Assembly (NCBI GenBank): GCA_000091205.1
Contig: AP006499.2
Length of the DNA: 64,000 bases
Direction: 5' to 3' (one strand)
Origin: Cyanidioschyzon merolae
Taxonomy: Eukaryota
In this document: in pieces, positions 1 through 64,000 of the stretch
Position numbering within the stretch: position 1 is the stretch's first letter
Layout: each line of letters starts with the position of its first letter
Notes under the pieces: model-generated
The model's input: the letters and a program-made list of their open reading frames with translations, nothing else
The model's database searches: none
What the model was told of the DNA's origin: nothing
Translations under genes and position numbers: made by a program

Positions 1-974
1 TCGGGTACAGCGTTGAAAATGGTGCTCGCATACGGCAAAGAGCGGTATCCAGGCCACTGGTCCTCTGTCGGTGTTCCCAGGAGCGAAAAGATCAAGTTTG
101 CTTGACTAACTTCATCTTTGCCTGGGAAGACCGGGCGCCCGGTCAACATTTCCAGAATGAGGCAGCCAGCGGACCAGATATCCACAGCGAAACCGTAGCA
201 GTTTTCCCCGAGCAGCAGTTCCGGTGCTCGATACCACAACGTGACCACCCGGTTGGTGTAGCGACGCCCGGTTTCCCCGAGGAAGCGAGCGAGTCCAAAG
301 TCAGCGATCTTCACTTTGCCGTCGCGACTAATCAGTATGTTGCTTCCCTTGATATCCCGGTGCATAACGCCCCGCGCATGGCAATATGCAAGACCACGGA
401 GGAGTTGCTGCGCATAGCATTTGACCTGTGCTTCCGAGAAGTGAATCTCTGGCGTGTCCATTAAACCCGTGAGGTCGTAGTCCATATATTCAAACACCAT
501 GAAGATATCGCCTTTGCGGTTGGTCTGGGTACCGCCTTGGCCTCTAGATGTTACCATCTCAATTAAGTTCACAATGTTCTCGTGCCGCAGCTCCCGCAGA
601 ACTTTGATCTCCCGGCATGCTGTCAGCGGGAATCCTTCCCGTTCATTGGCCATACGGAGGCGTTTAAGGGCTACCTCTTGTCCTGTCTCTCGGTTCCGGG
701 CGTGGTAGACTTCACCGTAGGTGCCTTCACCAACCTGTTCTAGTTTCTCGTACACCGTATCATCGCGAATCTTCCAGGGTGCTTCTTTTCGTCGTTGAAT
801 ATTCAGCGGCTTCGCGGTAAAAGTCTGTTCGGCATTTCCTAGAGAGCTGAGCGCTGGCGATGTAGATGGAAGCCGGGGTTTCACTGTCCACGGAGCCGAT
901 CCAAGAGACGTCCCTTCGGTCGTCTTGGACTCTGCAGAGGTTTTTTGGGCAGTCCCATTCTCCGGTGCGTGCAT
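1..974 (-). CDS. cyclin-dependent kinase, CDK9/PITALRE-like (3' end cut by window edge)
   Basis: Minus-strand translation from ATG at 974..972 reads MHAPENG...VGEGTYGEVYHARNRETGQEVALKRLRMANEREGFPLTACREIKVLRELRHENIV...YCHARGVMHRDIKGSNILISRDGKVKIADFGLAR...VTLWYRAPELLLG...DIWSAGCLILEM. These are the glycine loop, VALK, PLTACRE (PITALRE-like), HRD, DFG and APE motifs. There is an in-frame stop upstream at ~1046. It is absent from the ORF track because it runs off the window. Confidence 0.85.
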   Translation of the reverse strand, partial: MHAPENGTAQKTSAESKTTEGTSLGSAPWTVKPRLPSTSPALSSLGNAEQTFTAKPLNIQRRKEAPWKIRDDTVYEKLEQVGEGTYGEVYHARNRETGQEVALKRLRMANEREGFPLTACREIKVLRELRHENIVNLIEMVTSRGQGGTQTNRKGDIFMVFEYMDYDLTGLMDTPEIHFSEAQVKCYAQQLLRGLAYCHARGVMHRDIKGSNILISRDGKVKIADFGLARFLGETGRRYTNRVVTLWYRAPELLLGENCYGFAVDIWSAGCLILEMLTGRPVFPGKDEVSQANLIFSLLGTPTEDQWPGYRSLPYASTIFNAVP

Positions 975-1424
975 GGCTGCTATGAAGCCGTCCCCGATAC
1001 GTAGAAAAGAGCTACTCAACGTAACCGCTGTCCTGTCCGTCTTTCAACAACTGTGAAGAGAACCTCGATAGAACGCGCCCCAGCAGCGCGGACGCAACCC
1101 CTTACAGCGCTGTCTGCAGCGTGGAGGTCACCAAACCGTGAAAGCGTCCGTTACAACCTCGTTGGTTGCTATGCTTAAGAAAAACTGGAGCGTCCTTTTT
1201 CTCGAGTCGTTTTGTATCCGGCGCCGTTTCGTTTCGACTCGCTCCAACACGTACACGAAGAATCAGTCGTTGGAGGAAACGTAGCGTTTTTGACCGTTCT
1301 TCGCGATCGATTGGACGCGTCCGCGTATCGCCGAGAAAAGACCAGCAGGCTAGCCGTCAAAAACGTTACCCAAACACAGTACGCTCTTTAAAGCCGGTTA
1401 TCCCAGCGTTCAGCAGGGTCGAGC

Positions 1425-1453
1425 GCTCACTCACTCACTCACTCACTCACTCA
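1425..1453. repeat. (CACT)n microsatellite, ~7 units
   Basis: cactcactcactcactcactcactcac is read directly in the promoter region between the CDK gene and the downstream ORF. Confidence 0.9.
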
Positions 1454-1970
1454 CGCTATCAGGCGCTGCACCGAGACTCGACCAAGCTCGACCGCGTACT
1501 TTCACCAAGGTACTGTCGAAACGTAGCGAGCTTGAGATTTCAACGTGACGGAAACACTTGACTTTGTATGCGTTTGCCAAAGTGTGCGTCCGTGTGCCTG
1601 CTGCGCGGAACCCACACGCTCAAGCTGATTCCCGAACTGCGGAAACGTGTTGAACGCAGTTCAAACCTTCCTTCGTTACCGTTTATACCTCAAGCTCGGT
1701 GACTTTCGTGCAAGTTAATTAGAGAACCCCACCAGAACCTCAGCTTGAAGTACTGAAAGATAACCAATCGAAAAACAACGCCGAAGACCCAGACGTCCTA
1801 TAACAAGTAACCAACGAACCAACAGAATAGTAAGCTCGGTATTTTCGAGGATTCAGAGACCGCCAGTTCCATCGGCGAGCACAGCTTTGTGTCAAAGCTG
1901 CGTTCGGGCGGCGGTGCAAGAAGCTCGGGTCCCGAAGCACTTTGTCCGGCGTTTAGCTCCGACTCTGCGG

Positions 1971-4271
1971 ATGCCGGTGGCGAAAAGGCGACGAGGCGGG
2001 AAAACTGCTGCAGTTGAGCCGGACACTCGCGACACACGCTCGGATGCAGTCGCAGACCGGAAACGCACTGCCGCTGAGGTACCTGCGTCGAAGCTTCCAG
2101 GAAAGATCACGGACTTTGGAAGCGTTCCTCTGTCGAGACCTCTCGCCCCACCACTGCTCTTCGAGCTAGCTGAAGAGCGTGCGGACGATCTTTGCCGACT
2201 TGTGCTGGTCTCCCACGAGGGACGCCCGGTGTCCAGCGTCGACGCCCTATCGGAGTCGGAGTGGCGGGGGTTTGCGACTCAGGCAGTGCTGGCTCGCGAA
2301 GCTTGCTTCGCTGCTATACAGGGCGTACACCAGGGTGAGGCTCGTTCAGAGGACACGATTAAAGGAAACCAACGCGCAGCAGCACGCGATGTCAGTGAAA
2401 CTGCGAGCGACGCTGAGGCGGAACCATCTCCAGAAACTGCTATCCAGACGTCCGTATCTATTGCGGTGAGCGAAATGGATGAAATGATCACTCTATTAGA
2501 TGCTGTAATTGGTGGGTTTCTGCAGACCTGCGCTGCAGAAAGGTCAGGCTCTACTCGAGTCGAAGGCGGGGCCTCTCCGGCAGCACCACCACCTATCCTG
2601 CGCCCGGTTCCTCGAGACCGCTTGACAAGCCTCAAAACGCCGGAGACATTGCATCTGCATTCCAAAGACATGGATACAGAACGAGATACAGCGATAGTAA
2701 GCGTACAACGAGGATCGAGCGATTCCATGGGCTGGGCTCCACTCTGGATGCGTCGTGTTCAAACACTACAGTCGATTGCGGCGTTTTTGCGCCATCAGCA
2801 TGAGGTACTGGTTGGGCAAGGGACCAAGAATCGTCGCTTTCGTGAAGATCTTGCAATGCTCTGTTACGGAGACACGACAAGTTGCTCTGTGAATCGTTTG
2901 CGCCCGGTTCTGCTCGATACCCGTCTCTTGAGCGATACGAGAACAACAACAACAACAGCAGCAGCAGCAATGAGTCCGAAAGCTGGTACGCAGCGAATAC
3001 GGATCGAAGCGCACCTCCATGATGACTGCTGGATACCGCTCTGGCCCTGCGAGCGACACGAGTCTGCACTCCATGGCCATATCTCCGTACACGCATCGGA
3101 TATCGCTTCCCGTCTGGACTGCACCTGCCCGGTGCTGTTGCAGTGTTTCCGTGGACCAGAATCCTCGACCTGGTATCCAGATCAAGAGCCATTACTGCCC
3201 TTACAAAACCCAGATCCGATGTCGTTCCGTTCCGTGCCTTCTGCGATGAATGCAAACTCGGAATTCGTCGGTGTGGCTGCAGTTCGCCGTCTTCTGTTCA
3301 GGGTACGCTATCAGCAGACAATGCGACGACTGTATGAGCGACTCATCCACCAGGCGCATGACTGGCTTCGGATGTCCTTGCAGAGGCGATACCCTGGATC
3401 GCCGTTCGCCCGATACGATGGCGTCTGCGATCTTCGCGACGTTGACGAACGAGGCTTCACTTTCTACGATGCGCTCTCAGAGCAGGCGCTGCTGCGCGTT
3501 GCACTTGAACAGAAAACTCCTGGGGTGCTCAGAAGCGAAACGCATAGCGCTTCGGTGCCGCCGCTCCTGCAAGTTGTTGATGATATCGTCGGGCAACACG
3601 GTGCTGATTTTCCTGTGTTATGGCAACTCCTGGGCAATGCGTTGCGCATCTGTCATGGAACACTAGCTGTGTACACCGCAAGTCAGACATTGGGGCTGCT
3701 CGTTGCGAGCCGTCGCGACGGGTCACTGCATCCTCACGATGCAGCTGCTTCACGTGCCGACGTTGCGCACTTTACATTGGAGGTACGCTGGCCACAAACC
3801 GCTGGTGATGCAGCCAGTGTATGTCGGCTTCACTTCGGGAGCGATGCAGTTTCTGGGTGGGCATCAACGGATGCCGCCTCCCATCCAGAAAAGCTCTCGG
3901 ATCCTTCCCAGTTCATTGCGTTCTTGATTCGCAGTGTAGAATCGACACTGCTACGTCGAGCGATCGATGCATGGCATCGCGCGCTGCGTACACAGGCCCT
4001 GGAGTACGAGGTAGCGCTCCTTGCGAGCGGCGTCGCTCGAGTGAAGGTATGGCCTTCGGGTGCTGCGGCCTCAAGCGATGTCGTGGAACCACAGCGGATC
4101 ACGATGCATGTGGAGGCGCTGCAGAGCCCGTCAGCCTTGCCCAAATGGACGGGGCATGTTCAATTCAGACTTTGTTTGAACAGTGAGGAATGCTTTGTCG
4201 GCGATGCTGGTGCGCTCTGGACCTATTTGGACGAGTCGCTCAATATCCAGCGCCTGTTGCCGAACCTGTGA
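1971..4271 (+). CDS. hypothetical protein, low-complexity/disordered, ~766 aa from first ATG
   Basis: The 2.4-kb uninterrupted ORF (track 1887..4271) is too long for chance even at this GC. The track start is TTG; the first ATG at 1971 gives MPVAKRRRGGK (basic N-terminus). It contains a (CAA/CAG)n run coding T/A at ~2940-2975. No recognisable domain. Confidence 0.45.
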   Translation: MPVAKRRRGGKTAAVEPDTRDTRSDAVADRKRTAAEVPASKLPGKITDFGSVPLSRPLAPPLLFELAEERADDLCRLVLVSHEGRPVSSVDALSESEWRGFATQAVLAREACFAAIQGVHQGEARSEDTIKGNQRAAARDVSETASDAEAEPSPETAIQTSVSIAVSEMDEMITLLDAVIGGFLQTCAAERSGSTRVEGGASPAAPPPILRPVPRDRLTSLKTPETLHLHSKDMDTERDTAIVSVQRGSSDSMGWAPLWMRRVQTLQSIAAFLRHQHEVLVGQGTKNRRFREDLAMLCYGDTTSCSVNRLRPVLLDTRLLSDTRTTTTTAAAAMSPKAGTQRIRIEAHLHDDCWIPLWPCERHESALHGHISVHASDIASRLDCTCPVLLQCFRGPESSTWYPDQEPLLPLQNPDPMSFRSVPSAMNANSEFVGVAAVRRLLFRVRYQQTMRRLYERLIHQAHDWLRMSLQRRYPGSPFARYDGVCDLRDVDERGFTFYDALSEQALLRVALEQKTPGVLRSETHSASVPPLLQVVDDIVGQHGADFPVLWQLLGNALRICHGTLAVYTASQTLGLLVASRRDGSLHPHDAAASRADVAHFTLEVRWPQTAGDAASVCRLHFGSDAVSGWASTDAASHPEKLSDPSQFIAFLIRSVESTLLRRAIDAWHRALRTQALEYEVALLASGVARVKVWPSGAAASSDVVEPQRITMHVEALQSPSALPKWTGHVQFRLCLNSEECFVGDAGALWTYLDESLNIQRLLPNL

Positions 4272-5434
4272 ATGCTCGTGCGATCGTCTCCGCGGTGGTT
4301 CGGCAGATCGTGCAGGACACTTCGCCATTGGACACTGGGCGGAGAGCGTTTACGATCGGCAGCAGAGCTTCTTCGAAAAGCGCAAAGCAACTGAAGTTTT
4401 TTTTCATCGAGCACTGGACATGTCCAGGAGCTTGATTCGCAAACGCGGACCTTCTCGGGATGCAGTACCGACACACAGGGACTGCCACCAGTCCCGAGTA
4501 CGAATTGCACAGGCGTCACAGGCTACAGCTTGTCGAGACGCGTCTGGCGGACGCATGTCTCATCTGTTGGTGCTTCATAGGCATCTTCCTAGGCAATGGT
4601 GCTGTTGTCTCGCAACATTGTTCGTCCCGAGCGAATGACGTGCTCGGTTTCCGCATGGATGCAGTGTCGCTTTTCTCAATTCGGAGTATCGGTATACAGC
4701 GTACAACGCATCTTTCGTGCAGTCAAGAGTGACTTGCGAATCTAGAGCGTCGCTTAAGCTAGAAAAACACCAACTGCCGATGCAATACGCTTTTCTATAT
4801 GTATGCGACCTAGGTCTCATCGATGAATAGAATGAGTATGTCGATCATTTTCTCGATAGCGCACAGCACCAATTTTGGTATGAAACATTCAGACTGTCAC
4901 GCACTTCCAAGTCATCAGGGGATATGTTCTACCCGCTTCCTCATACGCACACACACACACACATACGGCAGGTGCCGCACAGGTCTACACGCTCAAACCT
5001 GTGTGCTTCTGCCCTTCAAGCCAAAGCCTCAGAAAGCACCGCGGTCCCGGAAAAGCACCCCGGACGAAACGTTAGAGATAATAAAGTGAGGATAAAATTA
5101 TAGAAAGCAATACAGCAAGGTTTCTTCCATAAGACAGGAATCGCTGCCCCAACCAAACGCTCCGCAACGCACCAACACGCCTCAGTATCAAGCCGATAAC
5201 AGCAGTTCTCGCGTGAGCGCTTTTCCGTGCCGCTGGTACCGAGATAGCGTGCAGGCGCTGCGAGACGTATCCCCGACCACGCAGACGATTCCGGTATCTG
5301 GTGCCGTTGACCCCAAAACACCCCAAAGGACTGATTTCGACTTGATTGTTGCCACAGTTGAATCATTGAATACGTTTCATTTTGCAAGCGCTGTTTCCTA
5401 GACGCTTCGTTTGGCAAGTAACGTAGGCCTCGTT

Positions 5435-6214
5435 ATGGCAATGGGTACCACGGCGTCGACTCCAGCAACACTGGAAACTGACAAGAAACAGCTCTTGGAA
5501 AGGTTTGCTGAAGAGGAAGCAGCTTTCTCTGAAATACGCTTAGCGCAGCAAACTCTTGAACGCTGTCAGCTTCTGCTAGAGCAAGCAAAAGCGTTCTACG
5601 AGCGGGCGCTCAAGAGTACACAGCGCGATGCCCAGTCGGACACCGCTTTGGCCTCGACGTTCGACTCGGGCACTGTGGAAGTGCAGCCGCACAGTTTGCT
5701 TATTCGGGCACGCTTGCAACTATACAGATCTCAATTTAACTACGGCTGGGCACTTGTACAACAGCCGCAACCGACTGGACGAGAGCTGGTGCGAGAAGGC
5801 ATCCAACTGTTGCAGCGTCTCGCCAGTGAACTGGAGCGGGATGAGCACGCGAACGACGAGAATCTCGCCTCTGAATGCTATTACTTCGCTGCTTACGGCC
5901 TGTATCGCCTCGGTGAATGGTCCGAGGCTCGCAATATGCTGCGAATACTGGTGAGTCGGCGCGACGGCTCGAGTCAGCAGCGTCGTCAAGCGAGTGCTTT
6001 CCTGGCCATTGTCGATGATCGTATTCGGCGTGATGGATGGATTGGACTCGGCGTTGCCACAGCGCTATTCGGTGTCGCCGGTGCGGCTGTTGTCGGGGGC
6101 ATCCTCGCAATGCAGAAATTAGGCAACCGAGACGCGTCTGCGACGGATGCTACAAAGGCGCGACGAGGCTCTGCGGTCGCGTCCCGTCGCGAAGCTTCGC
6201 AAGGTCCGTCGTGA
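5435..6214 (+). CDS. FIS1: mitochondrial fission 1 protein (Fis1), TPR-like, tail-anchored
   Basis: SQFNYGWALVQ and ECYYFAAYGLYRLGEWSEARNMLRILV match the Fis1 TPR helices. The C-terminal TM segment is WIGLGVATALFGVAGAAVVGGILA followed by a basic tail. The track start (5411) is TTG; the first ATG is 5435. Confidence 0.75.
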   Translation: MAMGTTASTPATLETDKKQLLERFAEEEAAFSEIRLAQQTLERCQLLLEQAKAFYERALKSTQRDAQSDTALASTFDSGTVEVQPHSLLIRARLQLYRSQFNYGWALVQQPQPTGRELVREGIQLLQRLASELERDEHANDENLASECYYFAAYGLYRLGEWSEARNMLRILVSRRDGSSQQRRQASAFLAIVDDRIRRDGWIGLGVATALFGVAGAAVVGGILAMQKLGNRDASATDATKARRGSAVASRREASQGPS

Positions 6215-9053
6215 AGCGGCTACGACGAAGCACAAGTTTTCTAGTTTTCGGAAGTAAGCACGTGGATATGGCGCTCCGAGTCTCTGGTGGTGATGTTCGT
6301 TTCAAACGAAAAATGCGGATGAAGATGGATGAAAAAGTGCATGCGCATGCACCGGTCTCTCGGTCGAGAGATCCGGCACCTGCCGCAGCTGCTCTGCCGG
6401 AGAAGCGCACGGCAGTGGTGGTGCTGGCGTCTCTGAAGCGAAACCAAATCAGCAGACGTGAACGGTATGTTGGGCATTGCGTGTCCTACCCAAAGCATGT
6501 GCAACACGTTGCTTGCAACGGAGACGCTACTGGGCCAGTTTTCTTACAGAAACGCTTCGCCGTCGAGCAATGGCCAGCGAATGTAACATTTTCCCTGAAT
6601 CGTTGCGGTTCGTTGAAAATTGCTTGGAAAATCGGTGATGACGGCTGCGGTGCACACGGAACTCCACACAGAAGCACCTGTTCATGTCGTGCCCCTTGGG
6701 GGATATAGCGTGCTCTGGGTCGGCTGAAGACCGGATTTCTACGGCCTGGTTGCTTCTCATCGGGGCTTTCGTCGGCGCACAAGGAACACAGTGGACGAGA
6801 CTTTTGGTACCAGCGTCGTTCACTTCGCTGAACCCTCGGGTCTCGATGCCCTCGCGCAGCGGCGGTACTGATTGACGACATCCATGAGACTGCAGCACGG
6901 ACACGAGGGTGCAATGTATCTCATATGAATACTCATCGGAACCGGTCTTGCATACCAATCTGATACTCATTTCAGAGTAAAAAATGAAATGGACACACTC
7001 ACATAAGTAGAGCGAACACGCTAAATTTTGGGCCTGTTACCACTTTCTGGAACACCAGTTTTGCGGGCTTTCTCTGTGACTGCTTCGTTTTTCGTCGCCC
7101 CAGTCTGAGGCGTTAAATATGCCAGTCTCTAGTGTTGCTCTAGCTTCGATACAAGCAGTCGAAAGATATTGATGACGGCATTCTAGTCCCGATTTGGCAG
7201 TTTCCGGCAGATGTCGAGGCATTTCATGCACAGGTGGAAATAGCGATCTACGCTCCGCTGGCTGTTGTCATCTCCCCAGCATGCAGCTTCAATGCGTCCT
7301 TGGAAGCGTCGACGCTAGGATGTGGTCAGGCATACCCACATGTCCATCGAACCTTCTCGTTTTCCGAGGTTCGGCCCTGTGGCTCGTGAAGGTCCATGTC
7401 ATCGCTCGGCGCTTGCCCTTGGCGGGTACGCAGAGCTCCCCTCGATGCAGTGCTTTGTTTCCGCGTTCCATGCCGTTCCCTGCGACCGTGGACTTTTGGA
7501 AGATCCCCCTGGCGAGTGCTCTGTTCGGCACATGCGGAAGCGCACGCTGTTGCATTCTACAGCGTTTCTTTTTTAAAGCGATTTTGTCGAAGATGAATCT
7601 AGTAGCGGGAGGAAGATCCTGGCCGGATTCGCAGTCGAGAAATCTCGATCTACCTACGTACCTGTCGTGCGAAGCGGTGACACACGCTTCACTGGGAGCG
7701 ATCGCCACGATAACTGAATTCCGAGGCCAACCTCCTTTTTCCATGCAAACAGAAGAGACGGGCGCCCCTTCGGACATATCTTGTGTGGACTACCATGTTA
7801 CTACCGTCGAATACCATGTCGTCGATGGCGAAAAACAGAGAATGTTTTTCTGCTGAACGGGATCGATTTTCTGACGGTGCGAATTTCAATGTGCTTTGGA
7901 TATGAGTTGGTCAACAGGTCCTCAATGGGCGAGGTCGAGCTCTGGACTTCGTCAATCCTGCAGTCCGAACGGATGTACCCAAGAAATCGGGTTGGAGCAA
8001 CATGATCGAAGACTTGAAGAATACGTGATTCTAGCATGCTAGGCGCAGGACAGAAACAAGAGCGGAGGCCTGTACGTGTGCACTGGATATTGGTGTTGGT
8101 GAATTTACGAATCCTTCTTCGAGAGCGTCTAAAATCATCTTGATTCCCGACACAACACGAATTCCACCTGCGATACATCGAATGATCCGCTCTTGAAAAA
8201 CGAGCTAGAATCCGAAACCTACACGTGAATCCGCACGCCGTTATTGCTGCACTTTTAATGTCGAGGCTGTACATCTAAAAGAATGTCCTGAAAGATCTCC
8301 AGGCGGGGACAGATCGCGTCGTTCAGACTTCGATTTGAATCTGACACGAGCGCACATTTGCTAGATATTGGTGTCAGAGATGGATCGTGGATATGTTTCA
8401 GGGCTCTGGGAGATTTTAACCCCAATGTACTCGATGAAAGGCTCTATTCTTTCTTTCAGGCCATGTACAGATGGTGTCTGGAATTCGGCATCGCAGCGAT
8501 TCGAAGTTCCGGTTCACGATAGGGCACGCTCAACAACTAGCGTCCGACGTTGCTAAGGTGAAGACGCCAAAATTACCATGCAAACTTCATGTCGGTGATG
8601 CGCGGAATTCGGGAGCGTTCGCCACGTTGGTTTATTTTGAGCGCAAAACAAAACTTGTGGCAAACACTATACATCTGTGCGTTGAGCCTGTCGACGGCGC
8701 TCTGTTCCGGGAGTCGGGCGTAATGTCAGCACTGGGCTGCAGTGCATCCGGATCCCTTGGTGAACAAAAAGGCATTGTCGGCGAATAGAGGTGAGAGGTG
8801 AAAATTGGCTGGTTCATGTCTTGCGCTTTGAAAATCAGGGCCCGATTCAAGTTCTCTACCACACACGTTCGATGTACATGCTTGCATCCTGATCACAATC
8901 AAATGACCTCTTAATCTATATCCAGTGGAAATTCACGTCTGCATCACAGCGAAAACCCCCCGAGTTTCCGCAGCGTCGCCCCTGCATTCGCCAAATAATA
9001 TTTTCAACGTCCAGTTCGCCAGGAGCGTTCCTCCTCTAACACGCGTGAGATAC

Positions 9054-9638
9054 TTAAGCCCCAGGGATACCGCTTTCAAAGTCCGCTTCTCCAGGAGGTT
9101 TCCGGATTGCAGCGTGGGCTATCGCGATCGTTGCGACAACGAACAAGAGCGTACTGAACGTCGCACCCGCGCCTGTTAACCACAGAATAACCAAAGAGAA
9201 GACCAAAACAACGACACTTTTCCCGCGACTATCTAAAACCACGCGGTCGCCGAGTGCTGTGATCGGTTCGGGGTTCAGCGCAAACAGGTACGTGTAGAGA
9301 GCGAAAATGGCCAGCGCACCCAGAATGCTCAGCGGTGACACGAGCACCATAAGCACAACAAGCACAGCGAAGATCGTGGCATAGTTGTACGCGTAATATG
9401 CAAGGTTCTGCGACACTCGTTCACGAAGCTCACTCAGCTCGGGCTTATTCATAGCGGCTGTGTTAAAGAACTCATTCCAGGGTCGAGAACGCGTCCACAG
9501 GTCGCCGATGCGCGCTCGAAAGTCCTCGCCTGTCGGTAAGCGCCGCAGAAGACTCCCGAGGACGCCCGGCGCCTCCATAACTGCCGTCGAAGACACCGAA
9601 CTTGCGGCACCTCCATTCGGACTCACTTGTATCGCCAT
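9054..9638 (-). CDS. PRA1 (prenylated Rab acceptor / Yip3) family protein
   Basis: RPWNEFFNTAAMNKPELSELRERVSQNLAYYAYNYATIFA is followed by two hydrophobic hairpins typical of the PRA1 domain. The track start at 9698 is GTG; the first ATG (MAIQV) is at 9638. Confidence 0.7.
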   Translation of the reverse strand: MAIQVSPNGGAASSVSSTAVMEAPGVLGSLLRRLPTGEDFRARIGDLWTRSRPWNEFFNTAAMNKPELSELRERVSQNLAYYAYNYATIFAVLVVLMVLVSPLSILGALAIFALYTYLFALNPEPITALGDRVVLDSRGKSVVVLVFSLVILWLTGAGATFSTLLFVVATIAIAHAAIRKPPGEADFESGIPGA

Positions 9639-9858
9639 GGAAAACGTAGCGAAAGGAGAACACAACTGAAGTCTGAATGGCAACGAAGTGGTAGACACGC
9701 AGGTGCCTCGCGTAACGAGTGCTGTCCAGGGGTTGCGTTGGCGCCGGTGTGCTCATGTCCATGAAGCGATTTGCTGGACGGTGTGCATGATTGTACTGTT
9801 ATGTACTGTAATACAAAGTTTGTACGGAATGCCGGCTTTACGCGCACTGGGGCTGCCT

Positions 9859-10112
9859 CGCGTGCCCTGATCGTGGCCCTTGGCATGCAGAAACTGTACA
9901 GAAACGGATTTTGCTGCCCAGACATGTCGCGTGCCCTGATCGTGGCCCTTGGCATGCAGAAACTGTACAGAAATTCCTTTTCCTGCCCAGACATGTCGCG
10001 TGCCCTGATCGTGGCCCTTGGCATGCAGAAACTGTACAGAAACGGATTTTCCTGCTCAGACATGTCGCATGCCCTCATCGTGGCCCTTGGCATGCAGAAA
10101 CTGTACAGAAAT
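9859..10112. repeat. 69-bp tandem minisatellite, ~3.7 units
   Basis: Unit cgcgtgccctgatcgtggcccttggcatgcagaaactgtacagaaacggattttgctgcccagacatgt starts at 9859, 9928, 9997 and 10066. It reads as RALIVALGMQKLYRNxFxCPDMS x4 in the ORF track, and sits in the divergent intergenic region between PRA1 (-) and the MBOAT gene (+). Confidence 0.9.
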
Positions 10113-10231
10113 GCCTTTGCCTACCCTAGCAAGAAGGCGTGCTGCATGTGCTGCAGGCCGACCGTTTTGCGCAGCCGATCGCAGGCTGCCGGCAGCGAAG
10201 CGCCACGCACCAGTATACACGCTGTACCGGG

Positions 10232-11950
10232 ATGCGTGCTTGTGTGCGCTGCCAGGCACCAGCTCACGTGCACGAGCAGCACAAGCACTACCGACCCCTT
10301 ATGACGACAGAGTCTCCAGCGTCTGCTCCTGAAAATGAAGTGATCCAGGGCTCAAACGGTGTGCAGGATGATGCAGCAGCGGTTGAAGTGACTCGCCCTT
10401 CAATATACCCGCAGTCGCACCGTCCGCAACCGCGGGACGTGCCGCTGTCCTTCATCGACGAGCGCAACTTGTTGAGTGAGTTGAAAACATCACGTCTAGA
10501 GGGGTTTTATAACTTGAGTTTTCTCTTACTCGGTTTCGCGCTTTTCTACATGACAGTGCGCTCTATTGTCGAAAAGGGACTGCTCGTGGACTTTGGTGGC
10601 ATCTTGTTTCGTTGCCCAGCGTTCTTGTCCGATGTCTGGTTCGTTCTTCGATTCTCCGCAGCACTTTGGGTGTATTCTCTGCTTTTCTTCCTCTTAGTTT
10701 GGCTGGCTATGGCCCAGAAGCAATACAGTCGCCGTCGCTGGTTACAGCGGCTGCGCATCGCGCTTGCAGTCTGCGGCTACATCGCAGTCCAGGCGGTGTT
10801 ATACTGTGGAAGCACTTGGGTGCTCTGGCAACGACCAACGACACCAGCGCTCGGAGGATTCCTGACTCTTTGGGTTATTACGATATCGCTGAAAGGTCAC
10901 AGTTATTTCATCACAAATTGGTACCTGGCCGAGGAAGCGGAACGAGCTTGGCGAGAACGGGCGCGTCGCAAAAAGGAGACACCCGTCGATGCGCATGAGG
11001 AGCCCCCGCACTCTGATGTAGCGCTTGGTGACGCTACATCTGGTACCACGAAGACCTCGCCAACGGAATCAGATCGTCAGTCGTCGTCTGACATGCCTGA
11101 TTCAAGGGCGGGAACGCAGAGCCGGCCCCTGAAGCGGGACTCCTCGGTATCGAGCGATCTCTCCAGCACGATGAGTGTCGGGTTTTCGCGTGCAGTCCGC
11201 CAGAATCGATTGCGTGGCTTTCCGGCGAATGTGAATTTGGGAAACTTTGCATACTTCATGGTCGCGCCCACGCTGGTCTACGAGACGGAGTATCCTCGCA
11301 CGGAGCGTGTCCGCTACCGCTACGTTGCAACGATGGTAGGCGTCATACTGCTCTGTATCGCGACTCAAGTAGCGATCATGCAGCAGTTTATGCTCCCAGT
11401 TTTACAGGGACAATCGGCTGGTTATTCTCTGGTTTATCATGCAGCAAAACTTGCGATTCCGTCCATTATTGTATGGCTGTTGGGTTTTCTGTGGTTCTTT
11501 CACTGCGCGCTCTCGGCATGGGCAGAGCTGCTTCGCTTCGCGGATCGTCAATTCTATCAGGATTGGTGGAACGCCACGACTCTAGAGTCATTCTGGAACA
11601 AATGGAATATGCTTGTGCATGAATGGGCTTTGCGTCATGTGTTCATTGAACTTCAGTACAGAAGCAAGCGAGTGAGCAAGGCAGCCGCCGGCTTTGCAAC
11701 ATTCCTCGTGAGCGCTGTGCTCCACGAATACCTGTTCGCTGTCGCGTTCAAGACGATCAGCGTTGGTATGTTTCTGGGAATGATGATTCAGGTTCCGGGC
11801 ATCTGGCTTACGCGACACTCGTATTTCCAGGGACGGCGTCGCGGCAATCTGCTCATGTGGCTAATGCTCTTTCTGGGGCATCCGCTGGGCGAGTTGCTGT
11901 ACTTTCGGGCGTATTTTCGGAACCATCATAACTTCTTCTGTCATGACTGA
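10232..11950 (+). CDS. MBOAT-family acyl-CoA acyltransferase, DGAT1/ACAT (sterol or diacylglycerol O-acyltransferase) type
   Basis: FYQDWWNATTLESFWNKWNMLVHEWALRHVF matches the FYxDWWN motif of DGAT1/SOAT. AVLHEYLFAVAF carries the MBOAT catalytic His, and there are multiple TM segments. The track start (10139) is GTG; the first ATG is 10232, with an alternative at 10301 (MTTESP). Confidence 0.85.
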   Translation: MRACVRCQAPAHVHEQHKHYRPLMTTESPASAPENEVIQGSNGVQDDAAAVEVTRPSIYPQSHRPQPRDVPLSFIDERNLLSELKTSRLEGFYNLSFLLLGFALFYMTVRSIVEKGLLVDFGGILFRCPAFLSDVWFVLRFSAALWVYSLLFFLLVWLAMAQKQYSRRRWLQRLRIALAVCGYIAVQAVLYCGSTWVLWQRPTTPALGGFLTLWVITISLKGHSYFITNWYLAEEAERAWRERARRKKETPVDAHEEPPHSDVALGDATSGTTKTSPTESDRQSSSDMPDSRAGTQSRPLKRDSSVSSDLSSTMSVGFSRAVRQNRLRGFPANVNLGNFAYFMVAPTLVYETEYPRTERVRYRYVATMVGVILLCIATQVAIMQQFMLPVLQGQSAGYSLVYHAAKLAIPSIIVWLLGFLWFFHCALSAWAELLRFADRQFYQDWWNATTLESFWNKWNMLVHEWALRHVFIELQYRSKRVSKAAAGFATFLVSAVLHEYLFAVAFKTISVGMFLGMMIQVPGIWLTRHSYFQGRRRGNLLMWLMLFLGHPLGELLYFRAYFRNHHNFFCHD

Positions 11951-12625
11951 ATCGCAGATGCTGAGACAATGGCCCGCCTCCGCTGCGGCACCCCGATTTC
12001 ATCATGAGTTGGGCCAAGTTGCGCGCGATTCTCGCAAGCGTACACCGCATACAGCGCGTCTCTCATCGAGAGCATGCGCCCAGGTACCGTGCTGCACAGC
12101 GTCAACCGTCTCAAGCGACAAGCGCATGGCACCGAGGGCGCACGGCATCGTTATGCGTCGCAGTGTAGCGAGGCGCAGTTCGCTTGTTTCGCACTTGGAT
12201 GCGTCGTGGTCACCAAGTGTGCGCAGTTATCAGATGGCTCCATGAGAAACCGCCGCGGCGCACCGCGGATGCATGAATGCAGCACATGTATCGATGCAAG
12301 GTGCTTTCACCAAGTTTCTATTATTCGTGACCGCATATCACCATGCTGGGATCATTGCGATCCTGGTCGCTGACTTGGATATGTCGCAGGCTTGCAGCGT
12401 GTGTAATTGTGCGTCTGCGGCCGCTCCGAATTCTCCCAGTGACCTCACAACAGACCCATATCGTATGATGTGCTGTAGTGCAGTATTGCGCTGTATCTTT
12501 ACGGAGTAACGGACGTGTTGGACCGTGCTCTGTGAACGTGCGCGCTGCGTCCAGCGTAATCATGGCAATCACAAGGTTCTGTTTCAAGCATTTCAGGAGC
12601 GCGACCGCTGGTGTCGTGTTCGCGC

Positions 12626-13573
12626 TTAGCCCGGCGAGCGCTGCGATGCACCTGATGCGGTACCCGCTCGCTGCTGCTGCTGCTGCTGCTGCGCAGATGA
12701 GGCCCGGGCTGCAGCCTCAGGATCGGGCACAATCTGACCCTTGACGAGCCGGAAGAACTCCACCTCTGAGCCACCTGCGGCTGGAAAATGCTCCCAAGGA
12801 GTCTGAAAATCAAACGTTCGAAACTCTTGCGTGATCTCCAGCGGCTCGTATACGACGCGCTTCTCAACTTCATCATATCGAACTTCTTCGTACCCCGATA
12901 ATGGAAAATCTTTGCGTAACGCATGGTAGCTTGTTCCGTAATCGCTAAGAATGCGACGCAAATCCGGGTGATTCATGAAAAACACGCCAAACATATCGTA
13001 GACTTCTCGTTCGAACCAGTCAGCGCCTTTGAAGACGGAGGTTGCAGACTCGAGCGGGGTCAATTCATTGACGTGCGTCTGCACGCGGATTCGGGTATTG
13101 TAAACGAGAGACTGTAAATTGTAGACAACACGAAAGCGATCGGGCCGATCTGGAAAGTCGACACCACAACAGTCGATAAAGTGGCGGAAGCGACAAGTCG
13201 CGTGATCGCGTAAGAAACGCAACACCGGCACAGTGGCCGTTGGCGGCACTTCGAGGACCAGCTCACCCCCCGAGTTCACGTCATGGCCGTGGTGAATGTA
13301 TACAGCTGATATGAACTTGGGAAGCATCTCTACGATTGAGGCTGCAAAACGTTTCTGGGACTCCAACCGCAGAGGTTCGCTGTGTTCGGGACCTGCGCGG
13401 TATACCGGGTCAGCTGAGCGCTCCCTGTTCAACTCATCTGAAGTAGTGCTTCGTTGCCGAAAGCCCAGCGTGCCGTGGCGTACGGGCAGTACCGTACTCC
13501 TGGTTAGCGTATGCAACCAAAAGCGCCCAACCATTCCGCGGTGCGTTAAGAGCGCGCGCCACAGCTGTACCAT
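12626..13573 (-). CDS. NDUFS3: NADH:ubiquinone oxidoreductase 30-kDa subunit (NDUFS3 / Nad9 / NuoC), nuclear-encoded with N-terminal presequence
   Basis: ELTPLESATSVFKGADWFEREVYDMFGVFFMNHPDLRRILSDYGTSYHALRKDFPLSGYEEVRYD is the conserved NuoC/Nad9 core. The N-terminus MVQLWRALLTHRGMVGRFWLHTLTR is an R-rich, amphipathic presequence. The C-terminus carries a (Q)7 run from (CTG)n at 12671-12690. The track start is TTG; the first ATG is 13573. Confidence 0.85.
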   Translation of the reverse strand: MVQLWRALLTHRGMVGRFWLHTLTRSTVLPVRHGTLGFRQRSTTSDELNRERSADPVYRAGPEHSEPLRLESQKRFAASIVEMLPKFISAVYIHHGHDVNSGGELVLEVPPTATVPVLRFLRDHATCRFRHFIDCCGVDFPDRPDRFRVVYNLQSLVYNTRIRVQTHVNELTPLESATSVFKGADWFEREVYDMFGVFFMNHPDLRRILSDYGTSYHALRKDFPLSGYEEVRYDEVEKRVVYEPLEITQEFRTFDFQTPWEHFPAAGGSEVEFFRLVKGQIVPDPEAAARASSAQQQQQQQRAGTASGASQRSPG

Positions 13574-15675
13574 TTTCGAAGCAAACGCCACACACCGTGC
13601 AGTCTTCTCTGTCCTGCTCACAAACAAGTTGGTTGGTCGAAACAAACCGCCAGTACGTTAAGTTTGGTATCGACGGTGGCGACCCAGAACAACGCACCTG
13701 CAGGAGAATTCGTGAAGCGTTGCGCGCTTGAACGCAATGTCGATTCGTGGTATGGGATCGTTGATACGAGGCAGGCGGTGAACAAATAGTTAGATAGATA
13801 ATTAGTTAGTTAGAGCGTCATGAGTGCTTGTATCGCTGGATGGTACCACAGCCATGATCGAGCTGATGCTCGTGAAGCGATCTATGTTGCTTCTTCGGCA
13901 GAAGGTGTATATCGACGGGGGTTCTAAGTTGCACGCTGGACATCAGCGATCGGGGAAAAACGTCCATCGTTCCACCAACCTTGAAATTCCAATCATCATT
14001 ACGCTCACCAGCGATAACGGTCATTTTGTACGTTCAGTCGTGCGTCGGGCCTAGTGTGAGCGACCGCAAATGGCCCCTCTAGCACCTGTGTGGAAGGAGC
14101 ACGGAGATAGAATCCATATCCCAGGCAGGTAATGGTGTCGGCTCGAGGCCCGGTTCATCGGACGCGGGTTTGGGAGTGATCGTCGACGGGTGCTCCGGCA
14201 GTCTCCGGGAAGCGACTAGGTGCGTTTCAGCAGACCCCAGCGGTACATGCAACGCCGTCGCAAGCTTCTGCAGAAAGTCTGGCAGCTGAAGAATGCCGCG
14301 TTGATCAGGTCACGACGTTTTTCGTAGGATACTGGACGTGAACAAGCGGAACGTGGATTTGTCCGGTAAGGAGCAAAGGTCACTTCCCTGGCTACAAGCA
14401 GCATGCACGGATGGGTTAGCGTTCTCGTTCAATACATTGGTGCTACGCTTGCAAACGAAACGCTAGCATTTTCCGCTCCTCACATGCTGCATACATGGAG
14501 CACACGGCAAACGAGCACGAACGAAACGCCAGCATCACCATAGCACTCCGCTCGTGTGGCACTCTCTAGGATGCACATTGATCTCGCATCATAGCAAGGG
14601 TGCCGCTTGGGATCCCTGGTTCATCTCATCGATTGCTCACCATGAACGAAACATGGATCTCGGGGAGTCGGTCGTAGACAAGTATTCGCAATGCCGGGAG
14701 CCCGCCGGCCATGCAGATGCAGTACCCCGTACGTCTGGGATGATCACGAGATCCGTTTTCATGTGGGCGTCTGTCATGCTTCATTGCGGGTATCTCGTGC
14801 CTCTTTACCATGCGGCAGTGAGGCATCCGGTGTACTACCCGCTCATACCGGAGCGCGACCTATCGAAACGTACCGAGAACAAGAGCCAAGGTTACTGATA
14901 GCATGACGCAGCGCGTCACCATCTGTGTCAACGACGACAGGTGACCCCTGCTTCACACTCGTGCAGCTGTTGCCATCGATTTTGGTACCATACATTCGAT
15001 GGGTACCGCGGTTGCTTGAACACATCGCGAAGGATACATGAAGCGTTGACACCATGCAGTCGGAACACTTCCTCGACACTGGCGGCGTGGTCGTTCTCCA
15101 AACCGGAATCGATCCACTTGGGATGATGGTGTCGGCGAGTCGCCGCTGCCGGAGGTGCTGCAGCAATTTTGGCGCTTCTGGTATCCCAAAAGCGACACGT
15201 CCTAGACGGCATTGTGTTGCTCTGGTGGAGGCACCGTCGTCAAAAAGCGCATCCTGCCTGGTTCCGTGCATTTCAGGTCGCTCGGCGTTGCAGTCGAGTC
15301 GAGAGAATGCCCAGAACTGTGGCGACTTTCCCATGTACCGGATGCGTATTCGTGTACACGACCATGAACCTGGTGCGACTGAAACACCACGCTCATTCCG
15401 TATGGACTATGAGACTCAAGACAGACCCGAATGATACACATGGCACTGAGGTCTACGATTTCATCCGCATGGACATGTGAAGCATGTGCGAGATCAAGCA
15501 ATCGTTTTTTTCCAGGGACGCTGTAGCACCGCTGGATCAAGGTCGATCCCCAACTAGGCGTGCGAACGCTATCGAGCATGCTCCACAAGGTTCATCGAAA
15601 ACAACCTCTGCACCATGAATACAAGTAGAACATGCAGATCCTACACTTGCGGCTGAACGGAAACGCTGAACGCCC

Positions 15676-16455
15676 ATGGACGATGCACCAAAATACTCGT
15701 CAACGATTGGTTGCTTGTTGTTGTTGTTCCTGCTGCTGCTTCTGCTCCTTTATTCACGTGGACGTTGCGAGACCGGCGTTTGGAAGACGCGTCCTCTCCG
15801 AGCGATGGAAACCTATGGTGCTTGCGTCGTCGGCCTTGCACCAGAATGTTTGCAGCCGCTGCCCAACATGAGTGGCAAGTTTATGGGGGCACTCTCGGTA
15901 CCGACGCTCGGGACTGAAAACTCCAACGCGACGCCATGTGCGAAACCCGTTGTGCTCGCAGTGTGGAGGGCGGCTCCGCAGCCGCTCGTGCACGTACCAA
16001 ACTGTTGCAGAGCTGACGTGTTTCTCTCGTTTGACCAGGGCGCTTCCTGGGTTGCAGCCGCAAGCCTGGACCCCGGGCAGAACTCTTGTCTGGTGGTGAT
16101 TCCGGCAGCGTTTCTGGAACAGACTTGGCGTAGCTCTAAAGTTCCAGGCCACGCTATTCTTCAAGTTGGTATTAGTGTAGAAGATGCCAGTGTTGTTCCA
16201 CGACCTGCTCAGGCCACCGGACTCACCCAGGTGGGTTTCGGGGAACATCCGCTTGCCGCCACCGCAGCCGGTACCGGTGTCGTGCCGCCGGGTTTACCGC
16301 AGGCGCTGGCGCGCGACCTCTACCAGTTTCTGCATAGCTTTGATACGACGTTACCAGAGCGTTGTTCTCCTCTGCTTGATCGATGGCTGAAGCGTGTCGA
16401 GCGTCGCTTCGAAGCCGATCCCTGCTGGTGGCGACGCGTGGGGCAAAACACCTGA
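15676..16455 (+). CDS. hypothetical secreted/membrane protein with N-terminal signal peptide
   Basis: A true ATG at 15676 is followed by LLLLFLLLLLLLYSRGRC (a Leu-run signal peptide from (GTT/GCT)n at 15715-15745). The 259-aa ORF has no recognisable domain. Confidence 0.35.
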   Translation: MDDAPKYSSTIGCLLLLFLLLLLLLYSRGRCETGVWKTRPLRAMETYGACVVGLAPECLQPLPNMSGKFMGALSVPTLGTENSNATPCAKPVVLAVWRAAPQPLVHVPNCCRADVFLSFDQGASWVAAASLDPGQNSCLVVIPAAFLEQTWRSSKVPGHAILQVGISVEDASVVPRPAQATGLTQVGFGEHPLAATAAGTGVVPPGLPQALARDLYQFLHSFDTTLPERCSPLLDRWLKRVERRFEADPCWWRRVGQNT

Positions 16456-17039
16456 GTCGGCATGGTGTTCACGTGGATACGCAGATGCTAGAGCATGGTG
16501 TGCACTGCGGGAACAGGTCATACTTGGAGGTGTCGACGCTTGCAATGCTAGGATCGTTGGTCGTCGCTGTCAATGAGCGATATCCGCGGGACTGCTTGGC
16601 TGGGCGATGTCACCAAGCTTTGATGAAAGTTTTTCCTCGAAGCGAAAATTTTTTATATAAATACACCGGATAAAACCCAAGTGGATCGTGTCTACAACGC
16701 TGCTGCTGGCGCAGACGAGGCAATGCTCTGGCATCAGAGGCCTTAGTATATGACAAGCAGCGGGAAGTAGCGCGGGTTTTCATGGGTACGCTTCACGCCG
16801 GTGGTATCACGAACGATCATCCCCGGCGTCTGTGGGAAGAGATGGATATGGCTGGGCGGCAGAGATGAGCTGCGCGTATCATGATACCCATGGCAGCGTA
16901 AAATGGAATGCCTCACGAGACCAAGTAGACCGTTCAGGTTCAAGTTTGGCGCTCGATCCGATTTCTTCTACAGAACCGTATCTGCCGGCTTTTTGAGTAA
17001 CTGCTTGTTTTTTCTCGTTAAATGCCGACTGCACCCACA

Positions 17040-17290
17040 CACACACCGGGCTCTTCTTTCGCTCCAGTTTCGGGGCGAAAAGTCGAAGGATGTGGATCGG
17101 AGCGTTCAAGTCCCGATTTAGCTACTTTTGGCCGTTGTTTACGCAAATCACACGCAGGTAGAAGCAGCTATCTCCGCTTCGCTTATCATTTCCATCTCGT
17201 TTGTCGACAGTCTCGACGCACTCCGCGCAGCGGTGACATGTAGCTGTTGGCATTGGGTCCTATACGTCTACGAGACCTGCTGCTACGTGC
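17040..17290 (-). mobile_element. TnpB/Fanzor-like relic, subfamily 2 (3'-terminal fragment)
   Basis: Minus-strand reading gives ...TCHRCAECVETVDKRDGNDKRSGDSCFYLRVICVNNGQK*LNRDLNA (CxxC zinc-ribbon remnant plus a RuvC-III-like NRDLNAxIN). The nucleotide sequence is homologous to 31920..32130 (agcgttcaagtcccgattt(a/c)gctactt, gcttcgctt(a/g)(t/c)catttccat..gtt.gtcgac, gcggtgacat). Confidence 0.5.
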
Positions 17291-18399
17291 ACTGCGCCGT
17301 CGCACCTGAACGTTTACTTGATCGAACGGTACATTCTCGTGATGAGTACAGAAGGTTAACCTCTGTGCCTTGCTCCGTTTTCGCGACAGGTGTCGTCAAC
17401 GACGACCACGGGCATCCAGCGGGCTATCCGTTCGGCGCGTACGCTGTCCGCAGCAGGTGCAAGCGCTCACCGTTCCATTCCATAGAGGACTTGAGGAGCG
17501 CGATGCTTTCCAGGATAAAGCAAGTACCTGAAGCAGAATCCAGGCTGAGGAACAAGTCGAGCATTTCGATTTGTCTACGCTCTCTTCCTGCAAAGCAGTG
17601 ATACGTTCGCCGCAAAAAGCGATCGCTGCGCTGACTCAACCCCGAGTTTAAGGTCCATTTCTATGCCAGTAGTAGAGACGACAGCCTCTAGGCGCATATA
17701 CAATGCGAGGTATCATGCTGCTGATGCATTGCATTTCTCTGATGCCTCTCAAGTGAGGGGGATGTTCGTTTCGAACGGAATCGATTGGTTGAAGTAAGAC
17801 GTTTGGTGAATGTTCCGGATGGTCTGGTGGATCATTCGTCAAGGAACGAAACGTCCGGTACGTTTCTTCGTCCGTGGAGCCGTGCGAAGGGCTTCGCCAA
17901 CGATTTCGCTTGAAACACGAAGATCGGGAGCTTGGAAGCCGCGTGCTTTCCGCATACTGTACATAAGGAAAGGAGAAGAGAGCAGGCCTTTGCGTTGGAA
18001 TTCGGTGGTGGTACCACTTATCTTACGTACCGTATTACGAGAGCCCCGCGAATAACGTTGAAGACGGTTGGATAACGAATCCAGTGGCAAAGCGTCGACG
18101 CAGCTACTTCGAAACCTGATTAAGAAACCTACACTACGATTGCATTCCAAAGCACTTATAGTCTCTCATCTCAAATTCGTTTTACCCCCCAGGTGCATGT
18201 CATCAAATTCATTTTCGTGGTTTATAGCAAATATGTTCGAAGTGCTCTCATTTGGAAGAAATAGAAAATCCATGGAAAGGGGCGGACCTGGAAGTCAAGG
18301 ATCCTGCAGGCTCGATGTCGCCGGGTTCAACAGCTTTTGGAAAAAAATCCTCTTCTTGGCAACCATAGAGCGAAGAAGAACAAGTGACGGAGAAGAACA

Positions 18400-18740
18400 A
18401 GAAGGGAGATAGGTGAGAAAATGTATTCGTCCGAAGTGACGATGACGAGACTTTAGTGTCACAGAAGACGCGAGTTCTAGGAATCCTCCTATCGCTGAGT
18501 TCAACCAACGGCAGGAAACGCATTGAGTTCGTGAACCGAGACTTTAATACCGCCATCAATATCAGACGATGTGTGGCGTTGGAGACGAGTCCCGAAGAAC
18601 CAAGGCAATGCAACTTCATGATGCAGCCTCTGACGCTCGTCGTACGACTGGATACACCGAGGCCGATAGCAGGCGGCCGGGGGAAAAAGACTGCGAAGCG
18701 TTTGCGGAACAGTATGTATACACTTACCGTTCAGGATCTT
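18400..18740 (+). mobile_element. TnpB/Fanzor-like relic, subfamily 1 (last ~35 codons plus conserved 3' non-coding module)
   Basis: The plus-strand ORF reads QKTRVLGILLSLSSTNGRKRIEFVNRDFNTAINIRRC (motif at 18528..18569). Downstream ~170 nt (gatagcaggcggccggggg..aaaaagactgcgaagcgtttgcgg..gtatgtatacacttacc) aligns with the 3' regions of the 21.5k, 36.6k and 46.1k copies. Confidence 0.55.
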
Positions 18741-20513
18741 AGGGCGTTGTCCGTTTTCACTCATCACATATTGCAGAGCGTGGTATTTCAAGCCTGCACA
18801 GCGATCAACATTTCGGCTAAAAATCGAAAGGCAAACATCGCGCGAGCTCCATGGTCCCCCAGTTTCGTCTCGTACGAGTGTAGACACGTCCTCTGGACTT
18901 GATGCAGAAGCAGCCGATATCGATAAGCGACACCTGTACAGCACTTGGAGCCTCACGTGTTCTGGTTGAAGCTGATCGTGCACATGTCCACGCATCTTGC
19001 TAGAGAAGGCATCATCGAATAGATTTTCACCGCATCCATACACCTGCTCAGATGATGCAGGTTCTCCATGAGCGTGCATCTGTGCTGCGCAGACACATCG
19101 CGTCTCGAAAAGAAACACAGGCGCTGCAATCAAGTGCGGATCTGAGGATTGCTGGACAACACGAATCGATGCAGGACCTCGGAGCCATTAGCTCGCAGTT
19201 CAGATTCGGGACCCAGCGACGGCTTGTACCGACATCGATTACCGAAAGATATGTGCATGGCGATAGCTAGACTCGGAAATGCAGGAGGAATCGGTATGTG
19301 ACGTTCTGGAGAACGACCTGAAGCGGAATCGAATCATACCAATGTCTGAAGAGACTCTTGTCGAACGGCGGTCCAGTATGACGTGTCACGGGTATGCAAG
19401 ATCATCACGTGATTGGTTTCTTGTGCAGATCCATTGAAAATATCGCATGGAGATGAAGAGCGAGCGTAAAGAGGCAGCCATGCATCAGTCGAGCGCAGGC
19501 CACGAGCGCTACCCTGGAAGGCCGGGTCGCCGACGCAGCACCACAAGCTGCACTCCACGCCTGGCAGCCATTCTATGCCAGTTGGTGCAACATCGCCAGC
19601 ATCCTGGCTCATGGGCAAAGTCTCGGTTGCATAGTGATGTCCAGGCGAGCCGGATTCGCTGATCGCCTCCAGCTGGCAGTACCAGACGCCGATGCGACGT
19701 GTAGCGCCCTGCATGGAAATGCCCAATCCATAGACATTTTGCGAGTCTCCAAATCGCACCGGGAAACATGTCCGCCGTTTAGGGTTCTGTATTTTTCATG
19801 GGGCGTGCCCAGTGTGTCGAACCTGAGCCCCCTGGACGTGTGATTCCTAACTGCGACCAGTAACGCATTCGCGGTTCGAATAGAGAGCTTTTGGGTTTTC
19901 ACAGAGCCCGGGCATGTGTCACACAGCCGGAAATGTGGTATGCATCCACTTTGCGACGTTCCAGGATCCAGAACATGCCATTGGCGCTTGCTGCGATGCA
20001 TTGCTCTGTAGCGCCACCGCGATCACTGTCCAGGGACAGCGCCGCTTTTCGGTGCTCCAATGGAGGCGTCGGCTCGAGGTAAATTCCTCTGTATTGGAAG
20101 CAAGCAGCGTAGATTCTGTGAAATGCCTCCATCGTGACGCTACGGCCGTTCAAGTGCGCTCCGCTCCTGACGCGAATCCCTATTCGGTATGCATCCGTGG
20201 ATTCCCAGTTGCGAATCGCGTCAGCTGCGGTTCCACTGCATCACACCTCTCAAAAAGTGATCGGGGTTTACGAATGGGCGTTTTTGGCCAGCGATAACAA
20301 GCTGTTGAGATTCATACGAATGCATCCCGTTCTTCAGTCCTGGGGCTCATAGTGAACATTCAGCGAGTGCCCGGTGCCAGGTACGGAAGCCAAGGACGGT
20401 CGAGTCGGCAACCAAACGCGCTGCTTTGAAGGATCCACTCGCCGAATGAATCGTCATCAAATCGCATTCCAGTTTTGATGTCGTTGCCGTCTGAGTCGAC
20501 GCTTTACGACCGA

Positions 20514-21371
20514 TCAAGCGAAGGCATATGCCTGGAAACGAAGTTTCTCAGCGAGGTACCGATTCGCCGCAAGAATACCTCTACCGTCGAGAATGAACTG
20601 CGCTCCGTTTGGCAAGAGACAAACACCACCAGCTTCCTCGACAAGCACTTGACCAGCGGCGAGATCCCAGGTATACGGACCCCATTCCGTGACCACATCG
20701 AAACGTCCACAAGCGACGAAGGCCATATTCAGGGCGGCACTGCCGGTGCTTCGAACCGCTTGGGTGCCGTTCTCGAGGATAGATCGCACCATTTCCAGCA
20801 TCATGGCGACTTTGGAGGCGGAGCGATCACTACCGTATTCGGTAGCAATACATGCATCGGGGAGTTCGCTCACACCGCTACAGAAGATCGGCTTGCCGTT
20901 CAGAAACGCCCCTCGACTGCGGCGGGCAACGAACATCTCCTCCATGATGGGGTTGTACACAACGCCCAGTCGAGCTTGACCTTCGGTGATCAACGCAATA
21001 GAGACAGCACATAGCGGAATATGGTGTACGAAGTTGGCCGTGCCGTCGATCGGGTCGATTGCCCAGGTCGGCGGGTCCAAGTCTTTGACCTGGAGGCTTT
21101 CAGGGCGCCCGTCGAAACCCTCTTCCCCGAGCACTCTGTGGCCCGTACCGTACCGCTCCAGGATGCGCCTTCGGCAGAGCTCCTCGACAGCTCGGTCAGT
21201 TTCTGTTACCGGATCCGTACGTTTCTTAACGTCGTATGCCGTGTGGTACCCGCCCACTGGAGCAGTTCGGAACGGCCAGTCTTTGAAGAAAGCCTGGCGA
21301 ATGAGCTCGCCGCACTCACGAGCCAGTGCTTCTGCGAAAACAAGTGCCTGATCCAGCTCCGACTCGAGCAT
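20514..21371 (-). CDS. inositol monophosphatase family protein (IMPase/FIG superfamily)
   Basis: PVTETDRAVEE, WAIDPIDGTANFVHHIP and VVTEWGPYTWDLAAG are the canonical IMPase metal-binding motifs. The track start 21539 is TTG; the first ATG (MLESELDQALVFAEALAREC) is at 21371, which matches the usual IMPase N-terminus. Confidence 0.85.
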   Translation of the reverse strand: MLESELDQALVFAEALARECGELIRQAFFKDWPFRTAPVGGYHTAYDVKKRTDPVTETDRAVEELCRRRILERYGTGHRVLGEEGFDGRPESLQVKDLDPPTWAIDPIDGTANFVHHIPLCAVSIALITEGQARLGVVYNPIMEEMFVARRSRGAFLNGKPIFCSGVSELPDACIATEYGSDRSASKVAMMLEMVRSILENGTQAVRSTGSAALNMAFVACGRFDVVTEWGPYTWDLAAGQVLVEEAGGVCLLPNGAQFILDGRGILAANRYLAEKLRFQAYAFA

Positions 21372-21603
21372 ACCTCGAGCCTTCAATCCTATGCAGGTAT
21401 ACGCTGCGTTGCCTGCGTAATGTCGTAGTAACCGTGAAGCTTGTCGTGGAAAAGTGCAGCACCGACAGCGAACGCCTTTCAAAAGAAAAACGCTGCCGCC
21501 GGCAGCGTACAGCCGTGGCGAAAAACCCGCCCTCGACAAGACGTCTCCAGCTGACGTGCAGACGCCTCCCAGACTTTTTTGGACCGGCCACCTACTACTG
21601 GTT

Positions 21604-23315
21604 TCAACTTCTTCTCATATAATTCCACCTTGTGAAGTTCCCCATAAAATTCTCTCTCGTCAAGTACGCAAGTCTTCTTTCCATCACCGCCCTTCTCCTG
21701 ATATTGATAGCGGCATTAAAGTCGCGATTCACAAACTCCATCCATTTCTTGTTGCAGCTGGTAGCACTTTCCATTGCAAGTAGTCCTCGAAATTTAACCC
21801 TCCTTTCCATTTGCTCATCTGTCAGCGCTCCGTACTTTTATATATCTTCAGGACTCCGCTGGCACTTTTCCATTTCGACCCTCTGAAGTGTACACCCCAG
21901 TTCATGGTGTGTATGGGACGTTCGAAACTCATCTACAGGTATTGTAACAAAACGCCTTGCGCACTCCTTGTATGTTCTTGCCGTTGGAGCTGGTGTAGTC
22001 CCTTTTTGGGTCTTCCAGCGCCCTGCTCCGTACGCTACTAGGAGCCTCTGACTTTCATCCTCCTTCAAGGCACTCAACTGATTGAAAAAATTCGCGAATG
22101 CACGCTGCTTCCCACAATACAAACTCATTCGCAAACGAGCCCACCGGGGCTTGCTGTACTCCTCCCACAGCGCATCCCAATGGGCGATGCGAACTTCCAT
22201 GAATGTCCGAAAAGCGTTAAAGTCTGCTCGTCGGCTCGTCACCTCGCACAAAGATTCCAGGTGATCCTTCATTCCTGCATTCCATGTCTCGATTTTCTTC
22301 CTCGCATTCATTATACCAGATTCTCGATAGTATCTTGCTCTCGAGAACCTCAAAAGACGCTTGCCTTTCCGACGTAAGTGTCCGTCAGTACCATCTTCCG
22401 CGCGCTTGGGTACTGTGATGTTTATTATATTCGTGTTTGCGGGGTCCGCGCCACCGACAAAATCGTTGTTCTCATGCACTTCTTGCGTCGCAGGATCCGC
22501 CTCTTTGTTTTCTTCAAGCGCCGATAGTGTACGCATATGGATACGCCATTGGTTTCGATTATCCCAGTGAATACCTTTTGCTTGCTTACTTTGAGACGTT
22601 TGAAATCGAAGGTACTCTTCCAGTACGTCTCCCGATTTTCACCGATGAACTCTGTCTTCCTTACATTGAACTCCGGACAGATCTCCTTCATGATGCCGTA
22701 GAGGACTCTGGAGTCGATAGTCACAAAATTCGACTTGATGTGGCACAATGGAACTTCGTTGAAGTGCTTCTCCAGAACCGCAGCCTTCCGTTTCGCCCAC
22801 TTTTCATTTTTTTCCACACTCAGTTTGATCTCCGCTTTGCGTTCGACTTCTCGGTTCAAAAACATGACATAGTGCAGGATGAGGCGATAGCGTCTTTCTT
22901 CATCTTTTTTCATATCTAGTACCTCTTCTGCTCGATTCGCCAGCCCCAGTGCCGCACGATGCTCATGCATAACCGCACGGATCACAGAAGCCTCATTCTT
23001 TCTCCTGCGCGATGTCTTCTTGTTTACAAATTCGGTCTCCTGTTCGTTTTTACTAACGTTCGTGACGCCATCGATGATGGTCCATATCCCTTTGCGAGAC
23101 AGGTCCGGGCGGAGTGCGAACACGGCGCGTATCATGAAACGTTCGAGGTTCATCGTGAAATGATTCTTCATGTTCGTGAGGTACCTCATGGCCCCGTGGG
23201 TGTGCATATCCGCGTCACCCTTGTATCGAGTACCGTTGATGCTACAGAAGATATATTTTTCGTGGAGGGCGTGCACTAGCTCATTTTCACTCCGCATATC
23301 CCATGTGCCAAGCAT
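21604..23315 (-). pseudogene. TnpB/Fanzor-like (OrfB zinc-ribbon, RuvC-III) transposon-encoded nuclease gene, disrupted; plus conserved 3' module 21470..21603
   Basis: Three collinear minus-strand ORFs: 22425..23315 (296 aa, ...[22 protein letters not shown]...); 21838..22536 (232 aa, a different frame with a 112-nt overlap, ...LLVAYGAGRWKTQKG...FVTIPVDEFRTSHTHHELGC...CQRSPEDI*); and after a single in-frame stop, 21604..21810 (...KKWMEFVNRDFNAAINIRRR). VDEFRTS..C resembles the TnpB VDExYTSxxCxxCG zinc ribbon, and NRDFNAAINI resembles the RuvC-III DxNAAxNI motif. A possible N-terminal extension is ORF 23338..23532. Confidence 0.55.
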
Positions 23316-24722
23316 CAGGTGACGAATAAAGGTCTTGTCAAAAAAACTCGTCCGGAACCTCGACTGTTTCTGTTCCCGTCACGTCACGATACATCCCCTT
23401 CACCAAATGCATTAGTCCCAAAGAAGCCTCACGAACACTCGTGGAGTACGAGTCGACACGATTTCTGATGGCCTCTCGGAAATCTTCCTTGTACGGATCC
23501 TTGATATGTTTAAGAAGACAGGCTTTCACCACTATCTCGTCGTTGTGTCGTCTTTTGTGCAGCTTCTGACGTCGGGTCTCCCCGTTTCGCTCCTACGTCT
23601 TCTCCTGTTCCCCTGAGCTCGGCTCTGATTTTCGTTTTTTCCCAGCAGCCGGCGGCACTGGGCCTCCAAGATCCTTTACTTACATCTCCAAAATTTTTTT
23701 GAAAGAGCACGCTCTTTGAACGATTCTGCGATAAAGCGCGAAAAAACACTTGAGTAAACTAAACTGAGGGTTCAAAAACGATTCAATTGAGAAACTATGC
23801 CACGACTTCAACACAAATACATCTTGTACGGTAGAGCAAGAAGACAATGAGTAGAATCGCGTTTCCCTTCAACGGCGAGAAACCAATACTGTCTCATGCC
23901 TGCCAGGATGGAGGTGCACGTATCGACCGCGCTATATAGAACAATGAAGAGAGACTAACCACTAACTGGCAACGATATGAGAAGTTCGTTCCCCCTCTAT
24001 GATAAACGTTACAAGTGGAAGGCTTTCCATGTTGTCGAAGGTTTACGTTCTAGGTGGAAGGTCCCTCGAGCTGGACGAATCTGCCGAGCTTGCGCTCCGT
24101 GCGACTCTGAAATGGCGGCCACTGTAGTGAAATCTGTGCAACTCATCCGCAGCGCAGTTTACTCTAGGACTCGGAGCGAGTAGAATGCATCTGGGCGACG
24201 CCAATGTTGCAGTTCTCTCCTAGCGTGCCGCTTCGCGCTGCCGCAGGCAGTAGGTCTACCGGTCCAGTTTGCAAGCTCCCGGAATAATGATAAACCCTGA
24301 CCCTGTGGCGGGTCGACGACGACTGGAGCGGACGCCGTCAGTGGTATGGCACAGCTCGTCTTTCTTCGTGTTGTAAAAGCACAAGTAGTATAGGCGGTCT
24401 TGCGGGTGGAGCTATGCAGGCACTCGGTGCACGATAGAACAAACGAAACGACCAGTTTCTCCCAGAGAACGTATACATCATGGATCCTAAAGGTAGCACA
24501 TATCGTGAAGGAAGCTTCCCTGAATGCCAGTATCCATGGTCAACGTAAACATTCTTTCAATCCAACAGAAAAGTACATCGGGATACCTGTGTCCGCTGAG
24601 CGAGACGTCGTCCGCCCAGGGCGCTGCCCCCGCGGGAGATCCGTCGAGTGCACCAGATAGGCCGCTCTGGCGTGCGTTCGGTGACCTTAGCTTTTTAAGC
24701 GCAATATTCGTTGAAACTTATA

Positions 24723-26213
24723 ATGTGGGCCAGCGTTCTTCGGTTCTTACCAAAGCATAAGGGAAACTTAGGTCGTTGTATGTCCGTGAGAGCCAGCGTC
24801 TTGCGTTCTGAGCATACGGCTCCGTTTTGGGAAGCACCATTGAGCAGGGCGTTGCCGCTGTACCAGGAGGGTTTCCTGCCCCGAACGGCTTCTGTGAGCC
24901 AAGCCGAGCCGACGCGCACCGAAACTGCACCCGTGCGCTTTCAGATGGCGCCAAGTGGAGCGGGGGACTCGTTGGTTTTTTTGCATGAAACATCGTCGGT
25001 ACGTGGTGCTCTCGAAGAGATGGTGCACCGGAATACCGCCTTTGTTCTCGTTGTGGGCGACCCCTTTAACCGGTCATCGCCAAAGGCGGACGTTCCTGCG
25101 TCAACTTCGGATATTGTGCGCATCTCCAGCGAAGCTGAGGGTGATGATCAGCGCGTTGATACCGAGCATGCTGCCGTGATCGGGTTGTTCACAGAGCGCG
25201 ACCTCTTGCGCTGCCTGGCGGACGCCGTCGCGGAGCAGCGCACCGGCGAAGCTGCAGCGCTCTCATTCCGTCTGCGGAAGGCGATGAGTCCGCTTTACGA
25301 TCGGTTTGGGACGCTAAAAGTGTCATCAAATACCATATATGATGCTGTTATGGTCATGCGGGAACGGAACATTCAAACCATACCCATCATTCGCGAGGAG
25401 GAGCACGAAGAGGACTACATCTTGCCGGGGGGTCATCCAGCAGCGGGCGAGAGCGCTTCCAGCAGCTACACCCTGGCATTGCCACCTCGATCGTTTTGTG
25501 GCGTTCTGACAGCACGCGATGTGGCTCGCTTCTTCCTCGCCCAAGATGCTAGCGTCCAAGATGCAGTCTGTAGCCTGGAGACGTCGACTGACGCTGGCGT
25601 CAGAGCATCGCGATCGACACGTCCGATGCTTCTGCGTCATCTCTTGTCTTGGCGCCTGCGTCGACTCTTTGAAGGCGCTCGACCTTTAAGTGATACTTTC
25701 CTCGAAGAAGACATCGTCGTGTACGAATCCGAGCATTACAGGGTGGTTTCAGTCCCTCGCTCGGCATCAGTGCGGGACGCGATCGCGGTCATGGCACAGC
25801 ACGATGTTCGTACGCTTCTGATTAGTGAGGACGCTAGTTCCGGCTTCGATGCAGCCGGACCCTATCCCAGTATTTACGGTGTCATTACGTTGCGAGATCT
25901 CATGAGGCAGGTCTTCTATCCACGAAGAAATCCGCTGGCGCTCAGCATGCAGACTCTCTTTCGTGAGCGCTGGACAGCGGCAGGGGTATCGAGGCCGCAA
26001 CTCGCAGCCGAGGAGCGCAAGTACGGAATCTCACCTGATGATGAAGTGGCGCATGCGCTGCGCTTGGTCGGTGGTATGAACGAGCGGCACATCCCAGTGT
26101 ACGTCTACAATGACGCTGATCAGACGAGCAACTGCGTCGCGATGGTGAGCGTCAAGGAGATGCTGTCGGGTGTCCATGCGGCAGAGCAGCGGCGGCGCGG
26201 GCAACGGTACTAA
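24723..26213 (+). CDS. CBS-domain protein (tandem CBS pairs)
   Basis: CBS-like segments recur: VIGLFTERDLLRCL, CGVLTARDVARFF, YGVITLRDLMRQV, VAMVSVKEMLSGV. The track start is TTG; the first ATG is 24723, and alternative internal ATGs are possible. Confidence 0.55.
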   Translation: MWASVLRFLPKHKGNLGRCMSVRASVLRSEHTAPFWEAPLSRALPLYQEGFLPRTASVSQAEPTRTETAPVRFQMAPSGAGDSLVFLHETSSVRGALEEMVHRNTAFVLVVGDPFNRSSPKADVPASTSDIVRISSEAEGDDQRVDTEHAAVIGLFTERDLLRCLADAVAEQRTGEAAALSFRLRKAMSPLYDRFGTLKVSSNTIYDAVMVMRERNIQTIPIIREEEHEEDYILPGGHPAAGESASSSYTLALPPRSFCGVLTARDVARFFLAQDASVQDAVCSLETSTDAGVRASRSTRPMLLRHLLSWRLRRLFEGARPLSDTFLEEDIVVYESEHYRVVSVPRSASVRDAIAVMAQHDVRTLLISEDASSGFDAAGPYPSIYGVITLRDLMRQVFYPRRNPLALSMQTLFRERWTAAGVSRPQLAAEERKYGISPDDEVAHALRLVGGMNERHIPVYVYNDADQTSNCVAMVSVKEMLSGVHAAEQRRRGQRY

Positions 26214-26470
26214 TGCGGTGACTAGGCGCTGCTGGTTGCCTGGTAGGTAGGGTGCCAAGCAACGCTGTCCTGGGGATTGTAGGCGAAAAGATGATCATCG
26301 TGCTCGATTTGCGCACCAGGAGCAACTTGCGTTGACCGATGATACCTGTAGACTACTCCAGACGAATGCTCGCGAAAGCATATATGCATTGATCACGCGA
26401 GCTGTTTAGAGTATAAGCGCTGGTGAAAAGGCACGCGCATACGCTTAACATGAACCTGTTCTATAACAGG

Positions 26471-26603
26471 CAAAACTGATGCTATGTGCTCCACATCGCC
26501 GCTTTGACCTGCGCAAGTTGTACCGTATTCGCAAATAGCGCTCAAAACTGATGCTTTGTGCTCCACATCGCCGCTTTGACCTGCGCAAGTTCTAGCGTAT
26601 TCG
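26471..26603. repeat. 72-bp tandem duplication (2 units)
   Basis: caaaactgatgct(a/t)tgtgctccacatcgccgctttgacctgcgcaagtt(g/c)ta(c/g)cgtattcg is repeated at 26471 and 26543. It lies in the intergenic region 3' of the CBS gene. Confidence 0.85.
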
Positions 26604-27513
26604 TGACATTTGTCAACACCATTGCCGCAGCCGCCTTCTCAAGGAGCGTATCCGGCATGCAACATGGACCTGTTCGAATGAGCAAGCGATACCCGCGTTT
26701 CACGACGTAAGCCGTCGCCTAGAGCACGTTTACCTAAACCATATAGTGTTGCTGATGCACGTGTCGTGCACGAGGCGCGCTGACACCGATCCCATGTACC
26801 TGGAGGATATATGGTTGCCCGAGTGCTTTCACAGGAAGCACAGGGCCCGCCAGCATATGTACACGCGGGAGCCTGCCAATGCCAAGCTCATCATCGGTGC
26901 TCATTTCGCTGCTGAACGCACCGTCACTGGCACCCTCCGTTGACTTGACAGCTCTGCGCGTTTCTCGACGAAAGCTATCGAGCGTGCATCTGAAGTAAGA
27001 CTCTGAGAAGGGCGTTTCTCTGCCTCCCATTATACACCTATGCCCGCGTATATGGCTCGGTTACGACACGTACAAACGCCGATACGCTGCGACTCGACTG
27101 CAAGAAGCAGCGCAACAGTGCCTGGAAGAGGTAACCCGCCACAAGTCGCCCGTTCATAGCGCAGCCAATGCGCGATACGGGTAAACGCGCATGCTCAAAA
27201 CGACAGCTTCTCTTTGTAGATACCAGCGATACGCGTATTGCTTAGTTGGCATGCACCGGACTCAGTTTAGAGCGCGCTCGTGAGCTTGCCACTCGGTCGA
27301 CGAGCACACGGTTGCAGTAGTTCGGCAGCTGCAAGCGTACGCGCACGTGCGCTACTAGAGCTGGAGCCCGACGCACACGCTGGAAACGCTTCGTCGTCGT
27401 CGTCGTCGTCGTCGTCGTTTCGCCAGCTTCCATGCAACTCCGCGAGGTCGCGGCAAGCGATCAAGTCGCAAGGTGTGATCACGCGAAACTCGCCGAAGAA
27501 GGATATCCCTGAC

Positions 27514-27537
27514 TAGCTAGCTAGCTAGCTGGCTGGG
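27514..27537. repeat. (CTAG)n palindromic microsatellite immediately 3' of the STE20-like gene stop
   Basis: ctagctagctagctagctggctgg; CTAG is self-complementary and gives stops in several frames on both strands. Nearby are a (TCG)8 run at 27393-27419 and (A)n/(T)n runs. Confidence 0.8.
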
Positions 27538-27540
27538 CGT

Positions 27541-30500
27541 TTACGCTCCAGGTGGATCCCCGATATGATGTGAGCGTTGTGGCGCCTCTGATGCAACGGA
27601 CATGCCGATCCCTGCTTTCGGGTTCGTTGTCGCTGCCGTTGAGTTCGTTGGGTAAGCACGGTCTCCGCTATCGCCAAATACGTCCGTGGGTTGCTGTGAC
27701 CCCGAACCCGAGACAAGCGGCACTCGTTCTGCGCGCGTCGTTGCAGGCATTGCCAGAACAGTGAGATGCTGGAGCTGTTGGCGCACCAGGGCCATTTCCT
27801 GCCGCAGTGCTTCAATATCGCGACGCAAAGTCCCTTGTTCCTGGCGGAGGGATGAGAGCTCTCCTCGCAAATGTTCCACAGGTTCATTGCCTGGCTTGAT
27901 CGGTCCATTGCCGGATGGTACTGCACCCATGGCTGGATGCGGCAACAAAGCGGGGCTATAACCAGAGGTACCTGCAGGCGGTCCGACACTGATGCCGCTG
28001 GCTGCCGCAGCGCCGCTTTCCATGCCGCTCGCTTGACTGTGCTCAACACGTGGTGAAACGTAGGAATGGAGCGGTCCGGTTCCGGAGCCACTATCATGTA
28101 TACTGGAAACACCGTGCGGAATACCAGGGTACAGAGCGGCACTGGATGCCGGCCCTGCTCCTATGGAGATATCCGCGGCTGAGGCAGCGAACTGCAGGTT
28201 TCCGGCCAGCAGGGCCGAAAGTGTGCGTTGCAGGCCTCGTGCGTGGTGCAGCAATGCCAGCAGGTCCTCCTCGGAGACATTCGCTAGTGGCAGATTTGTG
28301 GTGGCGCGTTGCGCTCGACCTGGAACAGTACCTGCTGCGGAGGCATCTGTGGATGGATCCTTCGGAGACGTCGACGACGATGCAGTGATGCGAGTATGCG
28401 GCTGCCAAGCGTTACAAGTGGCAGTACCCGGAACGCTGCCATATCCCCGTTGATTTGGATGATTGTTGTTCATCGACGGTTGCGTCGCCCAGCGCGACGG
28501 CGGCGGTGGCGGTGACTTGGGTTTCGGTGCACGCGGAGGAGAACGCGTCGCACTCTGTGGCTGCTGGAATACACCGTCCAAAGCAGCTAGCGAAACGTAC
28601 AGAGGATTATGCGGAGAAACATCCCCAGTCGACGCGCTAGATCCTGGTGGTTGCGCTGTCGTTGCGGCTGCTCCACTGGAAAGAGCGGCTCTGGCAGAAG
28701 CAGAAGTTGGCATCGCCTGATGCAGTGGAATATCGATAACCTCAAAACGCCCGTGACTCGAGCGTCGAGACGCCTCGCCCAGTGCAGAGCCACCAGATGG
28801 TACATGTGGGGTCGAGCTTCGGTTCGGATGCGACGTGCTGGCTTCATGGACTGCTGCAGATGATGATGCCGCAGCTGCAGCCGCAGTTACTGCCGCCTCA
28901 GAAGGTCGTGCATTCCCTGACTCAACGGAATGCAACAGTCGCCTCGTTGATTGCCCCTGAGCGTTCCCCGGGTATATGCCATCCCCCAGAGAAGTGATCG
29001 TGGTGGATCCTTCATCGGTCGTCATCGATGTGCCAGTTCGCATGCCCAGTTCAGGTGGCGCGGTATTCCGACTCCCAACAGATTGGTTATAGAACCGGGG
29101 ACGTACGCTGCTGGTGCTGCTGCTATCACTAGCACATGGGTCTGCGGAGACCGCTCCCGGCCTTGGACTCGCGCGTGCTCGCACGTCCTCCGTGAGCATC
29201 TCACGCGTGATAATGTCTTCATGGACAAGGCACGCTGTACTAGGCGAGGTGTGTGGGCGGGACGGCTCCGTATCCACCAGGAGGAAACGCCCAGCTCGTC
29301 GAGACGACCCTGTCTCCACTTTGACAAGATTTTCTGCTGCAGGAGCGGTTTCCTGAGAAAGCGCTGACTCCGTCTCTGCTGATGCGCGCGACGTACGCAC
29401 CGGCGCCGGTTCCACGACCGAGGATCCTAGTGACTGTATATGTTCGTTTTCTGAAACAACAGCGGCAAGATCCGTTACAGGCTGCAGCCTATCTGGGGCT
29501 GGTACTGCGATGCTTTCCGGAATCCGCTGCAGATCACGTTCACGTTTTGCCTCAATTAACTCAGGGCTGTCTGCAAAGTTCCAACCACTGATACCCATCA
29601 CATTTCGGGGATGCTCCGGCGAGCGTCGTCCAGTCTGCGATGCCTGCGATTCCATCGTGCTCGATGAGGCGCTGCTGGCAGGCTGTTGCGACCAGGGCTC
29701 CTGCCCGGGATGCTTCGCCCCAGCGCCCGCTGACGCCACGTGACCCCGTTGCAGGGAGATACGCTCCTTCTCGGAGAGTGGATTCAACTCCAGCGGCGGC
29801 ATTCGGGAGAGCATGTTGGCAGCCCAGCCATTTTCCAATGGAAGCTCCGTCTGCATAAATGGATGTTTCAAGAGCTCACTCGCAGAAGGCCTCTTGTGTG
29901 GATCCTTGTGCAGGCAGAGTTCGACGAAAGCCCGAAACTCGCTGCTAAACCGCTCCGGATGCTCCAGTGTCGGTGGCGGACCCTGTAAGGTTAACTGAAG
30001 CACTTTCATCGGTGCGAAGCGCTCATAGGGCGCACATCCCTGGGCTAATTCGATAGCTGTGATGCCGAACGACCAAATATCTGCCTTGTAGTCGTAACCA
30101 GAGACCTGCTCCATTACTTCCGGCGCCATCCAGCACGGCGTTCCGACAAAAGTCTGCCGCAAGCGACGCGAGATGCCGCTCTCCAGCATGAGCCCCAGAT
30201 ACGTATAGTCTGTGAGCAGGATTCGGGCATCTGGTGTCAGTAAAATGTTATCTGCTTTGATATTGCGGTGGATCTGACGATTCCGGTGAAAGTATTCGAG
30301 GCCCCGCAGCGTACCGTGCAGTATGTACCGAATCACGGCCTCGTCAGGGAAGCCTTCGGGATACAAGTGGCGCAAAATCCGCCCGACAGGAGTCCCTGCG
30401 ACAAAAGGCATCACAATCCAGAGGTTATGCCCCACGGAAAAGGATGTTCGATAGGGCACAACGTTTTCGTGGGAGCTTAAAGACATGACGCGAATCTCCT

Positions 30501-30708
30501 TGATTAGATCATCGAGGGAGAGCGGCAAGCCTTCCAAGTTGATTACTTTGATCGCTACAGCTTCATTGCCGGCCGCAGGACAGATCGCCCGGTACACTGC
30601 TGAGTTTTCCCCGTGACCCAGCTCTTCGAGGAACTCGTACCCGTCAGGCGTCACCGGGTAGCGGCGCGGCGAAGCGGCAGTCACCACATCAACTCCTTTA
30701 TCCGCCAT
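27541..30708 (-). CDS. STE20-family (OSR1/SPAK/STRAD-like) kinase-fold protein with degenerate catalytic motifs and long disordered C-terminal extension with terminal coiled coil
   Basis: The N-terminal kinase domain has LGHGENSAVY, AVAIKVINL, HRNIKADNILL (HRD to HRN), LLTDYTYLG (DFG to DYT), FVGTPCWMAPEVM and DIWSFGITAIELAQG. The C-terminal ~750 aa are S/A/P-rich, ending in ...LRGELSSLRQEQGTLRRDIEALRQEMALVRQQLQHL. The track start 30855 is GTG; the first ATG (MADKGVDVV) is at 30708. Confidence 0.8.
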   Translation of the reverse strand: MADKGVDVVTAASPRRYPVTPDGYEFLEELGHGENSAVYRAICPAAGNEAVAIKVINLEGLPLSLDDLIKEIRVMSLSSHENVVPYRTSFSVGHNLWIVMPFVAGTPVGRILRHLYPEGFPDEAVIRYILHGTLRGLEYFHRNRQIHRNIKADNILLTPDARILLTDYTYLGLMLESGISRRLRQTFVGTPCWMAPEVMEQVSGYDYKADIWSFGITAIELAQGCAPYERFAPMKVLQLTLQGPPPTLEHPERFSSEFRAFVELCLHKDPHKRPSASELLKHPFMQTELPLENGWAANMLSRMPPLELNPLSEKERISLQRGHVASAGAGAKHPGQEPWSQQPASSASSSTMESQASQTGRRSPEHPRNVMGISGWNFADSPELIEAKRERDLQRIPESIAVPAPDRLQPVTDLAAVVSENEHIQSLGSSVVEPAPVRTSRASAETESALSQETAPAAENLVKVETGSSRRAGRFLLVDTEPSRPHTSPSTACLVHEDIITREMLTEDVRARASPRPGAVSADPCASDSSSTSSVRPRFYNQSVGSRNTAPPELGMRTGTSMTTDEGSTTITSLGDGIYPGNAQGQSTRRLLHSVESGNARPSEAAVTAAAAAASSSAAVHEASTSHPNRSSTPHVPSGGSALGEASRRSSHGRFEVIDIPLHQAMPTSASARAALSSGAAATTAQPPGSSASTGDVSPHNPLYVSLAALDGVFQQPQSATRSPPRAPKPKSPPPPPSRWATQPSMNNNHPNQRGYGSVPGTATCNAWQPHTRITASSSTSPKDPSTDASAAGTVPGRAQRATTNLPLANVSEEDLLALLHHARGLQRTLSALLAGNLQFAASAADISIGAGPASSAALYPGIPHGVSSIHDSGSGTGPLHSYVSPRVEHSQASGMESGAAAASGISVGPPAGTSGYSPALLPHPAMGAVPSGNGPIKPGNEPVEHLRGELSSLRQEQGTLRRDIEALRQEMALVRQQLQHLTVLAMPATTRAERVPLVSGSGSQQPTDVFGDSGDRAYPTNSTAATTNPKAGIGMSVASEAPQRSHHIGDPPGA

Positions 30709-31919
30709 GGTTGCACCTCTGAATCTCAACGATACAAACGAAGGGCGTACAAGAACAGGTGTCAGCGCAGCGGTTTGCTCTAGCGCCTCCAAGCAGCAGC
30801 AGCACGTATGCGGTAACCGCTTCAACCAGCCAGCCAGCAACAAACAAACAAACACTCACGTGCGTTTACCGAAAAACGGTTTGGAGAATGGACGCATACG
30901 GTGCGCGCCGAGCGCTCTCTGTGTCAACAGCGGCAGTATACAGAAACACAGGAGAGCGTCAACCGGCGTTCAGCTTCAATGAACGATATCGCAGTACAGT
31001 GCCAGTGATGTGTCCGATAACATGGTGCTGGCTTGTGCATAGGGTCTCCACTTGACGTCTCCGCTCCTAAGCAGGTCTCGCGCAAAACGCACCGCCTAAC
31101 GTCGTCGAATGCTCTACATGGAGCGTCTGTGGAACAGCGATTCGTGGTGAGCGAAGAAGTGTCCATAGAAATCTGCATTTTGTCTGATAACGGTGCATGC
31201 AGTCTGGTCGTATGTGTGTTGATATAGGCTCCAATGCGTGCCTGAGGTCGTACGGGTAAATACGCGCTGGAAGCTGCGGACGGAATCCAGGTAGCGCTAT
31301 GACAATCGAAGGATCCGCTAGCGAGTGGTCGACGCTGACGGCTCGACGTAGTCGAATCACTGTGCAAGGGCACGGGGCGAGCCCAGGTCGAACTCGCTGA
31401 GACCCAACCAGCTGCGGATGAAAGAGGTGCTCCAAGGAACGCAGCATCAAGGTCAGCGATATGGCAGAAGCGGGAACGCACGCACACACAGTGTGGAACG
31501 AGTGCAGTGCACGATGGATCTGGTATTGCTGTCATCGCTTTTGGTACATGAGTATCACCTGTCGACCGAATGAAGTCCGTAGCGACAGCAAGTGGCGCCT
31601 GGGCGCGGGGAAGGTTGGGCGTTTTCCCGGAAGCGTCGCGAGTCCGCACGAAAGACCCGCTGGTCGACAGTGCACCGACGATAACTGCGTCGACTCGTCA
31701 TGCATGACATGAAGAGAACGACAGCCTCGGTGGTGTCCGTACAACTAGACTACTGCAGAGCGGTGATTTTTGCGGCACGCTAGTCGTACTCGTACGAGAA
31801 TAAAATGGTATGGGCCCAAGCCGAGCGTACACGTTCAAGTATCGGTCTCTTCCGAAGGTCATCAGCAGAAGCCGTTGCGAGCTTTTTCCTGTGACCGCTT
31901 CCTTGCGCTCTGTTCAAAT

Positions 31920-32130
31920 CGCCGGCTATCAATAGGTCTGGAGCTCCAGTCCCTCTGGATCCCTTACCAGCTGTCGAAGCATGTTGATGGAAGCGTTCAA
32001 GTCCCGATTTCGCTACTTCCGGCTGCTGTCAGAGCATGTCATGCATCGGCAAACGCTGCGACCTATGCTTCGCTTGCCATTTCCATGTTGTTTCTGTTCG
32101 ACTTCGATGTACGCGTCAAAGCGGTGACAT
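31920..32130 (-). mobile_element. TnpB/Fanzor-like relic, subfamily 2 (second copy)
   Basis: The minus strand reads RCHRFDAYIEVEQKQHGNGKRSIGRSVCRCMTCSDSSRK*RNRDLNASINMLRQ. The stop sits at the same codon position as in the 17.1k copy, and the nucleotides are homologous to 17040..17290. Confidence 0.5.
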
Positions 32131-33978
32131 CTGGTTATCTTGCGGTGTTCTCCTGTGTCCGCAACGCCGGCTTCACGGGGCTACTTCCTTGTGGTGCCTG
32201 AACGCTTACCTCATTGCCCGCTAGATGCGCTTGACGGATGCAGAGACGCTCGTCCATATCCGAATCCGTTTCTGCGCCCGGGGATGCAGCGCCCGATCAG
32301 ACGTGCTTTTCCAGGTTATCCACTTGGTGCGTAGTTGGTCCCCTGTATGCGTATGCGAACGTTGCGTCATCCGACAGAGGATTTGCGGATCGCGATATTG
32401 TCCATGATGAAACCAGTACCGCGTCCGAAATCGGAGCCCGACGATCAGCTCGTCACATTCCCATCGGTATACGCCCCGTCGTGCACAGCAGTGATGCTCT
32501 CGCTATCGCAAGCAGTCGCTGCGATGACTAGATTCCGAGTGAAAGATGCTATTCCAAGTCAACAGAAGAGAACAGAGACGATCGTGCATATCCCGTGAGA
32601 GGTATTGTGCTGGTGTCGGATGCCGTTTCGTCTAAGGTCACATGGAGAGGAGGATTTGTATTCCGCAGTTGTCGATTGCTTGACGTGACACGTTCATTGA
32701 ACTTTAAACAAGAACTTGTGAACAAGTGCTCTAGCGACGACATTGAGCTGTTTTCTTCATCGATCCAGTGGCACGAATAGCGGCGCCTGCGACTTGCCTT
32801 GGTTGATCAAAAACGTGCAGCATGCGCAAACCATACATGCAGCACGTAAGGAATTCAGAAGATCAAAGGCTTCTATCTATGAATTTGTTGATGATATCGA
32901 TTATTTTACGAAGCCTTTTTCGAAGGTGTCTCGATTCGCCCTGATGTTGAGTACGTAACGAGTCCATGCGGCAACGAGTCGACGCAGTCACTCCACAGAA
33001 ACAGCCGAGAATCTTAAAAGGACCTTTGAATCCGTTGTCTCTCTCTTTGCTACAGTTCGATTCTTAAACCTGAAAATCTACAATCATTTTGGAAAGAATC
33101 GCCAGGCTAAAGCAGCACGAGCAGATACGCATCCACCCGACGCCTTTGGTACTTGGGCGTTTGGACGCGCGTGCGCTGCGCTTCAGCAGGCGAGGGACCA
33201 GATCCGAGAGCACCAAGAGCGTTACGGTGCTAGGTGGCCCTGGCTGGTGCTCTTTAAAGTGACGCAGGTGTTCAGGGGGTTCATAGGCTCGTGCGAAACA
33301 CTCGAGTCCATAGGCGCGAGCAGCCGTGCTCCACTTGGTTGTGGACGACTGGTTGAACTTGGGCACCTGTGCCTTGGCTTTGCGCGGCAGAGAGGCTCGA
33401 TCTTTACGTCGACCCTGCACACGGAACCTCACATCGCTTGGAGCTGGGAGAGGCACGCGAAATCCTGTTTCGTGTAGCTGAGCGACTTTTTCGTCTTCTT
33501 AAGCGGTGTATGAACTTTTGGAAAACCTCGGCACCGGCGTAGGGGTACGACCTGGAAAGCGCGGCGTTATTTTGGAGGTGGAGGCGAAGGGCATCGAGCG
33601 GAGACGGCCCCGACTGAGGAGGCAACCGTGCACGCCCGGGCTTCTGTGTATCGGTGCAGCTGCTGCTTAGACGCCTTCTTGCTGACGGCTGATCTGCCTG
33701 TGGCACGGAGCTCGAGCTTCAGTGCGTAACACAGGCAGCGTCGGGTGCTCTCGTTGGCACGACTTGTCTGCGGACGCACGTAGTGCGTATTTTCTTGCAT
33801 CTCTCGGGACGAACCCGTATCTGTATTGCAGAACTGCAAAAGCTTGCTCCTGGAAACAGCGCTGTCTGTACTGCAGCAACAGATCACTCGGGTGGAGGCG
33901 TCTTTAGGTAGAGATCCAGCACTACTAGTGCGCACGCTGGGTGCACCGGAACCTTCTGCATCCTTCGAGCTGCACTCC

Positions 33979-35877
33979 ATGCCGCTGGCGACCCATTCAG
34001 TTCACTTTCTCCGTACAACAACACCAACTGCGATGTTGCAAGACAAAGCGTGCCCAGGATGGACCATTCATATGCAGACGAATGCCCGAATACTCTTGCG
34101 TCACGACTGGCTCCGTGAGGATAGAACGCTGCAGGCTGCCTGGTACAGCGTGCTGGACCCTACAAAACTGAGCAAGCCGGGAGCATCTCTCGCTGGTTGT
34201 GCAAATGGTTTTAGAGCTCCTATCTCGCCCCGCTGGTCATTCGGAACTGGCAGTCAAAAGGAGTCGAGCGATCAGGAGAAGCTGCAGCCGCGAGACTCAG
34301 ATCCACTGGCACGCCTGCAAACGCCTCAGATGAGCGATGGCGTTGAGGCTGCAGCGCCAGGTGATTCTCCCGAGGAATCGAACAATACCGAATACACGCC
34401 GACACTGGCGCGCAAAGGAGCGAGCGTTGCCTCACTTACTCGCCGAAGAAGACATTCGGAGCTAGAGAAGGCGTCTACCAGGTGCACATCGCCCGAACGT
34501 TCGGTGTCGAAGCATCAGCTTTCCTGTGCTGCTTCGCCAGAGCGAGAGCATCCTAGCTGCCAGGACGCAATCCGAACTCGAAACGCTTCCGGAGACGAAC
34601 CGTCTGCACCAGCACGTGATTTAGGTTGCCTGTCGCTGCTCGTTGTAGGTTGCAAATCGCCGTCAAATATGAGTCGGCAGGAGAAACAAGCGCTTTCTGA
34701 AGCGCGAACGCTCTGGGAGATGCACGGCGGTCGTTGGCTGGACCCGTGCGACCTCTCGCAAGTCTTCCAACTGCTGGAGACGTTTATCGAGACCACAGGT
34801 ACCGCAAGTGCCGCCACGGATGATGAGACTTCAAACGCTTGCCCGAGTGCCGGCGAGGAGTCATCACCGATTTCGAAGCGCAGACGCTACGAACCGAAGC
34901 CCGGCGTTCGCGAACCTGCCGCAGGAAAAGCGTCACCGGAGCCAGCGCTGCTGATTGCAGCCCTGCATCATAGCGTTGCTGCATGTTTGCAATCAAAGCA
35001 GTGCTGTCCAGTAGACGGCCTGGCTGCACAACAGTTATACGCTATTGCGTCAATCGCGTGGCAACGCGGCTGGGCCCTCCTGATCGATCTGCAAAACACG
35101 AAGGACGACAAGGATATCCGTAACGCCGGAGCTGCCGCGTTGAGGGTGTGGATTCGTTCTGTTTTGAGCGAATCTGCATCTAGAATGGAACAATCCAAAT
35201 CAGAGGCTTCCCTTCAGGACGGCAACGAAAGCCTTTGGGAGCGAATTCGTAATCACGCGTTGGAGAATACAACCCCGAGCAAACTCGGTGTTTTTTCCAA
35301 TTTTGCTTTTTCGTTCATAAGCGAGAAGGATCATGTCGGTGTATCTGCTCCAGCTGCGAAACGGAGGAAACACGTCCGCCAGCACAGCTCAGAGACAACG
35401 GAACGTTGGTCAGCGGGAATGCAGCCCGGCGATGAGCATTGGCATCATGACGTGCAGCTGCTGATCCGTCTCGCGGGAGGCATCTGCGTCCCCGAGCAGA
35501 GCGACGCGGCTTGTATCCGAGAGCGCGCTTCCATTTCAGTAACAAGGCAGAAACGAACAAGGACACAGAACCCGGCGTCGACCGAGTCGCCTATGCATGC
35601 TTTCAAAGTATGCCGAGCGCTTGACCTCGCGAGAATGGAGGAGAACGCAAACTTCCCGGACTCTTCGCTGCCGCTGATTGACTGGGACCGGCTGCTGTCG
35701 GCAGTTTGTACTGGGACAGGGCACGCTCTGACGTCGTCGACAACCGCCTCGTGCCATGTGGAGGCGCCGAAATCCCCCGAACGGCAAGCATCAGCGACTC
35801 CAAAACGAGAGCAGAGCAAGCGGCGTGGAACCCGTTCGCCATCAAGACAATCCCAGAGATCAAAACGGCGATCCTGA
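33979..35877 (+). CDS. hypothetical protein, low-complexity (S/A/P/R-rich), ~632 aa from first ATG
   Basis: A 2-kb uninterrupted ORF (track 33826..35877, TTG start); the first ATG is 33979 (MPLATHS). No recognisable domain. The C-terminal tail is basic (KREQSKRRGTRSPSRQSQRSKRRS). Confidence 0.4.
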   Translation: MPLATHSVHFLRTTTPTAMLQDKACPGWTIHMQTNARILLRHDWLREDRTLQAAWYSVLDPTKLSKPGASLAGCANGFRAPISPRWSFGTGSQKESSDQEKLQPRDSDPLARLQTPQMSDGVEAAAPGDSPEESNNTEYTPTLARKGASVASLTRRRRHSELEKASTRCTSPERSVSKHQLSCAASPEREHPSCQDAIRTRNASGDEPSAPARDLGCLSLLVVGCKSPSNMSRQEKQALSEARTLWEMHGGRWLDPCDLSQVFQLLETFIETTGTASAATDDETSNACPSAGEESSPISKRRRYEPKPGVREPAAGKASPEPALLIAALHHSVAACLQSKQCCPVDGLAAQQLYAIASIAWQRGWALLIDLQNTKDDKDIRNAGAAALRVWIRSVLSESASRMEQSKSEASLQDGNESLWERIRNHALENTTPSKLGVFSNFAFSFISEKDHVGVSAPAAKRRKHVRQHSSETTERWSAGMQPGDEHWHHDVQLLIRLAGGICVPEQSDAACIRERASISVTRQKRTRTQNPASTESPMHAFKVCRALDLARMEENANFPDSSLPLIDWDRLLSAVCTGTGHALTSSTTASCHVEAPKSPERQASATPKREQSKRRGTRSPSRQSQRSKRRS

Positions 35878-36469
35878 TGCCCTGGCCTGTACTAAGATGC
35901 CGGATCCGCACCCAGACTGGTCAAGTACAACAGCATCAACGACCTAGTGATGACGCGAAGAGATGTCCGACGATAGAGCTGGCTGTGCCTGCTGCCTGGA
36001 CCCGCCAACATGAGGCAATACGCAGTCATCTCGAACAATGAAATACCATCGTGATTCACCAATTGCTCACAAAATGCATTCCCGATGTATCTATACAGCG
36101 CTTTCTTCTTACTGGACTGCTGAACCGTACGAGAGCAGTGCCTTGGTGCAGACGGAGATCCAATGACCACTCTCGTGGCCATTGATTTTTTTCATCGGAA
36201 TTTGTCAGCATGTGAGTACAGTGCCTCGACTGCGTTCTCAGCGATTCCCACGAACATTCGCGTAAAACGAAGCTGCTGGAGGCCCCGGAGAGCATGAATC
36301 ATTTCCGGATATTGATCGAGGCGCTCAAGTATCGGTGCAGAAGGTGCTTCGGCGCATTGTTGATAGCAAAGTCACACCATAGCGAGCCTCGCTTCCTCCA
36401 TTGCCTCTCCGTTTGGCGCTTGATTCGCTCTGCCCGACGCCATCTCGAGCATTCGTCTCTGTTTCACGC

Positions 36470-36900
36470 CTTGCTTATGCATCTGTTGGATATGCGATCC
36501 GTAAAACAGAAAATGCGCCACGACCATGGCGGGTACGTTTCCATATACCCACGCGCAGACGCGTCCCAGCATTTTTGACTGGCTGCCTGCTATCGGTATC
36601 GGATTATCCAGGTAAACGTGGTGCTTGAGACGCTGCCCCACAAAGTTAGCTCGCGTTAGCTCCTTGGGTATCTCGTCAGTTGCACCGGAAATCGTCTGAT
36701 ACTGATATCGACGTTGAACTCTCGATTCACGAACTCCTTGCGTCCGTTGTCGCTGGTGGAACGCACCAGTGCAACGATCCCCGGAACGCGAGCCCTCTGG
36801 GTCACAACAGTCTCGTCGTCATCCCGTCGCGGAAACCCCGCGTCTCGTCTATCTTTCCTCTTTCTTTTGTCGTATGTTCTTCTGTGCTCGATGATTGACA
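36470..36900 (-). mobile_element. TnpB/Fanzor-like relic, subfamily 1
   Basis: The minus ORF 36656..36946 reads ...VVTQRARVPGIVALVRSTSDNGRKEFVNREFNVDISIRRF (motif 36692..36736), aligning residue-for-residue with the 18.5k and 46.2k copies. The downstream ~230 nt (gatagcaggcagccagtcaaaaatgctgggacgcgtctgcgcgtgggtatatggaaacgtacccgccatggtcgtgg) is conserved at the nucleotide level with 46.1k, 21.5k and 18.6k. Confidence 0.55.
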
Positions 36901-39900
36901 AACAGCGGATTTTTCCGGTTTTCCGGCATCTGGCGATCACGGGCATCTAGGATCCCCGACTTTTACGTCCATACCGTCCGCTTGGATTGTTTATTTCTTC
37001 AAAATGAACGCACTTTGAACGCGTCTGCTATAAACCACGAGAAAGCATTTGATTACAGGAACCCAGGAATAAAACACATTTGAGGCGAAAGACGACTAGG
37101 TGCACCGGTGCTTGTGATGCGTGTATGTTGTCCTTGACGTATGAAAGCGAATCATAGCACATCGTCTCCTGCACTCGTTGTGCGCTATCTTGGGCACAGC
37201 AGGAGTGCATTCTCGTGCGCGACAGCTCGTCCAGCGCCATCGTCAAGCACCAAATGATGCAGGTTATCAGTCAACAACGCTTCTGACTCATTGCACAAGT
37301 CGGTGAATGCACATTTCTTGCCTCCGTCCAATCGAGACGGGTCGGCAACCCCAGCGCGGTTACAGGCGTCTTTGACAAAAATCGTTCCCGTGATCCACTT
37401 GAACAGTCACGTTTTATCTAAATGAAGCGTACAGAGTCTCGCTGGCGGCTCGATACGGTTCTCAGAGTGTCGAGACTCGGCTGCTCACGCCGTGATTCCT
37501 CTTCCTGGCATGTCGCCTAGCATTCAGGATTCCCGACTGCAGATGATGTCGAGCCCCGGAGACGATGAGCAGCAGCATCTGCTTTTCGTTTTTGGCATCG
37601 GGTCCGTCCGTCCTTTAAATTTAGCAGTACGGAGACGCCCTTGGAGGTCTTCAATCCAGGATCCAAGTCCGTTGCCAAGTCTTTCTCTTCATCTACGTCG
37701 AGCGGATGAACATAAGAATCGTTGCCCGAATGGGACCTCGGTTTTCACCAAATGCATGCAGAGCGATGTGTGGTCGACCTCCATTGCCCCAGTACACTCG
37801 TTTTCATTTCCTCCCTGTGAACGTGAAACCTTGAACGAACTCCGTCACAATGTTCCTCATGAAGTTCTTCGAATGCTGCATGCCTGCTCGCGGAGACCAG
37901 ACGTAACGGACTGAGGTCGGCATGCAACGCAGTCCAGTCCAGAAGTATCTACGGGCACATGTACAGGAACACGGAGTTGGATACGGTTCCCCGATCGAAC
38001 GGAAACCTTGAGGAGGATTGAGTGCTCGGATCCGGGATGGCAGTCTGGTTTGCTGTCGAGGGCTCTGTTCAGGAAAATCCAGAAGCGAAAGATGCAACGA
38101 AGGTAGCGATGACGTACCCAGCGCCTTCTGGATACGACATCCCGCCGTCCGCAACCGTGTGCAGCACGACCAGCGTGAACGATCTGAAGCGAACCTCGTT
38201 CTCGTAGCGACACCTCTCCTGAACTCGCTACCACCCTTAGCGCTTCCGTCACCAGTTCGTCATTTGCATATAGCGAAAGACCAAGAATCCCTTACATCAG
38301 TCCCTGCTCCTCTGGGTCAGCTAGGTGATGGTATCAAGCCCATAGGTTGCATTTCACGAAGCGCTCGAGATGGACCCGTTGATGGATTTTCAGGTTCGTT
38401 AGATGCACTTTGTCACCTGTCCTCTGGACGTTCCGCTAGAAAACATGACAAGCCTGCGAGTCAACCTTTCATCCGAAACGCATTAGCAACTGTTTGATTC
38501 TGAGATCGAACCGTTTCGCATCTAATATCCTGGGGAATCGTTGTGTTGTTCCACGACAGCTAGATCAAACTTCCAAGCGAATGTGGTGAGCTTCCAGACC
38601 GGCTTCGCGACCTTGTACGAAGTTTGGCTTGACCAGGCGCGTCTAGACAAGGGAAGCAAGGCGGACCTTTCTCGAGTGAGAAGCTACTCGACCTCAAAAA
38701 GGGCTCTGCAATGCTCCATTCGAAAGATTCTCAACGCCGTATTGGTATGTTTGAATTTGGAGGCAATAAAATTGTTATCACAGTGAGCTTCTTGGTCCTA
38801 TGGTTTTCCGGTCTTGTGCCTTTTCGCCCTCTCTTCGGAATAATCTTTCTCTTCTATGGCTGGTGATGTCTTCTCTGTCTCTATTACTTGGCGGGATTGT
38901 AAAGCCCCTATGCTCTACATCCGTTCTTTCCCTCGTGACTCACATATGCGCTGGGTCCACGATAGGACTGAGACTCGTCTTTTCTAATTCCATTTCCAAA
39001 AGTTCTCAAGTACCTCCTCATCACCTTCTCCGTCGCAAGCAAGCCCGCGGACTGAAGGGCACCGTCCCGCTCGCTCCTGTACACGAGCACAGAAGCAGCA
39101 GAGCAGCCAGGGCCGGTGAAGATGCTCGAGAACGCATTGTCGAAGTGAGGTGTCACGGATCCGAACAACTCGTCTAATGATCCATGAATTGAAACATAGC
39201 GCTCGAAAAAACATAAAAGACGCTTTCGAACGGGTTGAAGCGGGGAGGCTAGGCTGGCATGAAGCGTTGGTCAAAGCCAGTCTCCACCGGATGCTTCTTG
39301 ACCGCTTTTGATTCATGGACATCGATGTTGTCTAACAGCAGCACCGAAGCATGCGGGATGGAGAATCCACAAAGCGTACGTCGACGAAGGATGCGGTTTC
39401 GAGCATTCCCTTCCGTTTGGCGATTCGTAGGTAACGAAACGATAGCATCGCAGCTATCGCTGGTGCTGTCGCCGTGCCCGGTTGTCGCTTCTTAACGAAA
39501 AGCGGATTACCCCGCTTTGTGAACCCATAAACAGGTCAGCAGCTTCCCGTGAATGAGTCTTGTTGAGTGAGACAAGCATACGTCCCTCCTGTACAACGCG
39601 GTCGTGTTTCAGTACGAAATCGATATGGTGTTGGTCAATGCGTAATGGTCTCCCAAAGGAGCGTGCTTTTTGCTTCGTCAATCTGTGTCATTTATCACTG
39701 TACGGATCAACGATTCGCAAACTCTACATCCTGTAGCTTATCAGATAGTAATTCTCAGAGTATGCATATGGTTTGGAATGCATGGACGAGGCGAAAATCG
39801 TGTGGATAGAGCTTGATAAGTGCTGCTTTGGGTCCACGACTTTCTACGAGAAGCGTGTTTCATCCATCCGTTGATCGTAGAATGGCTTTCTTGCACACCA

Positions 39901-40811
39901 AAGACCTCTTCTCGCTAGCTTTCATTGACAGCACGGTCTTTCCGCGTCCTCTCTCAAGCCTCAGGGATGCAATCCTTTTGTTAAATACCTACCAGAAAAA
40001 CAAATTAAAACAGAAACGGCGTGCTGGTACGCATGTACCAGCATTCACTGCGCTCATTACATCACAGGTGGTAGCGCCGCCTCCCGGGCCTAGCACTCGG
40101 ATATGCGACCTACTCTCGCTCGAGTTCGATAAACGGCCAAGAGTCGGCTCTGTGTCATGGTTTCGCAAAACCGAGCACTTGTTGGATGCAGGTCCCGAAG
40201 CGCGAGCACTTGCGCCTCCCGCACATATCTTCGAGAAAAGAGCGGTCCACTGCAAGTCCAGTGCCAGAGAAACCAGCGCATGTTTTCCTGATACAAACAT
40301 TTCCTGGGGCGACTCGTTACCTAGATTCTAGTCATCTTTACGTGTGCCTCACTAGCGTCGGAGCAGAATCGATATGCCGAAAGTGCGCACGCTCTAGCAA
40401 AGCGTCAGCACAGCCGCCCCCTGCACGCAACGTGGACCCGAGTCACGAACACGGGTGCAGTGCCCTGTAGCAGCGAACTTTTTTGTTCCAGCCGTTGCCA
40501 CAGCTTCCGTTCCTACTACCGTAACGATTCCCCGGACTCCCGCGAATCTAATTCTTCCATAAGAAACTACCAGCAAAACGAAGCAATCACCCGCCCAGTC
40601 ATACGCAACGCTCGTTTGCGAACATACCCGGTGTTCCGCAGCGGAGTCCGAATGCCACCGCAGACGTCGCCGGTGCGGTAACGCACGTTCCATCGAATAC
40701 GCTGCTCCTTGCGGCTGCGCTGCTCGACTGGGTCCACGTACCGCTCTTGTTGCTGGTGCGGCATCGACAACTGGTACAGCTACCAGTGCTTTGGTTACTC
40801 GTTCCATCGCC

Positions 40812-43406
40812 ATGGCTTTTGGCACAGACGACACCTACGGCTCCACGACTCACGGGAAATATCGTCCCAAGTCCGATATGCGGTACGACGGGGCGGCTGC
40901 GCAGGTGTTCTTCACGTGTCTGCTGGGCCTGCTGTGCGTGAGTGTTACCTGGGGGCGCTGGCGGCACCTGATTCATCAACGAAAGGTTTCCGCCGAACAC
41001 GAACGAGCGCTATGTCCGTGTCGTGCGTGTCGCAGTCGTCGTCACGCTAAAATCGCTCAGAAACGGCGAAGCGAACGCTTGAAACGGCTAGTTGTGAACG
41101 GCGTGCTGCTGGGCCTCTGGCTCCTCTTCCTTTTCGCTGTAGTGTTCCTGTACCGCAGCGTTTCCGCGTCACTCGCTAACGAGACGCCATTCGACCCGTA
41201 CGAGGTTTTGGGAGTCTCCAGAAACGCTGATCGTGAGCAGATCGTCCGTGCGTACCGCAAACGCTCGCTTGAACTGCACCCAGATAAAAACCTGCAGAAT
41301 CCGAACTATCAACCCGAAGCGTTTGTGCGGTTGAACAAGGCGTACCGAGTGCTTACAGACCCCGTAGCTCTTGAAAACTACCAAAAGTACGGGAACCCTG
41401 ACGGATACCAAGGCACACGTTATGGGATCGCGTTGCCGAGTTGGCTCGTGGACCGGGGCACCCCGGTCCTCCTCGGCTATGCGCTGGTGTTGCTGGCGGG
41501 ACTGCCACTCGGGGTGGGTATGTGGTGGCGTCGACGGGCCCATCTGCTATCCGAGAGCGTTAGTCAAGAGACATATGCGCTGTTTGCAGAGTTTCTGGGC
41601 CAGCCAACGGCGATAAAGTTTCGCAACTTGCCCGAAGTCTACGGTGCAGCACTCGAGTTTGCAACCCGTACACCGTTCGAGGCTGAATGTGGCGATCGTG
41701 AGGCCATCAGTCTGCTCTGTCAAGCGCTTGAAACAGGTGGCCGGTTTGATCACCGCGAACAACGACTGTTTAATCGCGGACTCCCGCATTTTACGATGAA
41801 CAATGTGTTACTGCACGCGCACCTCGCTCGTATAGAGTTGGATCGTTTTCCCGTTGATATGACCCGTATGAAACAAAATGTGGAGGTTCTGCTTGCACAC
41901 GTGGATAGCATGATACCAGCGATGGTTGACGTGGCTGGTGCGACGCCTCGACCCGAGGTAATGCGGCGGTATCAGCGCGTCTTCTCCACAGGTGGCTATA
42001 TCGACCGGGTGCTGCGCATAATTCAACTCGAACAGAGTCTTTGTCAGGCGATGCTTCCGAGCGAAAGCGAGTTGCTCCAGTTGCCGTGGTTTGGGCTCAG
42101 CGAAGTCAAAGTTTGCGCAACAAGTCGCAGGTTCGGGGCCGATGGGATCCGCACGATCGCTGAGCTGCGGGAGCGTGTCTGGGAACCCGATGTGCTTGCG
42201 ATGCTGGCGAGCCAGGGGCCATCAGCCCTGTTCCCCATAGAGGCACCAGCAACGGCAGCGAAGCGGTGCATACGTCGTTCGGACCTCCAAGAAACGCGCG
42301 GCCGCCACGGAGCAGCAACGGAGGCATCCACAGCGCCGTGCGGGCTCGAGTCCCGGCTCGATACCGGCGCTGAGCGACTGTTGCGGTGCAACTGGGACGG
42401 CACTCGACTCCGATCTCTGTTGCGCATGTTCTCCGATGCTCAACTCGATGATATCCACCTGTTTTTGATTCGCTACCCCCGCAAAGTTCAATTGCAAGTA
42501 GTCGAGCCTTACGTCGTGGACCAGGATCGCGCTGGTGAAGCGGACCTGGTGCGCGATCCTCGCGTTCATGCTGGCGATATCACGACGCTGGAGGTTCATA
42601 TCCTCATCGAGCGTTTAGGCTGGCAAGAGATGCCGAATCGAACCACTTACTACCCGTGTTGCAGTCGATTGCCGTTTGACAAGAACGAGCACTGGTGGAT
42701 GATCGTCGGCGATCGGAAGATGAATTCCATCGTCGCTGTTCGGCGGCTTCATGCCCGGCAGGCTGTTCAACAGCAGCCGGGGTCTCGGCAAGCGGCTGCA
42801 TCTGCCGGGGAAGCAACAGATGCCCGGGACATGACGTGTACACCATCGCCGCCCACAAGCGCTTCGAGTCGCACCTCGACGCAAACTGATGCCTCTGACA
42901 CCGCCACAAGTGGCAGCAACAACATCGGCGATCGTGATGGAGCAAGTCCCGTAGCCGCATCCGGGGCTCGCGAGTACGCCCAGCCCACAGACAAGTGCGA
43001 CCTGGCTCCGTATATCCGACGAGAAGCGCTTTCGTACAGCGTTCAGTTCATGGCGCCGCCTCAGGTTGGTACCTGCAAGCTGGTCGTGCACGCCCTACCG
43101 GATTGTTATTTTGGGCTCAATCGCCATGTACAGTTGGATGTGGATATACACGAGCACAAGCCGCCTGAACCGGAAATGCATTATTTCGATCCGAGCGATC
43201 TTAGTGAGGACGACGATGACAGGCCCACTGGCCAAGCACGATCGCTTACCGCTGAGCATACGAGAGCAGTGCCAGCGTCGAATGGTGAACAGGGCGTCTC
43301 CAGTGAGCGCACGTCCACGCAACAGGTTCCAAATGATACCGAATCCGCAGAGGACACTGATTCGAGTGCTGATGACGCCTTCGACATCGACGGCGAAGCG
43401 GACTAG
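40812..43406 (+). CDS. SEC63: Sec63 (ER translocon-associated DnaJ protein) homolog
   Basis: The N-terminus MAFGTDDTYGSTTHGKYRPKSD..FFTCLLGLL parallels the Sec63 N-terminus. A luminal J-domain follows the TM segments (DPYEVLGVSRNADREQIVRAYRKRSLELHPDKN...YQKYGNPDG), then a long Brl/Sec63 domain, then an acidic C-terminal tail (SEDDDDRP...AEDTDSSADDAFDIDGEAD). The track start 40791 is TTG; the first ATG is 40812. Confidence 0.8.
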   Translation: MAFGTDDTYGSTTHGKYRPKSDMRYDGAAAQVFFTCLLGLLCVSVTWGRWRHLIHQRKVSAEHERALCPCRACRSRRHAKIAQKRRSERLKRLVVNGVLLGLWLLFLFAVVFLYRSVSASLANETPFDPYEVLGVSRNADREQIVRAYRKRSLELHPDKNLQNPNYQPEAFVRLNKAYRVLTDPVALENYQKYGNPDGYQGTRYGIALPSWLVDRGTPVLLGYALVLLAGLPLGVGMWWRRRAHLLSESVSQETYALFAEFLGQPTAIKFRNLPEVYGAALEFATRTPFEAECGDREAISLLCQALETGGRFDHREQRLFNRGLPHFTMNNVLLHAHLARIELDRFPVDMTRMKQNVEVLLAHVDSMIPAMVDVAGATPRPEVMRRYQRVFSTGGYIDRVLRIIQLEQSLCQAMLPSESELLQLPWFGLSEVKVCATSRRFGADGIRTIAELRERVWEPDVLAMLASQGPSALFPIEAPATAAKRCIRRSDLQETRGRHGAATEASTAPCGLESRLDTGAERLLRCNWDGTRLRSLLRMFSDAQLDDIHLFLIRYPRKVQLQVVEPYVVDQDRAGEADLVRDPRVHAGDITTLEVHILIERLGWQEMPNRTTYYPCCSRLPFDKNEHWWMIVGDRKMNSIVAVRRLHARQAVQQQPGSRQAAASAGEATDARDMTCTPSPPTSASSRTSTQTDASDTATSGSNNIGDRDGASPVAASGAREYAQPTDKCDLAPYIRREALSYSVQFMAPPQVGTCKLVVHALPDCYFGLNRHVQLDVDIHEHKPPEPEMHYFDPSDLSEDDDDRPTGQARSLTAEHTRAVPASNGEQGVSSERTSTQQVPNDTESAEDTDSSADDAFDIDGEAD

Positions 43407-43773
43407 ACGCACAACGCGATGGTGCTGCTGCATATATAGGCGGCATTCGCAACTGCGATCCAGTGACTGGTACGGACAGGATCTCACAGCCTGCATCGCG
43501 CGTGCTGAACATCACGGGCTCTGGTCGAGAGTGCACTCAGGGAGCGCCTAAACCAGGGACGAGGCGGAAGCGGGCACCTGTCAGCTGTTCGATGATCGCC
43601 CGTGGTCGTGAGAGCGCTCACGCGGAAACACCATGCTTTTCCCTAAAGTCAACGATAGTATTTAATGGAAATGCGCATTCATGTGGAGCGCTTTCAAGCA
43701 GCGCGCGTCATTGGCAGCACCACGGGCATGCGCGAGGCATCTCGCTCTCCGTCCAGACGCCCACGGACTCGAA

Positions 43774-45477
43774 TCAGAGCTCCCGAAAAGACTCCCCGAA
43801 GCTTTCTTGCGCCTCCATCATAACGGTACTGTCGTCGCCGGTGTCGGTGTCGGAGGTATTTCCTGTGTTAGGAATCCGACTTTGCAACGGGGCACTCGCA
43901 TCGTCATCATCAACGTCGATCATGTTTGGAATACTGGCATTTCGAAGCAATTGCGGATGAACGATTTGAGAGAGCGGACCCGTGGCAGTCACAGCGGCTG
44001 CGGCAACGTGTGCTCGTTGGTCATCTGCTCCGGCCGCTTTGGTATGCTCTGCGACACACGGCGTATGATAGGTGGATTCTACGGCATTACCGACGATCGT
44101 CGGTTTCAGTCGGATTGCAGGCGCATCTTCGGGCCTGTCTCGAGCCATGCCCTCGACCTGATTCCACATTGTCGCCAGTTTTTCCTTGGGCATGCTCGCA
44201 TACGCTCGCTCGTACGGTATTCCGTCCCGCTGTTGACTCGTTAATGCCGCGCGGAAGCGATCCGCCTCACTGGGGATCTCGTATCCTCCCGCATGGCCTC
44301 GTAGCATCGTCTCGCGTAAATCTGGATGGTAGTGCAGGATTTCCTCCCAGAAAAGCTGCCGCATCTGTGATGCAGTGAGCTGCTCGCGTTCGAAGAAGAA
44401 TTCCTCGGGCGGCAATGGGCTACCAGATACAATGGATTCCGGAGTATAGAGGCCTCTAAAATAAACATGCTGGAGTGCTTCCAGGGCTGTTAGGCGCTTG
44501 TTCGGATCAAACTGAAGCAGGTTTCGAAGCAGGTCCAATGCATCCGGGGGCGCGTCTGGGAACACTGTATCCAAGGGTTTCGGCGGTCGCGGCGGCAGCG
44601 AGCGCAGATGTTGTCTTACGCGCTGATTCCGCACCTTCGCAATCGACTCCTCATCCGGGGTACCGAGCAGCTTCACAATCAGCTCCAATTGCTCAAAGCT
44701 ATTCATACCGGGGAACAGGGGTTTTCCGCGATTCAAAAGTTCGGCGAAAATGCATCCCGCAGACCAGATATCGATCGCCGCTGAGTACTTTGACGAATAA
44801 CTCATGATCAGCTCTGGTGCACGATACCATCGCGTCGCCACATAATCCGTCCAGCACGCCATATCTTCTTGTTGGTTGTAGGCTAGTCGGGCGAGCCCAA
44901 AGTCGATCACCCTTAAATCACACAACTCATTAATCATGATGTTGTTCGGTTTTATATCGCGATGAAGCACGTTGCAGCTGTGCATGTAATGAAGCGCTTG
45001 CAATAGTTGATACATGAGCCATCGGATATGATCCTGCGATAACGGAATGGGTGCCCTCAGGACTCGATTCAAGTCCGCTGGCATCAACTCGAAAACCACG
45101 AACACGTCATCAAACGAGTCACGCTCCGAAGGTGCAAGAATCTCGCGGATGCTAATGATGTTTTCGTGGGAACGCAGGAGGCGCAGGAACCGAAGCTCCC
45201 GCAGGATGCGTACAGCTTCGGGAATCTCGTCGAAAACGCGGCGAATTCGTTTCACAGCCACTTTTTCCCCTGTCTGTATATCAATCGCTGAGCACACAAC
45301 CCCATAAGCACCTTCTCCGATGATTGACACGAACCTGTAACGGTTACCAATTAGGCGTGCATCAAAGAAAGCGCTGCGCGCTTCAGCCGGGCGGTGTGGC
45401 TGTGGCGCCTGACGCCTATCCCCTACGTTGTAACCATCCTGAACTCCTTGGGCATGGCTGTTGCGCAAGTCGCTCAT
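43774..45477 (-). CDS. mitogen-activated protein kinase (TDY activation-loop type) with extended C-terminal region
   Basis: IGEGAYGVVCSAID..KVAVKRI, HRDIKPNNIMI, DFGLAR, ACWTDYVATRWYRAPE (TDY dual-phosphorylation motif), DIWSAGCIFAELL. There is a true ATG at 45477..45475. Confidence 0.85.
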   Translation of the reverse strand: MSDLRNSHAQGVQDGYNVGDRRQAPQPHRPAEARSAFFDARLIGNRYRFVSIIGEGAYGVVCSAIDIQTGEKVAVKRIRRVFDEIPEAVRILRELRFLRLLRSHENIISIREILAPSERDSFDDVFVVFELMPADLNRVLRAPIPLSQDHIRWLMYQLLQALHYMHSCNVLHRDIKPNNIMINELCDLRVIDFGLARLAYNQQEDMACWTDYVATRWYRAPELIMSYSSKYSAAIDIWSAGCIFAELLNRGKPLFPGMNSFEQLELIVKLLGTPDEESIAKVRNQRVRQHLRSLPPRPPKPLDTVFPDAPPDALDLLRNLLQFDPNKRLTALEALQHVYFRGLYTPESIVSGSPLPPEEFFFEREQLTASQMRQLFWEEILHYHPDLRETMLRGHAGGYEIPSEADRFRAALTSQQRDGIPYERAYASMPKEKLATMWNQVEGMARDRPEDAPAIRLKPTIVGNAVESTYHTPCVAEHTKAAGADDQRAHVAAAAVTATGPLSQIVHPQLLRNASIPNMIDVDDDDASAPLQSRIPNTGNTSDTDTGDDSTVMMEAQESFGESFREL

Positions 45478-46019
45478 CGGCGCCTTGAGCAGTCACAACA
45501 AGCTGTCGCACGCCCGACCCCAGCTCCGACAACGCCTCCGTCTGTCTTTGAACGTGTGCGGCGGACCGGCCAGGACTCGCTAGCCCGCAGCACGTTACAG
45601 AGCCGTGTAAAGGCAGAGCACAACACGCAACGCCCTACTCTAGCCTAGAGTATGAAGTGCAGACGAAACACCGCCACCTTTTCAACCTTGCGCCGCTTTC
45701 TTGCAAGGTTTACCTGCATGCAGGGACACGTCAGTGCCGCCAGCGACAAGGATGCGTGCGCGCGTCGTGACGATGCGTGCGCTGTCACGCCTAATCCCGC
45801 GCCGGGGCCGCTGGCCGCCTTCGAGGCCTCCGGCGCAAATCGAATCGCGCTGAGCGGCTGACGCAGCGCAGCGCTGCGCAGCGCAGGGGTGGGCTTGTGC
45901 GGTGCGCGACTGCGCAAATGCGCTCGTGGAGTGGGGGGTTGTGGAGCTGCGGCCCCGCCGCACTTCGCTGCGTTGCGCGTATCGAGCCGACGTCCCCGTG
46001 CCGTCCCCGCCATGCTCTG

Positions 46020-46330
46020 GTCAGGAAAACGAACACTGTTCCACGGCCATGGAAGGTATCTATACACCCACGCACGGATGCCTGCCAGCCGTTTTGTTTC
46101 GACCGGCCGCCTGCGATCAGTTTTGTTTTATCAGGGGACAGTGCGAGCCTGAGAGACAGCCCAAGAAAGTCGGTTCTCATCAACAGCGCCTATCGTCGGA
46201 TATTGATAGTGGCATTGAAGTCCCGATTCACAAAGTCCATTCGTGCGGTTCCGCTGGTGGAACGCACGAGTACCAGGATTGCGAGAACTCTTGTCCTCAG
46301 TGCCGTTTAGTGCTCTGCTCGCTCTTCGTA
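46020..46330 (-). mobile_element. TnpB/Fanzor-like relic, subfamily 1
   Basis: The minus strand reads *TALRTRVLAILVLVRSTSGTARMDFVNRDFNATINIRR* (motif ~46198..46240; an upstream in-frame stop limits the coding part to ~45 aa). The downstream sequence (gatcgcaggcggccggtcgaaacaaaacggctggcaggcatccgtgcgtgggtgtatagataccttccatggccgtgg) is homologous to the 36.5k copy. It lies ~550 bp upstream of the MAPK start. Confidence 0.55.
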
Positions 46331-47648
46331 CTTTTTTATCGCCGAAGCGTTCGGCCGGCTTTGCTCCATCTCGACGTTCTCAAATGTTCAATACAGCGCA
46401 ACCTCTGCACTTCCTATTTTTGAAACTGAAAGCACTCTTTCTTATGCCATTGTTTGAAGACCTTGCCGGAGAGAGAGGCACGAGCGCAAGAAAGACGACA
46501 TATGTCCGAGTGTGTCGCCATGTGCTGAACGCTTCACCAATTCGCCCAGTGCAGCGATTATAACGTTTCACGATAGAAACCACGTCTTCGATTGGCATGA
46601 ACCAGGAAGCGTATGGAGGAATGATACGCGGCTCTACCCCTGATAGAATCGGAAACAGCTCGAATGCAAGGGGAATGTTATAACGCCACCTTATCTAGTA
46701 GAAGGACGTCGTCGGACGTCAGGGAGAGGTCTTCAGTGATTCGATAAAGTGATTTGTGCTGCAGTATGAGCCTTCTCTACGAGCGAGACTTAGGCTGGCA
46801 AATGAATCCACTGCAGATAGAACAGATGATGATGTCGTCGTTCCCTTTGAGCTCGATCTTGCATGCAACCGGTGTCCTGCTCCTCGAATACCCATACACG
46901 CTCCGTCTGTCTCGTTTGAAGCAAGTCACATCGACTGGAAAAAAACAAACCGATGTTCCTCTTCTTCATGTCGATCGCTGCGTTCCAGGAAAGCTGTGGC
47001 AGTTTCGATTTCGATGGAAGATGGCCGTGCGTGAACTAGGACTTTTTTGCGACTGTATATTCGTGTTTCCATGATTACACGAACGAGCTCTTGAGAAACA
47101 GAGACGCCCGCAGTAAATAGAATCGACGCTTTTGTTTTCCGTAAGGTGTTCAACGGGTCGTTTCTACACCATTGACCGCAAGAAGTCTTTCAGAGTATCG
47201 GCATTTGATGCGGAGCGCGTGTACTCTTTTCTATGAACATTCCTCAGTCATCAGGGTACTGTGCAACGACTGACCTGAAGGAGGAATGCCATCCTCCATG
47301 CACTGCTCAGTCAAGTATATATATCCTAAAGGCAATTCGTCTACGATCTATGCTGTACATTGCATCGATCTTTCGATCTCTCGCGCTGTACTGCGAAAAA
47401 AGCATTCGATCACATGCGGCGATGACGGAATAAAATAGAACTGAACGACCAGAAAAGGCACTTTTCACGCGACTCCGAACTAGCAGGTAAAGCGTGCCGG
47501 TACGCCTGCGCAGCCGATTGGCGCTCGAATTCCTTGCCGCTGCGCAGCACTGCGTCTGAGTAGGTCGTTGTGCTGCAAGGCTGCGGCCTTTCTCGAGGGT
47601 GTGCTGCAGAAACCGCCTTGACGGTGGCTAGGGGCGACAGGACCGTGT

Positions 47649-48596
47649 ATGTTCCTGAACGTTCAAGTCTGTGCCCGTTCGGTTACTCCCAAGCCGGCAG
47701 CGTCTCTCGCATTGCTCGTTTTGCAGTCTCAGCGAGGGCCTCTCCCTGCAGACGCCGCACGGTGTCGGCGTCAGTTTCCGACCTCGCAAACGAGGGTCTG
47801 TCGCTTGCGAATGGCCTCACCAGTGAAGAAGCTCAACTTGGAGGATCTTAGAACGAAACTCATACGTCAGGAGGAGACCATCATCTTCGCGCTGATAGAG
47901 AGAGCGCAATTCAAACACAACGCAGTAATCTACGAGAAAAATGGGCCGCTGTTTCGCATACCGGGCTTTACCGGCTCATTCCTCGACTATCTTCTGGTGG
48001 AGACTGAACGACTACACGCCAAAGTGCGGCGCTACACAGCCCCTGACGAGCACGCCTTCTTCCCAAACCAGTTACCGCAACCGATACTCCCGCCGTTGGA
48101 CTACGAGCAGGTGCTCCATCCGAACGACATCAATGTGAATCACAAAATCATGCAAGTCTACGTCCACGAGATCGTCAACCGCCTCACAGAAGAGGGCGAC
48201 GATCTCAACTATGGCTCATCCTGCGTGAATGATGTGGCCTGCCTACAGGCTTTGAGTAAGCGCATTCATTACGGAAAATTCGTAGCCGAGGCCAAGTACC
48301 AAGCCAATAAGGAACAGTATCAACCTCTAATCGAGCGACGCGATGCGGCCGCTATTGAGCAGCTGCTCACGGATCGGGCGGTTGAAGAGAAGCTGCTGCG
48401 ACGAATCGAGATGAAAGCCGCCACCTACGGCCGAGAGGTCGAGGTTGGTCAACTCCAACGATGGCGCACGGGATCGGATCGGTTTGGTGACGAGGTCCAG
48501 CAGTTTCCACACCTGTTAGCGAACATCTATGAACATTATGTCATACCGCTGACAAAAGAGGTTGAGGTTTTGTATATGCTGCAGCGATGGCCCTAG
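47649..48596 (+). CDS. chorismate mutase (eukaryotic AroQ type) with N-terminal extension (probable transit peptide)
   Basis: LNLEDLRTKLIRQEETIIFALIERAQF, YTAPDEHAFFPNQLP, VNHKIMQVYVHEIVNRLTEEGDD and RIHYGKFVAEAKYQAN match yeast/plant chorismate mutase. There is a true ATG at 47649. The first 54 aa are S/R/A-rich with no acidic residues before the MASPVKK core. Confidence 0.8.
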   Translation: MFLNVQVCARSVTPKPAASLALLVLQSQRGPLPADAARCRRQFPTSQTRVCRLRMASPVKKLNLEDLRTKLIRQEETIIFALIERAQFKHNAVIYEKNGPLFRIPGFTGSFLDYLLVETERLHAKVRRYTAPDEHAFFPNQLPQPILPPLDYEQVLHPNDINVNHKIMQVYVHEIVNRLTEEGDDLNYGSSCVNDVACLQALSKRIHYGKFVAEAKYQANKEQYQPLIERRDAAAIEQLLTDRAVEEKLLRRIEMKAATYGREVEVGQLQRWRTGSDRFGDEVQQFPHLLANIYEHYVIPLTKEVEVLYMLQRWP

Positions 48597-51113
48597 AGAC
48601 GTGACCGCACGGTATACCTGCACTTTCAGAACTGGGCATGTGCATGCGTCTTGACGACCCAGGGCGAGAAACTGCAACAACGACGCCAGATACAGCAGGC
48701 AGCAGCGGCTCGAGCGAGTGCGTCTCGCGATACCATTTGCGAAGCGACCGGCATGCTGGAACGACCACAAAGACGCGCGGGACGCAGCGTGATCGTACCT
48801 GTATCTATCGCTAGTGGTTGCAGCACTACGTAGCGAGATCCGATGCACTCATCGAGAACACGTCATCGTGGAGAGAAATGCGCACAGAGACTATCGCTGC
48901 ATCATTTTCGGGTGCAGCATTGCGACGCACCGAGGAAAACCGATCACGCGAGCATACCGTGAAGCGGGATAGATGTTTCCGCGAAGAAAAGTTTTTTCCA
49001 CAGTCTAAAATAGGGCCTTTTTGCATCATTCCTGGACGTTCAAATGGAAACACCAAGCATTGATTGCCCTTGACGTATTCGCCGGGCCAGATGGTTCCTG
49101 TTCCAGCTGCTCTGAGCATGAAGAATGCGGAACGTGCACGCTGCATTCCACGAGTTGCTGCGCCGCAGTAGCACGCGTTTGCGCGGTCCCGATTACAGTC
49201 CGCAAAGGTTCAGGTTTTTGGTTTCAAGCTGGCGACAGTTCGTATGTGCAGGAGGGATTGGGGATCCATCTAGACTGCCAATAGAAAAGCGCGAGTCGAA
49301 AGCAGCGTTCATGTACGGCGCTCAACTCTGCAGATCCGCTTTGCAAGGAAGCGATCGGACGGTTGCACGCGACGTCGCATGCGTTTCGATACACCCGCCT
49401 AACGCGTTACCGGGCAAGAGACACCACGGAAACCCGGCTAATATACACGATGTGTCGATAAAGACACATGCTTCATGCAGCCTGCTGGTCTGCTGGACTG
49501 CAACGCCGCCACCCGTGAAGTGTATTGAACGCGCGGAAGCGTCGAGGCAGCTGCATTGGAGCGGAGATCGAGACCCTGGGAACCGGCTCTGGAAGCGGAA
49601 ATTCCGGTTTACCCGTGTCAGAATAAAAAATAGAACGAGTCGCGTTCGCCAGCCGAGGCATACGTTCTAAAGTCTGGGACTCTTCGCATGAACGCCAGCG
49701 CCAGCCTCCACGGGATTTTTTTGCGTATGTTTTGTTTGCTTGTCTCGGAACTATAACTCTGTTTTCAGCTGCCAGGCGATGTGCACGGCGACGTAAATGT
49801 TCCTATTTCGTCGCTTTCGGGGGTTGTCGACGCATTTCATGCTCAGGTAAAAGTTGTAATCTCCGCTTTGCCAGCCATTTTCCTTCTCTTTAGATACAGG
49901 ATCGGTGTGCCCTGCGCAGCTGTGGCACTTGACTAACGGCACGTGCTCCGATACATTCAATGCATCTTCTCGCGAGAGCGCCGAACTCTGCCGCGTGAAC
50001 GCTTGCTTCTTCGCTCGGCACATGCCCTTGACAAGGACAGAACTTTCACCCTGATGCTGTTCTCCGCTTCTGCGCCCAGGATCGTACCATGCGATCAGGG
50101 GCTCCTTCAGGGAGCTCGCCCCGGAGAGCACGCCGGCTGCTCCTTATGCGAGCGCATGCAGTTCCATTCGAAAGAGAGTTTCTGAAAGGCGAGGCTCTCC
50201 GTGATGAAGCAAGTATTGTAAGGAAAAATCAGGCTGGAGATCGTCTCTAGAAATTCCGATCCGTCTGTGATCCCTCTTTGCGGAAAGCGTTGACGAAGTC
50301 TCCATCGGAAGCGATCGCCTCTGTGGCTCAAGTCCGAATCCAAGACTCTTTTCCATGAAAGAAGACACGGGAACTTCTGGGACCATACCTTGTGAATTGT
50401 ATCATGGTACAGTGGAGTCCCGTTTCACCAGTTACCATGACGAGAGGAGGATTTATCTCTCGAACGCAGTCTGTGATTCAGCGAGACAAGTTCAGTGAAT
50501 GTTCGGCATGAGATTGTGAACAATGCCCCCAAAGAGTGAAGTCGAGCAGTTTCCTCGTCAATCGAGCGGGCGAATGATTATGGTCACGAGATGTCCTGGA
50601 GCATGAAGATCGATAAGATAAGGCAAGCTTGATTTGTGTATTTTACATATAAGGGAAGGAGAAGGATGGATGCTTTTTCATATGCATTGGATAATACTGT
50701 CGGTTGTTTTACCAGTGCTTGTTCGAGCGCGTTACGAATCATCCCGATTCCGGTGACGCAACGAATGCCAGTGGCAGACAATATTGCAGGTGCCACTTCG
50801 AAACGACGACCGAGGATCCGAAAACTACCTATGGATCCGTAAGCGCATTGTGCTGCGCTTCGAACGCCTACCAAGCGCATCAAAAAAATTCGTACGGAAA
50901 TCGAAAACCAGGAAACGATTGCCCAGTTCACTTTACCACTTGAAGCTGACACCAACGTAGATGCATAGATCCAAAACTCTACGTCAACTCGCCGACGCCC
51001 CTAGAGCGATTGTGATCATCATCAGGTCGAGTGGTGCGCGATGTGCGCTCGCTTTTGCTAGAATGGCACCAGATGCATTCGGGGTGTACGGAACGCGAAC
51101 AAGACTGCTTTAT

Positions 51114-52766
51114 TTAAACGCGAAGAACTCCGGCCATACTCAACGGTGAATGATTGTTGTCGGCTTCAGCATACCGACTGCGATACTCGTCTAGATACGG
51201 ATACACGCATTCGTGCAAAAATTCATCGACTTGTTGGGGCGCACGGCCCACGAATTCAGAGCCGCTACAAAGCGAGTCTATTTGATCCCTAATACAAGCG
51301 AAACGATCATCGTTTCTGAGACGTTCCAGAAGGTCATTGTCAAGCCCTTGGTCCTTCACGCGTGCAGCTGCGGCTACGCTATGCTGCCGAATCGCTTCAT
51401 GCATGGTTTGGCGGTCTTGCCCGGCGCGAACTGCGGCCATAAGAATATTTTCCGTCGCCATGAAAGGAAGTTCTTGAAGCAGATTGCGCTCTACTACCCG
51501 AGGATGCACAACCAGGCCACGACTTATGTTGAGCACCAGCTGAAGGATCGCATCCGTTGTCAGAAACGCCTCACTGATCGCAAGTCGCCGATTCGCCGAG
51601 TCGTCCAGGGTGCGCTCCAACCACTGCGTCGAGGCTGTTTCGGCGGGATTCAACACAAGCGTTTGCAGGAAACGAGCAAGACCATTGATCCGTTCCGAGC
51701 GCATCGGATTTCGTTTGTAGGCCATCGCTGAGCTCCCGATTTGGTGCTCCTCGTACGGCTCCTCGACCTCCTTGAGATGCTGCAGAAGTCGAATGTCGTT
51801 CGCCATTTTGGCCGCCGACTGTCCGATTCCAGCTAAAACTGCCAAGACGAAAAAGTCCTGTTTGCGAGAATACGTCTGACCGGTGACAGCGAAGCTCGCT
51901 GCGAAACCCATTCGCTCTGTGACGAGTCGATCGAGCTGCCGCACACGCTCGTGCTCGCCGTCGAACAGCGCCAGGAAAGATGCCTGGGTTCCGGTGGTTC
52001 CTTTCACACCCCTGAACTTGATCTCATTCAGCATGCGCTCGACCTGGTGTGCGTCCATCAGGAAATCCTGAATCCATAGACATGCTCGCTTGCCCACGGT
52101 TGTGGGTTGTGCCGGCTGGAAATGCGTGTAGGAGAGGGTCGGCAGCTCGCGGTATCGCTCCGCAAACTGGGCGAGCTCTCCAATACAAAGCCAGAGCATA
52201 CGATGGAGCAACGTCAGTCCGCGTCTTTGCTGTAGAAGCTCAGAATTGTCGGTGACATAGCACGACGTAGCCCCTAGGTGGATAATGGGTCGCGCGACCG
52301 GTACCTGATCACCAAGCGCGTGGACGTGGGCCATAACGTCGTGGCGAAGCTTTGCCTCATAAGCGGCGGCTGCCTCAAGTGGAATCGGAAAATCATCTTC
52401 TGCGGCTTTGCGCAGGGCCTCAACCTGTTCGGAGGTTATCTGAAGACCCAGGGAGCGCTCACAGTCAGCGAGGACGTACCACAGTTTTCGCCACAGGCGA
52501 AAGCGGTACACGTCCGAAAAGGTCTCGCGCATTGCGGCTGAAGCATATCGCGTGGAGAGTGGGGATACATATGTTGGGCCAGTTGCGTTAAACTGAGACT
52601 TTTGCGCTTCGTTCGCCGACATGACGCTATGAACACAGCGTTGCAGCGCTACCGATCGGAAAGCTGCCCCTTTTCTGCGCCTCGCGACAATTTCTCCCCG
52701 ATGACTACTTTTTCGTAGACTTGTAAAACTCGGAGCAGCGGAAAACGCAAAAGCGAGCGTCAGCAT
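51114..52766 (-). CDS. ADSL: adenylosuccinate lyase (purine biosynthesis), with N-terminal extension
   Basis: SPLSTRYAS..FSDVYRFRLWRKLWYVLADCERSLGL aligns with the human ADSL N-terminus. The fumarate-lyase signature GSSAMAYKRNPMRSE is present, and the domains are full length. The track start 52814 is GTG; the first ATG (MLTLAFAFSAAPSFTSLRK..., transit-peptide-like) is at 52766, and an internal ATG lies at 52622. Confidence 0.9.
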   Translation of the reverse strand: MLTLAFAFSAAPSFTSLRKSSHRGEIVARRRKGAAFRSVALQRCVHSVMSANEAQKSQFNATGPTYVSPLSTRYASAAMRETFSDVYRFRLWRKLWYVLADCERSLGLQITSEQVEALRKAAEDDFPIPLEAAAAYEAKLRHDVMAHVHALGDQVPVARPIIHLGATSCYVTDNSELLQQRRGLTLLHRMLWLCIGELAQFAERYRELPTLSYTHFQPAQPTTVGKRACLWIQDFLMDAHQVERMLNEIKFRGVKGTTGTQASFLALFDGEHERVRQLDRLVTERMGFAASFAVTGQTYSRKQDFFVLAVLAGIGQSAAKMANDIRLLQHLKEVEEPYEEHQIGSSAMAYKRNPMRSERINGLARFLQTLVLNPAETASTQWLERTLDDSANRRLAISEAFLTTDAILQLVLNISRGLVVHPRVVERNLLQELPFMATENILMAAVRAGQDRQTMHEAIRQHSVAAAARVKDQGLDNDLLERLRNDDRFACIRDQIDSLCSGSEFVGRAPQQVDEFLHECVYPYLDEYRSRYAEADNNHSPLSMAGVLRV

Positions 52767-53100
52767 CACCCGATAGCGACGTGTTGCTCGCGTTGTACGC
52801 AGGTTACGCGTCACTCGTTGAACGCGAGTCTGTGGCAGCGCAACGAGTTCGGGGTCGAGGCGACCGCTAGCGTCTATGGAGTGCGTTCCTCGCGGCAGGT
52901 AGCTGTGGTATGAACAATGGTGACGGATACAGCTCCGAGCGTTGCCACTTCACCTGGCGTGTATACCAGCTTTATTTTTAGAACCTCATGGAAACGCGCC
53001 CAGTCATAGGCGTATGCAAGGCGTGCATGAGCGCCCGGACGGCAAACACTAGCGCGCAACGCTTTATATACCAAATTTCGTGCTAATTGTTGCGAGTCGC

Positions 53101-53185
53101 GGTAGTATAGCTCAGTCGGTTAGAGCGTGCGGCTGTTAAGACAGTAGAAACCGCAAGGTCGAGAGTTCAAGCCTCTCTACTACCG
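53101..53185 (+). tRNA. tRNA-Asn (anticodon GTT) with 11-nt intron after the anticodon loop
   Basis: Manual fold: acceptor GGTAGTA/TACTACC (7 bp), U8, D-arm GCTC-AGTCGGTTA-GAGC, anticodon stem TGCGG/CCGCA with loop CTGTTAA (identical to the canonical Asn loop), ~11 extra nt (gacagtagaaa) between loop and 3' stem, variable AGGTC, T-arm GAGAG-TTCAAGC-CTCTC, discriminator G. A T6 run at 53191 serves as the Pol III terminator. Confidence 0.8.
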
Positions 53186-54619
53186 TCAGCTTTTTTCCTC
53201 CGCCAAAGTTCGAGAATCTTGCGTGAAATATATAAGCTGCAGAATTTCGACGTCAAAAGAAAGCCTTCCCTACATGAAGCCGCCCTTCGCTGAGCGATAG
53301 TGTATGCGCTGCCCGCTAACGTCGTGGATGTTCTACCACAGAGACCACGCTCTCAACAAAGAGGTCGTGCACGAGCACCATGTCGTCACGACTGGCGACG
53401 AGAACGTGAGTGCGAGTCCAAGACAGCAGGCTTCGTGCGCCACTACAGCGCATACGACCGGTGCACTTGGGCTGTTGAGGTCGCGTTGTGCTCGCCCGGT
53501 CTCCTGACTCTGGACTTGTTTGACCTCAGCTTTTGACGGGGCGCGACGGTTTTCGGCTGCAGAACCTGGAAACCCCCTCAACCGTCCGACAGATTCATGG
53601 GTTTTTCAATTGGACAAGACGCGCTTCGGGGCCACGTGCGCAAGAGACAAAAGCGCTTGCCTCGCATATCATTACTGCAAAGCTACCGGATGCAGCAGAG
53701 GTATGTGCATGCTTTATCGTTACAGGCTGCAGTCCGTAATATGCTTCTCGCGTTTCAAGCATTCAATGGAGTTGCCCCATAGAACGCCTAAACCTCCCCG
53801 TCACTGCAGCGGATACGACATTGCTGGTATATAGACGACACCTGGTTAGTGCACCGTCGGCTTCTGTGAGACCTGCATGCCTCGGGCCTCCGAGTGGCAA
53901 GCGCTTCCACGCAGAACGTTCAGTGCCTGCGCTGGGCAGTGCATGAAAAAGCGGGGCGATTGCTCTTGAACTTCCCGCATTGTGTCACGCTTCGGGTTGC
54001 TTTCACGTCGCTCCGGGAAAACGATTCCCATGTGACAACAGTTATCGCTCATGCGGTGTACAGAACGAATTTCATCGAATGACTTGTGTTTGCATCTATG
54101 AGCTACCGCTGCTCAAGCCGCGGACCAGTGCGCTAGTCGCAGGCATGTGTCGCTCACACCGGATCCGTGTCTGTCACGATCGATATGGACGAGTCCGGAT
54201 TCCTGCCATACAAAAAGAATCTTGGTAAACGAACCACGACTCTAGATGGCATGGTATCCGCTCATGACTTGCCACTTTTACTGCGCATGCATCTGTAGCG
54301 CATACGTCGTTCCCCAGCTACCTGTGTTTGGCGAGGTCCCGCGGCAAGCTAGAATATCGTTCAGTGACCAGCAGGTTCCGAGAGGGCACGGGCCGCCTGC
54401 TGCCGGTCGTTGTGGCCTCGGTCTGAGCTCGGAATCCTTCCGTCGACAAAGAGAACGGACGCGCATGCGGCTCGAAAGACCCTCCATGACAAGCGCCTGG
54501 GATGCAACATGTTTCCATGGTATGAGGAACCTGCAAGTCACAGCGCTTCTTGAGAGTGGCGACATACAAGGACGAACCCCCATTCGCAGTTCAAAAAAGC
54601 TATTGCATGGTTTACGTTC

Positions 54620-55999
54620 TCAAAGAATATTCACATACTCGCGAAGCATCGCGGTCAAACTTGGATGACGCAACTTTCGCAGAGCTCGTGACTCAATCAG
54701 GCGAATCGTGTGAACTGGTAACTTGAACCTTGCACTGAGTTCCTCCGCGGAGTGCGGACGTTCGTCATCCGAAATGCCGTACCTCAAACGAAGAATCTCG
54801 CGTTCCTGGAACGGAAGGGTGCGCAACACGCACTCGACATCTTCACGCATACAGCTCCGCTCCAGAGCCTCCTCGGGTGTCTCCTCTGTGGCCTCTATGA
54901 CGCTGCCAATGGAGAGCGGCGCCTCTCCCTGCTGTGCCTTGTAGAGACTCTGGGCCTCAGTGCTTGGTGGCCCCTCTAGACTAAGGGTCTGCGTTTCCCA
55001 GGCGTGTTGCGTGATCTTCTTCAGACGTTTCAGTGTCATATTGCATGCCTCAGCGACTTCCTCGTCCGTTGGTGGTCTCTTCAAAACGTGTTGCAAGCGG
55101 GCCCTCGTCCGATAAATCTGTCGCAATGATTCAGTCACATGATTGGGTAAGCGGATCGTGCGTGAGTGCTCAGACACACACCGCTGGATTGCCTGCCTGA
55201 TCCACCAAGTCGCGTAGGTTGAGAACTTGAAACCTTTGGAGGGATCGAACTTCTCCGCCGCGCGGATGAGGCCAATGGCTCCCTCCTGAATGAGATCGCC
55301 GAGAAAAATGTTATGCTGCCTCTGAAGTCGCACTCGTTCATGAGCGGGCACCTCTATTCCGCTCTTCGTCTTGGACCGCCAGGCAGAGCGCACTACTGCC
55401 CGAGACTTGTAACGATTGGCTATTGCTAGAACTAAACGCAAGTTTGCTGCGACAAGACGTTCACGCGCCCTCCGTCCACGTTCCACCCGCTGCTGGATTT
55501 CCTCTTCGGGCGCATCAACTGCAGCCGCCCACTCTGCGTTTGTAGGCTCACGCCCCAGGGTGTTCCGGAGCTCGTCACGTTGTTTCAACAGCGCGCAGTA
55601 GTCCTGCGTGGCTCGCGACAAACGCGCAACCTCCTCGTCAGAGATGCGGTCCAACTTACAGATCTCTCGGACATAGGCCGTGGCTGCACAGGTCGTCGTG
55701 TGATTCGTTCGACGTCGAGGCTTCTTCGCCGCGCTCGTCGGCTCCTCTAGCTCGTCAACTTCGACCTTCTCAAGATCTTCTTCTTGAGCAAGCACCTTGT
55801 TCTCGTCCTTGATAACAGGAACATTTGGCACCGAAACCAACGTCGACAACGAGCGCAGCGACTCCGGCAAGGACCCCAGCGGGGTAACCTTCATGTGCGG
55901 GGTCATCACTGCGTGGCCCCGCGCAACCCGCGAAACGGGACAGACCCGCGCAGCAACCTGCCGCTTAAGACTCGAGACGCGTGCCCAACTGAGAAACAT
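54620..55999 (-). CDS. sigma-70-family RNA polymerase sigma factor (nuclear-encoded plastid SIG) with N-terminal transit-like extension
   Basis: Region 2 ([40 protein letters not shown]), region 3, and region 4 ([50 protein letters not shown]). There is a true ATG at 55999; the first ~60 aa are R/S/V-rich. Confidence 0.85.
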
Positions 56000-56437
56000 A
56001 GAGAGGGATACAAAGCAGTCTCCTCGTGAAACGAGGTGTCAGCTGCGTAACCAGGAAGAAACAGGTCCTGCTTGAGCACAGGTCACCGCAACGAGAGTAC
56101 AAAGAACGTTGGCTGAAACCCGCCGCGTGTAGGGCGTGTGCTCGCCCCCGATCTCAACGACGGCGGGGCAACGCAGTGACCTCAGGGCGCGCGCGCGCAC
56201 GCCCCAGGGCGTGGCTGGAGAGCTCGACCGCGGGTGTGGACCCCCGCCGGGGTGCACGCGCCCGAATCCCAGATCAGGGCGGTTGGTTAAGCGGGTGCAC
56301 GCTCGGCGCAGCGCGTCGGGATGCTGCCGTCTGAGTCTTAAAACTGGAATTTATTGGATATTTTGGTCGTGCGTCGGCTTCAGCAGGCGCCGGCGGCCGC
56401 GGCACACCTCAACCATCCCAGATACGGCATCGTGAGC

Positions 56438-57433
56438 GCGCGTCCGATAAAGGTGGAATCCTGAGATGTTCGCTTTGTTCTTGGCTTGCGATTTACGTTA
56501 CGAACGATTCCCAGAGGTACAGCGCCAGCATTCGGATCGCAGCAATAGGGGATGACGGATTCATACGTAGTTTCAGGATGATCGGTCATCGTTTCGAAAT
56601 GGCTCTTTCGAATCTCTTTCAGAGGGAACACGCAACGATACCACACTGAGGATGATCCTCGATGCCCTCGAACAACGGCTCCTAAAATAACCGATCTCAT
56701 CATCCAATGCATACGTACAAGCCTCCACGCCTCTCTTTTCCTCAGGTGCAGCACGATCGAATCACCCATGCCTCAAGGTATCGATCCGTAGGTTATGAGC
56801 GCAATCGTAGGCGCACCAATTTGGACTGCTGCATTACCATGGGGAAACAGTATTCGACATCGCTTCCCTAGGGCTGGCCTGTGACCTCGTTGCGGACGTT
56901 CGCTGAATTTGGCACGTTCAATAGTCGATTCGATTCGATTCGATTCGAATCGAATGACAAATCCGGCTCCATCTGCGGCTATCGACGAAACGGCAATCGA
57001 CTGCAGCACGGGAGGTGCCACGGGGTATGGGCTGCGGGGCTCCCGTGCCTTGCGTTTGCATGGAAATGATCATTGGGTCGGTCTCGGATCGTCCGTTGCG
57101 TTGGCATCCAGCGGATACTGCGTCACTGCGGTGCACGGAAAGCGGGTGCCTGGGTCGATATGTACGGACCTGATCTCCAGCCTGGATTTTCATCCTGGTA
57201 CGTGTTTCTTCCTGATGAACATCGCGTGCCGCAGACCCTCGTCTCGTCGCGAAACAGCGAAGAACAGAGGCTGAATACGATAGAGAAGAAGAAGACAAGC
57301 GAAGCGTAGATCGCAACGACCGCTTGTGCTTGCAATGGATGCACAGCAGCTGGAAGCCGCGTCATTGCGTCGATAACGCTGCTATCAACAATCCTTCGAC
57401 TGCTCAAGATGGAGTTGGTGCAAAAAGGGAGAC
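56438..57433. repeat. ~995-bp direct repeat, copy A (>98% identical to copy B)
   Basis: From cgcgtccgataaaggtggaatcctgagatgttcgc... to ...ctcaagatggagttgg. It contains a (CGATT)n/(GATTC)n microsatellite at ~56925-56960 (more units than copy B) and a 129-aa minus ORF duplicated in copy B. Confidence 0.9.
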
Positions 57434-57860
57434 CAGCAGATTGAAAGCCGGAGATTCGAGCGAGGAAAAGGACGGAGTTCCAGATAAAGCACGCAAATGC
57501 TTGTGTTGATCACTGAAAAAGAAAGCGACTCACACCCTATAGTCTCCATCCGTTTTTAGGGAGTTGATCGGTTCGGTTTTCTGTCTGACATGGGTGCAAA
57601 ACCCCAAATATGTGACCTATGCGTTTTGAAAAGCCGACATACTTCACGGCCTCCTGCGGTGTGCAACTGCAGCTGCAGCACCTGCGGCTCGGTATCGCAA
57701 GCGGCATTCTACTCAGAGGCCGCCATGTAACGCGTCGCGGTGCGTCCAGCCGGTGGGCGGTGTCCTGGCTGAGTCGCAGCGCCGGGCGTAGCTGACGTCG
57801 AGTGCGAGCCTGGTGGTAGCCAGCGACTTCCTCCGTACCAGCACGAGGCACTGACAGGTC

Positions 57861-58853
57861 ATGTTCGTGGCACTCGGACCTGCCAAACTAGGCCTTGACC
57901 GGCGGCTTGGAGCCCCTCGAGTTTCAAACCGGTTGAGGACGTTAAGGCTGTCGTTCGCGGAACGCGTGGAGCGCAGCTTGCGGAGAAAGTTTCCTGCCGA
58001 CTCGGTCGCCCGTGTAATCCAAGCTTGGCGACAAATTCAAAGAGGCGAGATGCTTCGCGAGGATCAGAGGGAGGCACATAGCTATATTCGAGGACTTCGC
58101 ACTGCCAGGTTTTTTGATAACGCCGAGTTTCCCTGGGCGGCTGCTCTCGAGAGGAACTGGGAGACCATCCGCGACGAACTGCGGCACTGGGAAACGCGAC
58201 GCCAGGAGCTCGAGGCGCTTGGCTCGCAAGTTTGGGTTACTGCAGCTCGAGCGGAGGCCGTTGCCTATGGCCCGGACTGGCGCACCCTGGTTCTGCAGGA
58301 TAGACGCTGGCATGACGACAACTGCAAGCTCTTCACCAAAACGACAAGAATTATTCGGGATTGCGGTGTGCCGTCAGTCGAGGCTTTTTTTGCCAGGCAA
58401 GCACCCCAGAGCGGCATCAAGCTTCATTCTGACGGATGCAACTTTATTTTGACAGCGCATTTGGCACTTCAGGCACCGCCACGACAGTCATGGATTGCAG
58501 TTGGCGGCGAGCGCCGTTTCTGGGAAGACGGGAAGGTGCTCATTTTCGATACCAGCTATCTCCATGAAACATATAACGAGAGTCAAGACTCTGATCGGTA
58601 CGTTCTTTTGTTGCGTTTCTGGCATCCTGAAACAACTAGAGTAGAGCGCGAGGCCTTGCAGTACATTTTTGACGTGGTCGACAACCCGTCGTGGGTCGAT
58701 CGAGACCTGAATGATCTGGGAGCAGGTCTCGATTCCTCGCTCGTAGAAGATTGGATACAGCGTCCGAATAGGAAGGCGCGGCGTGGCACCGGCGGCAAAG
58801 ACCGCAAGGACCGCACGTTAAATCCGCCCAGGGGTTTCGGTCGCTCGGAATGA
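57861..58853 (+). CDS. aspartyl/asparaginyl beta-hydroxylase-like (2OG-Fe(II) oxygenase, AspH/Asp_Arg_Hydrox family) protein
   Basis: FFDNAEFPWAAALERNWETIRDEL, RRWHDDNC and KLHSDGCNFILTAHLALQAPP resemble the conserved AspH catalytic-domain motifs (Fe-binding His in HSD...H). There is a true ATG at 57861. Confidence 0.65.
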   Translation: MFVALGPAKLGLDRRLGAPRVSNRLRTLRLSFAERVERSLRRKFPADSVARVIQAWRQIQRGEMLREDQREAHSYIRGLRTARFFDNAEFPWAAALERNWETIRDELRHWETRRQELEALGSQVWVTAARAEAVAYGPDWRTLVLQDRRWHDDNCKLFTKTTRIIRDCGVPSVEAFFARQAPQSGIKLHSDGCNFILTAHLALQAPPRQSWIAVGGERRFWEDGKVLIFDTSYLHETYNESQDSDRYVLLLRFWHPETTRVEREALQYIFDVVDNPSWVDRDLNDLGAGLDSSLVEDWIQRPNRKARRGTGGKDRKDRTLNPPRGFGRSE

Positions 58854-59755
58854 TGATGCCTTGGCTTCTCCGAGGCTGTGCCATTCAAGCGCTTGCGCGT
58901 TCGCGATCGACATTGGGTGCTCTTAGAATTTTCCAAGACATATTGTTTCTGAACTTGGCGTGCACAGAGGGTCAGCCTGGTGATTTCCAAACGTAACGTG
59001 GTTTCGCACGGGGAGTACTGCTCGACGAGCACGTCCCGCGAGGACTAGCGAGACACGCGACGACGCCAAAGGTGTATTACCGCTCCCAGTCTGGATTGCT
59101 TTTCGTGGATAGCCCAGAGCTTTACCCGGGAGCAAAGGACAACAAAAGAGCAGCGTACATGCCTGTATTAGCATCACTCGATCATGTGGCACAGGAGCCG
59201 GTTCAACTGCTAGCAACATGCGTTCACTCAAGGAAACATTCGACTGTAAACGAAAGCAGCAAGCTGTTTTGAGTCTCTTCTCGAATGCGGCAACATGGCG
59301 CTTAGCATTCAGTATTCCCTTTTCCAGGATGTCGAGCTATGGTTTCAGCGTCTGTGCATCTTGTGTTGCATATTAGCTGACATCGATGCGAGTCGTAAGA
59401 GCAAGTTGCAGAACAGCTACAAGCTCTGTTCACGAACAGGTCCATGTGTGGCGCTGGGCAAGCTCATTCGCGGGATTTTGATCAGCACTAGAGCGACAGC
59501 GATCTCAGGGTTGTGCAGTACATCACTTTCGCATGATCGACTTGATTGAATGTCAGCTTCGAGCGGCACGTTTTCAGTAATGGCTTCCAAGGGCATCTTC
59601 TGGAGCCCGGCTTCAGTGCATGATGCGCCACCTTTTCACTCTCGTGTGCAGGGCGTGCTGTGGGAAAATACATTGTACGGAAATCGATTGATTTGCGATG
59701 TAATCATGGCTCCGTGATGGTTCCAGCTGGCACCACCAGCTCATTCCGCAATACC

Positions 59756-60745
59756 CGCGTCCGATAAAGGTGGAATCCTGAGATGTTCGCTTTGCTCTTG
59801 GCTTGCGATTTACGTTACGAACGATTCCCAGAGGTACAGCGCCAGCATTCGGATCGCAGCAATAGGGGATGACGGATTCATACGTAGTTTCAGGATGATC
59901 GGTCATCGTTTCGAAATGGCTCTTTCGAATCTCTTTCAGAGGGAACACGCAACGATACCACACTGAGGATGATCCTCGATGACCTCGAATAACGGCTCCT
60001 AAAATAACCGATCTCATCATCCAATGCATACGTACAAGCCTCCACGCCTCTCTTTTCCTCAGGTGCAGCACGATCGAATCACCCATGCCTCAAGGTATCG
60101 ATCCGTAGGTTATGAGCGCAATCGTAGGCGCACCAATTTGGACTGCTGCATTGCCATGGGGAAACAGTATTCGACATCGCTTCCCTAGGGCTGGCCTGCG
60201 ACCTCGTTGCGGACGTTCGCTGAATTTGGCACGTTCAATAGTCGATTCGATTCGATTCGATTCGAATGACAAATCCGGCTCCATCTGCGGCTATCGACGA
60301 AACGGCAATCGACTGCAGCACGGGAGGTGCCACGGGGTATGCGCTGCGGGGCTCCCGTGCCTTGCGTTTGCATGGAAATGATCATTGGGTCGGTCTCGGA
60401 TCGTCCGTTGCGTTGGCATCCAGCGGATACTGCGTCACTGCGGTGCACGGAAAGCGGGTGCCTGGGTCGATATGTACGGACCTGATCTCCAGCCTGGATT
60501 TTCATCCTGGTACGTGTTTCTTCCTAATGAACATCGCGTGCCGCAGACCCTCGTCTCGTCGCGAAACAGCGAAGTACAGAGGCTGAAGACGATAGAGAAG
60601 AAGAAGACAAGCGAAGCGTAGATCGCAACGACCGCTTGTGCTTGCAATGGATGCACAGCAGCTGGAAGCCGCGTCATTTCGTCGATAACGCTGCTATCAA
60701 CAATCCTTCGACTGCTCAAGATGGAGTTGGAGCGAAAAGAGAGAC
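59756..60745. repeat. ~990-bp direct repeat, copy B
   Basis: Collinear with 56438..57433 with a handful of substitutions and a shorter (GATTC)n array (~60240-60265). The flanks outside the repeats are unrelated. Confidence 0.9.
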
Positions 60746-62124
60746 TTGCGTATCAAGAGCCGGCGATAAGTCGTAGGAGAAAGATGCATTCGCAGGAAAA
60801 CCAGCAAACGCTGGTCTTCATAGCGCTTGGAGTAGACCGAAACTTGTGAATATATGCTCCCGCTCGAAACGCGGACCTGGTTCTTTTTTATTTTGGAGTG
60901 GGTGTAGAACCATGTCAAGATAAGAGTATCTGCGATCAAGTCACGCTGGCGCTCGCTCTTCGATATTCGCAGGCGGAGGCCTTGGCGGCTGCTATCAGAA
61001 TGCCATCCATAACCGGGTCGAGCTCCGTTTTCCCTGTTTCCGAGCATTTCCGCCTATTGTAACACTTTAAAGTCAGTTGATCATCTGAGGCACGAGTTGT
61101 CAAACCATTGGTTCAAAGATCAGCCCCGACCGAAGCGGGCCTGCTCAGCATCTCTGGCAGGCTCATAGCCCTTTGGGCGCTCCGGTAGCCGCTCGAGATG
61201 TAGAGATTCAGCACCAAGTCACCGGGACGTCGTTCAGCGCATATTCTGGTGCCCCGAACAGCGGTTTTTGCCGCGTGATATCGCGGAAACGAGGCAAAAC
61301 TTCCCGAATGCGCAAGCGGGAATCGCAACCTGCTAAAGACCGAAGTTACTCACCAGGTGTGATAACATTCCCCGCAAATCCAATATCAAGTTCTATGCTC
61401 GAATAAAGGCCTCATCGATCCAGCAAGCCACCAGAACCGAGCGCTACTGGTGGTGCACCCTGCGACGTCGGATGCGTCGCCGCCGCGGTACCATTACCGA
61501 GATGGAACCGCGTTGCAGTCCGTAATCGGTCATCGGTTCGAGGTCGTCTAGCCAGCGATTGCATAGTGTCTGTTCACGGTTTAGAGTTACGACGATTCGT
61601 TGACGAGGCGCGCAGCCCATGTTGCCGCTTCTGTGCATGCATCGACCCAGCTCAAGATTGACTCCGGGGACACCCTGCATAGACTCGGAAGGCGAAAATT
61701 CATACCTACGCTTTGGAGACGAATGCACAGTCGGAGACAATTCGAGACAGGCACGCGCACTCTCCGCCGCATGAAAGCTACCAAGCGGCTCGCTTGTGTC
61801 CGAGCCTAACGTCGTGCGAGAAGACGGTGCAGTGTACCTGGCCAACACCACGCCATCATTTCAGCTATGGGTAGCTCGCTTTAAATCTGCATGATTTGGG
61901 CATCGTATACGCCACCAGTCTCGAGCAGTACACACCAGGGATGATAGAGCGCCTCATGATCTGACAGAATGATTAGCAACATCGCGGATGCACGCTGCAG
62001 AAGACCATGCGATCGACAGCTGCGAGGCCGTCCTCGGTACGCATCGATTGTGCACCGACACGCTGCCCAGACGCACGGAATCGCGGTAGCCCAGCAACGT
62101 GCATCTTCAAACTATATCTTTCTG

Positions 62125-62400
62125 AACTTTATGGTTAAAATATCCAACAATATACCCCAAATGCTCGCGGACAGCGTTCGCAGAGGCAATACCCGATGAA
62201 CAGAAATATCACTAAAATATACTTTCCTCCACCTTATGGGAAAGAGTGTACCAACATTCCGACTCGATATGCGCGCGGACAGCGTCCCCCGGAGGCGATT
62301 CCCGATGAACAGGTACATCACAAAAATATACATTCCAGAACTTTATGGAAAAGTATACCCAGAATTGGACTCCAAATGCGCGCGCAATCGATCCAGCGGG
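62125..62400. repeat. ~108-bp tandem repeat, ~2.6 units
   Basis: Units begin ctttatgg..aaa at ~62125, ~62233 and ~62341. The shared core is gcgcggacagcgt.c.c.gaggc.at.cccgatgaaca....atcac.aaaatata. It sits ~400 bp upstream of the CHD gene ATG. Confidence 0.8.
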
Positions 62401-62810
62401 CCAATGCTGCGTGCTGAGCAAGCAGACGCGTACGCGTCGCCAGAAGCGCCCCGTGCCTGCCCGCGATCCAGCGGCTGCCAGCAGCAGCTCCAGCACCGAA
62501 ACGTAAATCGCGCGCCTCCACACGCGCCAGTAGAGGCAGGTGTAGCCATCGGCGATGAGCCGGCGCGCGCTGTTCAGATGCCGCGCTCCAGCACTAGCCG
62601 GCAGCAAACGCGCTTGCAACGACAACAAGTATGCGAATATGGTCAATGCGCGATCATGGCTGCTGGCCCCCCACGGGGAACAACACGGAGCCGGCGGTTG
62701 CGCGCTAGACGTGACACGGGAACGCAGCGCCTCTGTCGTCGGCGGTGTGTTTGGAATTGGTGTTCGTGAACTTTGGCAAGTTGACGGCTTGAAAGAGAGC
62801 GTTGGGCTGC

Positions 62811-64000
62811 ATGGGGCTTCAGCTGGAACACACTGGGAGACGTTTGCGAGGTGACTCAGCACGTCAGTCGAAACGCTCGCGCTCGGAGTCGTCCTCCGGA
62901 ACCGATGCGCTCAGTGAAGCTAGTTCGTGGTTGCGCGATGAGAGCAGCGGGCTCTATCCTGAAGCAGAGGGTGTTCGTCGACAACCGAGGCGCAGTGCGC
63001 GGGCTAGCCGCTCGATGCGTGTTGAGTCTAGCGCTTCGGAGCAGAGTGATGAGGCTCTGTACCTGAGTGATTCGTCGACGAGCTCGCAGTCTTCGACTGG
63101 AGCCGATAGCGAAGCGTGCGTGCCGCGAGCAAAGCGTCGTCGTGAAGCGCGAGGCTCGGAGGCAACCCGCTCCAGCCGAGGGGAGGTTGAAGAGGTTTCC
63201 GATGCACACACTCCGAGAACACCCGGCGATCAGGGTGCTTCGTTGGACTCGTACCCAATGGAGCGCATCCTTGCGCGGCGTGTACGCCATATGACCCTGG
63301 AAGAGGCGGCTGAGATGAACTCGAGTTTGTCACCAGCGTCGAAAGTCTCTGCTGGCGCCGAAGAGCGTTCGCCTGCAGAGGGCTCGGGCGACCGCGGTCG
63401 TCTGCGTACCCCCATGGTAGAGGAGTACCTGATCAAGTTTAGGGGACTCTCCTATATACATTGCCAGTGGGTCCGGGAGGATTTTATTCTGGCGCAGCCC
63501 AGTGGGAAGCAGCGTCTCCAGCGGTTTCTGAGCAAAGAACAACAAGAGGCTGCATACCGAGGTGTCCGAGGTGTCCTGGGATCGGCCTCCGATGCTGAGG
63601 ATCACGATGAGGAGGACGAAGCAATTCCCGAAGACTTCGTCACGGTGGATCGAATCATAGCCGAACACGTGGGCCCCGACGGCACACGGCAGTTCCTCGT
63701 CAAGTGGTGCTCGCTCGGCTACGATGAGTGTACCTGGGAATACGAGCACGAAGTCCAGGACGATCTCAAAATCAAGGAATTTTACGAGCGGAATACGCTG
63801 CCACCGGAAAGCGAGCGAAAACGGCCACCACGGCCAAACCCAGCAAGCTTCGTGAGGCTCTCGAATCCATCCTTTAAAAATGGAGGCGAGCTACGCGAGT
63901 ACCAGCTCGAGGGCCTCAACTGGCTGGTGCATTGCTGGTTCAAACGTCAGGGGTCCATTCTGGCCGATGAAATGGGCCTGGGCAAGACCATTCAAGCTGT
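62811..64000 (+). CDS. CHD-family chromodomain-helicase-DNA-binding protein (5' part; continues beyond window)
   Basis: Frame from ATG 62811 (stop upstream at 62790) reads MGLQLEH...S/E/R-rich N-terminus. Then tandem chromodomains ([17 protein letters not shown]...[21 protein letters not shown]...; [37 protein letters not shown]). Then SNF2 motif I ([36 protein letters not shown]) at the window edge. Confidence 0.8.

Follow-up and report, generated by a model that had tools for sequence, protein, structure and literature searches.

Introduction

Can the end of a dead transposon act as the promoter of a host gene? The question is raised by a 64,000-nucleotide stretch of Cyanidioschyzon merolae DNA (contig AP006499.2 of assembly GCA_000091205.1; hereafter the window), in which a reading from the letters and open reading frames alone (the sequence-only reading) placed a Fanzor-like relic upstream of a MAP kinase (MAPK) gene and a related copy upstream of an inositol monophosphatase (IMPase) gene. 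Both elements point toward the gene, and their ends were suggested to have been co-opted as promoter sequence. We asked what the relic is, where it ends, and where transcripts of the two genes begin. At MAPK the proposal fails, with transcript-like contigs ending about 300 bp beyond the relic, but at IMPase it survives in part, with contigs that start at the element terminus.

The genome is very compact and almost intron-free. The genes of the locus are readily assigned (Table 1). Long intron-free ORFs near the relic also encode a DnaJ/Sec63 protein and adenylosuccinate lyase, and two further products, a sigma factor and an aspartyl hydroxylase, match BAM82107 and BAM82108 of C. merolae 10D exactly.

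Table 1 Positions of the features discussed in the text, numbered along the window
Feature	Position	Strand	Remarks
Copy A	18441..18767	+	3' module only; D-type terminus; 3' end faces the IMPase 3' end (convergent)
IMPase gene	20514..21371	-	transcript-like contigs span 21472/21471 to 20302
Copy C	21471..24560	-	near full-length Fanzor1 pseudogene element; 3' terminus …GAAAGGCGTT at 21471-21480
Copy B'	36290-36436		second C-terminal fragment beside copy B
Copy B	36509..38714	-	heavily decayed full-length Fanzor1 relic; D-type 3' terminus
MAPK gene	43774..45477	-	identical to C. merolae 10D BAM82104.1
Cluster of MAPK contig 5' ends	45693..45734	-	putative transcription start region; outlier at 45824
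GC-rich block	45721..46020	.	71.7% GC, CpG observed/expected 1.25; between relic terminus and transcript-like contig ends
Relic D, 3' module	46025..46390	-	tblastn, HMM, DNA repeats, terminus alignment
Relic D, 5' part	46391..47380	-	non-coding; blastn to three other copies; 5' boundary 47364-47380
Chorismate mutase gene	47649..48596	+	identical to BAM82105.1; divergent from MAPK

Results

Identity and extent of the relic

Several searches agree on the Fanzor homology of the relic upstream of MAPK (relic D). With family proteins as queries, tblastn matched positions 46151-46387 (E=1e-9), and queries whose C-terminal tail is complete widened the match to 46043-46387. An HMM of the C-terminal module, run on the window in six frames, scored 46178-46345 (i-E 3e-12), and comparison of the window with itself linked 46181-46302 by DNA repeats to 18460-18570, 21682-21741 and 36691-36778. 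The minus-strand translation reads …TALRTRVLAILVLVRSTSGTARMDFVNRDFNATINIRR, and its RuvC-III stretch, MDFVNRDFNATINIRR, carries the RuvC-III motif (…NRD.NAA.NI…) near the C-terminus, which is also found in the three other copies (A, B and C); the FVNRDFN.AINIRR motif of relic D likewise recurs in all three. In a 752-aa relative, the matched part is limited to residues ~669-752. The RuvC-I (G.DPG) and RuvC-II (DE[FY]RTS) motifs and an intact frame are absent from relic D, and Pfam detected no family in the ORFs of the relic region. The 3' module consists of the pseudogenised last ~85 codons of a Fanzor1 gene, followed by a remnant of the C-terminal tail and the element 3' terminus. Given that only these codons are left, with two in-frame stops and a ~7-codon deletion, relic D is a dead gene fragment, not a gene.

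When the 3' regions of A, B and D are aligned with those of three further copies (L026, L046 and L079), the relic D terminus, …GTTCGTTTTC, falls at about 46025, give or take ten bases (about 46015-46025), and 548 bp from the MAPK ATG (45477). The Fanzor-like identity, the shared orientation with MAPK, the distance of ~550 bp and the left coordinate of 46020 given in the sequence-only reading are therefore all accurate. The right end it had set at 46330 is wrong, as homology to the same three copies runs to 47364-47380, which makes the element four times longer than flagged. By blastn, window 46177-47380 aligns with L079 12193-13384 at 69-71% identity, and 46444-47364 is similarly matched by L046 2054-2966 (+2988-3471) and L026 2075-2988; in each of them the 5' part is contiguous with a D-type 3' module (~70% identity). 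No similarity of this 5' part was found to Fanzor proteins (blastx against the family) or to copy C. Since it is homologous in three copies and unrelated to the Fanzor protein and to copy C, relic D is the tail of a decayed composite element of ~1.35 kb (46025-47380), in which ~940 bp of unrelated non-coding DNA are joined to a right end of ~420 bp from an older Fanzor subfamily. The composite element fills 62% of the 2171-bp divergent spacer between the ATGs of MAPK and chorismate mutase (45477 and 47649), and its 5' end lies 268 bp from the chorismate mutase ATG.

A TATA-like motif, TATAGATA, occurs at ~46060, 35-40 bp inside the relic D terminus. The form GTATA[T/G]A is kept in the D-type termini of A, B, D, L026 and L056. 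An Rfam scan of the whole window detected one tRNA only, with no match at relic D or the GC-rich block.

Other copies in the window and known Fanzor1 elements

Copy C is the best preserved element of the window. Its nearly full-length coding region (21607-23658) has the RuvC-I motif, RuvC-II (VDEFRTS) and RuvC-III (FVNRDFNAAINI) in the right order, and is interrupted by one frameshift near 22500 and one stop at 21838. A search with its conceptual translation retrieved 79 relatives, among which several are intact proteins 676-752 aa long. A family profile built from 15 homologues matched the Parasitella parasitica Fanzor1 in the PDB (9cf0, E=2.1e-10) over the RuvC-I, II and III regions, and the Guillardia theta Fanzor1 (9cer) with E=0.08. 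The profile was needed, as a single-sequence PDB search with an intact relative gave no Fanzor match; Pfam returned a sub-threshold Cas12f1-like_TNB match only. Copy B shares 24-30% identity with family proteins, and the HMM also detects further faint C-terminal modules in the window.

The 3' termini of copies C and D differ, while A and B share the terminus of D. Based on these termini, copies C and D are assigned to different subfamilies (C-type and D-type), and the difference suggests that the D-type is the older one, with copy B a decayed full-length example of it. The sequence-only reading had grouped the copies as four subfamily-1 modules and so mixed two subfamilies.

One Fanzor1 family of C. 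merolae, CMe-1A, is on record (Bao & Jurka 2013, PMC3627910): its copies, about 150 in number, match a ~3 kb consensus at ~80% identity and have neither inverted repeats nor recognisable target duplications. The same paper describes a short relative, TE-N2_CMe, that shares one end with it, reported as the 5' end and not the 3' end. The elements studied here resemble these by description (species, protein type, length, lack of inverted repeats) rather than by identity to the consensus: they are from the same genome, encode a Fanzor1 with RuvC-I, II and III, reach ~3 kb at full length (copy C, ~3.1 kb), have no visible terminal inverted repeats, persist as many old copies ~65-80% identical, and include short non-autonomous relatives with one shared end. 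They differ in that the terminus of D, A and B is not that of copy C, that the 5' 940 bp of relic D match neither copy C nor the Fanzor ORF, and that the end shared by TE-N2_CMe is the 5' end and not the 3' end. Relic D thus belongs to a transposon group that has been in the literature for this genome since 2013.

The right end of Fanzor and TnpB elements is transcribed outward and carries the guide-RNA scaffold, which is 75 nt long in SpuFz1, and ORF-less "ghost" elements that keep their ends and the guide-RNA region are known in Spizellomyces (Saito et al. 2023, PMC10432273). Apart from the profile match to 9cf0, the family resembles the SpuFz1 and Parasitella elements in having a 3' module that combines the RuvC-III region with a short non-coding stretch from stop to terminus. 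In C-type copies, this stretch is conserved, is ~60-65 nt long between the TAG stop and the terminus, and has two hairpins, and is comparable to the SpuFz1 scaffold. Copies that have lost the ORF but kept their ends occur in both Spizellomyces and C. merolae, and the composite relic D resembles them. Unlike SpuFz1 and the Parasitella Fanzor1, relic D is a pseudogene fragment without RuvC-I or II, and no inverted repeats were found. By analogy, the 3' end of the relic would correspond to the guide-RNA/right-end region.

MAPK transcript-like contigs end outside the relic

MAPK contigs were retrieved by exact look-up, using the MAPK product and the representative of its 90% cluster. They behave in two ways. 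Fifteen metagenomic contigs (10-131 kb) run through the whole spacer, collinear with the window at 99.3-99.5% identity. Ten transcript-like contigs from at least 8 samples (JGI 3300050363, 3300050366, 3300050367, 3300050377, 3300050379, 3300050748 and 3300057248; Logan assemblies SRR29605740, SRR29604940 and SRR29605863) have MAPK-side ends at 45693-45824, most of them at 45707-45734 (45693/45696, 45707, 45707, 45708, 45718, 45723, 45724, 45734 and 45824, with one shorter contig at 45629). One of them (L114) passes straight from position 45723 into an Illumina adapter (…AGACGTGTGCTCTTCCGATCT). The sequences joined upstream of the ends in four or more contigs are each different and unrelated, one being the coding sequence of formate-tetrahydrofolate ligase (FTHFS), and the far ends of two of these contigs lie 52-120 bp upstream of the DnaJ ATG. 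Some of the ten are 12-23 kb long.

The project that sampled these Yellowstone populations of C. merolae yielded 12 metagenomes along with many poly-A and RiboMinus metatranscriptomes (PMC11662350); its Lemonade Creek RNA reads are public under BioProject PRJNA1135266. From this description and the behaviour of the contigs, which is that of transcriptomes assembled from a compact genome, we infer that the short contigs are metatranscriptomic. Taking contig ends as a surrogate for CAGE, MAPK transcription would start at about 45707-45734, with a 5'UTR of ~230-257 nt (about 216-257 nt for the whole cluster at 45693-45734).

The contig ends are situated 200-330 bp outside the relic terminus (46025), and the main cluster, 290-320 bp from it, is directly downstream of the GC-rich block. 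None of the ten transcript-like contigs extends past 45824, and none reaches relic D. The putative starts thus lie outside the module, which argues against co-option of the element end as the MAPK promoter. The ends also fall at the edge of a 72% GC block, where a drop in coverage could produce contig ends as well.

The GC-rich block between relic and putative start region

No other 300-bp stretch of the window has as high a G+C content as the block at 45721-46020, which exceeds the mean by about 4 SD. A CpG island is a region whose CpG observed/expected ratio is clearly above the genomic background. The block has a ratio of 1.25 against a window mean of 1.16 +/- 0.17 (70th percentile). Because the window as a whole is not depleted in CpG, this value is no island signal and reflects high G+C only. 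The block resembles vertebrate-type CpG-island promoters in being GC-rich and directly upstream of a start region, and differs from them in this lack of CpG depletion around it. Of the earlier description of the block as GC/CpG-rich and low-complexity, the G+C richness stands and the CpG enrichment does not, and low complexity is limited to (CGCAG)5 at 45862-45886 and short palindromes. Beyond the pentanucleotide run, sequence comparison detected no copies of the block elsewhere.

Cyanidiococcus yangmingshanensis (L102) and a second lineage (L103/L104, 70% protein identity) share the gene order ADSL-CM-MAPK-DnaJ, with divergent CM/MAPK spacers of 1951 and 2004 bp. The coding DNA of these lineages aligns at 72-74%, and their syntenic spacers have neither blastn similarity to the window nor Fanzor homology by tblastn. 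This is uninformative about the age of the insertion, since neutral DNA is saturated at that divergence (coding DNA ~73% identical). The G+C of both spacers peaks at -300 to -500 from the ATG (0.67/0.69 in L102 and 0.62/0.67 in L104, compared with 0.73/0.72 in the window). As the peak is in the same place in species without detected Fanzor homology, the GC-rich block is likely MAPK's own proximal upstream region, independent of the relic, and may be its promoter. A weakly conserved GCAT[GC]C…GCA motif is present at the putative MAPK start region.

Variable sites were counted across ten population contigs. The relic module has 7 sites in 237 bp (29.5/kb), the rest of the element 20 in 993 bp, and the whole element 28 in 1356 bp (20.6/kb). 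The GC-rich block has 6 in 300 bp, the DnaJ-MAPK 3' spacer 16/kb, and other non-coding DNA 16-31/kb. The MAPK coding sequence has 14 in 1704 bp (8.2/kb) and the 5'UTR 2 in 243 bp, giving 16 in 1947 bp (8.2/kb) for the two together. The element is more polymorphic than coding sequence plus 5'UTR (Fisher P=0.003) and does not differ from other spacer DNA. These data exclude strong constraint on the element only: the counts are small and the GC-rich block has no reduced diversity either, so that weak regulatory constraint is below the reach of this comparison.

Explanations for the relic at the MAPK locus

On the observed homology, extent, strand and decay of the element, and on the contig ends, polymorphism and synteny, we consider it most probable (roughly 80%) that relic D is the right end of an old, dead copy of a CMe-1-group Fanzor1 transposon, passive in the MAPK/chorismate mutase spacer, with the MAPK start beyond it. 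Relic D would be a "ghost-like" composite derivative of a Fanzor1-carrying transposon, whose 3' module may have stayed recognisable in that it combines the most conserved protein motif (RuvC-III) with the guide-RNA scaffold and the transposon end. The divergent spacer may tolerate or attract insertions, and any element in it necessarily points its 3' end at a co-oriented gene. MAPK transcription would then start at ~45707-45734, some 300 bp past the relic and right after the GC-rich block, which would be upstream DNA of the gene itself. Transposon-derived promoters (LTR, MITE and SINE ends) likewise place an element end upstream of a co-oriented host gene, and at IMPase the 5' end of the contigs does coincide with a terminus; at MAPK, unlike in such cases, the start region is ~300 bp outside the element, which bears no sign of constraint. 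The claim of promoter co-option at MAPK should not be carried forward. The relic is a routine remnant of a family reported in 2013, and the corrected anatomy of the locus places both the likely MAPK start region and the GC-rich upstream block outside the element.

One reading that would return the start to the relic takes the ends at about 45.7 kb for assembly or coverage artefacts of the GC-rich block, which they adjoin and which has 72% GC and palindromes; the length of some contigs (12-23 kb) would fit this. The adapter fused at 45723 and the joins of at least four contigs to different unrelated sequences, FTHFS among them, argue against it, as do the metagenomic assemblies from the same sites, which cross the block without a break, and the contig ends close upstream of the DnaJ ATG; we regard it as improbable. 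It is quite unlikely, too, that the relic works without a start site, as a distal upstream regulatory element (UAS- or enhancer-like, or a spacer or insulator) of MAPK, chorismate mutase or both. The share of the common upstream region that the element occupies, the closeness of its 5' end to the chorismate mutase ATG and its presence in 15 of the 15 spanning population contigs would suit such a role, but its polymorphism is at spacer level, the other D-type copies have no preference for gene starts, and the syntenic spacers of the two related species, though of the same length, contain no counterpart in sequence or composition. Finally, the 3' end could have kept an outward promoter that makes a MAPK isoform with a long 5'UTR, or a non-coding RNA, in conditions not sampled. 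The conserved TATA-like motif ~35 bp inside D-type termini and the outward transcription of Fanzor and TnpB right ends for guide RNAs (PMC10432273) point that way; however, none of the 10 transcript-like contigs passes 45824 and the copy is old and mutated, which makes this very improbable.

Orientation and position of the family relative to genes

Metagenome contigs were scanned with the family profile, which yielded 80 loci, about half of them on Cyanidioschyzon-like contigs with flanks. The 3' modules were located, flanking ORFs called, Fanzor-related ORFs removed, and loci with the same neighbour collapsed, so the counts below describe ~37 metagenome loci and not the genome. Pfam was used to check ten of the neighbours, which proved to be normal genes of the host (UFD1, RCC1, FtsZ, ketoacyl reductase, lactate/malate dehydrogenase, histidyl-tRNA synthetase, glycerol-3-phosphate dehydrogenase and others).

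The gene beyond the 3' end is co-oriented with the element in 27 of the 37 unique loci (27:10; nominal P=0.008) when ORFs of at least 150 aa are used, and in 24 of 36 (24:12; P roughly 0.07, binomial estimate) when the cut-off is at least 180 aa. This excess is due to siting and not to orientation, because in a divergent spacer either orientation faces a co-oriented gene. Where both neighbours are known (n=17), elements are enriched between divergent genes (8 of 17, including copies C and D), and the other loci are 3 tandem co-oriented, 5 tandem anti-oriented and 1 convergent. Co-orientation being automatic in divergent spacers, orientation should be judged only in tandem ones, and there the 3 to 5 split shows no bias (P=0.73). 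That two of four modules in the window were promoter-proximal, as the sequence-only reading emphasised, is likewise unremarkable, with a probability of at least two of four of 0.69-0.86 under reasonable nulls.

The subfamilies differ in these counts. D-type elements are about evenly divided (about 4-6 co-oriented vs 5 convergent, about 1:1), at distances of 277-2079 bp, and C-type elements are co-oriented in 20-21 cases vs 5-7 convergent. Once the element ends were corrected, the distance from the C-type 3' terminus to co-oriented ATGs is 19-440 bp (median ~100), and that from the element 5' end to divergent ATGs is 83-845 bp (median ~270). A first estimate of the ends (3' end at anchor+212, 5' end at N-terminal anchor-330) had suggested that 3' ends are far nearer to genes than 5' ends. 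This was dropped, as the C-type terminus proved to be ~50 nt further out (…GAAAGGCGTT) and the 5' end ~750 bp further; the corrected 5' end, ~1050-1090 bp upstream of the N-terminal anchor, gives a length of ~3 kb, as reported in 2013.

The copy upstream of IMPase

Copy C does lie ~100 bp upstream of the IMPase ATG, as the sequence-only reading had it: the element ends at 21471-21473, and the ATG is at 21371. The element fills almost the whole 3353-bp divergent spacer between this ATG and that of a CBS-domain gene at 24723. Two contigs of 1170/1171 bp (JGI 3300055175 and Logan SRR29605730, maybe one library) cover IMPase, and their first bases are the final 1-2 nt of copy C's conserved terminus, …GAAAGGCG|TT. 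Neither includes any of the repeated terminus sequence, which argues against an assembly break induced by the repeat. If the driver of IMPase transcription is within ~50 bp upstream of the contig start, it lies inside the element. A contribution of the right end to neighbouring promoters of the IMPase type is possible; from one locus and effectively one observation, it is a lead and not a result. It is nonetheless a concrete lead, in an organism that supports homologous gene targeting, and what may still be new is that C-type right ends could be linked to the start sites of host genes.

A general form of this idea is that co-option holds for the C-type subfamily, whose right ends would supply start-site-proximal promoters as at IMPase; it is compatible with a passive relic D. 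The start of the IMPase contigs at the terminus, without repeated sequence, the short distances to co-oriented host ATGs and the 20-21 vs 5-7 ratio all favour it. However, the two IMPase contigs amount to n=1 if they come from one library, the excess is gone once the enrichment in divergent spacers is taken into account (tandem spacers divide 3 vs 5; with a length-weighted null of 0.64, P=0.05-0.17), the counts depend on the minimum ORF length (27:10 for 150 aa, 24:12 for 180 aa), and 5' ends are also near divergent gene starts (median ~270 bp), which may reflect very short original spacers. Subfamily-wide co-option is thus possible but doubtful. A broader version would have C-type right ends sit at the starts of co-oriented housekeeping genes either by homing to divergent promoter regions or through a guide-RNA-bearing right end that doubles as a start-site-proximal promoter, with relic D as an old displaced example. 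We think this rather unlikely; if true, promoters throughout an ultra-compact eukaryotic genome would have been rewired by a transposon that encodes an RNA-guided nuclease.

The C-type right end itself has a fixed order of parts: the TAG stop, a GGCGGG…CTCGCC hairpin, ACTACTGTACAC, a second hairpin, and GAAAGGCGTT (21480-21471 in copy C). RNAalifold gave almost no consensus structure for C-type right ends, and the terminal hairpin occurs in two pairing variants in different registers, CGTTCGA-CTT-TCGAACG and CGTTTTTC-TTTT-GAAAGGCG.

Transcript-like contigs and the right end of copy C

The 5' ends of the two transcript-like IMPase contigs, which we take to be RNA-derived from their behaviour and the project description, lie at 21472 and 21471 on the minus strand (L096/L097). 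Both positions fall in the TT that closes the conserved right-end terminus …GAAAGGCGTT (21471-21480, minus strand) of copy C, the near full-length Fanzor1 pseudogene element. If these contig ends are taken as transcription starts, the IMPase 5' UTR would be 100 nt long and the start-proximal region of the gene would lie inside copy C.

In right ends of this subtype (C-type), ~60-65 nt with two hairpins separate the TAG stop from the terminus. The terminal hairpin has two forms, CGTTCGA-CTT-TCGAACG and CGTTTTTC-TTTT-GAAAGGCG, and both pair despite their differing sequence. The hairpins recall a guide-RNA scaffold or right end. Beyond the terminus, the next 12-15 nt are weakly G/T-rich and alike among loci.

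Another transcript-like contig, L098 (JGI 3300050366), maps to 36748-45696; from the MAPK start region it crosses DnaJ and continues over ~4 kb without long ORFs. This stretch takes in most of the decayed Fanzor1 relic B, and the contig ends within the conserved FVNREFN core of the relic. The relic B region is transcribed if L098 is RNA-derived.

Genomic placement of Fanzor1 elements

Placement was assessed for the roughly 17 loci of the family at which the genes on both sides are known (L023, L028, L050, L076, L079, L083, copy C and the decayed composite relic D in the window, and others). The elements are enriched in spacers of divergently transcribed host genes (8/17) and nearly missing from those of convergent genes (1/17). 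The gap left on either side of the element is often only ~100-300 bp.

One divergent spacer, between MAPK and chorismate mutase (CM), contains relic D. The 268 bp from the relic's 5' end to the CM ATG (47381-47648) are the locus maximum for polymorphism among population contigs, with 9 sites (~34/kb). The CM coding sequence has zero variable sites, only because these contigs were chosen for an identical CM protein. On the MAPK side, G+C content peaks 300-500 bp before the ATG, at a position shared with Cyanidiococcus yangmingshanensis and a second lineage; the underlying sequence is not alignable between the window and these lineages.

Other repeats, relic-like fragments and the tRNA

Four faint RuvC-III-like fragments read NRD*NAVINIFR, LNRDLNAPIHILR, RNRDLNASINMLR (with C.C..C ahead of it) and HRYLSASINIRK. 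A separate short DNA repeat family coincides with such fragments; the fragments probably represent remnants of a different Fanzor/TnpB-like subfamily.

Copies of a direct repeat lie either side of an aspartyl beta-hydroxylase-like gene (57861-58853), and the start of the plastid sigma-factor gene (55999) has a second strongly GC-rich block immediately upstream. Among three short tandem duplications, the first adjoins a long ORF (10139-11950) where that ORF starts, and the last is placed within ORF 62212-62862. Unusual tRNA genes are a known trait of C. merolae. The sole tRNA of the window was assigned the anticodon 'tta' (stop) by ARAGORN; it is probably a tRNA with an intron and a mis-read anticodon.

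Features of the window and their counterparts
Feature	Window position	Details	Other loci
C-type right end	21471-21545 (-)		L022, L029, L055, L069, L076, L083 and others
MAPK upstream G+C peak	45777-45977		L102 6500-6700; L104 6500-6700
RuvC-III-like fragments	7144-7194 (-), 17083-17127 (-), 31959-32072 (-), 36290-36436 (-)		
Short DNA repeat family	7051-7259, 17082-17239, 31965-32130, 57298-57507		
Tandem duplication	9858-10126	~69-bp unit x4, 92-96% identity	
Tandem duplication	26471-26603	72-bp unit x2, 95% identity	
Tandem duplication	62161-62384	~108-bp unit x2, 77% identity	
Direct repeat	56439-57510, 59756-60821	1072 bp, 95.6% identity	
GC-rich block	about 56000-56450	up to 68% GC	
tRNA	53100-53187 (+)	Rfam 60.9 bits, 85-88 nt

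Follow-up and report, generated by a model that had tools for sequence, protein, structure and literature searches.

We found that two near-identical direct repeats of about 1 kb (A and B), which flank an Asp/Asn beta-hydroxylase-like gene (AspH) in a 64-kb stretch of the Cyanidioschyzon merolae 10D nuclear genome (hereafter the window), are two of the six members of a dispersed non-coding family (family 1, with members of about 1.2-1.4 kb). Judged by its sequence, this family is a decayed Fanzor1/TnpB-like one. A and B are in all likelihood two separate ancient insertions that were homogenised by non-allelic gene conversion, and the AspH gene between them is a resident host gene.

The direct repeats and the gene between them

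The earlier note described direct repeats of ~990 bp and >98% identity, and this was borne out: A and B are 98.2% identical over 995 bp (with B counted from 59756; its core is also given from 59754, Table 1). They are 3.3 kb apart and equally oriented, one in each of the intergenic spacers that border AspH. Their cores differ by 13 substitutions and one 5-bp indel, and the register is strictly identical from 56439 to 57418 in A and from 59756 to 60730 in B. Sliding identity is 97-100% within the core and falls to 68%, 60% and 38% past 57411. The indel is held by a pentanucleotide array inside the core (56927..56956, plus strand), which reads (GATTC)4-GAATC-GAATG in A and (GATTC)4-GAATG in B, where the GAATC unit is absent. 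In a metagenome contig (L001) there is a third allele, longer by one unit; the number of units is strain-variable.

Table 1. Features of the window, with positions counted from its first nucleotide
Feature	Position	Strand	Details
Copy D	6947..8348	-	Family profile model 2-1395; full length
Copy F	16870..18259	-	Family profile model 4-1385; full length
Copy E	31768..33151	-	Family profile model 6-1390; full length
Copy C	49588..50953	-	Family profile model 2-1381, score 1186; full length
Plastid RNA polymerase sigma factor, BAM82107	54620..55999	-	Pfam Sigma70 r2, r3, r4; exact protein match
Antisense ORF, 129 aa	56380..56769	-	B counterpart at 59613-60086; judged spurious
Copy A	56437..57614	+	Profile model 2-800 at 56440-57261, 1048-1391 at 57263-57608
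Core of A, near-identical	56437..57433	+	98.2% identity to B; read as gene-conversion tract
3' tail of A	57434..57614	+	From past the decayed ORF stop to the element 3' end; read as unconverted
AspH, Asp/Asn beta-hydroxylase-like, BAM82108	57861..58853	+	PF05118 Asp_Arg_Hydrox, E 3e-37
Copy B	59754..60922	+	Profile model 2-800 at 59757-60573, 1048-1392 at 60575-60917
Core of B, near-identical	59754..60745	+	Partner of the putative conversion tract
3' tail of B	60746..60922	+	B's own; read as unconverted

Both repeats also contain the minus-strand ORFs recorded earlier (129 aa in A and 157 aa in B). These lack a Pfam match and lie on the strand opposite the decayed Fanzor frame described below, and stops break their frame in the diverged copies C-F; we judge that they are best treated as spurious.

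The ORF between the repeats is intact, carries the Pfam domain expected of the AspH family (Table 1), and its translation matches the C. merolae 10D protein exactly. The proposal that it is a captured host gene did not hold. Relatives have orthologs with 71-72% identity in a conserved gene order; the order chorismate mutase, ADSL, sigma factor, AspH and CHD helicase is shared by Cyanidiococcus yangmingshanensis (L007) and another relative (L008), where the sigma-factor gene, a conserved synteny marker, is again the neighbour of AspH. The intergenic spacers at this locus are much shorter in the relatives than in C. merolae (583 bp in Cyanidiococcus versus 1862 bp for the sigma-AspH spacer), and the family profile gave no family-1 match in the AspH loci of either. 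AspH is therefore syntenic in genomes that lack the elements at this locus.

A dispersed family of dead elements

Using repeat A as the nhmmer query, we detected four further copies in the 64-kb window, all on the minus strand, and a search with the family profile returned exactly six copies (Table 1). The earlier note stated that the lack of any further copy genome-wide, together with a syntenic single-copy AspH gene without repeats in relatives, would favour a local duplication or an assembly error; with four more copies in the window alone, this does not apply. Copies C-F are 54-59% identical to A and B and to one another. All six are intergenic, with convergent, divergent and tandem spacers represented, and all are full length except for a 250-bp deletion common to A and B (family-model positions 801-1047 in A). 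Copy A occupies the divergent spacer of the sigma-factor gene and AspH, copy B separates AspH from the CHD-type helicase gene, copy C lies between the chorismate mutase and ADSL genes, and copy F abuts a fragment of CMe-1A, the Fanzor1 element known from this alga.

No ORF is conserved among the copies in any frame, and all six contain stops and frameshifts when aligned to the consensus protein using tblastn. Copy A gave a 207-aa HSP containing stops, copy B several HSPs with stops and frameshifts, and copy F a 349-aa HSP with several stops. The best-kept C-terminal frame is that of copy C (...KCHSCAG...MKCVDNPRKRRNRN...), and the HSPs of copies E and D include ...RNRDLNASINMLRQL and ...CLTTS*RRR...NRD*NAVINIFRLL, respectively. 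Pairwise differences are 0.42, 0.44 and 0.41 at the three codon positions, divergence is uniform along the element with no conserved island, and an Rfam search with the element gave no match. The six copies are pseudogenes that have decayed neutrally. The even spread of substitutions over codon positions, together with the death of all copies, fits a single amplification burst followed by neutral divergence.

The persistence of full-length copies (bar the A/B deletion) at ~45% pairwise divergence, always in intergenic DNA, might also reflect co-option as functional non-coding DNA, such as a promoter, an insulator, a long non-coding RNA or an omega-RNA-like transcript. Copy A occupies the promoter region from which sigma and AspH diverge, and related "WSV repeats" have been reported as transcribed (PMC1955436). 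We consider co-option very unlikely, and just as unlikely that selection keeps the elements full-length and A like B, since neither the uniform divergence along the element and across codon positions nor the lack of a conserved island or an Rfam match speaks for function, the orientation of the elements relative to neighbouring genes is inconsistent, and the syntenic spacers of the relatives gave no match to them.

Assignment to the Fanzor1/TnpB type

The translated profile consensus (...VVDVWEHLPIAKCHRCAG...NFCLCMKCVDSSRKQRNRDLNAAINILRLLETELERQERLAY*) restores a C-terminus of TnpB/Fanzor1 type, with a CxxC...CxxC zinc finger followed by RDLNAAINI. HMM-HMM comparison (hhalign) of the family-1 translations with four published Fanzor1 proteins (PUl-1, CRe, CMe-1 and one more, from PMC3627910) gave 96.0% probability and an E-value of 4.2e-9 over 128 columns. 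The consensus also matches one intact 610-aa protein, P0151 (E 2.4e-22), whose family aligns with the same Fanzor1 set at 98.8% (E 5.8e-17). The Pfam domain PF07282 was matched by six of the ten members of the P0151 family (best E 5e-6); it is the top Pfam match of P0151 itself (E 0.0016) and also of the consensus (E 0.016, 15.8 bits), although the latter falls below the curated cut-off of 26.3. The sole PDB profile match is a TnpB-type "Transposase" (9j09_A, E 0.032) at the same motif.

The Fanzor1 motif has been defined as D-X(125,275)-[TS][TS]-X-X-C4 zinc finger-X(5,50)-RD (Bao & Jurka 2013, PMC3627910). In the consensus, the D in AIDET is followed after about 164 residues by the zinc finger CHRC...CLCMKC, with the RD nine residues further on. 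The D of AIDET is a candidate for the RuvC-I residue. Ahead of the zinc finger, the [TS][TS] pair is degenerate, with PI in the consensus and TT in copy D and P0151, and what was the RD motif now reads HCVDNAAIN in A and B. The assignment to Fanzor is based on the ~130 residues at the C-terminus; no relative was detectable for the N-terminal two thirds of the consensus. An AlphaFold2 model of P0151 built from a 10-sequence alignment (mean pLDDT 54.5, pTM 0.30) was too poor for a fold search. From these similarities, family 1 appears to be decayed Fanzor1/TnpB-like, its copies being derived from such an element and non-functional as members themselves, which agrees with the earlier view of the repeats as derived from a transposable element. 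No intact source copy was detected in the window, and P0151 was the only relative found in the protein search.

Proposed gene conversion between A and B

Core identity is 99% between A and B versus 54-59% for all other pairs of the family, and identity of the 3' tails is 51% between A and B versus 43-58% for the other pairs. Against a profile built only from C-F, the tail of A alone matched model positions 1223-1377 (E 2.4e-9) and the tail of B alone positions 1220-1379 (E 1.6e-11), both in register. The outer flanks, described earlier as unrelated, are thus only partly so: for ~180 bp more on the right-hand side of the core, A and B are still recognisably homologous, at family-level divergence. 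Because each copy has its own diverged tail, only 51% identical to the other yet in register with the family, the 1-kb block of identity is best read as a conversion tract, and we infer gene conversion as the mechanism.

The proposed history would start with a single amplification burst of a ~1.4-kb DNA element of TnpB/Fanzor1 type, two insertions of which came to flank the resident AspH gene. Each copy would then have diverged neutrally by ~25% from the consensus. Homologous recombination between the neighbours A and B would have overwritten one copy with the other over a tract spanning from the 5' end of the element to about 190 bp short of its 3' end, taking along the 250-bp internal deletion; the last ~180 bp of A and of B would have escaped conversion and diverged further. 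Conversion would have set in while the copies were still alike enough to recombine. The other copies, with only ~55% identity left, have by now diverged too far for homologous recombination to start, so that the model needs either early and continued conversion or one homeologous repair event. Experimental work on C. merolae has documented both gene conversion and efficient homologous recombination (PMC3764038).

Bases that are specific to a strain and common to both repeats suggest that conversion is still going on or has been repeated, in keeping with the ongoing homogenisation of a recombination-prone arrangement that the earlier note had considered. At 56629 and 56895, both A and B of the finished 10D sequence have c and g, respectively, as against t and a in other strains. 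In two metagenome contigs (L001 and L003), both repeats have c at 57282 yet differ at 57346 and 57415, which shows that they were not collapsed in assembly. Within each of two further assemblies (L010 and L011), A is identical to B; all of these comparison strains are metagenome assemblies, in which repeats may be collapsed or mis-phased.

A simpler account would be a recent local duplication or an assembly artefact, in which ~1 kb of A was copied 3.3 kb downstream. The near identity is confined to the 995-bp block, and short-read metagenome contigs break at its borders. An assembly artefact is excluded by the 13 differences (and the indel) between A and B in the 10D genome, which was finished telomere-to-telomere (PMC1955436), and by the presence of both copies in the independent assemblies L010 and L011. 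As for a random duplication, the block sits in exact register inside an old family member, as the product of homologous recombination would, and we regard this account as a whole as extremely improbable.

The deletion common to A and B, not seen in C-F, could instead mark a young, internally deleted subfamily that transposed twice recently and independently, each time beside or within the 3' end of an older copy. This is improbable: the window contains no third member of such a subfamily, both tail junctions are perfectly in the family register, which is very unlikely for insertions, and the frame is dead, with no intact source detected in the window or in the protein search, which gave P0151 as its only relative.

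The earlier note likened the locus to an LTR-type retroelement (an LTR retrotransposon, TRIM or LARD) with a captured AspH gene, in which A and B would be LTRs, identical at insertion. Two same-orientation repeats of ~1 kb with >98% identity around 2.3 kb agree with this, but we give it next to no chance. No LTR hallmark was detected. The core begins with CGCGCGTCC (CGCG) and finishes with GGAGTTGG (TTGG), not with TG..CA termini; the sequences left of A (...CGTGAG, 5 bp GTGAG) and right of the B core (AGCGAA..., AGCGA) differ and give no target-site duplication; no TGG that could mark a primer-binding site occurs within 50 nt past the inner edge of the A core; and the 39 nt preceding B are only 44% purine, unlike a polypurine tract. 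Identity stops inside the elements, each of which runs on into a diverged, family-homologous tail. Since homology persists past the core at low identity, the block of identity is no unit with its own ends; the true ends lie outside it, each copy having its own in-register 3' tail, which real LTRs cannot show. The repeats themselves carry the decayed TnpB/Fanzor frame, AspH is syntenic in relatives without the repeats, and no LTR retrotransposons at all have been reported in C. merolae (PMC1955436). The LTR reading was rejected on the in-register diverged tails and the missing hallmarks.

Implications for the C. merolae genome

Family 1 and CMe-1A together make up 22% of the 64-kb window. A repeat content of ~6% underlies the reputation of C. 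merolae as having the simplest, transposon-poor genome. We tentatively raise the possibility that family 1 is a second Fanzor-type family of this alga, unrecognised as such, that dead RNA-guided-nuclease transposons are its main intergenic filler, and that neighbours such as A and B are natural reporters of active ectopic recombination. If so, a model alga often cited as almost transposon-free would gain a second, older Fanzor/TnpB-derived repeat family, and ectopic recombination between such neighbours could delete or duplicate host genes like AspH. Since AspH is a single-copy gene between 1-kb direct repeats, in an alga whose homologous recombination is highly efficient, it may be lost by spontaneous pop-out deletion, and short-read assemblies will break at this locus. 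The analysis also removes a tempting reading, that of an LTR element with a captured gene, from a genome said to have no LTR elements, and would show gene conversion between dispersed repeats in a clean natural case from a red alga. Transposon or recombination specialists will find none of this surprising.

Comparison with known systems

Bao & Jurka list a single Fanzor family for C. merolae (PMC3627910), the Fanzor1 element CMe-1A or "WSV repeat", which Nozaki et al. 2007 (PMC1955436) had described as the "novel interspersed repetitive element / WSV486 repeat". CMe-1A and family 1 share the host, a dispersed, intergenic and apparently TIR-less organisation around a Fanzor1 (eukaryotic TnpB-like) gene, an old, star-like pattern with ~20-25% divergence from the consensus, and a similar C-terminal RuvC-III region (..NRDxNAAINI..RLAY, E 7e-5). 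They differ in length (~1.4 kb for family 1 versus 3.2 kb), their proteins are not alignable outside the C-terminal ~80-130 residues, and intact ORFs are kept by some CMe-1A copies whereas the family-1 copies in the window are all pseudogenes. With nhmmer in both directions, neither the consensus nor the profile of family 1 matched the 3169-bp CMe-1A consensus at a threshold as loose as E 10. CMe-1A is present separately at 21473-24559, and the CMe-1A query maps five pieces of that element in the window apart from family 1. On these sequence comparisons, family 1 is distinct from CMe-1A.

With bacterial TnpB (IS200/IS605, IS607 OrfB) and the Cas12f TNB domain (PF07282), family 1 has in common the zinc-ribbon and RuvC-III signature CxxC...CxxC...RD.NAA.NI. 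It differs from bacterial TnpB in a G.G...KG..P.K segment and in its overall similarity, which are those of the eukaryotic Fanzor1 type, and from bacterial TnpB systems in having no TnpA partner. LTR retrotransposons, TRIMs and LARDs resemble the A/B locus in having two long, same-orientation, near-identical repeats around a few kb, whereas the identity of A and B would stem from recombination between separate elements, not from reverse transcription.

Ectopic gene conversion between neighbouring dispersed repeats occurs in many eukaryotes, for example between yeast Ty/delta elements, duplicated genes and segmental duplications. A and B resemble such cases in having a tract of near identity with sharp edges, set within paralogs that have diverged elsewhere, in the bounding of this tract on one side by the extent of homology, and in strain-specific variants common to the paralogs. 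Unlike in the usual cases, the partners here are dead copies of a transposon, and the algal genome around them is very compact and supposedly repeat-poor; as direct repeats, these copies expose a single-copy host gene to pop-out deletion.

Two near-identical repeats and their dispersed relatives

Repeats A and B, the direct repeats on either side of an AspH gene, proved near-identical as the earlier note had claimed, at 98.2% over 995 bp by repeat search, pairwise alignment and BLAST. They differ by 13 substitutions and one 5-bp indel inside a pentanucleotide array, which reads (GATTC)4-GAATC-GAATG in A and (GATTC)4-GAATG in B. The repeat structure is real. Three ORFs of the window have exact protein matches in the genome assembly of C. 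merolae 10D, all on the 1,232,258-bp chromosome, and this genome is finished telomere to telomere from Sanger data (PMC1955436). Both repeats are also present in two independent metagenome assemblies (L010 and L011, 99.3% identical to the window over 16-18 kb). Short-read metagenome contigs from C. merolae-like populations (L001-L006 and L013-L018), compared with 56400-57433, stop at the edges of repeat A or a little way into it, and at least three haplotypes of the core, the near-identical block of A and B, circulate in such populations.

Further copies of the repeat do occur: nhmmer with repeat A detected four more in the window (copies C to F). Sliding self-comparison of the window showed that these four are ~1.4 kb long and that A and B themselves reach ~180 bp past the near-identical block. 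A profile built from all six copies (family 1) matched exactly those six in the window and revealed that model positions 801-1047 are missing from both A and B. The two minus-strand ORFs noted earlier in the repeats (129 and 157 aa) exist, but they match no family (Pfam, ORFs within the repeats on both strands) and are closed in related copies.

Independent family-1 copies are 54-59% identical in pairs and differ from the consensus by ~25% each. The differences are spread evenly over the three codon positions (0.42, 0.44 and 0.41), thus the divergence built up without coding constraint after an amplification burst. This flat profile rules out a model of diverged master elements, in which coding constraint would lie behind the divergence. 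In a search for terminal inverted repeats and target-site duplications, a weak TGTCAGA heptamer was found near both ends of the consensus, but the copies do not keep it.

Probable gene conversion between the repeats

Over the core columns, A and B are 99% identical, compared with 54-59% for all other family-1 pairs, but in the tail, the last ~180 bp of each copy beyond the core, they are 51% identical and no closer than other pairs (43-58%). Sliding identity, 97-100% in the core, falls to 68%, 60% and 38% within ~150 bp. A profile from which A and B were left out still matches each tail by itself, at model positions 1220-1379 (E 2.4e-9 and 1.6e-11) and exactly in register with the end of the core. 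Diverged but in-register tails next to a near-identical core point to two old, independent insertions homogenised by a homology-dependent process, which we infer from the alignments to be gene conversion. On this reading, A and B became alike along most of their length. On its left side the tract stops where homology does, at the 5' end of the element, and a 250-bp deletion common to A and B falls within the tract.

We aligned A and B of 10D with those of the metagenome strains. No core position sets every A copy apart from every B copy. Outside the core, all strains compared show fixed A/B differences. At 56629 and 56895, where other strains have t and a, both repeats of 10D have c and g; two metagenome contigs (L001 and L003) have c at 57282 in both copies, while their A and B still differ at 57346 and 57415. 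Haplotypes spanning several sites also recur across the loci, found at A in one strain and at B in others. This is good evidence for ongoing conversion, though not conclusive because metagenome assemblies may mis-phase repeats. Efficient homologous recombination and gene conversion have been shown experimentally in C. merolae (PMC3764038).

The AspH gene and the absence of LTR hallmarks

The intact ORF between the repeats is of AspH type (PF05118, E 3e-37), as had been described, and homologs are common across red algae and further afield. It was not captured, since the order chorismate mutase (CM), ADSL, sigma factor, AspH and CHD helicase is the same in Cyanidiococcus yangmingshanensis and in a second relative, and the family-1 profile found no match in either locus. 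In Cyanidiococcus, the spacers measure 583 bp between sigma and AspH (1862 bp in the window), 1902 bp between AspH and CHD (about 3965 bp) and 936 bp between CM and ADSL (2518 bp). We looked for TG..CA ends at the repeat boundaries, for a target-site duplication outside A and B, and for a primer-binding site and polypurine tract at the inner repeat edges, and detected none of them; LTR retrotransposons have been reported absent from the C. merolae genome (PMC1955436). With these hallmarks missing and AspH syntenic in relatives, the reading of the locus as an LTR-like cassette that took up a gene has no support.

Family 1 resembles Fanzor and TnpB proteins

Read in the orientation of A and B, the family-1 consensus restores a C-terminus (...VVDVWEHLPIAKCHRCAGCIE...NFCLCMKCVDSSRKQRNRDLNAAINILRLLETELERQERLAY*) in which a C4 zinc ribbon precedes the RuvC-III motif RD.NAA.NI, as in TnpB/Fanzor proteins. 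Stops and frameshifts interrupt every one of the six copies when they are aligned to the conceptual protein of 359 aa, and none of the six has an open reading frame. The best Pfam match of the consensus is PF07282 (Cas12f1-like TNB / OrfB zinc ribbon; E 0.016, under threshold). Profile-profile comparison of the family-1 translations with four Fanzor1 sequences from the supplement of Bao and Jurka gave 96.0% probability (E 4.2e-9). A PDB sequence search with the consensus returned noise only, and one with the C-terminal profile a single weak TnpB-type match. Scanning metagenome contigs with the consensus peptide confirmed no relatives.

The sole relative of the consensus in the protein database is P0151, an intact protein of 610 aa (E 2.4e-22, 39% identity, C-terminal third), which has nine relatives of its own. 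PF07282 is matched by six of these ten proteins (best E 5e-6), and one of them, P0160, retains the Fanzor-type GLDPGR RuvC-I motif. P0151 aligns with the Pythium Fanzor1 protein PUl-1 (E 5.5e-6), and its family matches the same four Fanzor1 sequences at 98.8% probability (E 5.8e-17, profile-profile). A PDB search with the P0151-family profile gave noise only, the AlphaFold2 model of P0151 was of too low confidence for a fold search, and no P0151 relatives were found in IMG/VR. The contigs that carry P0151 (L019-L023) are gene-dense metagenome contigs of up to 58 kb and 47% to 61% GC with an RNA polymerase Rpb2 gene, their remaining ORFs being nearly all without Pfam match; a giant virus or a eukaryote are candidate sources.

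Other features of the window

At gathering thresholds, a single tRNA was the one Rfam match in the whole window, with none in the repeats. ARAGORN calls this gene 'tRNA-Stop, anticodon tta', but its anticodon loop, read by eye as CTGTTAA followed by an insert of ~12 nt, makes it most likely a tRNA-Asn(GUU) whose intron sits at the canonical position, and not a suppressor tRNA. Weak DNA similarity (E 7e-15) links 61-689 with 44648-45276, the latter in a protein-kinase gene (43774-45477), and the two may be kinase paralogs.

Coordinates and annotation of features in the window
Feature	Position	Strand	Remarks
Repeat A	56437-57433		family 1
Repeat B	59756-60745		family 1
Family-1 copy	~6.9-8.4 kb	-	nhmmer with repeat A
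Family-1 copy	~16.9-18.3 kb	-	nhmmer with repeat A
Family-1 copy	~31.8-33.1 kb	-	nhmmer with repeat A
Family-1 copy	~49.6-51.0 kb	-	nhmmer with repeat A
CMe-1A, full length	21473-24559	-	consensus positions 4-3169
CMe-1A fragment	18149-18761		internally deleted, consensus 778-1015 joined to 2803-3131; abuts family-1 copy F
CMe-1A fragment	36510-38415		mapped with published consensus
CMe-1A fragment	46066-46403		mapped with published consensus
CMe-1A fragment	13899-14201		5' 300 bp only, as described for TE-N2_CMe
Chorismate mutase			BAM82105, exact match to 10D protein
Sigma factor			BAM82107, exact match to 10D protein
AspH, 'similar to aspartyl beta-hydroxylase'	57861-58853		BAM82108, exact match to 10D protein
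tRNA gene	53101-53185	+	Rfam, 60.9 bits
Tandem repeat	9858-10111		69-bp unit x 3.7 copies, 93% match
Tandem repeat	62157-62384		109-bp unit x 2.1 copies, 77% match; just upstream of CHD helicase gene

Comparison with known C. merolae repeats

Nozaki et al. described a 3.2-kb interspersed element in 253 copies with a truncated ORF like WSV486 of WSSV (PMC1955436), and Bao and Jurka the Fanzor1 element CMe-1A (3169 bp, ~150 copies), with Fanzor1 also listed in WSSV (PMC3627910); these descriptions point to the same element. We located CMe-1A in the window with its published consensus. The ORF of the full-length copy is in at least two pieces (22425-23315 and 21838-22536), with the motifs ...IPVDEFRTSHTHH... 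and ...NRDFNAAINIRR... still legible. In the 3' region of one fragment, 18761-18847 gives a marginal inverted match (E 6.6e-4) to the family-1 model over its initial ~100 nt, which could reflect related termini or chance.

At the DNA level, the CMe-1A consensus and family 1 share no similarity, and the proteins are alike only in their last ~80-130 residues (E 7e-5 and 8e-4). Judged by these comparisons, family 1 is a Fanzor-type family in its own right, and it has decayed completely. With two dead Fanzor-type copies close together and active homologous recombination, such a locus is an ordinary outcome; of the earlier reading, the transposon-derived, recombination-prone repeats undergoing homogenisation stand and the LTR-like cassette with a captured gene falls. 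The interest of the locus is modest and lies in the share of Fanzor-derived DNA in the window and in a second Fanzor-derived family in C. merolae, for which Bao and Jurka listed one family only (PMC3627910). A later EDTA annotation of C. merolae counted 1755 transposable elements, 40% unclassified, and this unclassified set may well include family 1, unnamed. Family 1 (12.5%) and CMe-1A (9.8%) make up 22% of the window; the genome-wide repeat content of C. merolae is reported as ~6%.
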